The position numbers and the translations under genes are program-made. From positions 6,634,001 to 6,698,000 of the forward strand of contig OZ024761.1 in assembly GCA_964016885.1 (NCBI GenBank): DNA of 64,000 nucleotides. The letters are read 5' to 3'. This stretch comes from Eledone cirrhosa. Its lineage: Eukaryota. Shown piece after piece: positions 1-64,000 of this stretch (positions are counted from its first letter, which is position 1; the number at the start of each line of letters is the position of its first letter). The notes under the pieces are model-generated. The model saw nothing but the letters and a program-made list of their open reading frames with translations, ran no database searches and was not told where the DNA came from.

Positions 1-54
1 TTGACAAAAGCTAATATGGAAGTAAGATTTATCTAATGTTGCTCAGAATTTTCT

Positions 55-1795
55 TCATTATTGCTTATTTTAAAGTCTTGTTTAGCTGCCGATAAATTTG
101 AAATCTATATGTTAGGTTGCTTATACCTACAAACCTTTCTTATGAGACTTACTACGGAATAAATTCTTAGCTGGAGATTTTACTTTGGGATAACGATCCT
201 CCCAAATCCATAACAGCTTGAATCAGATGTAGCAAAAACTTGACTGTGAATATAATTGTAGACGGAAAATGTGTTTGTTTATTCAATCTAAAGAGAAGGA
301 AAAGGAATTATAAGTCATGTGCAAAATTAACGTTTAAAGACATAATAAATGTATCTCTCTTTCGCTCTGGAAAAATAAATTGGCTGTTTTAGGATCAGGA
401 GGAGGGGAGAATTGACTCAGAAGGTTTAAAGGCACACATAGTGGAAAACAACATTTTAAAAATAATTATATCGTTTTCAAATTCACGTAAGTTAAATAAA
501 ATATATTTAAATGAATCTATAGATGGGATGTTGATATCTGCCAGGACTAAAACACATTTTCAAAGGAATAATAAAGAGAAATACCCACATCTCTAGTGGA
601 AATATTTCTGAGATTCGAAACCCTATCGATGTATGTATTTTGTAACTGAAAAATTATCAAAAAATAATGTACGTTTTTCACGCAAGTGAAATTAAAATGA
701 ATCTATATATAGGGTTTTTGATACCTGCCAGAGCTAATGAAATAGTAAAATTTTTTGTTTTCAATTACGTCAAGCATCGTATGTTCTTGTTTATTAAAGA
801 ACTGCTAAAATAGATTTAGTAAGTATTATGCCAAAATTTGTTTCTTAAGCGGTAATGATAGACTCCGTCTGTGCTAGAGTATGTTTACACACACTACATA
901 CATGCATATACATGAATTAATGGTTCATTAGCTTTATTTATCTATTTACACTTCTCGTAATAATTCGAGCGTTATTTTCTTCAGGAGAGACGTAGATAGA
1001 AAACGTTTGTGGCTTTAGTATTGCTTATTTTTATGTTTTGTTTAATTGCCAATAAATGTGAAATCTATTTGTTAGGTTACTTAGATCTACAAACCTTTCT
1101 TATGACACTTACTAATAATTCGAGCATGTCTTTCTTCGGGTGACAGGTAGATAGAAAAACGTTTGTTCAAAATTAACGTTTATAGACAAGAAAAGTATCT
1201 TTCTTTCTCTCTGGAAAAATAAATCGGCTGTTTTTAGACCAGGAGGAGACGAGGATTGACTCAGTCAGGTTTAAATGCATGCCCACATGGCGGTAATTAT
1301 GGCAGCCCTACAACAATAGTTAAGTGTCTATAACAACCACGAATTCATGAGACTGAAATCCTTACTAATGTATTTTTACTTTGGTACTTGAAAAGAAAAT
1401 TTTAAAAATAATTACATCCTTTTCACCTAAGTCAAATACTATGTACTTAAATGAATCTACAGATGAAGATGCAATATCTACTAGGACCTTGGAAATAGTG
1501 AAATATATATTTAAAAAAATTAAAACTACTTTTCAAATAAATAATAAAGATACACAAACACATCTCTCGTGGTGATATTTCTGAGATTGGAAACCTTATC
1601 AATGTATGTATTTTGTCACTGAAAAGTTATAAAGAAAATAATTAATATTATATATGTGTTTTTAGCATAAGTGAAATTAAAATGAGGTTTTCGATACCTG
1701 CCAGAGCTTAGGAAATAATAAAGTAATTTTTTTTTTCAATTATGTCAAACATCGTAGGTGGTTCTTTATTAAAGAAATGCTAAAATAGATTTAAA
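55..1795 (+). repeat. Old internal direct duplication within the unit (~55-820 vs ~1015-1795), each half with a nested ~190-230 bp sub-repeat
   Basis: Paired motifs: tacaaacctttcttatga (128/1088), ctctggaaaaataaat (365/1209), ttgactcag (412/1256), atatttctgagatt (602/1575), gatacctgccagagct (720/1693), tttattaaagaa..tgctaaaatagattta (789/1765). aatgaatcta recurs at 510, 697 and 1450. Confidence 0.9.
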
Positions 1796-1830
1796 TATAT
1801 CAAATTTGCACAGTAGAATTACGGCCGCTT

Positions 1831-2245
1831 GGTGGGCGTGTGGTAAAGTGGTGGTATCGTAGGTAGTGTAGTTAGGTAGTGAAGGTTCGAGCGTAGGGGG
1901 GAACTAAAAAGGTGGCTTCGAGATGACGGTGGCCCCGGTAGCCCAGAAGGTAGAGACCGTTCTTTTAATTAAAAAAATAAAAATACTTTAAATTTTAGAT
2001 AAAGAAGATTGAAAGCCTACCTCCAATCTATACATATATAAAGCATGCATAGATACAGCACTATAACCCACACGGCCACCTACAGACCAACAAATAAGTA
2101 GTGAAAATTAACACATTTAAAGTTATTTTATTGTTAGACTGAAAATAAGTTTATATAGATATATATTTAACAAAAAGTAATCGAAGGCTTTATAGTCTAG
2201 TGGTAAGACATAGAACTAGGGAATGCAGTGGTTGGCTTTCGAATC
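1831..2245. other. Cluster of degenerate tRNA-like (Pol III A/B-box) modules in alternating orientation, once per unit
   Basis: + strand 1831-1925 has A-box-like TGGTAAAGTGG and B-box-like GGTTCGAGC / GCTTCGAGA. 1931-1966 resembles a tRNA 5' arm (GGCCCCGGTAGCCCAGAAGGTAGAG) followed by TTTT. The - strand 2003-2080 reads ggtggccgtgtgggttatagtgctgtatc...ggtaggctttcaatc. The + strand 2186-2245 reads tagtctagtggt...ggttggctttcgaatc. No complete cloverleaf is visible. Confidence 0.5.
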
Positions 2246-2555
2246 AGATTATAATAACAATAATTTTTTTTTTTTTTTATCCTCATACTATAAGGAACTT
2301 ACCTGATTTGAACACGTAGTCATACCATTTAAAGCTTTATTTGTCTCTCCCTCATGGTAAGACAATCAGCATATAAATAAACATGCTTCAATTCAACACG
2401 TTTTCATACCATTTAAAACTTTCTTTAGAGATAAGGCAGACACACACAAATGCACTAGGTAGTAAACTATGAAGACTAAGTATGTCTATTAATATCAACG
2501 CGTCGTTAAATGTAGTGGTCATTTTATTGTTTAATGTACATAAACCCTTTAATAT

Positions 2556-2640
2556 AATTGTTTCTACTTTTGACATAAGACCAGCAATTGTCCCAGTGCA
2601 TTACTGATACTTCATTTTATCGATCCTGCAAGGTTGAACA
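2556..2640 (-). mobile_element. 5'-truncated, decayed tRNA-SINE fragment (same family as 48082 etc.), amplified with the unit
   Basis: aattgtttctacttttgacataagaccagcaattgtcccagtgcattactgatacttcattttatcgatcc matches the tail and core of the full SINE copies at 48082, 55696, 57702 and 59827. Confidence 0.85.
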
Positions 2641-3110
2641 TATAATACCATGTAAAAGATTTAAATGTCAGAAGGAATCATTTTTATTTTCTTGTTCCGT
2701 CAAACCTTGCGTTTATTCTGCACACACACTTGTGGTCGAAACACTTGCTTGAGGTGGGGTTTTTTTATTATAGAAAAACCTAAACTAAGTTCAATGTACT
2801 TAAACTATTGCAAACATTGTTTTTTACAGAAAGAAGGAAACAGGGAGTTCCATGGAGCCGACATTCTCGACAAGAAGGGTTAGACATGAGAAACTTTCGC
2901 TTTGTGGAGATTGACACAACATTGGGTGATGATACGAGGAGAGGAAAGGTTGTGGAGAGTGTCTGAGTGGAAGAGATGAAATGTGAGCAGTAACCTCCGA
3001 AGAGTTGAAATTACTAATTGAGATGAAATCATAGCTATGTTGACAATATATATTACAAACATGTAGTATAAATTAAACTAGTGTTATCCTGTAACACAGA
3101 AGACAAATAA

Positions 3111-3240
3111 AACATTACCTCTTGCATGCACCTCGTACCGGTGTAAACTAAATATGCCACCGGTGTAGCGTTTTTATAGTCTCTCCGCTTCATTATATCA
3201 TCGAGTAACTTGAAACTGAGTTCAAATCACCGGGAGGTAG
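3111..3240 (-). promoter_or_regulatory. Minus-strand promoter/first-exon cassette M1 (TATA, ACCGGT doublet, splice donor)
   Basis: On the - strand: TATAAAAA 3178-3171, ACCGGT at 3159-3164 and 3137-3142, GAG|GTAATG donor at 3118. Homologous to the + strand cassettes at 5386 and 5954. Confidence 0.5.
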
Positions 3241-3260
3241 AAATGTCACTTTAAAATGAA

Positions 3261-3327
3261 GACACAGCTTGCATATTGATTTGACACAGCTTGCATATTG
3301 ATTTCACACAGCTTGTATATTGATTTC
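3261..3327 (+). repeat. 22-bp tandem triplication (acacagcttgcatattgattt), copy number variable among units
   Basis: Three copies in most units, two in unit 3 (~16991), one in unit 7 (~44558). Confidence 0.9.
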
Positions 3328-3840
3328 ACGTTCAAAATAAAAGATACACACAAACACTATCCATCTATTTATCTCTTTCTATATATATATATATGATTAT
3401 ACCCAAAGATATCGATATTGAAACAATTCTAATATGCCAATAAAGTTAATATGTATGCTGTAACAGTCTTTTGGGTCTTACTTTTATTCACAATGTACAG
3501 TTGCTTTAATTCTGGAATAAAACCTAACTGAAACCGTCTTGTCACAATATGGAGTAGGGGCGAATCGCCTGTAACTCTAGTTACACAAAGAATGAAATAA
3601 ATATATATATATATATATATACATATATATTTTTTTGTATAACGGATGTGTATGTAAAATAATATAATTAATATTTGTGCCACAAACGGCGTGTTTACAT
3701 TAAATTCAATGCATGTATAACTACACATACAATGAGCTTTTTCGTTAAAAAACGTTAATATCATATTATTAAGAAAATTATTAATTTCTGGATGTGTTGT
3801 GAGTATATATATTCTAAAAGAGACGGGGTTTAAATGAAAC

Positions 3841-4055
3841 CATTACCTCTTATGAATAAATGTCAAACTGTTTAGAAATACGTGTATGTATACATACTCT
3901 ATTTAAGACGACATAACAAACTACCTTTCGTTAAAGAATGCCAAATAGATTATACTTGAGCAATAGCGGTGTAACACTAATTAAGTTACCGGTGTAGATA
4001 TATTAGTTTACCACTATCAACCGACTGCCCGGTAATTTGAATTCGAGTTCATAGT
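3841..4055 (-). promoter_or_regulatory. Minus-strand cassette M2 (ACCGGT doublet, two donor-like sites; TATA degenerate)
   Basis: AGCGGT 3965-3970 and ACCGGT 3988-3993 with spacer gtaacactaattaagtt. Minus-strand donor-like sites AAG|GTAGTT (3924) and GAG|GTAATG (3846). Confidence 0.4.
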
Positions 4056-4402
4056 GGAGGTTGTAAAAGAAAAATGTTTGGAAAATAGTAGACTCTAAAC
4101 CTGCTAGACACAGCAGTCAAATCGGTTCCTCAGGGTAATAGATGCAAGTAGCTGCGACTTACCCTGTAGGGAGGGGGGGGGGGGACAGTGATTAAAATTT
4201 ACTCAATATATTAATAGTGTGTAAAGAAATATATATATATATGTGTATGGGTGTGTGTTTATATATGCACACACACACACACATATATATTATATATGTA
4301 TGTATGTATACATATATATAAACACACGTATCTATATATACATACTTATCCATAAATATAAACATATTTAAATGTTTACATCAGCATATACATATATAAA
4401 CG

Positions 4403-4440
<38 letters not shown>

Positions 4441-4955
4441 AATGTGAAAACTAAAATCCAAAGAGAGCTCGATAAGGATTTTATGTATATATAAAATATA
4501 TATATATAAAATACCCTAGAACAAATATTTATAGTAAGAACAGATTAAAATGTATGCATATATATGTACATATATAGATATATATTTATTCATACATGCA
4601 TAGAGAACAACAGAAAAAGGTCGGACAATAGGAGTGAAAGACCCCAAAACAAAACAAAATAAGAAGGACTAGCTAGTAATAACAAGTGTGTACATGAAAA
4701 CTGCACACAAGTATTTTTTTTTATCCAAAAATTGGATTTAAGTCAGAGACGAGTTATCATTCGTGGCAAAAATTTCGTTTTTGTTTACATAAAATTTTCT
4801 TTTGTTTTGAAAAGTTAGAGGAGGAAAAAAGAAGAAGTTTTTCAATTTTCTCCACTTCCGATTATTTTCTACTGTATGCTAGAAAGAGCAGTGAAAGCAA
4901 TATATATATTTCATGACAATATATATTGTTTTAAAGCTAAATTATTAACAACAAT

Positions 4956-5126
4956 ACATCGTATTTGCCGGTCTATTGGACACCCCTTCTCATAAGGCGC
5001 TCCTCTATTTCTATTATATTTTACGTTACATTTTGTGGTTTATAGGCATTTCTATGGACCGCTTCCAATGTTCGCGCTTTTTCAATATACTCGGGTCCTC
5101 TAGGACCGTATCACGCGCAAATACCG
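4956..5126. mobile_element. Decayed TcMar (pogo/Tc2-like) MITE remnant
   Basis: Ends gtatttgc (4961) and gcaaatac (5117) are inverted repeats. The left end cgtatttgccggtctattggacac..ataaggcgc resembles the CCGTATTTTCCGGACTATAAGGCGCAC-type TIR of such MITEs. Confidence 0.45.
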
Positions 5127-5385
5127 GGGAATAACTGTATATGAATATATGGACTAATATACATTTAATTACACGCAAATTTATATAAATACCAATATAT
5201 ATACACTAATATATACCAACACATCTGTCTCTCTATGTATATATGAGTAACCGTTTACTACTCATTGGAGACAGAGTGAGAGATTTGGCTGCTACTTTTA
5301 GTAGATTTAGATACTTCGGCAAATGGTTTATTTTTTTTTTTATTCTCGGTACTCTGAACACGATTTGAAATGACTGGAGTGTGTC

Positions 5386-5811
5386 TATAAAAGGGTAAAC
5401 TGAAACTGTTGCACCGGTAACATTTTTAGTTTTACACCGGTATATCCGAGACATAATCTGTCTCGCATTCGTTCGTTAGAGGTAATGTTTCGTATGACGT
5501 CTGAGTTAGTGTATAACTGTAGCTTATTACCATACTTTCACACACATTATATCTATACACATATAGGATTTTATTATTAACTTTGTATTCTATCTAATGA
5601 GAAGAGTTAAAAATAATAAGTGAAGTTAAAACTAACGTATAATTATATAACAATAGTATATAATAGTTTTCTCCACGTTATTGAGATTCCAAAGTTTTAA
5701 AGAAAAAAATCATGATAGCAGAAGAAATATATTTAATATCGTAACAGATAATATTTCAGGCAGGATGGTCGTTTCTCTTGTCTTCTATCTGTAGTAGATT
5801 CGTCATGTTCC
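5386..5811 (+). promoter_or_regulatory. Cassette M3: TATA box, putative exon 1 (to 5481), intron 5482-5759, putative 52-nt exon 2 (5760-5811)
   Basis: TATAAAAG 5386-5393; ACCGGT at 5413 and 5436; GAG|GTAATG at 5481/5482; taatatttcAG acceptor at 5759; C|GTGAAT at 5811/5812. Confidence 0.5.
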
Positions 5812-5953
5812 GTGAATGTCACAGTTTATTATACATTGGAGACAGTGAGAGATTTGGCTACTATTTTTAGAAGATTTAGAAACTTCGGAAAACGGTTTAC
5901 TTTTTTTCTTATTCCCGGCAGTCTGACCAGGATTTGAAATGACTGGAGTGATT

Positions 5954-6423
5954 TATAAAAGGGTAAACTGAATTAGTTGCCCCGGTAATATATTTAGTGT
6001 TACACCGGTATTTCGGAAACATATTCAATTTGGTATTCGTTTGTAAGAGGTAATGGTTATTTTTTTCTTTTGCCGTCTGTGTTAGTGTAGAACTGTTCTA
6101 GATTGACGAGCTTGCTTTTTACAACTCGTTGTCAAAATACATATTATTTACTTTCACACAGACAATTATATTTATACAGATATAGGATTTTATTAAGTTT
6201 GTATTCCTTATAATAAAAGTTAGAAATAATAAGTCAAGTTAAAGAATTAAGTATAATCATATAACAAAAGTATATAATAGTTTCCTAGACTTTATTCAGA
6301 TTCAAGCGTTTTAAAGGAAAAACATGACAGTACAAGAAATATATTTAATATCATAACATATAATATTTCAGGTAGGCAGGTTGTTTCTGTTGTCTTCTAT
6401 CTCCAGTAGATTCGTCATGTTCA
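5954..6423 (+). promoter_or_regulatory. Cassette M4: TATA box, putative exon 1 (to 6049), intron 6050-6371, putative 52-nt exon 2 (6372-6423)
   Basis: TATAAAAG 5954-5961; CCCGGT 5981 and ACCGGT 6004; GAG|GTAATG at 6049/6050; taatatttcAG at 6371; A|GTGAGT consensus donor at 6423/6424. Confidence 0.55.
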
Positions 6424-9400
6424 GTGAGTGTCCTCTCCAGCCATAATTATGTCGTAGACGTAAGCAAATCTTGAGGCAGCCTTTTTGCTGGTACATTTAT
6501 TAGCATGAATTCATGTTTACCCTCCTCGTAATAATTTGTACGTTTTTTTTTTAAATTTAGGTAAGACCTATATAAATATAAACGTTTGTGGGTTTAGTAT
6601 ACCTTTAAGTTTAATTTCATTTAAAAAATACCTCTAACACAATTAGAACTGGAGCTACTAAGTTCTTGGCCACTAGAACATCTATTTGATAGAAGTTATT
6701 TCCTACTTCTATGCACTGTGAATATCCCTTCTACTTGTGTTTGTTAAAGAAACATTCTCTCATTTAGAAACCATGACTTCTTGTTAAATGAATGTTTTGT
6801 CTGGTCCAGTGTCAATAAGTGGCCTTGATTTTTGATTATTAATAAAGTTGAGGGGTCTACTGAATTGACAAAAGCTAATATGGAAGTAAGATTTATCTAA
6901 TGTTGCTCAGAATTTTCTTCATTATTGCTTATTTTAAAGTCTTGTTTAGCTGCCGATAAATTTGAAATCTATATGTTAGGTTGCTTATACCTACAAACCT
7001 TTCTTATGAGACTTACTACGGAATAAATTCTTAGCTGGAGATTTTACTTTGGGATAACGATCCTCCCAAATCCATAACAGCTTGAATCAGATGTAGCAAA
7101 AACTTGACTGTGAATATAATTGTAGACGGAAAATGTGTTTGTTTATTCAATCTAAAGAGAAGGAAAAGGAATTATAAGTCATGTGCAAAATTAACGTTTA
7201 AAGACATAATAAATGTATCTCTCTTTCGCTCTGGAAAAATAAATTGGCTGTTTTAGGATCAGGAGGAGGGGAGAATTGACTCAGAAGGTTTAAAGGCACA
7301 CATAGTGGAAAACAACATTTTAAAAATAATTATATCGTTTTCAAATTCACGTAAGTTAAATAAAATATATTTAAATGAATCTATAGATGGGATGTTGATA
7401 TCTGCCAGGACTAAAACACATTTTCAAAGGAATAATAAAGAGAAATACCCACATCTCTAGTGGAAATATTTCTGAGATTCGAAACCCTATCGATGTATGT
7501 ATTTTGTAACTGAAAAATTATCAAAAAATAATGTACGTTTTTCACGCAAGTGAAATTAAAATGAATCTATATATAGGGTTTTTGATACCTGCCAGAGCTA
7601 ATGAAATAGTAAAATTTTTTGTTTTCAATTACGTCAAGCATCGTATGTTCTTGTTTATTAAAGAACTGCTAAAATAGATTTAGTAAGTATTATGCCAAAA
7701 TTTGTTTCTTAAGCGGTAATGATAGACTCCGTCTGTGCTAGAGTATGTTTACACACACTACATACATGCATATACATGAATTAATGGTTCATTAGCTTTA
7801 TTTATCTATTTACACTTCTCGTAATAATTCGAGCGTTATTTTCTTCAGGAGAGACGTAGATAGAAAACGTTTGTGGCTTTAGTATTGCTTATTTTTATGT
7901 TTTGTTTAATTGCCAATAAATGTGAAATCTATTTGTTAGGTTACTTAGATCTACAAACCTTTCTTATGACACTTACTAATAATTCGAGCATGTCTTTCTT
8001 CGGGTGACAGGTAGATAGAAAAACGTTTGTTCAAAATTAACGTTTATAGACAAGAAAAGTATCTTTCTTTCTCTCTGGAAAAATAAATCGGCTGTTTTTA
8101 GACCAGGAGGAGACGAGGATTGACTCAGTCAGGTTTAAATGCATGCCCACATGGCGGTAATTATGGCAGCCCTACAACAATAGTTAAGTGTCTATAACAA
8201 CCACGAATTCATGAGACTGAAATCCTTACTAATGTATTTTTACTTTGGTACTTGAAAAGAAAATTTTAAAAATAATTACATCCTTTTCACCTAAGTCAAA
8301 TACTATGTACTTAAATGAATCTACAGATGAAGATGCAATATCTACTAGGACCTTGGAAATAGTGAAATATATATTTAAAAAAATTAAAACTACTTTTCAA
8401 ATAAATAATAAAGATACACAAACACATCTCTCGTGGTGATATTTCTGAGATTGGAAACCTTATCAATGTATGTATTTTGTCACTGAAAAGTTATAAAGAA
8501 AATAATTAATATTATATATGTGTTTTTAGCATAAGTGAAATTAAAATGAGGTTTTCGATACCTGCCAGAGCTTAGGAAATAATAAAGTAATTTTTTTTTT
8601 CAATTATGTCAAACATCGTAGGTGGTTCTTTATTAAAGAAATGCTAAAATAGATTTAAATATATCAAATTTGCACAGTAGAATTACGGCCGCTTGGTGGG
8701 CGTGTGGTAAAGTGGTGGTATCGTAGGTAGTGTAGTTAGGTAGTGAAGGTTCGAGCGTAGGGGGGAACTAAAAAGGTGGCTTCGAGATGACGGTGGCCCC
8801 GGTAGCCCAGAAGGTAGAGACCGTTCTTTTAATTAAAAAAATAAAAATACTTTAAATTTTAGATAAAGAAGATTGAAAGCCTACCTCCAATCTATACATA
8901 TATAAAGCATGCATAGATACAGCACTATAACCCACACGGCCACCTACAGACCAACAAATAAGTAGTGAAAATTAACACATTTAAAGTTATTTTATTGTTA
9001 GACTGAAAATAAGTTTATATAGATATATATTTAACAAAAAGTAATCGAAGGCTTTATAGTCTAGTGGTAAGACATAGAACTAGGGAATGCAGTGGTTGGC
9101 TTTCGAATCAGATTATAATAACAATAATTTTTTTTTTTTTTTATCCTCATACTATAAGGAACTTACCTGATTTGAACACGTAGTCATACCATTTAAAGCT
9201 TTATTTGTCTCTCCCTCATGGTAAGACAATCAGCATATAAATAAACATGCTTCAATTCAACACGTTTTCATACCATTTAAAACTTTCTTTAGAGATAAGG
9301 CAGACACACACAAATGCACTAGGTAGTAAACTATGAAGACTAAGTATGTCTATTAATATCAACGCGTCGTTAAATGTAGTGGTCATTTTATTGTTTAATG

Positions 9401-11268
9401 TACATAAACCCCTTAATATAATTGTTTCTACTTTTGACATAAGACCAGCAATTGTCCCAGTGCATTACTGATACTTCATTTTATCGATCCTGCAAGGTTG
9501 AACATATAATACCATGTAAAAGATTTAAATGTCAGAAGGAATCATTTTTATTTTCTTGTTCCGTCAAACCTTGCGTTTATTCTGCACACACACTTGTGGT
9601 CGAAACACTTGCTTGAGGTGGGGTTTTTTTATTATAGAAAAACCTAAACTAAGTTCAATGTACTTAAACTATTGCAAACATTGTTTTTTACAGAAAGAAG
9701 GAAACAGGGAGTTCCATGGAGCCGACATTCTCGACAAGAAGGGTTAGACATGAGAAACTTTCGCTTTGTGGAGATTGACACAACATTGGGTGATGATACG
9801 AGGAGAGGAAAGGTTGTGGAGAGTGTCTGAGTGGAAGAGATGAAATGTGAGCAGTAACCTCCGAAGAGTTGAAATTACTAATTGAGATGAAATCATAGCT
9901 ATGTTGACAATATATATTACAAACATGTAGTATAAATTAAACTAGTGTTATCCTGTAACACAGAAGACAAATAAAACATTACCTCTTGCATGCACCTCGT
10001 ACCGGTGTAAACTAAATATGCCACCGGTGTAGCGTTTTTATAGTCTCTCCGCTTCATTATATCATCGAGTAACTTGAAACTGAGTTCAAATCACCGGGAG
10101 GTAGAAATGTCACTTTAAAATGAAGACACAGCTTGCATATTGATTTGACACAGCTTGCATATTGATTTCACACAGCTTGTATATTGATTTCACGTTCAAA
10201 ATAAAAGATACACACAAACACTATCCATCTATTTATCTCTTTCTATATATATATATATGATTATACCCAAAGATATCGATATTGAAACAATTCTAATATG
10301 CCAATAAAGTTAATATGTATGCTGTAACAGTCTTTTGGGTCTTACTTTTATTCACAATGTACAGTTGCTTTAATTCTGGAATAAAACCTAACTGAAACCG
10401 TCTTGTCACAATATGGAGTAGGGGCGAATCGCCTGTAACTCTAGTTACACAAAGAATGAAATAAATATATATATATATATATATACATATATATTTTTTT
10501 GTATAACGGATGTGTATGTAAAATAATATAATTAATATTTGTGCCACAAACGGCGTGTTTACATTAAATTCAATGCATGTATAACTACACATACAATGAG
10601 CTTTTTCGTTAAAAAACGTTAATATCATATTATTAAGAAAATTATTAATTTCTGGATGTGTTGTGAGTATATATATTCTAAAAGAGACGGGGTTTAAATG
10701 AAACCATTACCTCTTATGAATAAATGTCAAACTGTTTAGAAATACGTGTATGTATACATACTCTATTTAAGACGACATAACAAACTACCTTTCGTTAAAG
10801 AATGCCAAATAGATTATACTTGAGCAATAGCGGTGTAACACTAATTAAGTTACCGGTGTAGATATATTAGTTTACCACTATCAACCGACTGCCCGGTAAT
10901 TTGAATTCGAGTTCATAGTGGAGGTTGTAAAAGAAAAATGTTTGGAAAATAGTAGACTCTAAACCTGCTAGACACAGCAGTCAAATCGGTTCCTCAGGGT
11001 AATAGATGCAAGTAGCTGCGACTTACCCTGTAGGGAGGGGGGGGGGGGGGACAGTGATTAAAATTTACTCAATATATTAATAGTGTGTAAAGAAATATAT
11101 ATATATATGTGTATGGGTGTGTGTTTATATATGCACACACACACACACATATATATTATATATGTATGTATGTATACATATATATAAACACACGTATCTA
11201 TATATACATACTTATCCATAAATATAAACATATTTAAATGTTTACATCAGCATATACATATATAAACG

Positions 11269-11306
<38 letters not shown>

Positions 11307-14300
11307 AATGTGAAAACTAAAATCCAAAGAGAGCTCGATAAGGATTTTATGTATATATAAAATATATATATATAAAATACCCTAGAACAAATATTTATAG
11401 TAAGAACAGATTAAAATGTATGCATATATATGTACATATATAGATATATATTTATTCATACATGCATAGAGAACAACAGAAAAAGGTCGGACAATAGGAG
11501 TGAAAGACCCCAAAACAAAACAAAATAAGAAGGACTAGCTAGTAATAACAAGTGTGTACATGAAAACTGCACACAAGTATTTTTTTTTATCCAAAAATTG
11601 GATTTAAGTCAGAGACGAGTTATCATTCGTGGCAAAAATTTCGTTTTTGTTTACATAAAATTTTCTTTTGTTTTGAAAAGTTAGAGGAGGAAAAAAGAAG
11701 AAGTTTTTCAATTTTCTCCACTTCCGATTATTTTCTACTGTATGCTAGAAAGAGCAGTGAAAGCAATATATATATTTCATGACAATATATATTGTTTTAA
11801 AGCTAAATTATTAACAACAATACATCGTATTTGCCGGTCTATTGGACACCCCTTCTCATAAGGCGCTCCTCTATTTCTATTATATTTTACGTTACATTTT
11901 GTGGTTTATAGGCATTTCTATGGACCGCTTCCAATGTTCGCGCTTTTTCAATATACTCGGGTCCTCTAGGACCGTATCACGCGCAAATACCGGGGAATAA
12001 CTGTATATGAATATATGGACTAATATACATTTAATTACACGCAAATTTATATAAATACCAATATATATACACTAATATATACCAACACATCTGTCTCTCT
12101 ATGTATATATGAGTAACCGTTTACTACTCATTGGAGACAGAGTGAGAGATTTGGCTGCTACTTTTAGTAGATTTAGATACTTCGGCAAATGGTTTATTTT
12201 TTTTTTTATTCTCGGTACTCTGAACACGATTTGAAATGACTGGAGTGTGTCTATAAAAGGGTAAACTGAAACTGTTGCACCGGTAACATTTTTAGTTTTA
12301 CACCGGTATATCCGAGACATAATCTGTCTCGCATTCGTTCGTTAGAGGTAATGTTTCGTATGACGTCTGAGTTAGTGTATAACTGTAGCTTATTACCATA
12401 CTTTCACACACATTATATCTATACACATATAGGATTTTATTATTAACTTTGTATTCTATCTAATGAGAAGAGTTAAAAATAATAAGTGAAGTTAAAACTA
12501 ACGTATAATTATATAACAATAGTATATAATAGTTTTCTCCACGTTATTGAGATTCCAAAGTTTTAAAGAAAAAAATCATGATAGCAGAAGAAATATATTT
12601 AATATCGTAACAGATAATATTTCAGGCAGGATGGTCGTTTCTCTTGTCTTCTATCTGTAGTAGATTCGTCATGTTCCGTGAATGTCACAGTTTATTATAC
12701 ATTGGAGACAGTGAGAGATTTGGCTACTATTTTTAGAAGATTTAGAAACTTCGGAAAACGGTTTACTTTTTTTCTTATTCCCGGCAGTCTGACCAGGATT
12801 TGAAATGACTGGAGTGATTTATAAAAGGGTAAACTGAATTAGTTGCCCCGGTAATATATTTAGTGTTACACCGGTATTTCGGAAACATATTCAATTTGGT
12901 ATTCGTTTGTAAGAGGTAATGGTTATTTTTTTCTTTTGCCGTCTGTGTTAGTGTAGAACTGTTCTAGATTGACGAGCTTGCTTTTTACAACTCGTTGTCA
13001 AAATACATATTATTTACTTTCACACAGACAATTATATTTATACAGATATAGGATTTTATTAAGTTTGTATTCCTTATAATAAAAGTTAGAAATAATAAGT
13101 CAAGTTAAAGAATTAAGTATAATCATATAACAAAAGTATATAATAGTTTCCTAGACTTTATTCAGATTCAAGCGTTTTAAAGGAAAAACATGACAGTACA
13201 AGAAATATATTTAATATCATAACATATAATATTTCAGGTAGGCAGGTTGTTTCTGTTGTCTTCTATCTCCAGTAGATTCGTCATGTTCAGTGAGTGTCCT
13301 CTCCAGCCATAATTATGTCGTAGACGTAAGCAAATCTTGAGGCAGCCTTTTTGCTGGTACATTTATTAGCATGAATTCATGTTTACCCTCCTCGTAATAA
13401 TTTGTACGTTTTTTTTTTAAATTTAGGTAAGACCTATATAAATATAAACGTTTGTGGGTTTAGTATACCTTTAAGTTTAATTTCATTTAAAAAATACCTC
13501 TAACACAATTAGAACTGGAGCTACTAAGTTCTTGGCCACTAGAACATCTATTTGATAGAAGTTATTTCCTACTTCTATGCACTGTGAATATCCCTTCTAC
13601 TTGTGTTTGTTAAAGAAACATTCTCTCATTTAGAAACCATGACTTCTTGTTAAATGAATGTTTTGTCTGGTCCAGTGTCAATAAGTGGCCTTGATTTTTG
13701 ATTATTAATAAAGTTGAGGGGTCTACTGAATTGACAAAAGCTAATATGGAAGTAAGATTTATCTAATGTTGCTCAGAATTTTCTTCATTATTGCTTATTT
13801 TAAAGTCTTGTTTAGCTGCCGATAAATTTGAAATCTATATGTTAGGTTGCTTATACCTACAAACCTTTCTTATGAGACTTACTACGGAATAAATTCTTAG
13901 CTGGAGATTTTACTTTGGGATAACGATCCTCCCAAATCCATAACAGCTTGAATCAGATGTAGCAAAAACTTGACTGTGAATATAATTGTAGACGGAAAAT
14001 GTGTTTGTTTATTCAATCTAAAGAGAAGGAAAAGGAATTATAAGTCATGTGCAAAATTAACGTTTAAAGACATAATAAATGTATCTCTCTTTCGCTCTGG
14101 AAAAATAAATTGGCTGTTTTAGGATCAGGAGGAGGGGAGAATTGACTCAGAAGGTTTAAAGGCACACATAGTGGAAAACAACATTTTAAAAATAATTATA
14201 TCGTTTTCAAATTCACGTAAGTTAAATAAAATATATTTAAATGAATCTATAGATGGGATGTTGATATCTGCCAGGACTAAAACACATTTTCAAAGGAATA

Positions 14301-17300
14301 ATAAAGAGAAATACCCACATCTCTAGTGGAAATATTTCTGAGATTCGAAACCCTATCGATGTATGTATTTTGTAACTGAAAAATTATCAAAAAATAATGT
14401 ACGTTTTTCACGCAAGTGAAATTAAAATGAATCTATATATAGGGTTTTTGATACCTGCCAGAGCTAATGAAATAGTAAAATTTTTTGTTTTCAATTACGT
14501 CAAGCATCGTATGTTCTTGTTTATTAAAGAACTGCTAAAATAGATTTAGTAAGTATTATGCCAAAATTTGTTTCTTAAGCAGTAATGATAGACTCCGTCT
14601 GTGCTAGAGTATGTTTACACACACTACATACATGCATATACATGAATTAATGGTTCATTAGCTTTATTTATCTATTTACACTTCTCGTAATAATTCGAGC
14701 GTTATTTTCTTCAGGAGAGACGTAGATAGAAAACGTTTGTGGCTTTAGTATTGCTTATTTTTATGTTTTGTTTAATTGCCAATAAATGTGAAATCTATTT
14801 GTTAGGTTACTTAGATCTACAAACCTTTCTTATGACACTTACTAATAATTCGAGCATGTCTTTCTTCGGGTGACAGGTAGATAGAAAAACGTTTGTTCAA
14901 AATTAACGTTTATAGACAAGAAAAGTATCTTTCTTTCTCTCTGGAAAAATAAATCGGCTGTTTTTAGACCAGGAGGAGACGAGGATTGACTCAGTCAGGT
15001 TTAAATGCATGCCCACATGGCGGTAATTATGGCAGCCCTACAACAATAGTTAAGTGTCTATAACAACCACGAATTCATGAGACTGAAATCCTTACTAATG
15101 TATTTTTACTTTGGTACTTGAAAAGAAAATTTTAAAAATAATTACATCCTTTTCACCTAAGTCAAATACTATGTACTTAAATGAATCTACAGATGAAGAT
15201 GCAATATCTACTAGGACCTTGGAAATAGTGAAATATATATTTAAAAAAATTAAAACTACTTTTCAAATAAATAATAAAGATACACAAACACATCTCTCGT
15301 GGTGATATTTCTGAGATTGGAAACCTTATCAATGTATGTATTTTGTCACTGAAAAGTTATAAAGAAAATAATTAATATTATATATGTGTTTTTAGCATAA
15401 GTGAAATTAAAATGAGGTTTTCGATACCTGCCAGAGCTTAGGAAATAATAAAGTAATTTTTTTTTTCAATTATGTCAAACATCGTAGGTGGTTCTTTATT
15501 AAAGAAATGCTAAAATAGATTTAAATATATCAAATTTGCACAGTAGAATTACGGCCGCTTGGTGGGCGTGTGGTAAAGTGGTGGTATCGTAGGTAGTGTA
15601 GTTAGGTAGTGAAGGTTCGAGCGTAGGGGGGAACTAAAAAGGTGGCTTCGAGATGACGGTGGCCCCGGTAGCCCAGAAGGTAGAGACCGTTCTTTTAATT
15701 AAAAAAATAAAAATACTTTAAATTTTAGATAAAGAAGATTGAAAGCCTACCTCCAATCTATACATATATAAAGCATGCATAGATACAGCACTATAACCCA
15801 CACGGCCACCTACAGACCAACAAATAAGTAGTGAAAATTAACACATTTAAAGTTATTTTATTGTTAGACTGAAAATAAGTTTATATAGATATATATTTAA
15901 CAAAAAGTAATCGAAGGCTTTATAGTCTAGTGGTAAGACATAGAACTAGGGAATGCAGTGGTTGGCTTTCGAATCAGATTATAATAACAATAATTTTTTT
16001 TTTTTTTTATCCTCATACTATAAGGAACTTACCTGATTTGAACACGTAGTCATACCATTTAAAGCTTTATTTGTCTCTCCCTCATGGTAAGACAATCAGC
16101 ATATAAATAAACATGCTTCAATTCAACACGTTTTCATACCATTTAAAACTTTCTTTAGAGATAAGGCAGACACACACAAATGAACTAGGTAGTAAACTAT
16201 GAAGACTACGTATGTCTATTAATATCAACGCGTCGTTAAATGTAGTGGTCATTTTATTGTTTAATGTACATAAACCCCTTAATATAATTGTTTCTACTTT
16301 TGACATAAGACCAGCAATTGTCCCAGTGCATTACTGATACTTCATTTTATCGATCCTGCAAGGTTGAACATATAATACCATGTAAAAGATTTAAATGTCA
16401 GAAGGAATCATTTTTATTTTCTTGTTCCGTCAAACCTTGCGTTTATTCTGCACACACACTTGTGGTCGAAACACTTGCTTGAGGTGGGGTTTTTTTATTA
16501 TAGAAAAACCTAAACTAAGTTCAATGTACTTAAACTATTGCAAACATTGTTTTTTACAGAAAGAAGTAAACAGGGAGTTCCATGGAGCCGACATTCTCGA
16601 CAAGAAGGGTTAGACATGAGAAACTTTCGCTTTGTGGAGATTGACACAACATTGGGTGATGATACGAGGAGAGGAAAGGTTGTGGAGAGTGTCTGAGTGG
16701 AAGAGATGAAATGTGAGCAGTAACCTCCGAAGAGTTGAAATTACTAATTGAGATGAAATCATAGCTATGTTGACAATATATATTACAAACATGTAGTATA
16801 AATTAAACTAGTGTTATCCTGTAACACAGAAGACAAATAAAACATTACCTCTTGCATGCACCTCGTACCGGTGTAAACTAAATATGCCACCGGTGTAGCG
16901 TTTTTATAGTCTCTCCGCTTCATTATATCATCGAGTAACTTGAAACTGAGTTCAAATCACCGGGAGGTAGAAATGTCACTTTAAAATGAAGACACAGCTT
17001 GCATATTGATTTGACACAGCTTGCATATTGATTTCACGTTCAAAATAAAAGATACACACACACACTATCCATCTATTTATCTCTTTCTATATATATATAT
17101 ATGATTATACCCAAAGATATCGATATTGAAACAATTCTAATATGCCAATAAAGTTAATATGTATGCTGTAACAGTCTTTTGGGTCTTACTTTTATTCACA
17201 ATGTACAGTTGCTTTAATTCTGGAATAAAACCTAACTGAAACCGTCTTGTCACAATATGGAGTAGGGGCGAATCGCCTGTAACTCTAGTTACACAAAGAA

Positions 17301-17308
17301 TGAAATAA

Positions 17309-17339
<31 letters not shown>

Positions 17340-18107
17340 TATTTTTTTGTATAACGGATGTGTATGTAAAATAATATAATTAATATTTGTGCCACAAACG
17401 GCGTGTTTACATTAAATTCAATGCATGTATAACTACACATACAATGAGCTTTTTCGTTAAAAAACGTTAATATCATATTATTAAGAAAATTATTAATTTC
17501 TGGATGTGTTGTGAGTATATATATTCTAAAAGAGACGGGGTTTAAATGAAACCATTACCTCTTATGAATAAATGTCAAACTGTTTAGAAATACGTGTATG
17601 TATACATACTCTATTTAAGACGACATAACAAACTACCTTTCGTTAAAGAATGCCAAATAGATTATACTTGAGCAATAGCGGTGTAACACTAATTAAGTTA
17701 CCGGTGTAGATATATTAGTTTACCACTATCAACCGACTGCCCGGTAATTTGAATTCGAGTTCATAGTGGAGGTTGTAAAAGAAAAATGTTTGGAAAATAG
17801 TAGACTCTAAACCTGCTAGACACAGCAGTCAAATCGGTTCCTCAGGGTAATAGATGCAAGTAGCTGCGACTTACCCTGTAGGGAGGGGGGGGGGGGGACA
17901 GTGATTAAAATTTACTCAATATATTAATAGTGTGTAAAGAAATATATATATATATGTGTATGGGTGTGTGTTTATATATGCACACACACACACACATATA
18001 TATTATATATGTATGTATGTATACATATATATAAACACACGTATCTATATATACATACTTATCCATAAATATAAACATATTTAAATGTTTACATCAGCAT
18101 ATATAAA

Positions 18108-18153
<46 letters not shown>

Positions 18154-21100
18154 AATGTGAAAACTAAAATCCAAAGAGAGCTCGATAAGGATTTTATGTA
18201 TATATAAAATATATATATATAAAATACCCTAGAACAAATATTTATAGTAAGAACAGATTAAAATGTATGCATATATATGTACATATATAGATATATATTT
18301 ATTCATACATGCATAGAGAACAACAGAAAAAGGTCGGACAATAGGAGTGAAAGACCCCAAAACAAAACAAAATAAGAAGGACTAGCTAGTAATAACAAGT
18401 GTGTACATGAAAACTGCACACAAGTATTTTTTTTTATCCAAAAATTGGATTTAAGTCAGAGACGAGTTATCATTCGTGGCAAAAATTTCGTTTTTGTTTA
18501 CATAAAATTTTCTTTTGTTTTGAAAAGTTAGAGGAGGAAAAAAGAAGAAGTTTTTCAATTTTCTCCACTTCCGATTATTTTCTACTGTATGCTAGAAAGA
18601 GCAGTGAAAGCAATATATATATTTCATGACAATATATATTGTTTTAAAGCTAAATTATTAACAACAATACATCGTATTTGCCGGTCTATTGGACACCCCT
18701 TCTCATAAGGCGCTCCTCTATTTCTATTATATTTTACGTTACATTTTGTGGTTTATAGGCATTTCTATGGACCACTTCCAATGTTCGCGCTTTTTCAATA
18801 TACTCGGGTCCTCTAGGACCGTATCACGCGCAAATACCGGGGAATAACTGTATATGAATATATGGACTAATATACATTTAATTACACGCAAATTTATATA
18901 AATACCAATATATATACACTAATATATACCAACACATCTGTCTCTCTATGTATATATGAGTAACCGTTTACTACTCATTGGAGACAGAGTGAGAGATTTG
19001 GCTGCTACTTTTAGTAGATTTAGATACTTCGGCAAATGGTTTATTTTTTTTTTTATTCTCGGTACTCTGAACACGATTTGAAATGACTGGAGTGTGTCTA
19101 TAAAAGGGTAAACTGAAACTGTTGCACCGGTAACATTTTTAGTTTTACACCGGTATATCCGAGACATAATCTGTCTCGCATTCGTTCGTTAGAGGTAATG
19201 TTTCTTATGTCGTCTGAGTTAGTGTATAACTGTAGCTTATTACCATACTTTCACACAAATTATATCTATACACATATAGGATTTTATTATTAACTTTGTA
19301 TTCTATCTAATGAGAAGAGTTAGAAATAATAAGTGAAGTTAAAACTAACGTATAATTATATAACAATAGTATATAATAGTTTTCTCCACGTTATTGAGAT
19401 TCCAAAGTTTTAAAGAAAAAATCAAGATAGCAGAAGAAATATATTTAATATCGTAACAGATAATATTTCAGGCAGGGTGGTCGTTTCTCTTGTCTTCTAT
19501 CTGTAGTAGATTCGTCATGTTCCGTGAATGTCACAGTTTATTATACATTGGAGACAGTGAGAGATTTGGCTACTATTTTTAGAAGATTTAGAAACTTCGG
19601 AAAACGGTTTACTTTTTTTCTTATTCCCGGCAGTCTGACCAGGATTTGAAATGACTGGAGTGATTTATAAAAGGGTAAACTGAATTAGTTGCCCCGGTAA
19701 TATATTTAGTGTTACACCGGTATTTCGGAAACATATTCAATTTGGTATTCGTTTGTAAGAGGTAATGGTTATTTTTTTCTTTTGCCGTCTGTGTTAGTGT
19801 AGAACTGTTCTAGATTGACGAGCTTGCTTTTTACAACTCGTTGTCAAAATACATATTATTTACTTTCACACAGACAATTATATTTATACAGATATAGGAT
19901 TTTATTAAGTTTGTATTCCTTATAATAAAAGTTAGAAATAATAAGTCAAGTTAAAGAATTAAGTATAATCATATAACAAAAGTATATAATAGTTTCCTAG
20001 ACTTTATTCAGATTCAAGCGTTTTAAAGGAAAAACATGACAGTACAAGAAATATATTTAATATCATAACATATAATATTTCAGGTAGGCAGGTTGTTTCT
20101 GTTGTCTTCTATCTCCAGTAGATTCGTCATGTTCAGTGAGTGTCCTCTCCAGCCATAATTATGTCGTAGACGTAAGCAAATCTTGAGGCAGCCTTTTTGC
20201 TGGTACATTTATTAGCATGAATTCATGTTTACCCTCCTCGTAATAATTTGTACGTTTTTTTTTAAAATTTAGGTAAGACCTATATAAATATAAACGTTTG
20301 TGGGTTTAGTATACCTTTAAGTTTAATTTCATTTAAAAAATACTTCTAACACAATTAGAACTGGAGCTACTAAGTTCTTGGCCACTAGAACATCTATTTG
20401 ATAGAAGTTATTTCCTACTTCTATGCACTGTGAATATCCCTTCTACTTGTGTTTGTTAAAGAAACATTCTCTCATTTAGAAACCATGACTTCTTGTTAAA
20501 TGAATGTTTTGTCTGGTCCAGTGTCAATAAGTGGCCTTGATTTTTGATTATTAATAAAGTTGAGGGGTCTACTGAATTGACAAAAGCTAATATGGAAGTA
20601 AGATTTATCTAATGTTGCTCAGAATTTTCTTCATTATTGCTTATTTTAAAGTCTTGTTTAGCTGCCGATAAATTTGAAATCTATATGTTAGGTTGCTTAT
20701 ACCTACAAACCTTTCTTATGAGACTTACTACGGAATAAATTCTTAGCTGGAGATTTTACTTTGGGATAACGATCCTCCCAAATCCATAACAGCTTGAATC
20801 AGATGTAGCAAAAACTTGACTGTGAATATAATTGTAGACGGAAAATGTGTTTGTTTATTCAATCTAAAGAGAAGGAAAAGGAATTATAAGTCATGTGCAA
20901 AATTAACGTTTAAAGACATAATAAATGTATCTCTCTTTCGCTCTGGAAAAATAAATTGGCTGTTTTAGGATCAGGAGGAGGGGAGAATTGACTCAGAAGG
21001 TTTAAAGGCACACATAGTGGAAAACAACATTTTAAAAATAATTATATCGTTTTCAAATTCACGTAAGTTAAATAAAATATATTTAAATGAATCTATAGAT

Positions 21101-24100
21101 GGGATGTTGATATCTGCCAGGACTAAAACACATTTTCAAAGGAATAATAAAGAGAAATACCCACATCTCTAGTGGAAATATTTCTGAGATTCGAAACCCT
21201 ATCGATGTATGTATTTTGTAACTGAAAAATTATCAAAAAATAATGTACGTTTTTCACGCAAGTGAAATTAAAATGAATCTATATATAGGGTTTTTGATAC
21301 CTGCCAGAGCTAATGAAATAGTAAAATTTTTTGTTTTCAATTACGTCAAGCATCGTATGTTCTTGTTTATTAAAGAACTGCTGAAATAGATTTAGTAAGT
21401 ATTATGCCAAAATTTGTTTCTTAAGCGGTAATGATAGACTCCGTCTGTGCTAGAGTATGTTTACACACACTACATACATGCATATACATGAATTAATGGT
21501 TCATTAGCTTTATTTATCTATTTACACTTCTCGTAATAATTCGAGCGTTATTTTCTTCAGGAGAGACGTAGATAGAAAACGTTTGTGGCTTTAGTATTGC
21601 TTATTTTTATGTTTTGTTTAATTGCCAATAAATGTGAAATCTATTTGTTAGGTTACTTAGATCTACAAACCTTTCTTATGACACTTACTAATAATTCGAG
21701 CATGTCTTTCTTCGGGTGACAGGTAGATAGAAAAACGTTTGTTCAAAATTAACGTTTATAGACAAGAAAAGTATCTTTCTTTCTCTCTGGAAAAATAAAT
21801 CGGCTGTTTTTAGACCAGGAGGAGACGAGGATTGACTCAGTCAGGTTTAAATGCATGCCCACATGGCGGTAATTATGGCAGCCCTACAACAATAGTTAAG
21901 TGTCTATAACAACCACGAATTCATGAGACTGAAATCCTTACTAATGTATTTTTACTTTGGTACTTGAAAAGAAAATTTTAAAAATAATTACATCCTTTTC
22001 ACCTAAGTCAAATACTATGTACTTAAATGAATCTACAGATGAAGATGCAATATCTACTAGGACCTTGGAAATAGTGAAATATATATTTAAAAAAATTAAA
22101 ACTACTTTTCAAATAAATAATAAAGATACACAAACACATCTCTCGTGGTGATATTTCTGAGATTGGAAACCTTATCAATGTATGTATTTTGTCACTGAAA
22201 AGTTATAAAGAAAATAATTAATATTATATATGTGTTTTTAGCATAAGTGAAATTAAAATGAGGTTTTCGATACCTGCCAGAGCTTAGGAAATAATAAAGT
22301 AATTTTTTTTTTCAATTATGTCAAACATCGTAGGTGGTTCTTTATTAAAGAAATGCTAAAATAGATTTAAATATATCAAATTTGCACAGTAGAATTACGG
22401 CCGCTTGGTGGGCGTGTGGTAAAGTGGTGGTATCGTAGGTAGTGTAGTTAGGTAGTGAAGGTTCGAGCGTAGGGGGGAACTAAAAAGGTGGCTTCGAGAT
22501 GACGGTGGCCCCGGTAGCCCAGAAGGTAGAGACCGTTCTTTTAATTAAAAAAATAAAAATACTTTAAATTTTAGATAAAGAAGATTGAAAGCCTACCTCC
22601 AATCTATACATATATAAAGCATGCATAGATACAGCACTATAACCCACACGGCCACCTACAGACCAACAAATAAGTAGTGAAAATTAACACATTTAAAGTT
22701 ATTTTATTGTTAGACTGAAAATAAGTTTATATAGATATATATTTAACAAAAAGTAATCGAAGGCTTTATAGTCTAGTGGTAAGACATAGAACTAGGGAAT
22801 GCAGTGGTTGGCTTTCGAATCAGATTATAATAACAATAATTTTTTTTTTTTTTTATCCTCATACTATAAGGAACTTACCTGATTTGAACACGTAGTCATA
22901 CCATTTAAAGCTTTATTTGTCTCTCCCTCATGGTAAGACAATCAGCATATAAATAAACATGCTTCAATTCAACACGTTTTCATACCATTTAAAACTTTCT
23001 TTAGAGATAAGGCAGACACACACAAATGAACTAGGTAGTAAACTATGAAGACTACGTATGTCTATTAATATCAACGCGTCGTTAAATGTAGTGGTCATTT
23101 TATTGTTTAATGTACATAAACCCCTTAATATAATTGTTTCTACTTTTGACATAAGACCAGCAATTGTCCCAGTGCATTACTGATACTTCATTTTATCCAT
23201 CCTGCAAGGTTGAACATATAATACCATGTAAAAGATTTAAATGTCAGAAGGAATCATTTTTATTTTCTTGTTCCGTCAAACCTTGCGTTTATTCTGCACA
23301 CACACTTGTGGTCGAAACACTTGCTTGAGGTGGGGTTTTTTTATTATAGAAAAACCTAAACTAAGTTCAATGTACTTAAACTATTGCAAACATTGTTTTT
23401 TACAGAAAGAAGTAAACAGGGAGTTCCATGGAGCCGACATTCTCGACAAGAAGGGTTAGACATGAGAAACTTTCGCTTTGTGGAGATTGACACAACATTG
23501 GGTGATGATACGAGGAGAGGAAAGGTTGTGGAGAGTGTCTGAGTGGAAGAGATGAAATGTGAGCAGTAACCTCCGAAGAGTTGAAATTACTAATTGAGAT
23601 GAAATCATAGCTATGTTGACAATATATATTACAAACATGTAGTATAAATTAAACTAGTGTTATCCTGTAACACAGAAGACAAATAAAACATTACCTCTTG
23701 CATGCACCTCGTACCGGTGTAAACTAAATATGCCACCGGTGTAGCGTTTTTATAGTCTCTCCGCTTCATTATATCATCGAGTAACTTGAAACTGAGTTCA
23801 AATCACCGGGAGGTAGAAATGTCACTTTAAAATGAAGACACAGCTTGCATATTGATTTGACACAGCTTGCATATTGATTTCACACAGCTTGTATATTGAT
23901 TTCACGTTCAAAATAAAAGATACACACACACACTATCCATCTATTTATCTCTTTCTATATATATATATATGATTATACCCAAAGATATCGATATTGAAAC
24001 AATTCTAATATGCCAATAAAGTTAATATGTATGCTGTAACAGTCTTTTGGGTCTTACTTTTATTCACAATGTACAGTTGCTTTAATTCTGGAATAAAACC

Positions 24101-24176
24101 TAACTGAAACCGTCTTGTCACAATATGGAGTAGGGGCGAATCGCCTGTAACTCTAGTTACACAAAGAATGAAATAA

Positions 24177-24207
<31 letters not shown>

Positions 24208-24974
24208 TATTTTTTTGTATAACGGATGTGTATGTAAAATAATATAATTAATATTTGTGCCACAAACGGCGTGTTTACATTAAATTCAATGCATGTATAA
24301 CTACACATACAATGAGCTTTTTCGTTAAAAAACGTTAATATCATATTATTAAGAAAATTATTAATTTCTGGATGTGTTGTGAGTATATATATTCTAAAAG
24401 AGACGGGGTTTAAATGAAACCATTACCTCTTATGAATAAATGTCAAACTGTTTAGAAATACGTGTATGTATACATACTCTATTTAAGACGACATAACAAA
24501 CTACCTTTCGTTAAAGAATGCCAAATAGATTATACTTGAGCAATAGCGGTGTAACACTAATTAAGTTACCGGTGTAGATATATTAGTTTACCACTATCAA
24601 CCGACTGCCCGGTAATTTGAATTCGAGTTCATAGTGGAGGTTGTAAAAGAAAAATGTTTGGAAAATAGTAGACTCTAAACCTGCTAGACACAGCAGTCAA
24701 ATCGGTTCCTCAGGGTAATAGATGCAAGTAGCTGCGACTTACCCTGTAGGGAGGGGGGGGGGGAACAGTGAATAAAATTTACTCAATATATTAATAGTGT
24801 GTAAAGAAATATATATATATATGTGTATGGGTGTGTGTTTATATATGCACACACACACACACATATATATTATATATGTATGTATGTATACATATATATA
24901 AACACACGTATCTATATATACATACTTATCCATAAATATAAACATATTTAAATGTTTACATCAGCATATATAAA

Positions 24975-25024
<50 letters not shown>

Positions 25025-28000
25025 AATGTGAAAACTAAAATCCAAAGAGAGCTCGATAAGGATTTTATGTATATATAAAATATATATATATAAAATACCC
25101 TAGAACAAATATTTATAGTAAGAACAGATTAAAATGTATGCATATATATGTACATATATAGATATATATTTATTCATACATGCATAGAGAACAACAGAAA
25201 AAGGTCGGACAATAGGAGTGAAAGACCCCAAAACAAAACAAAATAAGAAGGACTAGCTAGTAATAACAAGTGTGTACATGAAAACTGCACACAAGTATTT
25301 TTTTTTATCCAAAAATTGGATTTAAGTCAGAGACGAGTTATCATTCGTGGCAAAAATTTCGTTTTTGTTTACATAAAATTTTCTTTTGTTTTGAAAAGTT
25401 AGAGGAGGAAAAAAGAAGAAGTTTTTCAATTTTCTCCACTTCCGATTATTTTCTACTGTATGCTAGAAAGAGCAGTGAAAGCAATATATATATTTCATGA
25501 CAATATATATTGTTTTAAAGCTAAATTATTAACAACAATACATCGTATTTGCCGGTCTATTGGACACCCCTTCTCATAAGGCGCTCCTCTATTTCTATTA
25601 TATTTTACGTTACATTTTGTGGTTTATAGGCATTTCTATGGACCGCTTCCAATGTTCGCGCTTTTTCAATATACTCGAGTCCTCTAGGACCGTATCACGC
25701 GCAAATACCGGGGAATAACTGTATATGAATATATGGACTAATATACATTTAATTACACGCAAATTTATATAAATACCAATATATATACACTAATATATAC
25801 CAACACATCTGTCTCTCTATGTATATATGAGTAACCGTTTACTACTCATTGGAGACAGAGTGAGAGATTTGGCTGCTACTTTTAGTAGATTTAGATACTT
25901 CGGCAAATGGTTTATTTTTTTTTTTATTCTCGGTACTCTGAACACGATTTGAAATGACTGGAGTGTGTCTATAAAAGGGTAAACTGAAACTGTTGCACCG
26001 GTAACATTTTTAGTTTTACACCGGTATATCCGAGACATAATCTGTCTCGCATTCGTTCGTTAGAGGTAATGCTTCTTATGTCGTCTGAGTTAGTGTATAA
26101 CTGTAGCTTATTACCATACTTTCACACAAATTATATCTATACACATATAGGATTTTATTATTAACTTTGTATTCTATCTAATGAGAAGAGTTAGAAATAA
26201 TAAGTGAAGTTAAAACTAACGTATAATTATATAACAATAGTATATAATAGTTTTCTCCACGTTATTGAGATTCCAAAGTTTTAAAGAAAAAATCAAGATA
26301 GCAGAAGAAATATATTTAATATCGTAACAGATAATATTTCAGGCAGGGTGGTCGTTTCTCTTGTCTTCTATCTGTAGTAGATTCGTCATGTTCCGTGAAT
26401 GTCACAGTTTATTATACATTGGAGACAGTGAGAGATTTGGCTACTATTTTTAGAAGATTTAGAAACTTCGGAAAACGGTTTACTTTTTTTCTTATTCCCG
26501 GCAGTCTGACCAGGATTTGAAATGACTGGAGTGATTTATAAAAGGGTAAACTGAATTAGTTGCCCCGGTAATATATTTAGTGTTACACCGGTATTTCGGA
26601 AACATATTCAATTTGGTATTCGTTTGTAAGAGGTAATGGTTATTTTTTTCTTTTGCCGTCTGTGTTAGTGTAGAACTGTTCTAGATTGACGAGCTTGCTT
26701 TTTACAACTCGTTGTCAAAATACATATTATTTACTTTCACACAGACAATTATATTTATACAGATATAGGATTTTATTAAGTTTGTATTCCTTATAATAAA
26801 AGTTAGAAATAATAAGTCAAGTTAAAGAATTAAGTATAATCATATAACAAAAGTATATAATAGTTTCCTAGACTTTATTCAGATTCAAGCGTTTTAAAGG
26901 AAAAACATGACAGTACAAGAAATATATTTAATATCATAACATATAATATTTCAGGTAGGCAGGTTGTTTCTGTTGTCTTCTATCTCCAGTAGATTCGTCA
27001 TGTTCAGTGAGTGTCCTCTCCAGCCATAATTATGTCGTAGACGTAAGCATAAGTTCGATTTCTTCTGAAAGCAAGAGCAAATCTTGAGGCAGCCTTTTTG
27101 CTGGTACATTTATTAGCATGAATTCATGTTTACCCTCCTCGTAATAATTTGTACGTTTTTTTTTAAAATTTAGGTAAGACCTATATAAATATAAACGTTT
27201 GTGGGTTTAGTATACCTTTAAGTTTAATTTCATTTAAAAAATACTTCTAACACAATTAGAACTGGAGCTACTAAGTTCTTGGCCACTAGAACATCTATTT
27301 GATAGAAGTTATTTCCTACTTCTATGCACTGTGAATATCCCTTCTACTTGTGTTTGTTAAAGAAACATTCTCTCATTTAGAAACCATGACTTCTTGTTAA
27401 ATGAATGTTTTGTCTGGTCCAGTGTCAATAAGTGGCCTTGATTTTTGATTATTAATAAAGTTGAGGGGTCTACTGAATTGACAAAAGCTAATATGGAAGT
27501 AAGATTTATCTAATGTTGCTCAGAATTTTCTTCATTATTGCTTATTTTAAAGTCTTGTTTAGCTGCCGATAAATTTGAAATCTATATGTTAGGTTGCTTA
27601 TACCTACAAACCTTTCTTATGAGACTTACTACGGAATAAATTCTTAGCTGGAGATTTTACTTTGGGATAACGATCCTCCCAAATCCATAACAGCTTGAAT
27701 CAGATGTAGCAAAAACTTGACTGTGAATATAATTGTAGACGGAAAATGTGTTTGTTTATTCAATCTAAAGAGAAGGAAAAGGAATTATAAGTCGTGTGCA
27801 AAATTAACGTTTAAAGACATAATAAATGTATCTCTCTTTCGCTCTGGAAAAATAAATTGGCTGTTTTAGGATCAGGAGGAGGGGAGAATTGACTCAGAAG
27901 GTTTAAAGGCACACATAGTGGAAAACAACATTTTAAAAATAATTATATCGTTTTCAAATTCACGTAAGTTAAATAAAATATATTTAAATGAATCTATAGA

Positions 28001-31000
28001 TGGGATGTTGATATCTGCCAGGACTAAAACACATTTTCAAAGGAATAATAAAGAGAAATACCCACATCTCTAGTGGAAATATTTCTGAGATTCGAAACCC
28101 TATCGATGTATGTATTTTGTAACTGAAAAATTATCAAAAAATAATGTACGTTTTTCACGCAAGTGAAATTAAAATGAATCTATATATAGGGTTTTTGATA
28201 CCTGCCAGAGCTAATGAAATAGTAAAATTTTTTGTTTTCAATTACGTCAAGCATCGTATGTTCTTGTTTATTAAAGAACTGCTAAAATAGATTTAGTAAG
28301 TATTATGCCAAAATTTGTTTCTTAAGCGGTAATGATAGACTCCGTCTGTGCTAGAGTATGTTTACACACACTACATACATGCATATACATGAATTAATGG
28401 TTCATTAGCTTTATTTATCTATTTACACTTCTCGTAATAATTCGAGCGTTATTTTCTTCAGGAGAGACGTAGATAGAAAACGTTTGTGGCTTTAGTATTG
28501 CTTATTTTTATGTTTTGTTTAATTGCCAATAAATGTGAAATCTATTTGTTAGGTTACTTAGATCTACAAACCTTTCTTATGACACTTACTAATAATTCGA
28601 GCATGTCTTTCTTCGGGTGACAGGTAGATAGAAAAACGTTTGTTCAAAATTAACGTTTATAGACAAGAAAAGTATCTTTCTTTCTCTCTGGAAAAATAAA
28701 TCGGCTGTTTTTAGACCAGGAGGAGACGAGGATTGACTCAGTCAGGTTTAAATGCATGCCCACATGGCGGTAATTATGGCAGCCCTACAACAATAGTTAA
28801 GTGTCTATAACAACCACGAATTCATGAGACTGAAATCCTTACTAATGTATTTTTACTTTGGTACTTGAAAAGAAAATTTTAAAAATAATTACATCCTTTT
28901 CACCTAAGTCAAATACTATGTACTTAAATGAATCTACAGATGAAGATGCAATATCTACTAGGACCTTGGAAATAGTGAAATATATATTTAAAAAAATTAA
29001 AACTACTTTTCAAATAAATAATAAAGATACACAAACACATCTCTCGTGGTGATATTTCTGAGATTGGAAACCTTATCAATGTATGTATTTTGTCACTGAA
29101 AAGTTATAAAGAAAATAATTAATATTATATATGTGTTTTTAGCATAAGTGAAATTAAAATGAGGTTTTCGATACCTGCCAGAGCTTAGGAAATAATAAAG
29201 TAATTTTTTTTTTCAATTATGTCAAACATCGTAGGTGGTTCTTTATTAAAGAAATGCTAAAATAGATTTAAATATATCAAATTTGCACAGTAGAATTACG
29301 GCCGCTTGGTGGGCGTGTGGTAAAGTGGTGGTATCGTAGGTAGTGTAGTTAGGTAGTGAAGGTTCGAGCGTAGGGGGGAACTAAAAAGGTGGCTTCGAGA
29401 TGACGGTGGCCCCGGTAGCCCAGAAGGTAGAGACCGTTCTTTTAATTAAAAAAATAAAAATACTTTAAATTTTAGATAAAGAAGATTGAAAGCCTACCTC
29501 CAATCTATACATATATAAAGCATGCATAGATACAGCACTATAACCCACACGGCCACCTACAGACCAACAAATAAGTAGTGAAAATTAACACATTTAAAGT
29601 TATTTTATTGTTAGACTGAAAATAAGTTTATATAGATATATATTTAACAAAAAGTAATCGAAGGCTTTATAGTCTAGTGGTAAGACATAGAACTAGGGAA
29701 TGCAGTGGTTGGCTTTCGAATCAGATTATAATAATAATAATTTTTTTTTTTTTTTATCCTCATACTATAAGGAACTTACCTGATTTGAACACGTAGTCAT
29801 ACCATTTAAAGCTTTATTTGTCTCTCCCTCATGGTAAGACAATCAGCATATAAATAAACATGCTTCAATTCAACACGTTTTCATACCATTTAAAACTTTC
29901 TTTAGAGATAAGGCAGACACACACAAATGAACTAGGTAGTAAACTATGAAGACTACGTATGTCTATTAATATCAACGCGTCGTTAAATGTAGTGGTCATT
30001 TTATTGTTTAATGTACATAAACCCCTTAATATAATTGTTTCTACTTTTGACATAAGACCAGCAATTGTCCCAGTGCATTACTGATACTTCATTTTATCCA
30101 TCCTGCAAGGTTGAACATATAATACCATGTAAAAGATTTAAATGTCAGAAGGAATCATTTTTATTTTCTTGTTCCGTCAAACCTTGCGTTTATTCTGCAC
30201 ACACACTTGTGGTCGAAACACTTGCTTGAGGTGGGGTTTTTTTATTATAGAAAAACCTAAACTAAGTTCAATGTACTTAAACTATTGCAAACATTGTTTT
30301 TTACAGAAAGAAGTAAACAGGGAGTTCCATGGAGCCGACATTCTCGACAAGAAGGGTTAGACATGAGAAACTTTCGCTTTGTGGAGATTGACACAACATT
30401 GGGTGATGATACGAGGAGAGGAAAGGTTGTGGAGAGTGTCTGAGTGGAAGAGATGAAATGTGAGCAGTAACCTCCGAAGAGTTGAAATTACTAATTGAGA
30501 TGAAATCATAGCTATGTTGACAATATATATTACAAACATGTAGTATAAATTAAACTAGTGTTATCCTGTAACACAGAAGACAAATAAAACATTACCTCTT
30601 GCATGCACCTCGTACCGGTGTAAACTAAATATGCCACCGGTGTAGCGTTTTTATAGTCTCTCCGCTTCATTATATCATCGAGTAACTTGAAACTGAGTTC
30701 AAATCACCGGGAGGTAGAAATGTCACTTTAAAATGAAGACACAGCTTGCATATTGATTTGACACAGCTTGCATATTGATTTCACACAGCTTGTATATTGA
30801 TTTCACGTTCAAAATAAAAGATACACACACACACTATCCATCTATTTATCTCTTTCTATATATATATATATGATTATACCCAAAGATATCGATATTGAAA
30901 CAATTCTAATATGCCAATAAAGTTAATATGTATGCTGTAACAGTCTTTTGGGTCTTACTTTTATTCACAATGTACAGTTGCTTTAATTCTGGAATAAAAC

Positions 31001-31875
31001 CTAACTGAAACCGTCTTGTCACAATATGGAGTAGGGGCGAATCGCCTGTAACTCTAGTTACACAAAGAATGAAATAAATATATATATATATATATATATA
31101 CATATATATTTTTTTGTATAACGGATGTGTATGTAAAATAATATAATTAATATTTGTGCCACAAACGGCGTGTTTACATTAAATTCAATGCATGTATAAC
31201 TACACATACAATGAGCTTTTTCGTTAAAAAACGTTAATATCATATTATTAAGAAAATTATTAATTTCTGGATGTGTTGTGAGTATATATATTCTAAAAGA
31301 GACGGGGTTTAAATGAAACCATTACCTCTTATGAATAAATGTCAAACTGTTTAGAAATACGTGTATGTATACATACTCTATTTAAGACGACATAACAAAC
31401 TACCTTTCGTTAAAGAATGCCAAATAGATTATACTTGAGCAATAGCGGTGTAACACTAATTAAGTTACCGGTGTAGATATATTAGTTTACCACTATCAAC
31501 CGACTGCCCGGTAATTTGAATTCGAGTTCATAGTGGAGGTTGTAAAAGAAAAATGTTTGGAAAATAGTAGACTCTAAACCTGCTAGACACAGCAGTCAAA
31601 TCGGTTCCTCAGGGTAATAGATGCAAGTAGCTGCGACTTACCCTGTAGGGAGGGGGGGGGGGGGAACAGTGATTAAAATTTACTCAATATATTAATAGTG
31701 TGTAAAGAAATATATATATATATGTGTATGGGTGTGTGTTTATATATGCACACACACACACACATATATATTATATATGTATGTATGTATACATATATAT
31801 AAACACACGTATCTATATATACATACTTATCCATAAATATAAACATATTTAAATGTTTACATCAGCATATATAAA

Positions 31876-31925
<50 letters not shown>

Positions 31926-34900
31926 AATGTGAAAACTAAAATCCAAAGAGAGCTCGATAAGGATTTTATGTATATATAAAATATATATATATAAAATACC
32001 CTAGAACAAATATTTATAGTAAGAACAGATTAAAATGTATGCATATATATGTACATATATAGATATATATTTATTCATACATGCATAGAGAACAACAGAA
32101 AAAGGTCGGACAATAGGAGTGAAAGACCCCAAAACAAAACAAAATAAGAAGGACTAGCTAGTAATAACAAGTGTGTAAATGAAAACTGCACACAAGTATT
32201 TTTTTTTATCCAAAAATTGGATTTAAGTCAGAGACGAGTTATCATTCGTGGCAAAAATTTCGTTTTTGTTTACATAAAATTTTCTTTTGTTTTGAAAAGT
32301 TAGAGGAGGAAAAAAGAAGAAGTTTTTCAATTTTCTCCACTTCCGATTATTTTCTACTGTATGCTAGAAAGAGCAGTGAAAGCAATATATATATTTCATG
32401 ACAATATATATTGTTTTAAAGCTAAATTATTAACAACAATACATCGTATTTGCCGGTCTATTGGACACCCCTTCTCATAAGGCGCTCCTCTATTTCTATT
32501 ATATTTTACGTTACATTTTGTGGTTTATAGGCATTTCTATGGACCGCTTCCAATGTTCGCGCTTTTTCAATATACTCGGGTCCTCTAGGACCGTATCACG
32601 CGCAAATACCGGGGAATAACTGTATATGAATATATGGACTAATATACATTTAATTACACGCAAATTTATATAAATACCAATATATATACACTAATATATA
32701 CCAACACATCTGTCTCTCTATGTATATATGAGTAACCGTTTACTACTCATTGGAGACAGAGTGAGAGATTTGGCTGCTACTTTTAGTAGATTTAGATACT
32801 TCGGCAAATGGTTTATTTTTTTTTTTATTCTCGGTACTCTGAACACGATTTGAAATGACTGGAGTGTGTCTATAAAAGGGTAAACTGAAACTGTTGCACC
32901 GGTAACATTTTTAGTTTTACACCGGTATATCCGAGACATAATCTGTCTCGCATTCGTTCGTTAGAGGTAATGTTTCTTATGTCGTCTGAGTTAGTGTATA
33001 ACTGTAGCTTATTACCATACTTTCACACACATTATATCTATACACATATAGGATTTTATTATTAACTTTGTATTCTATCTAATGAGAAGAGTTAAAAATA
33101 ATAAGTGAAGTTAAAACTAACGTATAATTATATAACAATAGTATATAATAGTTTTCTCCACGTTATTGAGATTCCAAAGTTTTAAAGAAAAAAATCATGA
33201 TAGCAGAAGAAATATATTTAATATCGTAACAGATAATATTTCAGGCAGGATGGTCGTTTCTCTTGTCTTCTATCTGTAGTAGATTCGTCATGTTCCGTGA
33301 ATGTCACAGTTTATTATACATTGGAGACAGTGAGAGATTTGGCTACTATTTTTAGAAGATTTAGAAACTTCGGAAAACGGTTTACTTTTTTTCTTATTCC
33401 CGGCAGTCTGACCAGGATTTGAAATGACTGGAGTGATTTATAAAAGGGTAAACTGAATTAGTTGCCCCGGTAATATATTTAGTGTTACACCGGTATTTCG
33501 GAAACATATTCAATTTGGTATTCGTTTGTAAGAGGTAATGGTTATTTTTTTCTTTTGCCGTCTGTGTTAGTGTAGAACTGTTCTAGATTGACGAGCTTGC
33601 TTTTTACAACTCGTTGTCAAAATACATATTATTTACTTTCACACAGACAATTATATTTATACAGATATAGGATTTTATTAAGTTTGTATTCCTTATAATA
33701 AAAGTTAGAAATAATAAGTCAAGTTAAAGAATTAAGTATAATCATATAACAAAAGTATATAATAGTTTCCTAGACTTTATTCAGATTCAAGCGTTTTAAA
33801 GGAAAAACATGACAGTACAAGAAATATATTTAATATCATAACATATAATATTTCAGGTAGGCAGGTTGTTTCTGTTGTCTTCTATCTCCAGTAGATTCGT
33901 CATGTTCAGTGAGTGTCCTCTCCAGCCATAATTATGTCGTAGACGTAAGCAAATCTTGAGGCAGCCTTTTTGCTGGTACATTTATTAGCATGAATTCATG
34001 TTTACCCTCCTCGTAATAATTTGTACGTTTTTTTTTTAAATTTAGGTAAGACCTATATAAATATAAACGTTTGTGGGTTTAGTATACCTTTAAGTTTAAT
34101 TTCATTTAAAAAATACTTCTAACACAATTAGAACTGGAGCTACTAAGTTCTTGGCCACTAGAACATCTATTTGATAGAAGTTATTTCCTACTTCTATGCA
34201 CTGTGAATATCCCTTCTACTTGTGTTTGTTAAAGAAACATTCTCTCATTTAGAAACCATGACTTCTTGTTAAATGAATGTTTTGTCTGGTCCAGTGTCAA
34301 TAAGTGGCCTTGATTTTTGATTATTAATAAAGTTGAGGGGTCTACTGAATTGACAAAAGCTAATATGGAAGTAAGATTTATCTAATGTTGCTCAGAATTT
34401 TCTTCATTATTGCTTATTTTAAAGTCTTGTTTAGCTGCCGATAAATTTGAAATCTATATGTTAGGTTGCTTATACCTACAAACCTTTCTTATGAGACTTA
34501 CTACGGAATAAATTCTTAGCTGGAGATTTTACTTTGGGATAACGATCCTCCCAAATCCATAACAGCTTGAATCAGATGTAGCAAAAACTTGACTGTGAAT
34601 ATAATTGTAGACGGAAAATGTGTTTGTTTATTCAATCTAAAGAGAAGGAAAAGGAATTATAAGTCATGTGCAAAATTAACGTTTAAAGACATAATAAATG
34701 TATCTCTCTTTCGCTCTGGAAAAATAAATTGGCTGTTTTAGGATCAGGAGGAGGGGAGAATTGACTCAGAAGGTTTAAAGGCACACATAGTGGAAAACAA
34801 CATTTTAAAAATAATTATATCGTTTTCAAATTCACGTAAGTTAAATAAAATATATTTAAATGAATCTATAGATGGGATGTTGATATCTGCCAGGACTAAA

Positions 34901-37900
34901 ACACATTTTCAAAGGAATAATAAAGAGAAATACCCACATCTCTAGTGGAAATATTTCTGAGATTCGAAACCCTATCGATGTATGTATTTTGTAACTGAAA
35001 AATTATCAAAAAATAATGTACGTTTTTCACGCAAGTGAAATTAAAATGAATCTATATATAGGGTTGTTGATACCTGCCAGAGCTAATGAAATAGTAAAAT
35101 TTTTTGTTTTCAATTACGTCAAGCATCGTATGTTCTTGTTTATTAAAGAACTGCTAAAATAGATTTAGTAAGTATTATGCCAAAATTTGTTTCTTAAGCG
35201 GTAATGATAGACTCCGTCTGTGCTAGAGTATGTTTACACACACTACATACATGCATATACATGAATTAATGGTTCATTAGCTTTATTTATCTATTTACAC
35301 TTCTCGTAACAATTCGAGCGTTATTTTCTTCAGGAGAGACGTAGATAGAAAACGTTTGTGGCTTTAGTATTGCTTATTTTTATGTTTTGTTTAATTGCCA
35401 ATAAATGTGAAATCTATTTGTTAGGTTACTTAGATCTACAAACCTTTCTTATGACACTTACTAATAATTCGAGCATGTCTTTCTTCGGGTGACAGGTAGA
35501 TAGAAAAACGTTTGTTCAAAATTAACGTTTATAGACAAGAAAAGTATCTTTCTTTCTCTCTGGAAAAATAAATCGGCTGTTTTTAGACCAGGAGGAGACG
35601 AGGATTGACTCAGTCAGGTTTAAATGCATGCCCACATGGCGGTAATTATGGCAGCCCTACAACAATAGTTAAGTGTCTATAACAACCACGAATTCATGAG
35701 ACTGAAATCCTTACTAATGTATTTTTACTTTGGTACTTGAAAAGAAAATTTTAAAAATAATTACATCCTTTTCACCTAAGTCAAATACTATGTACTTAAA
35801 TGAATCTACAGATGAAGATGCAATATCTACTAGGACCTTGGAAATAGTGAAATATATATTTTAAAAAATTAAAACTACTTTTCAAATAAATAATAAAGAT
35901 ACACAAACACATCTCTCGTGGTGATATTTCTGAGATTGGAAACCTTATCAATGTATGTATTTTGTCACTGAAAAGTTATAAAGAAAATAATTAATATTAT
36001 ATATGTGTTTTTAGCATAAGTGAAATTAAAATGAGGTTTTCGATACCTGCCAGAGCTTAGGAAATAATAAAGTAATTTTTTTTTTCAATTATGTCAAACA
36101 TCGTAGGTGGTTCTTTATTAAAGAAATGCTAAAATAGATTTAAATATATCAAATTTGCACAGTAGAATTACGGCCGCTTGGTGGGCGTGTGGTAAAGTGG
36201 TGGTATCGTAGGTAGTGTAGTTAGGTAGTGAAGGTTCGAGCGTAGGGGGGAACTAAAAAGGTGGCTTCGAGATGAAGGTGGCCCCGGTAGCCCAGAAGGT
36301 AGAGACCGTTCTTTTAATTAAAAAAATAAAAATACTTTAAATTTTAGATAAAGAAGATTGAAAGCCTACCTCCAATCTATACATATATAAAGCATGCATA
36401 GATACAGCACTATAACCCACACGGCCACCTACAGACCAACAAATAAGTAGTGAAAATTAACACATTTAAAGTTATTTTATTGTTAGACTGAAAATAAGTT
36501 TATATAGATATATATTTAACAAAAAGTAATCGAAGGCTTTATAGTCTAGTGGTAAGACATAGAACTAGGGAATGCAGTGGTTGGCTTTCGAATCAGATTA
36601 TAATAACAATAATTTTTTTTTTTTTTTATCCTCATACTATAAGGAACTTACCTGATTTGAACACGTAGTCATACCATTTAAAGCTTTATTTGTCTCTCCC
36701 TCATGGTAAGACAATCAGCATATAAATAAACATGCTTCAATTCAACACGTTTTCATACCATTTAAAACTTTCTTTAGAGATAAGGCAGACACACACAAAT
36801 GAACTAGGTAGTAAACTATGAAGACTAAGTATGTCTATTAATATCAACGCGTCGTTAAATGTAGTGGTCATTTTATTGTTTAATGTACATAAACCCCTTA
36901 ATATAATTGTTTCTACTTTTGACATAAGACCAGCAATTGTCCCAGTGCATTACTGATACTTCATTTTATCCATCCTGCAAGGTTGAACATATAATACCAT
37001 GTAAAAGATTTAAATGTCAGAAGGAATCATTTTTATTTTCTTGTTCCGTCAAACCTTGCGTTTATTCTGCACACACACTTGTGGTCGAAACACTTGCTTG
37101 AGGTGGGTTTTTTTTTATTATAGATAAACGTAAACTAAGTTCAATGTACTTAAACTATTGCAAACATTGTTTTTTACAGAAAGAAGTAAACAGGGAGTTC
37201 CATGGAGCCGACATTCTCGACAAGAAGGGTTAGACATGAGAAACTTTCGCTTTGTGGAGATTGACACAACATTGGGTGATGATACGAGGAGAGGAAAGGT
37301 TGTGGAGAGTGTCTTAGTGGAAGAGATGAAATGTGAGCAGTAACCTCCGAAGAGTTGAAATTACTAATCGAGATGAAATCATAGCTATGTTGACAATATA
37401 TATTACAAACATGTAGTATAAATTAAACTAGTGTTATCCTGTAACACAGAAGACAAATAAAACATTACCTCTTGCATGCACCTCGTACCGGTGTAAACTA
37501 AATATGCCACCGGTGTAGCGTTTTTATAGTCTCTCCGCTTCATTATATCATCGAGTAACTTGAAACTGAGTTCAAATCACCGGGAGGTAGAAATGTCACT
37601 TTAAAATGAAGACACAGCTTGCATATTGATTTGACACAGCTTGCATATTGATTTCACACAGCTTGTATATTGATTTCACGTTCAAAATAAAAGATACACA
37701 CACACTATCCATCTATTTATCTCTTTCTATATATATATATGATTATACCCAAAGATATCGATATTGAAACAATTCTAATATGCCAATAAAGTTAATATGT
37801 ATGCTGTAACAGTCTTTTGGGTCTTACTTTTATTCACAATGTACAGTTGCTTTAATTCTGGAATAAAACCTAACTGAAACCGTCTTGTCACAGTATCAAG

Positions 37901-37973
37901 GGCTTGGAGGAGGGGCGAATCGCCTGTAACTCTAGTTACACAAAGAATGAAATAAATATATATATATATATAA

Positions 37974-38014
<41 letters not shown>

Positions 38015-38793
38015 TATTTTTTTGTATAACGGATGTGTATGTAAAATAATATAATTAATATTTGTGCCACAAACGGCGTGTTTACATTAAATTCAATGCA
38101 TGTATAACTACACATACAATGAGCTTTTTCGTTAAAAAACGTTAATATCATATTATTAAGAAAATTATTAATTTCTGGATGTGTTGTGAGTATATATATT
38201 CTAAAAGAGACGGGGTTTAAATGAAACCATTACCTCTTATGAATAAATGTCAAACTGTTTAGAAATACGTGTATGTATACATACTCTATTTAAGACGACA
38301 TAACAAACTACCTTTCGTTAAAGAATGCCAAATAGATTATACTTGAGCAATAGCGGTGTAACACTAATTAAGTTACCGGTGTAGATATATTAGTTTACCA
38401 CTATCAACCGACTGCCCGGTAATTTGAATTCGAGTTCATAGTGGAGGTTGTAAAAGAAAAATGTTTGGAAAATAGTAGACTCTAAACCTGCTAGACACAG
38501 CAGTCAAATCGGTTCCTCAGGGTAATAGATGCAAGTAGCTGCGACTTACCCTGTAGGGAGGGGGGGGGGGGGGGACAGTGAATAAAATTTACTCAATATA
38601 TTAATAGTGTGTAAAGAAATATATATATATATGTGTATGGGTGTGTGTTTATATATGCACACACACACACACATATATATTATATATGTATGTATGTATA
38701 CATATATATAAACACACGTATCTATATATACATACTTATCCATAAATATAAACATATTTAAATATTTACATCAGCATATACATATATAAACGC

Positions 38794-38826
<33 letters not shown>

Positions 38827-41800
38827 AATGTGAAAACTAAAATCCAAAGAGAGCTCGATAAGGATTTTATGTATATATAAAATATATATATATAAAATAC
38901 CCTAGAACAAATATTTATAGTAAGAACAGATTAAAATGTATGCATATATATGTACATATATAGATATATATTTATTCATACATGCATAGAGAACAACAGA
39001 AAAAGGTCGGACAATAGGAGTGAAAGACCCCAAAACAAAACAAAATAAGAAGGACTAGCTAGTAATAACAAGTGTGTAAATGAAAACTGCACACAAGTAT
39101 TTTTTTTTATCCAAAAATTGGATTTAAGTCAGAGACGAGTTATCATTCGTGGCAAAAATTTCGTTTTTGTTTACATAAAATTTTCTTTTGTTTTGAAAAG
39201 TTAGAGGAGGAAAAAAGAAGAAGTTTTTCAATTTTCTCCACTTCCGATTATTTTCTACTGTATGCTAGAAAGAGCAGTGAAAGCAATATATATATTTCAT
39301 GACAATATATATTGTTTTAAAGCTAAATTATTAACAACAATACATCGTATTTGCCGGTCTATTGGACACCCCTTCTCATAAGGCGCTCCTCTATTTCTAT
39401 TATATTTTACGTTACATTTTGTGGTTTATAGGCATTTCTATGGACCACTTCCAATGTTCGCGCTTTTTCAATATACTCGGGTCCTCTAGGACCGTATCAC
39501 GCGCAAATACCGGGGAATAACTGTATATGAATATATGGACTAATATACATTTAATTACACGCAAATTTATATAAATACCAATATATATACACTAATATAT
39601 ACCAACACATCTGTCTCTCTATGTATATATGAGTAACCGTTTACTACTCATTGGAGACAGAGTGAGAGATTTGGCTGCTACTTTTAGTAGATTTAGATAC
39701 TTCGGCAAATGGTTTATTTTTTTTTTTATTCTCGGTACTCTGAACACGATTTGAAATGACTGGAGTGTGTCTATAAAAGGGTAAACTGAAACTGTTGCAC
39801 CGGTAACATTTTTAGTTTTACACCGGTATATCCGAGACATAATCTGTCTCGCATTCGTTCGTTAGAGGTAATGTTTCTTATGTCGTCTGAGTTAGTGTAT
39901 AACTGTAGCTTATTACCATACTTTCACACACATTATATCTATACACATATAGGATTTTATTATTAACTTTGTATTCTATCTAATGAGAAGAGTTAGAAAT
40001 AATAAGTGAAGTTAAAACTAACGTATAATTATATAACAATAGTATATAATAGTTTTCTCCACGTTATTGAGATTCCAAAGTTTTAAAGAAAAAATCATGA
40101 TAGCAGAAGAAATATATTTAATATCGTAACAGATAATATTTCAGGCAGGGTGGTCGTTTCTCTTGTCTTCTATCTGTAGTAGATTCGTCATGTTCCGTGA
40201 ATGTCACAGTTTATTATACATTGGAGACAGTGAGAGATTTGGCTACTATTTTTAGAAGATTTAGAAACTTCGGAAAACGGTTTACTTTTTTTCTTATTCC
40301 CGGCAGTCTGACCAGGATTTGAAATGACTGGAGTGATTTATAAAAGGGTAAACTGAATTAGTTGCCCCGGTAATATATTTAGTGTTACACCGGTATTTCG
40401 GAAACATATTCAATTTGGTATTCGTTTGTAAGAGGTAATGGTTATTTTTTTCTTTTGCCGTCTGTGTTAGTGTAGAACTGTTCTAGATTGACGAGCTTGC
40501 TTTTTACAACTCGTTGTCAAAATACATATTTACTTTCACACAGACAATTATATTTATACAGATATAGGATTTTATTAAGTTTGTATTCCTTATAATAAAA
40601 GTTAGAAATAATAAGTCAAGTTAAAGAATTAAGTATAATCATATAACAAAAGTATATAATAGTTTCCTAGACTTTATTCAGATTCAAGCGTTTTAAAGGA
40701 AAAACATGACAGTACAAGAAATATATTTAATATCATAACATATAATATTTCAGGTAGGCAGGTTGTTTCTGTTGTCTTCTATCTCCAGTAGATTCGTCAT
40801 GTTCAGTGAGTGTCCTCTCCAGCCATAATTATGTCGTAGACGTAAGCATAAGTTCGATTTCTTCTGAGAGCAAATCTTGAGGCAGCCTTTTTGGTGGTAC
40901 ATTTATTAGCATGAATTCATGTTTACCCTCCTCGTAATAATTTGTACGTTTTTTTTTTAAATTTAGGTAAGACCTATATAAATATAAACGTTTGTGGGTT
41001 TAGTATACCTTTAAGTTTAATTTCATTTAAAAAATACTTCTAACACAATTAGAACTGGAGCTACTAAGTTCTTGGCCACTAGAACATCTATTTGATAGAA
41101 GTTATTTCCTACTTCTATGCACTGTGAATATCCCTTCTACTTGTGTTTGTTAAAGAAACATTCTCTCATTTAGAAACCATGACTTCTTGTTAAATGAATG
41201 TTTTGTCTGGTCCAGTGTCAATAAGTGGCCTTGATTTTTGATTATTAATAAAGTTGAGGGGTCTACTGAATTGACAAAAGCTAATATGGAAGTAAGATTT
41301 ATCTAATGTTGCTCAGAATTTTCTTCATTATTGCTTATTTTAAAGTCTTGTTTAGCTGCCGATAAATTTGAAATCTATATGTTAGGTTGCTTATACCTAC
41401 AAACCTTTCTTATGAGACTTACTACGGAATAAATTCTTAGCTGGAGATTTTACTTTGGGATAACGATCCTCCCAAATCCATAACAGCTTGAATCAGATGT
41501 AGCAAAAACTTGACTGTGAATATAATTGTAGACGGAAAATGTGTTTGTTTATTCAATCTAAAGAGAAGGAAAAGGAATTATAAGTCATGTGCAAAATTAA
41601 CGTTTAAAGACATAATAAATGTATCTCTCTTTCGCTCTGGAAAAATAAATTGGCTGTTTTAGGATCAGGAGGAGGGGAGAATTGACTCAGAAGGTTTAAA
41701 GGCACACATAGTGGAAAACAACATTTTAAAAATAATTATATCGTTTTCAAATTCACGTAAGTTAAATAAAATATATTTAAATGAATCTATAGATGGGATG

Positions 41801-44800
41801 TTGATATCTGCCAGGACTAAAACACATTTTCAAAGGAATAATAAAGAGAAATACCCACATCTCTAGTGGAAATATTTCTGAGATTCGAAACCCTATCGAT
41901 GTATGTATTTTGTAACTGAAAAATTATCAAAAAATAATGTACGTTTTTCACGCAAGTGAAATTAAAATGAATCTATATATAGGGTTTTTGATACCTGCCA
42001 GAGCTAATGAAATAGTAAAATTTTTTGTTTTCAATTACGTCAAGCATCGTATGTTCTTGTTTATTAAAGAACTGCTAAAATAGATTTAGTAAGTATTATG
42101 CCAAAATTTGTTTCTTAAGCGGTAATGATAGACTCCGTCTGTGCTAGAGTATGTTTACACACACTACATACATGCATATACATGAATTAATGGTTCATTA
42201 GCTTTATTTATCTATTTACACTTCTCGTAATAATTCGAGCGTTATTTTCTTCAGGAGAGACGTAGATAGAAAACGTTTGTGGCTTTAGTATTGCTTATTT
42301 TTATGTTTTGTTTAATTGCCAATAAATGTGAAATCTATTTGTTAGGTTACTTAGATCTACAAACCTTTCTTATGACACTTACTAATAATTCGAGCATGTC
42401 TTTCTTCGGGTGACAGGTAGATAGAAAAACGTTTGTTCAAAATTAACGTTTATAGACAAGAAAAGTATCTTTCTTTCTCTCTGGAAAAATAAATCGGCTG
42501 TTTTTAGACCAGGAGGAGACGAGGATTGACTCAGTCAGGTTTAAATGCATGCCCACATGGCGGTAATTATGGCAGCCCTACAACAATAGTTAAGTGTCTA
42601 TAACAACCACGAATTCATGAGACTGAAATCCTTACTAATGTATTTTTACTTTGGTACTTGAAAAGAAAATTTTAAAAATAATTACATCCTTTTCACCTAA
42701 GTCAAATACTATGTACTTAAATGAATCTACAGATGAAGATGCAATATCTACTAGGACCTTGGAAATAGTGAAATATATATTTAAAAAAATTAAAACTACT
42801 TTTCAAATAAATAATAAAGATACACAAACACATCTCTCGTGGTGATATTTCTGAGATTGGAAACCTTATCAATGTATGTATTTTGTCACTGAAAAGTTAT
42901 AAAGAAAATAATTAATATTATATATGTGTTTTTAGCATAAGTGAAATTAAAATGAGGTTTTCGATACCTGCCAGAGCTTAGGAAATAATAAAGTAATTTT
43001 TTTTTTCAATTATGTCAAACATCGTAGGTGGTTCTTTATTAAAGAAATGCTAAAATAGATTTAAATATATCAAATTTGCACAGTAGAATTACGGCCGCTT
43101 GGTGGGCGTGTGGTAAAGTGGTGGTATCGTAGGTAGTGTAGTTAGGTAGTGAAGGTTCGAGCGTCGGGGGGAACTAAAAAGGTGGCTTCGAGATGAAGGT
43201 GGCCCCGGTAGCCCAGAAGGTAGAGACCGTTCTTTTAATTAAAAAAATAAAAATACTTTAAATTTTAGATAAAGAAGATTGAAAGCCTACCTCCAATCTA
43301 TACATATATAAAGCATGCATAGATACAGCACTATAACCCACACGGCCACCTACAGACCAACAAATAAGTAGTGAAAATTAACACATTTAAAGTTATTTTA
43401 TTGTTAGACTGAAAATAAGTTTATATAGATATATATTTAACAAAAAGTAATCGAAGGCTTTATAGTCTAGTGGTAAGACATAGAACTAGGGAATGCAGTG
43501 GTTGGCTTTCGAATCAGATTATAATAACAATAATTTTTTTTTTTTTTTATCCTCATACTATAAGGAACTTACCTGATTTGAACACGTAGTCATACCATTT
43601 AAAGCTTTATTTGTCTCTCCCTCATGGTAAGACAATCAGCATATAAATAAACATGCTTCAATTCAACACGTTTTCATACCATTTAAAACTTTCTTTAGAG
43701 ATAAGGCAGACACACACAAATGAACTAGGTAGTAAACTATGAAGACTAAGTATGTCTATTAATATCAAAGCGCCGTTAAATGTAGTGGTCATTTTATTGT
43801 TTAATGTACATAAACCCCTTAATATAATTGTTTTTTACTTTTGACACAAGACCAGCAATTCTCCCAGTGCATTACTGATACTTCATTTTATCGATCCTGC
43901 AAGGTTAAACATATAATACCATGTAAAAGATTTAAATGTCAGAAGGAATAATTTTTATTTTCTTGTTCCGCCAAACCTTGCGTTTATTCGGCACACACAC
44001 ACTTGTGGTTGAAACACTTGCTTGAGGTGGGTTTTTTTTAATATAGCAAAAAACCTAAACTAAGTTCAATGTACTTAAACTATTGCAAACATTGTTTTTT
44101 ACAGAAAGAAGTAAACAGGGAGTTCCATGGAGCCGACATTCTCGACAAGAAGGGTTAGACATGAGAAACTTTCGCTTTGTGGAGATTGACACAACATTGG
44201 GTGATGATACGAGGAGAGGAAAGGTTGTGGAGAGTGTCTTAGTGGAAGAGATGAAATGTGAGCAGTAACCTCCGAAGAGTTGAAATTATTAATTGAGATG
44301 AAATCATCGCTATGTTGACAATATATATTACAAACATATAGTATAAATTTAACAAATTAAACTAGTGTTATCCTGTAACACAGAAGACAAATAAAACATT
44401 ACCTCTTTCATGCACCTCGTACCGGTGTAAACTAAATATGCCACCGGTGTAGCGTTTTTATAGTCTCTCTGCTTCATTATATCATCGAGTAACTTGAAAC
44501 CGAGTTCAAATCACCGGGATGTAGAAATATGTCGCTTTAAAATGAAGAGACAAGGGCCAGCTTGCATATTGATTTCATATGAAAAATAAAAGATACACAC
44601 ACACTATCTATCTATTTATGATTATACCCCAAGATATCGATATTGAAACAATTCTAATATGACAATAAATTTAATATGTATGTTGTAACAGTCTTTTCGG
44701 TCTTACTTTTATTCACAATGTACAGTTGCTTTAATTCTGGAATAAAACCTAACTGAAACCGCCTTGTCACAGTATCAAGGGCTTGGAGGTGGGGCGAATC

Positions 44801-45210
44801 GCCTGTAACTCTAGTTACACAAAGATACAAATAAATATATATATACACATATATTTAATTTTGTATAATGGATGTGTATGTAAAATAATATATTTGTGCC
44901 ACAAACGGCGTGTTTACATTAAATTCAATGCATGTCTAACTACTCATACAATAAGCTTTTTCGTAAAAAAAAAACGTTACCATCATATTATAGAGAAAAC
45001 TATTAATTTATAGATGTGTTGTGAGTATATATATTCTAAAAGAGACGGGGTCTAAATAAAACCATTACCTCTTATGAATAAATGTCAAACTGTTTAGGAA
45101 TACGTGTATGTATACATACTCTATTTAAGACGACATAACAAACTACCTTTCGTTAAGGAATGCCAAAAAGATTATGCTTGAACAATAGCGGTCTAAAAAC
45201 AACCAAAATA

Positions 45211-47074
45211 AAAATACATTAGTAAGTATTTCTGTCATACAAATGCGTTGGTTTCATAGACACTTAACTATTGTTGTAGGGATGCCGTAATTAGTGTCGT
45301 GTGGGCATTTATACCTGGCTGAGACAATCCCAGCCTCCTAGTTTACAAATAGCCGATTCATTTTGCCAGAGAGAAAGAGAGATACTTTCTTTATGTCTTT
45401 AAACGTTACTTTTGCTATTGAACTTTTCCTTTTTCCTCCCTTTAGACTGAATAAACCTCAACATTTTACTGCTTCAATTCTATTCAACATTACGATAGCT
45501 GCTTCAAGCTGTTATTGGTGTGGTGGAGGAGTACAACAGAAAATAAAATGTCCAGTTAATTATTCACTCCGTAGAAAGTGTCAAACGTTGGCACACTGAT
45601 ATAAAGTTTTATCGGCAGCTAAACAAAACTTTGAAATAAGCAATAATTGTTTCCACTTTTGGCACAAGGCCATCAATTACTGGTACTTTTATTTTATCGA
45701 CCCCGTAAGGATGAAAGGCAAAGTTAACCTCGGCGGAATTTGAACTCAGACCGTAAAGGAACGTAACTATGCTGGAAAGCATGAATGAAGACAATTCTGA
45801 CCAAGATTAGACAAATCTTACTTCTATATTAGCCTTTCAATTCAGTAGACGCCTTAAAAACTTTATTAATAATCACAAAACAAGGCCACTTACTGACACG
45901 AGTCCAGACAAAACATTCATTTAACAAGAATTACTACAACGATGGTGCGAGGAGATCAGGGTTTCTAAATCAGAGAACGTTTCTCTAACAAATACAAGCG
46001 TATTAAAAGTAGAAGCGATATTCATAATGCATAGAAGATATACTAAAGTCACAAACGTTTATATATATATATTTATCTCACTTAAATTAAAGAAGGTAAA
46101 AATTATTACAAGGAGTGTAAATATGAATTAAAGCTAATAAATGTACCACCAAGGCTACCTCAAGAAGAAATACCACTTATGCGTAGAGATGTCATTCACT
46201 GAACATGAAGAATCTACTAGAGACGGAAGACCACAAAAACGACCATCCTACCTGAAATATTATATATTATGATATTAAATATATTTCTTACAATGTCAGG
46301 TTTTTTCTTTAAAAGGTCTGAATCTCAATAAAGTGGAGGAAACTATTATATACTTTTGTTATATCCTTATACTTGACTTATTATTTCTAACTCTTACTAG
46401 AAAGATTACAAACTTAATAAAATCCTATATCTGTATAAATATGAGTTGTAAAAACCAAGGAAGTCAATCTACAGTTCTACACTAACTCAGACGGACGAAA
46501 AGAAATAGAAATGTTACCTCTAAAAAACGAATGCCAAAGTAATTATGTTTCGGAAATACCGATGTAACACTAAATATATTACCGGTGCAACTATGTCAAT
46601 TTACCCTTTTATAAATTCACTCCAGTCATTTCAAATCGTGTTCAGAGTACCGGGAATAAGAAAAATAAACCGTTTGCCGAAGTTTCTAAATCTGTGTCCA
46701 GTGTATAATAAACCGTGACATTCACTGAACATGACGAATCTACTACAGATAGAAGACATCAGAAACGACCATCCTACCTGAAATATTATATGTTATGATA
46801 TTAAATAAATTTCTTTTACTGTCATGTTTCTTATAAAACGCTTGGGTTTGAATAAAGTATAGAAAACTACAATTTAACTGTTGTTATATCATTATATTTT
46901 AGATTTAACTTAATAATAAAATCCTATATGTGTATAGATATAATGTGTGTGAAAGTATAATAATAAGCTACAGTTATACACTAACTCAGACGACATAAGA
47001 AATGTTACCTCTAAGCCAAACAGATTATGGCTCGGATATACCGGTGTAATACTAAAAATGTCACCGGTGCAACA
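45211..47074 (-). repeat. Inverted, diverged paralog of unit positions ~5405-6864 + 1-420 + ~1270-1380
   Basis: Reverse-complement matches include tagacacttaactattgttgtagg (45257; unit ~1306-1329), ccagacaaaacattcatttaacaagaa (45904; unit ~6778-6804), tccagtcatttcaaatcgtgttcagagtacc (46621) and accggtgtaatactaaaaatgtcaccggtgcaaca (47040). It carries two cassettes with 52-nt exons at 46777-46726 and 46251-46200. Confidence 0.93.
45644..45782 (-). mobile_element. tRNA-derived SINE, 5'-truncated, inserted in the inverted paralog
   Basis: tggcacaaggcc..ttactggtacttttattttatcgaccccgtaaggatgaaaggcaaagttaacctcggcggaatttgaactcag. It interrupts sequence that is contiguous at unit position ~55-60. Confidence 0.9.
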
Positions 47075-47088
47075 AGTAAATAGTTTAA

Positions 47089-47225
47089 GGGAAGAAACTC
47101 TTTCAAAATACTTTAGAGTTAGCTTTCTTGAACATAAAGTTTAATAATACTTTAATAACACTTTAAAAATGTATATAAAAAGTGTTATTTCAAGATTGAA
47201 GAACGTGTGTTAGAGTTATCTTCCC
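47089..47225. mobile_element. 137-bp palindromic MITE with TTAA target duplication (Kolobok-like GG...CC ends)
   Basis: TTAA|GGGAAGAAACTCT ... AGAGTTATCTTCCC|TTAA, with an internal inverted repeat aataacacttt/aaagtgttatt. Confidence 0.65.
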
Positions 47226-48081
47226 TTAAAGATTCCTTTTTTTTTTTTTTTTTTTAAATTCATTTAAAGAGAAAGTTTGACTAAATATGGAGAAAGTTTG
47301 TGTGGTTAATGATTTCACCTGCGGTTGTCCATCGAATGTCAATGATACATTGTTCTTCACCTACTGATAGTTTTGTGATTGTACAAGCCGGACATGACAC
47401 TGACCATGGTTTAGCTGGCCATAGAAGATCCTATAAGAGTTATAAGACTTTAAACTGCTTCTTTCGCCCTCTAACCTGGCATTGACCTTAAAAGATTCGT
47501 TATAAACTTTTCTTTGACCATCTGACCAGCCATTCAACAAAGTTTAGTTGACCATTCCAATACACTGGGGCAAGGGTGTAATGACATAGGAGGAGGGTGG
47601 TGTGATCAGATAGTTGTGGTGTTAGGGTGAGAGAGGATAGTGGTTAAGTGATACATACTAGATGTATGCTGCAGTCTGAGTGCAAAGGAATGTGTATCTT
47701 CTGTATTACTGCATAACACCAAACAGCTCCAGCACCAGATTTTCTGTCTGAAAAATTTACTATAAGTGTAGTTCGCACGGGAGAAATTTCATGCACTTTT
47801 TGGAAAGGACAAATTTTCCTTCAAACCATATCGAAATACTGTATATATACGTACACACACAATTGTTTTAAGCCGATCAGCTTATCAAGGGAGATCACTC
47901 ATAGCAATCATTTTCGTTGCTATTTCTTTTTTTTTTTTCTTTTTAGTGAAAATACCTTTTACTTTCATGGAATTTCAGATAGATGCTTTTACAATTTATA
48001 CTTTTAAAAGTCCTTGTTTACAAACATGCCATCCTTCATTCTTTTTTTCCTTTGTTTTTCACTTGAAATACATTAAATAAT

Positions 48082-48268
48082 TATTTCTACTTTTGGCACA
48101 AGGCCAGCAATTACTCCAGTGCATTACTGGTACTTTATTTAATCAACCCTGTAAGGATGAAAGGCAAAGTTAACCTCGGCGGGATTTGAACTCAGAATGG
48201 AAAGGGCCGTAACTCTATGCGTCAAAGCATGGCGTCCGACCCTCTACTGATACTGCTAATCCACCGCC
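48082..48268 (-). mobile_element. Full-length tRNA-derived SINE with 14-bp TSD
   Basis: Minus-strand head ggcggtggattagcagtatc (A box) and gagttcaaatccc (B box); central gcctttcatcc...gataaaataaagtaccag-type core (Meta-domain-like). TSD atacattaaataat at 48068-48081 and 48272-48285. Confidence 0.92.
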
Positions 48269-48317
48269 TATATACATTAAATAATGTCACTATTTTCCGT
48301 CCGTTTTTCTATACAAT

Positions 48318-48530
48318 GAAGACTTGTCTTCATTGGAGCAAATTTATTTCGCACCGGTCGCCGTCGAGAACTCAGGCGTACTTGGACCCCGTACAGCCGA
48401 GCTCCTCATCAAGATCAAAACGTCGGCAGCCCCGTCCGATGAAGGAGTCCCGCGAGGTGCGGTGGCTGTTACAGCGGGTGTCGCTGGCCATTGTCCGCAG
48501 GAATGCTTTTGCGGTCTTGTCCACGGGACA
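48318..48530 (+). mobile_element. 3' fragment of an RLE-type non-LTR retrotransposon (CRE-like), frameshifted
   Basis: GC-rich island translating to FAPVAVENSGVLGPRTAELL and, in another frame, REVRWLLQRVSLAIVRRNAFAVL. This matches the F-x-P-x-A-V-E-T-x-G...Q-R-x-S-x-A-x-Q-R-G-N-A C-terminus of CRE-clade elements. Confidence 0.75.
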
Positions 48531-49264
48531 CAGCCCTTCTGCCCCAGGCCCATATAGTTGTAGACATAGTTGTGTAGTTCCACATGTGTGACTCTAGTTG
48601 TAGCATGTGTGGTTCCAGATTCAGGTCACGAACATGTGTCTTGAACATGGCTCCATGGACAGGTGTCTTTTGTTATAGGAATTACAAAGACAAAGACTGA
48701 TGCAGAGTATGATGATGATGATGATGATTGTGAGAAGATTTAAATATATAAACAAAAACACAAGCAAAGTCTGTACAAAATGGCGTTTATTTTCATTTAA
48801 ATTGTTTGTGGGTTTTTTCTTGTTTTTATCTGAAATTCTACGAAAACTGTACAGTGTATGGTTAAGATAGATATTAGTCGCACAGGTATCGTATTAACGA
48901 CGGTATTTCCAACACCAAGGTGGTAGAGAGGAGGAGAGAGTCAAAAGAGAGAGATGGGAGAAGAAGACACAGGGAGGGGGTAGAAGACACGGGGGGGGGG
49001 AGAAAGAAATATGTTTATATATAACACATATTTAGATCAAAACAAACAGGACGAAGAATCACATTTTCTTATCACTACTGGAGGAAATGGTACTGTTGGA
49101 AAGTAGCAAGTTGTCATCTCCCGTCAACAGCCAACGATGAGGATGTTCTACAGTGCAGTGTATGAATAGAAATGGAAATATGACAAGATATACCAGTGAA
49201 TACCCTACAATGAAACTTACTGTCTTATTTCAAATTCCTAAATAAATATTCTGTCTTCTATTAT

Positions 49265-49651
49265 CAGGTCGGGCTTCTCTCTGCTGCTGGCACTATGTAA
49301 CCCAGTAGAACCTACTTCATGGTCAAGTGGTCAGTGACTAAACCAGCCCCCCCCCCCCTCCCCCAGGTCAGGTTGGGCTTCTCTCTGCTACTGGCACCAT
49401 GTAACCCAGTAGAACCTACTTCATGGTCAAGTGGTCAGTGACTAAACCAGACGCAGGTCGGGCTTCTCTCTGCCACTGGCACCATGTAACCCAGTAGAAC
49501 CTACTTCATTGTCAAGTGGTCAGTGACTAAACCAGCCCCCCCCTCCTCCCCACCAGAACCCAGGTCAGGCTGGGCTTCTCTCTGCCACTGGCACCATGTA
49601 ACCCAGTAGAACCTACTTCATGGTCAAGTGGTCAGTTCATGGTCAAGTGGT
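49265..49651 (+). repeat. Four copies of an ~81-bp unit separated by C-rich linkers
   Basis: gggcttctctctgc..ctggcaccatgtaacccagtagaacctacttcatggtcaagtggtcagtgactaaaccag at ~49265, 49370, 49455 and 49566. Confidence 0.92.
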
Positions 49652-50462
49652 CTGGCGACGAAGGTAATTGGAACCCCAGTAGCACAAAAAACAGAAGCTA
49701 TTAAAGGACAGATGAACTCCTCAGAGTCAACGGCCATCCACCCCGACTGTAGGTTAAATAGCCTTACCGTCCCACAATTGGTCAAGCGTGGTGAGTACGG
49801 CTTCACCCCTGAAGACATGACCAACACAAAAAGCAGTGGAAGTGAACCAGAGGAGGGGTTCTTCAAACATGAATGAGAAAGCCATGGATTCGATTGACCT
49901 TTAAGATTTAGATATTGACATTAAGGAGGATTGCTATGCTTCTAACAACTGCTGCCAAAACATGACACAATGTCGGGGTCTCTTACAGACAATGTAATAT
50001 AAAAAATGGGCTTAGGTTGGAATATTAAAAAAAGGGGTCAATCATCAGGTGAGACCACGGAAAATATATTTCCATCGCTGATACTTACTGTCAGTATACT
50101 TGAATAAAAGGGATCACAGATAGGCTGGTTATCAAAAGGATAGGGTTACTCTTAGAATTAGGGGTCAGGACGGGATCCTTGGGTGGAAATATGTCAGTGA
50201 CAAAAACACAAGTCGATATATAAAGTGGAAAAAATATTATATTAGAGTTTAGATTAATAAAACAACAACATAACAAAAATAAACCAACAATAGAATATAT
50301 AACTGACCATCCCTCCCGAAAGGATTGTCACTCACAGATCGCTTTAGTTGTTCATTTTAAACCCTAGTAAAATAACCTGATTTTTATTTTTTTTTTATCT
50401 CCTCCATTTTGTGAAATCTATAACAATTAATTATAATAATATTAAGGTTTTAATTATTTGGT

Positions 50463-50524
50463 CATATATATATATGTGTGTGTGCGTGTATGTATATATA
50501 TATATATGTGTGTGTGCGTGTATG

Positions 50525-50560
<36 letters not shown>

Positions 50561-50600
50561 CGTGTATATATATATATATATGTGTGTGTGTGCGTGTATA

Positions 50601-50696
<96 letters not shown>

Positions 50697-50890
50697 TAAT
50701 ATATCTGATAGTTATAAACAACCATAAAATGTGAGCGTTTTTTTCGTTAGGTTACCTCCCTTCCCCACACGTTGTACACAACTGAAATATTGACAAAAAC
50801 ACACACATATATATATATATACATACATATATATATATATATATATCCACACACACACACACACACACATATATACACACACACACACAC

Positions 50891-50921
<31 letters not shown>

Positions 50922-50976
50922 TATATACACACACACACACACACATATATATACACACACACACACACATATATAT

Positions 50977-51013
<37 letters not shown>

Positions 51014-51020
51014 TATATAT

Positions 51021-51059
<39 letters not shown>

Positions 51060-51172
51060 CATATATACACACACACACACACATACATACACACACACAC
51101 ACACATACATACACACACACAGACACACACACACACACACATATATACACACACACACACACACACATATAT

Positions 51173-51235
<63 letters not shown>

Positions 51236-51256
51236 TACACACACACACACATATAT

Positions 51257-51306
<50 letters not shown>

Positions 51307-51327
51307 GTATATATACATATATACACA
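50463..51327. repeat. Compound (TA)n/(TG)n and (CA)n/(TA)n microsatellite blocks
   Basis: Read directly: TG/TA block 50463-50696 and CA/TA block 50799-51327. Confidence 0.97.
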
Positions 51328-51328
51328 T

Positions 51329-51489
51329 GAAATTGTTATAACGAAATTTATTGGGTATAAAAAAAAAAAACTCGTAATGAAAACTTCTTTATAACGAGAT
51401 CGACCTAACATTGAGTGTGTGGCCGAGGATTGTTCGTTATACTGAAAAATTTGTTATAATGATATTCATTATAATGGAATTTTACTTGT
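51329..51489. mobile_element. Decayed TcMar-Tigger-like MITE (right part)
   Basis: Repeated gttataacga-type subterminal motifs and a right end ttcattataatggaattttacttg|TA resembling Tigger-type TIRs. Confidence 0.5.
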
Positions 51490-51696
51490 ATAAATTATCC
51501 GTTTTATTATATATATATATATATATATATGTGTATCTATATATATATATATGCATGTGCTTATTTGGGTATATATCTATATCCATTCAATTTTGTTTAT
51601 ATATTTGAAAAATATAAGAAAACATCAACTGTGATGTGTTTCTTACTTCAGCCCCTGTTTTATATTTCTTTATCTACACCAACATGTTCTAAACTG

Positions 51697-53414
51697 TAAC
51701 AGTAATGTCCCCACTAATTACAACAACAACAGTAATGTCCCCACTAATTACAACAACAACAGTAATGTCCCCACTAATTACAACAGTAATGTCCCCACTA
51801 ATTACAACAACAGTAATGTCCTCACTAATTACAACAACAGTAATGTCCCCACTAATTACAACAACAACAGTAATGTCCCCACTAATTACAACAACAGTAA
51901 TGTCCCCACTAATTACAACAACAACAGTAATGTCCCCACTAATTACAACAACAACAGTAATGTCCCCACTAATTACAACAACAGTAATGTCCCCACTAAT
52001 TACAACAGTAATGTCCCCACTAATTACAACAGTAATGTCTCCACTAATTACAACAGTAATGTCCCCACTAATTACAACAGTAATGTCCCCACTAATTACA
52101 ACAGTAATGTCCCCACTAATTACAACAGTAATGTCTCCACTAATTACAACAGTAATGTCTCCACTAATTACAACAGTAATGTCCCCACTAATTACAACAG
52201 TAATGTCTCCACTAATTACAACAGTAATGTCCCCACTAATTACAACAGTAATGTCCCCACTAATTACAACAGTAATGTCTCCACTAATTACAACAGTAAT
52301 GTCCCCACTAATTACAACAGTAATGTCTCCACTAATTACAACAGTAATGTCTCCACTAATTACAACAGTAATGTCCCCACTAATTACAACAGTAATGTCC
52401 CCACTAATTACAACAGTAATGTCCCCACTAATTACAACAGTAATGTCCCCACTAATTACAACAGTAATGTCTCCACTAATTACAACAGTAATGTCCCCAC
52501 TAATTACAACAGTAATGTCCCCACTAATTACAACAGTAATGTCCCCACTAATTACAACAGTAATGTCTCCACTAATTACAACAGTAATGTCCCCACTAAT
52601 TACAACAGTAATGTCCCCACTAATTACAACAGTAATGTCTCCACTAATTACAACAGTAATGTCCCCACTAATTACAACAGTAATGTCCCCACTAATTACA
52701 ACAGTAATGTCCCCACTAATTACAACAGTAATGTCCCCACTAATTACAACAGTAATGTCTCCACTAATTACAACAGTAATGTCTCCACTAATTACAACAG
52801 TAATGTCTCCACTAATTACAACAGTAATGTCCCCACTAATTACAACAGTAATGTCCCCACTAATTACAACAGTAATGTCCCCACTAATTACAACAGTAAT
52901 GTCTCCACTAATTACAACAGTAATGTCTCCACTAATTACAACAGTAATGTCCCCACTAATTACAACAGTAATGTCTCCACTAATTACAACAGTAATGTCC
53001 CCACTAATTACAACAGTAATGTCCCCACTAATTACAACAGTAATGTCCCCACTAATTACAACAGTAATGTCCCCACTAATTACAACAACAGTAATGTCTC
53101 CACTAATTACAACAGTAATGTCCCCACTAATTATAACAACAACAGTAATGTCCCCACTAATTACAACAACACTAATGTCCCCACTAATTGCAACAGTAAT
53201 GTCCCCACTAATTACAACAACAACAGTAATGTCCCCACTAATTACAACAACACTAATGTCCCCACTAATTACAACAACAACAGTAATGTCCCCACTAATT
53301 ACAGCAACAGTAATGTTCCCACTAATTACAACAACACTAATGTCCCCACTAATTACAACAACAACAGTAATGTCCCCACTAATTACAACAGAAGTAATGT
53401 CCCACTAATTACAA
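51697..53414 (+). repeat. 24-bp minisatellite (acagtaatgtccccactaattaca)n with extra-ACA variants at the edges; yields the 567-aa (MSPLITTV)n ORF
   Basis: Read directly; about 70 units. An in-frame TAA lies at 51690-51692 just upstream, and there is no signal peptide. Confidence 0.97.
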
Positions 53415-53689
53415 GGATAAGTGATATTAGGTATTTCAATTTAATTTAATCTTTTATACATAACATTTTTTCAGCAATATTAACATTTTTCTTTCATATT
53501 TATTTGAAAAATATAATTAAATAAAGCAACGAGAAAACTGGAGTTTTTCTTTGTTACCCTCCACCCCTGAATATCTCAACCTCCAGTAACAACAACAACA
53601 TTTGCACAGCTGCAACATAACAACAACAACAACAAACAATTCATCCTTCCCTCCCCCTTAATTACAAACACATAAAATAGTTAATTAAC

Positions 53690-53997
53690 AGAGTTAAAAG
53701 TTAGGGATTGAGAGAAATACTAACTTAAAGGGTTAACAGTTAGTTAGGGATTGAGAGAAATACTAACTTAACAGGGTTAACAGTTAGGGATTGAGAGAAA
53801 TACTAACTTAAAGGGTTAAATGTTAGGGATTGAGAGAAATACTAACTTAAAGGGTTAAATGTTAGGGATTGAGAGAAATACTAACTTAACAGGGTTAACA
53901 GTTAGGGATTGAGAGAAATACTAACTTAACAGGGTTAAATGTTAGGGATTGAGAGAAATGCTAACTTAAAGGGTTAAATGTTAGGGATTGAGAGAAA
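53690..53997 (+). repeat. ~39-bp minisatellite containing TTAGGG (gttagggattgagagaaatactaacttaaagggttaa)
   Basis: About 8 tandem copies read directly. Confidence 0.95.
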
Positions 53998-54144
53998 ATT
54001 CAGAAAAATAAAATACAAAGTATTAAAAATTTCAAAAACAAACAAAAAAATTTAATATAATTATATAATTTGTGGAAGAATAGTTAGGCAGGTGATTAAA
54101 AATGTTAACGATGCTCTTAATTAGGCATCTGCCATTTGTTATCA

Positions 54145-55460
54145 TGATAATTATATTTACCATTGGCATAAGGCCAGGAATTTTTTTCCTCTTTTCATAG
54201 AGTTGATTAAAACAACCCCCAGTATTTCACTGGTGCTTTATTTTATCTCCTCCTTCACCTTGTTAAGGGTGGCAGTTGATGTCACCCATATTACTCCTCC
54301 TTCACCTTGTTAAGGGTGGCAGTTGATGTCAACCATATTAGGACTATCATAATAATTATATTTACCATTTTGGCATAAAACCAACATTTGTTTCAATCTG
54401 CAGTATTTCATTGGTACGTTATCTTATCTTACCTCTTACCCCTTTCTGGAAGGAAGAGCATCTTAGAGACAAACCATGTCGGGATTTGAACTCAAATTAT
54501 AAATAAAGAAGTAAACAGCACAATGTATTTGATCCGATGCTCTACTGATTATGTCGATGACAATCACTTTTAATACGCCACAAAGGCACAGGGAGTCAAG
54601 CGACTCCCCAGTATATGATAACGTTATTCTATCCATACCCTCCAGAAGGACAAAGGGCAGGATTTCAACTGATAAAGAAGGGATGTAAGTTAATATCAGG
54701 GGCTATTTGGTTGAACACTCCCCCAACCAACCACCTTGTCAACAACAATAACAATGATTTCCAATTTTGGCAAATGGGCATAAATTTGGAGGGAGAGGTA
54801 AGGTAAGGTCCTGAACTCCCTCGGGAGTCATTGAGGTGCTGTATTGACATACAGCATTTCTTGGCCATTTTAACCCTGGGGGAGCCCATCTCCTCTCCGG
54901 GTATTTCTTCCAGAGAAGAAAAGAGAGATTGAGAGAGAGAAAGTGAGGAAGAATTGACCCCAGCATTAGACTGGTACTTTTTTAATCGACCTTGAATGGA
55001 TGAAAGTTGACTTTGGCAGGACTTGAACTCAGAATACTGGAATACCATCAAGTATTCTATCCAATGTTCTAATGACTCTCAATTCACTGCCCCGAGGGAG
55101 AGGTAAGTCAATCAAATTGACCCCAGTATGTAACTGGTACAATGTTTTGATAAAGAGGGGAAATTTGATTAACCCTTCATAATTAATGAAATGCATTCTA
55201 TTTGAATTAATTACTAAAATGATTAACCATTCCATTACTAAGATAGTAATATTTGCTATAAATCATGTGAATAGACACACTGTAAGGTGGGTGCGTTTGA
55301 TAAAACTAGAGGCGGATTAAGGATGGTTGTTATGAAAAGGGTTAAATCAACCCCCACATTTGACTGGTATTTTATTCCCCCACCCATCCTCAGAGGGATT
55401 TCAACTGAGAACATAAAACCCTGCAATAAATACTGCAAAGTATTTTGTCTGATGTGCAAA
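54145..55460 (-). mobile_element. Pile-up of old, decayed tRNA-SINE copies
   Basis: Repeated accccagtat..actggtac..ttttat and ggatttgaactca motifs at ~54215, 54400-54545, 54955-55090, 55118 and 55350. A 46-bp tandem duplication lies at 54247-54340. Confidence 0.7.
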
Positions 55461-55519
55461 TAATTCAGTTAATAATGTTTTCTGGTTTAAGATGAACCAT
55501 TTTTTGGGAAGAGCAAAGT

Positions 55520-55691
55520 TGATTAAATCAACCCCAGTGCATTACTGGTATTTTATTTTATCAACTCCGTAAGGATGAAATGAAAGGCAGAGCTAACCTC
55601 GCCGGGATTTGAACTCAGATCATAAAGGGCCGTAACTCTATGCCTCAAAGCATGTTGTTCGACGCTCTACCGATTCTGCCAATCCACTGCC
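55520..55691 (-). mobile_element. tRNA-derived SINE
   Basis: Same core, B box (gggatttgaactcag on +) and head (ctctaccgattctgccaatccactgcc) as 48082. Confidence 0.9.
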
Positions 55692-55693
55692 CT

Positions 55694-55695
<2 letters not shown>

Positions 55696-55728
<33 letters not shown>

Positions 55729-55915
55729 TGTTTCTACTTTTGGCACCAGGCCAGCAATTACCCAGTACGTTACTGGTACTTTATTTTATCGACCCCCGTA
55801 AGCATGAAAGGCAAAGTTAACCTCGGTGGGATTTGAACTCAGTCCGTAAAGGGACGCAACTCTGTGCTGCAAAGCATGGCGTCCGACCCTCTATCGATAC
55901 TGCCAATCCACCACC
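55696..55915 (-). mobile_element. tRNA-derived SINE with (ATT)n tail
   Basis: On +: (aat)n, then aattgtttctacttttggcaccaggccagc ... gatactgccaatccaccacc. Confidence 0.92.
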
Positions 55916-55920
55916 ATAAA

Positions 55921-55952
<32 letters not shown>

Positions 55953-56339
55953 AATTGAAAATAATAAGGATGATAGTTATGTGGATGTTAATGATAATTT
56001 GTTACGTAGATATAAATTGTAATATTTGTATAGGGAATGGGGGAGAATGTGGGAGTTTGGAGGGCGGGAGAGTTCGAAGTTGGGGTGGGTGGGAGGGTTA
56101 AATATATATATATATTTTTTTTGAAGTTGTGACGTTCATGCCTGTTCGAGGCATCAGCGACCTATGTAAAAATAGAAAGAATAGAAAAGAAAGGTATTTG
56201 AGAGTGTTACATTGTTTTTTTCTAACCACTACAGTGCTGCTACTTATAGAAAATAACTTCTACAGGGACAAGCCCTTCACATATGTTAGAATGATAAAAA
56301 CATTATATACATTCATTGTAGAAAACTGTAAAAAATTCT

Positions 56340-56370
<31 letters not shown>

Positions 56371-56388
56371 ATGTATATATTCATTCAT

Positions 56389-56530
56389 TTCATTTTTACG
56401 TCCGCTTTTTCCCTGCTTGCAAGGTGGGACGGGAACTGATTCTGGCTTGATTTCTACAGCTGGATGCCCTTCCTAACACCAACCTCATTTACAGTGAGTG
56501 CTGGGTGCTTTTTTTGCCGTGGCACCTCCA
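56389..56530 (-). mobile_element. RTE-tail-bearing repeat fragment
   Basis: ttttacgtccgctttttccctgcttgcaagg is the reverse complement of the RTE 3' end at 61243-61273. ggatgcccttcctaac..aacc is shared with 58250. Confidence 0.75.
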
Positions 56531-56571
56531 CGGCCACTTTGCAGTGGAATGATAGGGACCCCAGTCCCTAT

Positions 56572-56965
<394 letters not shown>

Positions 56966-57115
56966 CATTATATAATATCAAGTTTGTTTTAGCCATATTG
57001 ACTAAGGCGTTGCGAAGACATGGCTTTGTGTGTGTGTCTATATATGTGTGTGTGTATATAAATATATATTGTACGTTTATTATATATGTTCAGTTTCTTT
57101 AAGCCAGCATGGCCA

Positions 57116-57146
<31 letters not shown>

Positions 57147-57185
57147 GTAGATATTGTTGTTTTATTCATTATTTTTTTAATATTT

Positions 57186-57218
<33 letters not shown>

Positions 57219-57318
57219 ATATGTCTGTGTGTGTGTATGTATGTATATATATATGTGTATATACATATATATATATATATATATATGTATACTTTATCTC
57301 ATTGCGGTTTTGTATGTG

Positions 57319-57391
<73 letters not shown>

Positions 57392-57433
57392 ATGTATGTG
57401 TATGTATATGTATATATATATATGCTTTGTGAA

Positions 57434-57479
<46 letters not shown>

Positions 57480-57649
57480 TATATCATTGTGGCTTTAAAT
57501 AAGAAACAAGGTTCCAAGATCTATACATTGACCAGCAGTAAACCCAGTAAAGCTCTTCTACCTTCACCCCCCCCCCCTTACTTAATATAACATTCAGGTA
57601 ATCCCCTTTCTTCATATATACATATATATATACACATATATATATACAC

Positions 57650-57680
<31 letters not shown>

Positions 57681-57701
57681 TATATATTTATATATGTATA
57701 T

Positions 57702-57888
57702 AATTGTTTCTACTTTTGGCACAAGGCCAGCAATAACCCAGTGTATTACTGGTACTTTATTTTATCGACCCCGTAAGGATGAAAGGCAAAGTTAACCTCG
57801 GCAGGACTTGAACTCAGAATGGCAAGGGCCGTAACTCTATGCGTCAAAGCATGGCGTCCGACCCTCTACCGATACTGCCAATCCACTG
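57702..57888 (-). mobile_element. tRNA-derived SINE embedded in TA-rich microsatellite
   Basis: Near-identical to the copies at 48082 and 59827. Confidence 0.92.
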
Positions 57889-57932
57889 ATATATATAATG
57901 ATATGTACTGATATATGATATGATATACATAT

Positions 57933-58034
<102 letters not shown>

Positions 58035-58116
58035 CACACATATATATATATATATAATGATATATAGATATCATTATATATATATATATGTATTGATATG
58101 AAATACATATCATATA

Positions 58117-58376
58117 TCATCATCATCATTGATTAACGTCTATCTTCCACGCTAGCATGGGTTAGACGGGTTTGTCCCACTTAGAGACAAGTTGGGTCGG
58201 GCGACCGTGTCTCGCTCATATGGGAGAGTTTCTGGCAGGTTTTCTATGGCTGGATGCCCTTCCTAACGCCAACCACATTTACAGTGTGGACTGGGAGCCT
58301 TTTGTCATGTCACCTACACAACCACTTTACAGTGTGGACTGGGTGCTTTTTGTCGTGTCACCTACACGACCACGTT
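58117..58376 (-). mobile_element. RTE-tailed repeat with (TGA)n tail and internal ~48-bp duplication
   Basis: (cat)n-ttaacgtc..ttccacgctagcatgggttagacgg, ggctggatgcccttcctaacgccaaccac, and tttacagtgtggactggg twice. Confidence 0.8.
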
Positions 58377-58391
58377 AATTATATATATTTA

Positions 58392-58439
<48 letters not shown>

Positions 58440-58471
58440 AATATAATCAAAATATACCAGTGTTTCTTATA

Positions 58472-59809
58472 GTAATACAGGGCTAACACTATAACCCTTT
58501 TATATAGACCCTACCTAGTAATACAGGGCTAACACTATAACCCTTTTATATAGACCCTAGTAATACAGGGCTACCACTATAACCCTATTATATAGACCCT
58601 ACCTAGTAATACAGGGCTAACACTATAACCCTTTTATATAGACCCTACCTAGTAATACAGGGCTAACACTATAACCCTTTTATATAGACCCTAGTAATAC
58701 AGGGCTACCACTATAACCCCATTATATAGACCCTACCTAGTAATACAGGGCTAACACTATAACCCTATTATATAGACCCTACCTAGTAATACAGGGCTAA
58801 CACTATAACCCTTTATATAGACCCTACCTAGTAATACAGGGCTAACACTATAACCCTTTATATAGACCCTAGTAATACAGGGCTACCACTATAACCCTAT
58901 TATATAGACCCTACCTAGTAATACAGGGCTAACACATAACCACCTATTATATAGACCCTACATAGTAATACAGGGCTAACACTATAACCCTTTTATATAG
59001 ACCCTACCTAGTAATACAGGGCTAACACTATAACCCTTTATATAGACCCTAGTAATACAGGGTTACCACTATAACCCTATTATATAGACCCTAGTAATAC
59101 AGGGCTACCACTATAACCCTATTATATAGAACCCTAGTAATACAGGGCTACCACTATAACCCTATTATATAGACCCTAGTAATACAGGGCTAACCACTAT
59201 AACCCTATTATATAGACCCTACCTAGTAATACAGGGCTAGCCACTATAACCCTTTCTATATAGACCCCTAGTAATACAGGGCTACCACTATAACCCTATT
59301 ATATAGACCCTACCTAGTAATACAGGGCTACCCACTATAACCCTATTATATAGACCCCTAGTAATACAGGGCTACCACTATAACCCTATTTATATAAGCT
59401 ACCCTAGTAATACTAGGGCTACACTATAACCCTATTATATAGACCCTACCTAGTAATACAGGGCTAACACTATAACCCCTTATTATATAGACCCTACTCT
59501 AAACAGTCTACCATAGTACCCTTTAATAGACCTACACTTATAAACCATTTATATAGACCCTTACATACCCTATAATACAGGGCTACCACTATAACCTCTA
59601 ATTACCCTACCTATAACTACCTACACCTACCTAGTAAATACAGGCTACCACTATAACCCTATTATATAGACCCTAGTAATACAGGGCTACCACTATAACC
59701 CTATTATATAGACCCTAGTATAGCCCTAAGTAATACAGGGCTACCACTATAACCCTATTATATAGACCCTACCTAGTAATACAGGGCTACCACTATAACC
59801 CCTACCTAG
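58472..59809 (+). repeat. ~40-45-bp minisatellite (ctagtaatacagggctaacactataacccttttatatagaccctac)n, degenerating at ~59.4-59.7 kb
   Basis: About 30 tandem copies read directly. Confidence 0.96.
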
Positions 59810-59826
59810 CTTTGAATAATAATAAT

Positions 59827-60012
59827 TGTTTCTACTTTTGGCACAAGGCCAGCAATTATCCCAGTACATTACTGGTACTTTATTTTATCAACCCTGTAAG
59901 GATGAAAGGCAAAGTTAACCTCGGTGGGATTTGAACTCAGAATGGCAAGGGCCGTAACTCTATGCTACAAAGCAAGGCGTCCGACCCTCTACCGATACTG
60001 CCAATCCCCCAC
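59827..60012 (-). mobile_element. Full-length tRNA-derived SINE with TSD
   Basis: Same family as 48082; ctttgaataataataat is repeated at 59810 and 60013. Confidence 0.92.
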
Positions 60013-60382
60013 CTTTGAATAATAATAATAATATCATAATACTATTAATAATATTATATTATTATTCACCCAGGAATACATTTAGATGTCCACCATGTTA
60101 AAAGTGAAAATTTTGTTTATATATATATAAATATAATTTCAGCGAGATCGAATTTTGGCAGTGGTGGAAAACAAAGCGAAACTCAATATCCGAGTTACAA
60201 AGCGAAACTCAATATCCGAGTTATGCGGCAAGCGCTCCATGGACTAAAAAAGACCAGAGCAATAAACATAGGTTATAGAGGCCAAACAAACTGAGAATGG
60301 CAGTCAAGAAGCCATCAACCATCTAAGCCCCAAAAAAACGAAGCAAGCTAAACAGGTTAAACAAATATATATATATATATAC

Positions 60383-61020
60383 ATAAGTTTATTCAGGGTT
60401 CAATTGGGGGTAACCACAGTAAGTAAGGTACTCAATACATACAGAGTATGCTTCTACAGGACTAGAACTGTTTCATTCGAAGGAAATCATGAGGAAAACT
60501 TTTACTGGTGATTTCATTGAAACAGTTCTAGCCCTGTAGAGCTATTTATATATATATATATGTATATATAAAGGAGGAAATGTGGTAAGGAACCAGGTGG
60601 ACCATAATGCACCAAAGTACTCAATACTTAGGGTAGTAGAGTGGGTAATAGGAACGAGTAGGACCCCGACGGCTGAGCTCAAGCCGTTTCGACGGCTAAT
60701 TCTGGACTAAAATAATCATTTTAGTCCAGAATTAGCCGTCGAAACAGCTTGAGCTCAGCCGTCGGGGTCCTACTCGTTCCTATATATATATAACTATATA
60801 TATATATAGTTATGTAATAAACAACGTAAGATAATTATTTCATTTACCAGTGGTTTCTGGAAGGCAGATATTTATATCTGTCTTTAGTTGTCAGAATGAA
60901 TATTTAATAAAAACACCATGTTATTTATTTATTCTGATGGCTGAAGACAGACACAACATCTGCCTTCAAGAAACCACTGGTAAATGAAATAATTATCTAA
61001 TGTTGTTTATTACATAACTA
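60383..61020. mobile_element. Three palindromic Penelope-like (pseudo-LTR) remnants
   Basis: Inverted arms at 60453-60475/60518-60540, 60648-60713/60718-60783 and 60807-60900/60928-61020. Each carries GAAAC...GTH hammerhead half-motifs. The first two share a flanking gtactcaatac, and all lie in (TA)n. Confidence 0.65.
60925..60992 (+). ncRNA. Type I hammerhead ribozyme-like motif (one core mismatch)
   Basis: Stem I tttatt/aatgaa; CTGATGG 60934-60940; stem II tgaagacaga/tctgccttca; GAAA 60970-60973; stem III ACC-act-GGT; GUA cleavage triplet 60980-60982. Confidence 0.6.
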
Positions 61021-61091
61021 ATAAGCTCTGTAGCCTACATAGAGCCCTCTCTTTTCCTGTACCTTTCCTACGGAAATATATATATATATAA

Positions 61092-61296
61092 ATGCCAGTT
61101 GAAGGAAGACGTGGTAGAGGTAGACCACGAAAAACATGGGCGGAGGTGGTGAGAACAGACCTCAGATCATTGAAGCTCACGGTGGAGATGACGAGGGACC
61201 GTGACGAGTGGAGAGATGCTATGCTGAATAAGACCCATCCCACCCTTGCAAGCAGGGAAAAGCGGACGTAAAATGATGATGATGATGATGATGATA
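61092..61296 (+). mobile_element. 5'-truncated RTE-clade LINE 3' end with (TGA)n tail
   Basis: Translates to VEGRRGRGRPRKTWAEVVRTDL...TRDRDEWR, the RTE C-terminal GRPxKxW...DRxxWR motif. It ends ggacgtaaaa(tga)n, with a probable TSD ataaatg. Confidence 0.88.
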
Positions 61297-61429
61297 AATG
61301 AAGTATTTCCGTAGGAAAATAGATTCTAAATGACGATGATATATATATCATTGTCATATAGAATCTATTTTCCATTGGGTTGTCACATTATGAGTCAAGA
61401 CTAGTCAGGTGACCATGTCTTGTAATATT

Positions 61430-62182
61430 ATATAGACACAGGTATATATATATATACACATGGACATATAGACACATGTATATATATATATAGACACATG
61501 TATATATACACACACATGTATATATATATACACACATGTATATATATACACACATATATATATATACACACATGTATATATGCACACATATAGACACAGG
61601 TATATATATACACATGGACATATAGACATGTATATATATAGACACATGTATATATATACACACATGTATATATACACACATATAGACACATGTATATATA
61701 TACACATGTACATATAGACATGTATATATATAGACACATGTATATATACACACACATGTATATATACACACATATACATATAGACATGTATATATATAGA
61801 CATGTATATATAGACACATGTATATATATACACACATGTATATATATATATACACACATGTATATATATACACACATGTATATATACACACACATGTATA
61901 TATATACACACATGTATATATACATACATATACATATAGACATGTATATATATACACATGTATATATAGACATGTATATATAGACATCTATATATACACA
62001 TGTATATATATACACATGTATATATACACACATGTACATATAGACACACGTATATATAGACACATGTATATATACACACATGTACATATAGACACATGTA
62101 TATATATACACACGTGTATGTACACACAAGTACATATAGGCACATGTATATATATATATATACACATATGTATATATAGACA
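61430..62182. repeat. Microsatellite-derived ~16-18-bp satellite (tatatagacacatg variants)
   Basis: Read directly. Confidence 0.92.
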
Positions 62183-62253
62183 CTACATAATGGGACTCAA
62201 AAGTTATAGCAAATCCAGAAGGTGTAGGAGTTTATAAGTGAAAAGTAAAAGAT

Positions 62254-62254
<1 letters not shown>

Positions 62255-62336
<82 letters not shown>

Positions 62337-63470
62337 CATATATACATGTGTATATGGAGAGAGGGATACATTTATACATGTATATATATATATAGAGAGA
62401 GAGAGGTACATATATACATGTGTATATGGAGAGAGGGATACATTTATACATGTATATATATATATAGAGAGAGAGAGGTACATATATACATGTGTATATG
62501 GAGAGAGGGATACATTTATACATGTATATATATATATATAGAGAGAGAGGTACATATATACATGTGTATATGGAGAGAGGGATACATTTATACATGTATA
62601 TATACATGTATATATATATATAGAGAGAGAGAGGTACATATATACATGTGTATATGGAGAGAGGGATACATTTATACATGTATATATACATGTATATATA
62701 TATAGAGAGAGAGAGAGGTACATATATACATGTGTATATGGAGAGAGGGATACATTTATACATGTATATATACATGTATATATATATAGAGAGAGAGAGA
62801 GGTACATATATACATGTGTATATGGAGAGAGGGATACATTTATACATGTATATATACATGTATATATATATATAGAGAGAGAGAGAGGTACATATATACA
62901 TGTGTATATGGAGAGAGGGATACATTTATACATGTATATATATATATAGAGAGAGAGAGGTACATATATACATGTGTATATGAAGAGAGGGATACATTCA
63001 TACATGTATATATATAGAGAGAGAGAGAGGATACATTTATACATGTATATATACATGTATATATATATATAGAGAGAGGAGAGAGGTACATATATACATG
63101 TGTATATGGAGAGAGGGATACATTTATATATGTATATATATATATAGAGAGAGAGAGGTACATATATACATATATAGAGAGAGAGAGGTACATATATACA
63201 TGTGTATATGGAGAGAGGGATACATTTATACATGTATATATATATATATAGAGAGAGAGAGAGGTACATATATACATGTGTATATGGAGAGAGAGATACA
63301 TTTATACATGTATATATATAGAGAGAGAGAGGCACATATATACATGTGTATATGGAGAGAGGGATACATTTATACATGTATATATACATGTATATATATA
63401 TATAGAGAGAGAGAGGTACATATATACATGTGTATATGGAGAGAGATACATTTATACATGTATGTATACA
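62255..63470. repeat. Higher-order ~70-85-bp satellite built from (TA)n/(GA)n blocks
   Basis: gaggtacatatatacatgtgtatatggagagagggatacatttatacatg recurs about 15 times. Confidence 0.93.
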
Positions 63471-63585
63471 TGTGCATGATATGTATATATATATATATAT
63501 ATACATATATGTATGCATGTGTGTGTGTGTATATAGATATATATATATACATATGTATATATATATATATATACATAATTGTATG

Positions 63586-63618
<33 letters not shown>

Positions 63619-63635
63619 GTAGGCATGTGTGTGTG

Positions 63636-63667
<32 letters not shown>

Positions 63668-63843
63668 CACACATGTATGCATATGTGTATATATATATAT
63701 ATATTCATATGTATATACATATATATATATTCATATGTATATACATATATATATATACATACATATGTATATATATATATATATATACACATATGTATAT
63801 ATATATATATATATACACAAGCATACATATATGTATATATATA

Positions 63844-63896
<53 letters not shown>

Positions 63897-63932
63897 TGTA
63901 TGCTTGTGTATATATATATACATATGTATGTA
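63471..63932. repeat. Compound TA/TG/CA microsatellite
   Basis: Read directly. Confidence 0.95.
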
Positions 63933-64000
63933 TTTTAACCTGTATTTTTGATTGTATCTTTTAATATGAATGTCATCTCTAAATGTGTACTGCCACTCTA

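What the first reader, a model, noticed from the sequence alone, without database searches (positions are those of the whole stretch)
5386..6423. The 6.9-kb unit is an array of TATA-promoter / exon-1 / 52-nt exon-2 cassettes with no recognisable gene body
Seen: TATAAAAG (5386, 5954) is followed by an ACCGGT doublet, a GAG|GTAATG donor ~95 bp after the TATA, an AT-rich intron, tttcAG, and a GC-richer segment closed by GTGAGT/GTGAAT. In four diverged paralogs (5760-5811, 6372-6423, and minus-strand 46777-46726 and 46251-46200) that segment is exactly 52 nt with AG/GT preserved, while the introns carry indels. All four are open in frame 0 (AGWSFLLSSICSRFVMF, VGRLFLLSSISSRFVMF, VGWSFLMSSICSRFVMF, VGWSFLWSSVSSRFFMF) and end ATG-TTC-N|GT. 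Inference: a lineage-specific spliced transcription unit (lncRNA, small-RNA host or micropeptide gene) amplified at three nested scales, or a battery of alternative promoters/first exons for a gene outside the window. Caveat: tttCAG|GTAGG could be a donor rather than an acceptor.
Basis: partly seen in the sequence, partly recalled or inferred. Interest (0 to 1): 0.75.

Follow-up and report, generated by a model that had tools for sequence, protein, structure and literature searches.

The report
Promoter-carrying macrosatellite in octopus-like genome
A 6-7 kb DNA block repeated well over a hundred times, mostly on one chromosome, carries several small modules whose binding-site-like motifs and splice signals changed far less than the DNA around them, so it likely is, or was, an array of promoters for spliced non-coding RNA rather than a protein gene, although no transcript has been seen.

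Summary
The sequence features are real, with small corrections, but the interpretation needs revision. The 6.9-kb unit is one subfamily of a macrosatellite of roughly 130-150 units in at least 11 arrays on contig C22, with relics on C24, C18 and C1622. Across 32-47 diverged modules, the two TRCACCGGTR boxes and the AG|GTA donor changed about three times less than their flanks (0 of 70 neutral simulations matched this; ratio 0.14 on internal branches). The exon-2 acceptor and, in the plus-strand type, the TATA box are also constrained. Exon bodies are not: their divergence equals the intron's, exon 2 is 45, 52 or 55 nt, shows no codon pattern, and has lost its donor in the largest arrays. No gene body was found in any copy examined. 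Best reading: selected promoter/first-exon modules for spliced non-coding transcription, amplified as a macrosatellite. Main rival: a dead relic. Expression is untested. Micropeptide, snRNA-type, tRNA-type and single-distant-gene readings are not supported.

The parts
1..45196 (.). Tandem array of the 6.85-6.90 kb unit (about 6.5 units in the window; begins about 9 kb left of it)
   Evidence: self-BLAST; units 99.6-99.9% identical; left end in L033/L034
5355..5377 (+). Upstream element about 58 bp before box 1, recognisable in module types A, B and C; not like the U2 or U6 upstream elements of this genome
5386..5393 (+). TATA box of module A1; constrained within A-type modules only
   Evidence: 2 changes over 8 columns in 14 A lineages; not constrained across A/B/C
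5413..5481 (+). Predicted exon 1 of A1 with box 1 (ACCGGT 5413-5418) and box 2 (5436-5441); donor GT at 5482
   Evidence: constraint; start site inferred from TATA distance
5482..5759 (+). Predicted intron of A1 (278 nt); indel-rich, takes SINE insertions in paralogs
5760..5811 (+). Predicted exon 2 of A1 (52 nt), donor GTGAAT at 5812
5954..6049 (+). Module A2: TATA 5954-5961, box 1 (CCCGGT 5981-5986), box 2 (6004-6009), donor GT at 6050
   Evidence: A1 and A2 are 76.5% identical
6372..6423 (+). Predicted exon 2 of A2 (52 nt) after a 322-nt intron, donor GTGAGT at 6424
9416..9502 (.). Fragment of a high-copy dispersed repeat (SINE-like), a passenger in this subfamily
   Evidence: matches unrelated loci; very high contig depth; SINE label recalled
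9981..10042 (-).
   Evidence: nhmmer with an A-only profile E 2e-14
10669..10744 (-). Partial extra copy of the exon-1 end and donor (GAG|GTAATG at 10713)
   Evidence: (E 2e-6)
10787..10915 (-).
   Evidence: nhmmer with an A-only profile E 7e-22
11460..11775 (.). Family-specific arm; single here, an inverted pair between modules B and A in other subfamilies (centre of an old palindrome)
11775..12006 (.). Truncated MITE-like insert (equivalent to 4909-5140) that also occurs in unrelated loci
   Evidence: matches in L093 and L104; transposon class recalled from the end motif
45200..47074 (-). Inverted, 70-85% diverged partial unit with modules A1' (no TATA; exon 2 46777-46726) and A2' (TATA 46613; exon 2 46251-46200)

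Best explanation
The 6.9-kb unit is one subfamily of a macrosatellite whose short motifs changed far less than their flanks, so each unit likely carries several RNA polymerase II promoter/first-exon modules that would make spliced non-coding RNA. Shown: repeat structure, spread, motif conservation, absence of a coding body in the copies examined. Inferred: a sequence-specific factor binds the two direct TRCACCGGTR boxes 23 bp apart at the predicted start; U1 recognises the donor about 70 nt downstream; A-type transcripts splice to a 52/55-nt second exon. A modules point right and B/C modules point left from an old palindrome centre, so neighbouring units would be transcribed towards each other. 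Selection appears to act on binding and splice signals, not on RNA sequence, which suggests that factor binding or the act of transcription and splicing is what matters. New copies arise by DNA-level duplication (introns retained); arrays are homogenised and stray copies decay.
For: 32 diverged modules, tree length 4.8: parsimony changes per site are 1.0 (box 1), 1.5 (box 2) and 1.6 (AG|GTA) against 4.1 background. The three best 6-mer windows fall on these motifs, and 0 of 70 uniform-rate simulations with indels and realignment reached any of the three values. With 47 modules the ratio is 0.35 overall and 0.14 on internal branches (3 vs 246 steps). It holds within types: A 0.42, B 0.39, C 0.51 (p 1e-4, 0.003, 0.06). 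Acceptor TTTCAG: 1 change against 12 expected in 25 lineages. The boxes are G+C-rich, yet background G/C columns change faster than A/T columns (6.0 vs 4.5), and CpG columns in 8 of 8 other modules run at 1.1-3.0 times the mean. Indels are rarer in exon 1 than in the intron core (0.7 vs 4.1 per 100 aligned sites, pairwise and not independent). SINE insertions lie in the intron in 4 lineages and in neither exon. Motif losses cluster in particular copies (L044 second module, 27-Mb second module). Motif-only constraint matches human lincRNAs (PMC4245815, abstract).
Against: Exon bodies diverge like the intron and like the rest of the unit. TATA is absent in type B and out of register in type C. 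The second donor is deleted in the largest arrays: the donor-intact pattern has 65 hits and misses the arrays at 15.1, 16.4, 17.0, 18.9 and 30.5 Mb, against 148 hits for the acceptor pattern. No constrained third exon or polyA site was found: the candidate acceptor at 6560 loses its AG in 6 of 17 lineages. In 15 modules found independently through the arm, the ratio is only 0.62 (p 0.13). The simulation assumes uniform rates, but 5 of 10 partly overlapping control alignments from the same unit have stronger rate heterogeneity (alpha 0.9-1.9) than the module (4.0), on shallower trees. The first profile was seeded with copies found by the box pattern, so some ascertainment remains; an A-seeded rebuild gave the same pattern.
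Confidence: 0.5

Rival explanations
1. Dead relic: the 5' end of an old gene family was under selection long ago, lost its body, and is now amplified as neutral satellite by unequal crossing-over.
For: Flat divergence over the unit; donor 2 deleted in most units; many truncated, LINE-interrupted copies; constraint weaker on terminal branches (0.42) and in arm-found relics (0.62); no terminal exon.
Against: Constraint persists inside the younger A clade (0.38). The highly amplified lineages mostly keep both boxes and donor 1. No copy with a gene body turned up among the loci screened.
Confidence: 0.27
2. Non-autonomous transposon family: the arms are terminal inverted repeats, and the boxes are transposase-binding or internal promoter sites needed for spreading (convergent promoters as in Mutator elements; recalled).
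For: Dispersal to four or more contigs in both orientations; inverted arm pairs 81-96% identical; many array starts lie at or near the arm; strong internal-branch constraint fits copying from intact sources.
Against: In solitary relics the arm pair lies in the middle with modules on both sides (L115-L118, L079), array ends are ragged, no target-site duplication was evident by eye, and the arm pattern has only 89 hits, none next to a transposase frame in the loci fetched.
Confidence: 0.1
3. Alternative first exons that splice to a distant protein-coding body, with ATG-TTC-N at the end of exon 2 as the start.
For: ATG 7 nt before the donor in 17 of 20 donor-bearing lineages; 52 and 55 nt keep the same phase. 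An earlier AI note describes homogenised first exons before zinc-finger genes in this genome (unchecked).
Against: Arrays face both ways at many loci. No Pfam family above its cut-off in 91 reading frames from the unit, 47 kb downstream on plus, 18 kb on minus and one frame of L045. No conserved acceptor or frame after exon 2. Short or unknown exons, or a body further away, would be missed.
Confidence: 0.08
4. Host gene for small RNAs, or a micropeptide gene.
For: Short exons and a short intron are typical of host genes (recalled). Frame 0 of exon 2 is open in most lineages.
Against: No Rfam match at E<=1 in 5200-11050. No long hairpin shared by the window and L031 units among the top folds. 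The box1-box2 stem shows 1 two-sided change and more breaking than G-U changes in its six core pairs. Codon positions change equally, 26/27/29, and there is no ATG upstream of the frame.
Confidence: 0.05

Closest known systems
Human macrosatellites with internal promoters, DXZ4 and D4Z4 (PMC5687341; passages read)
   Same: Head-to-tail units of several kb, promoters inside each unit, transcription in both directions (shown for DXZ4 and D4Z4, predicted here), non-coding output.
   Different: A+T-rich; four promoter-like modules per unit with predicted splice sites; at least 11 diverged arrays along one chromosome; no ORF like DUX4; the binding factor is unknown.
RNU2 6.1-kb macrosatellite (PMC5687341; passages read)
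   Same: Unit size, near-identical units, embedded microsatellite and transposon relics around a small functional part.
   Different: No snRNA or other Rfam family; the upstream element differs from this genome's U2 and U6 upstream sequences.
Multi-exon lincRNAs with splice-related constraint (PMC4245815; abstract and section list seen)
   Same: Constraint at splice signals, exon cores near neutral.
   Different: Here the locus is amplified more than a hundredfold and no transcript is known.
Grainyhead/CP2 binding sites (PMC5829564 and PMC13105062; passages read)
   Same: The ACCGGT core equals positions 2-7 of AACCGGTT; paired sites occur.
   Different: The conserved motif is TRCACCGGTR, with two mismatches to the octamer; the paper reports a sharp loss of binding from one mismatch. 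The invariant upstream T.C is not part of that motif.
Coleoid tandem gene arrays such as protocadherins and C2H2 zinc fingers (PMC9068888; passages read)
   Same: Multi-megabase spread on one chromosome, sub-arrays homogenised locally.
   Different: No coding sequence in any copy examined.

Membership tests
Macrosatellite | Head-to-tail units of several kb | tested here: met
   6847-6901 bp units, 99.6-99.9% identical; 6.2-7.1 kb in other arrays
Macrosatellite with internal promoter (DXZ4/D4Z4 type) | Transcription from within each unit | not testable with these tools
   No run on record as RNA was offered
Spliced lncRNA gene | Splice signals under constraint | tested here: met
   Donor 1 and acceptor; donor 2 deleted in the largest arrays
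Spliced lncRNA gene | No coding potential | tested here: met
Spliced lncRNA gene | Spliced transcript over 200 nt with a 3' end | tested here: inconclusive
   No constrained third exon; AATAAA at 6842 is kept in 8 of 10 lineages on a shallow tree; no RNA data
Micropeptide gene | Start codon and codon-position constraint | tested here: not met
   No ATG before frame 0; 26/27/29 changes by position
snRNA-type or spliced-leader RNA gene | Upstream element shared with the genome's snRNA genes; Sm site after the donor | tested here: not met
   2 U6 and 4 U2 upstream regions compared by eye; no conserved Sm-like run in the alignment
tRNA or tRNA-derived array | Cloverleaf or A/B boxes at the module | tested here: not met
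   0 tRNAs in the window and in 14 of 14 loci; relaxed ARAGORN no better than shuffles and no hit on the A, B or C module of the window unit
Grainyhead/CP2 target | AACCGGTT octamer or CNRG-N5/6-CNRG | tested here: not met
   Only the 6-bp core matches; flanks are C and A/G; boxes are 23 bp apart
Grainyhead/CP2 target | Binding in vivo or in vitro | not testable with these tools
   Needs ChIP or EMSA
TIR DNA transposon (Mutator/foldback type) | Insertions bounded by inverted repeats with target-site duplication; autonomous partner | tested here: inconclusive
   Arm pairs are internal in solitary relics and ends are ragged; no repeat library was available

The most novel reading that the evidence does not exclude
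An active 'promoter satellite': about 140 units with several hundred selected promoter/first-exon modules and no product of their own, acting as a chromosome-scale sink or hub for one transcription factor (possibly Grainyhead/CP2-like) and producing convergent spliced RNAs that organise chromatin or feed a small-RNA pathway in a specific tissue.
Probability: 0.15. Interest if true: 0.75.

Novelty: new variant of a known kind. Interest (0 to 1): 0.42.

Why it matters
If active, this would be an invertebrate counterpart of promoter-bearing macrosatellites such as DXZ4, in a group known for tandem coding arrays but not for non-coding ones. It shows that selection on promoter and splice motifs can be read from paralogs within one genome. 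It also offers a candidate core-promoter motif pair (TRCACCGGTR twice, 23 bp apart) that one reporter assay could test. If dead, it is an ordinary lineage-specific satellite.

Tried and rejected
Expression: no RNA holder listed; this is no evidence either way. Four runs of unrecorded kind were laid. X1-X3 cover the unit evenly. X4 (another sample, 88 million letters) is patchy; its near-identical contigs run in genomic form across the TATA and donor (5343-5641) and across exon 2 (6341-7101). None of its 6 listed joints is GT..AG or a predicted junction, 15 of 30 joints were not shown. Contigs drop rare forms and the run's kind is unknown, so nothing is concluded. One search used a wrong spacer length, gave 0 hits, and was redone. 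One hit outside the family with the same TATA-box-box geometry (C17:9434832) has no detectable homology, and the reversed control pattern gave 7 hits, so it was set aside. snRNA promoter, tRNA-like reading, Rfam (microsatellite-type noise and one weak tRNA hit at 56651-56708 outside the array, 59 of 209 rows not shown; none), pre-miRNA hairpin and an RNA stem between the boxes were tested and not supported. Recursive-splicing exon (AG|GT followed by about 50 nt): considered from a search listing only and rejected because the GT is not conserved and the intron is short. Third exon at 6561: AG not conserved and no shared frame. Look-ups of earlier findings by place and by sequence gave nothing. 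No cross-species comparison was possible: G000 has no relatives in the tools.

Full report
Setting. The window is G000:C22:6634001-6698000 of a 3.0-Gb genome. It looks octopus-like from its repeat content (my recall) and from earlier AI notes on this genome (unchecked). Positions 1-45196 are a tandem array with a period of 6847-6901 bp and 99.6-99.9% identity among the 5 full units compared. A diverged, inverted partial unit follows at 47074-45200.

Observation. In one unit the TATA-, donor- and acceptor-like words are no commoner than in shuffles; only ACCGGT is enriched. Their presence alone is therefore weak evidence.

Extent of the family. An exon-2 acceptor pattern has 148 exact hits, the box pair 180, TATA plus boxes 113, the intact exon-2 end 65 and the arm 89. 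The reversed controls gave 0 in all but the TATA pattern, which gave 7. Lists stop at 100 places. From them I tally roughly 130-150 units in arrays near 6.6, 7.1, 8.0, 15.1, 16.4, 17.0, 17.7, 18.2, 18.9, 27.0 and 30.5 Mb of C22, in both orientations, plus short or single copies on C22, C24, C18 and C1622. Units are 6.2-7.1 kb and 83-88% identical over aligned columns between the window and three other lineages. The contig depths of three evenly covering runs are compatible with a real multi-copy array but are no measure of copy number.

Anatomy. A profile built from plus-strand (A) modules alone finds two more modules on the minus strand, B at about 10915-10787 (E 7e-22) and C at about 10107-9981 (E 2e-14); the broader promoter profile adds a partial donor copy at 10744-10669. 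All types share an upstream element, two TRCACCGGTR boxes (23 bp apart in the consensus) and an AG|GTA donor. Only A has the TATA 27 bp before box 1 and the second exon. Between B and A lies a family-specific arm, single in this subfamily and an inverted pair in others. In solitary relics the pair is central, so the block reads as an old palindrome with promoters pointing outwards, later amplified in tandem. This history is inferred.

No gene body. The longest stop-to-stop frame in the unit is 137 aa and runs through a (TA)n tract. Frames of 100-110 aa or more in the fetched flanks were, by eye, retroelement, transposon or simple-repeat pieces, apart from one serine-rich frame antisense to the L045 copy. 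91 frames (those of 52 aa or more that passed a complexity filter in the unit and next to the array, plus that L045 frame) gave no Pfam family above its cut-off. Rfam and ARAGORN found nothing in the unit. Exon 1 has no ATG, exon 2 changes equally at the three codon positions (26/27/29), and paralogs carry stops, frameshifts or no donor.

Selection tests. Over whole regions in 7 of 12 A representatives there is no exon-intron difference: exon 1 0.19, exon 2 0.125, intron core 0.15. At motif level there is. In 32 representatives (104 distinct sequences clustered at 90%, from 179 hits) box 1, box 2 and the donor show 1.0, 1.5 and 1.6 changes per site against 4.1, while the TATA position shows 5.0 across types. 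None of 70 neutral simulations with indels and realignment matched the three best windows. With 15 more modules found through the arm, the ratio is 0.14 on internal branches, 0.42 on terminal branches and 0.62, not significant, for the added copies alone. The acceptor has 1 change against 12 expected and the last 35 intron bases are also slow (23 changes; the script's expectation of 85 is inflated by non-homologous left edges, and the alignment mean gives about 72).

Limits of these tests. The null assumes uniform rates, and 5 of 10 partly overlapping control alignments from the same unit show stronger heterogeneity on shallower trees. Their slow windows are mostly A+T-rich, whereas the boxes are G+C-rich and contain CpG, which elsewhere changes at 1.1-3.0 times the mean. 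Octopus repeats are mostly unmethylated, satellites somewhat less so (PMC9476566, passages). The first profile was seeded through the box pattern; an A-seeded rebuild with 31 sequences gave the same pattern. Binomial p values treat columns as independent.

Mechanism. Slow boxes and splice signals with neutral exon bodies, and decay in stray copies, fit promoter/first-exon modules of non-coding transcription evolving by birth and death. Human lincRNAs show similar splice-centred constraint (PMC4245815, abstract). The boxes behave as a direct-repeat DNA site, not an RNA stem. Their core matches the middle of the Grainyhead site AACCGGTT but not its ends (PMC5829564 and PMC13105062, passages), so the factor is unidentified. 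Transcription, start sites and splicing are all predicted; the read evidence available does not bear on them (see Tried and rejected).

Comparison and novelty. It works most like promoter-bearing macrosatellites such as DXZ4 and D4Z4 (PMC5687341, passages). It is a macrosatellite by definition; membership of the transcribed kind is untested. Three searches on octopus repeats and non-coding RNA (listings only) and passages of PMC9068888 and PMC13282606 showed no description of this family. The library is partial and I opened no supplements; repeat libraries in the supplements of PMC13282606 could hold it as an unknown repeat. Searches were seen as listings only.

Verdict. Real structure, broader than reported, with credible motif-level selection but no product and no expression evidence. 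Active non-coding promoter array 0.5, dead relic 0.27, transposon-related 0.1, distant coding gene 0.08, small-RNA host or micropeptide 0.05. Interest 0.42.

Noticed in passing
L091 8832-8887 (G000:C17:9434832-9434887, minus): Unrelated sequence with the same geometry as module A: TATAAA, 27 bp to ACCGGT, 17-bp spacer, ACCGGT. No profile match; within chance by the control count.
   Followed up: partly
L106, L107, L119, L120 (C18 29.02 Mb; C1777): A different 4.5-kb tandem repeat carries a 156-bp piece of the arm (93% identical) next to three short repeats with A-box-like motifs; ARAGORN finds no tRNA.
   Followed up: partly
window 11580-11765 (equals 4715-4900): The arm is the most conserved part of the unit between arrays (about 85-94%), with a long invariant stretch; palindrome repair may explain it.
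   Followed up: partly
window 6490-8660: Nested old duplications (7308-7682 with 8254-8657; 7182-7298 with 8028-8143; 6917-7018 with 7877-7978) with some slow windows such as ATACCTGCCAGAGCT; on the minus strand this reads CAG|GTATCG, a possible splice site.
   Followed up: partly
window 8690-8815 and 9055-9112: G+C-richer stretches with A-box-like motifs on the plus strand, possibly decayed tRNA-derived repeats.
   Followed up: partly
L045 5274-5618 (+): A 115-aa serine-rich frame that looks like a real coding exon, antisense to the family copy there; no Pfam match.
   Followed up: partly
window 51698-53414, 53685-53997, 58470-59801: Minisatellites with 24-, 39- and 46-bp units right of the array.
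   Followed up: no
window 56651-56708 (-): Weak Rfam tRNA match (30.6 bits, gathering 29) not called by ARAGORN; probably a tRNA-derived repeat.
   Followed up: no
L063-L078 (C19 31.78-31.84 Mb; C3 307.35-307.45 Mb): U6 genes form a 1.8-kb tandem array and U2 genes a 2.2-kb tandem array in this genome.
   Followed up: no
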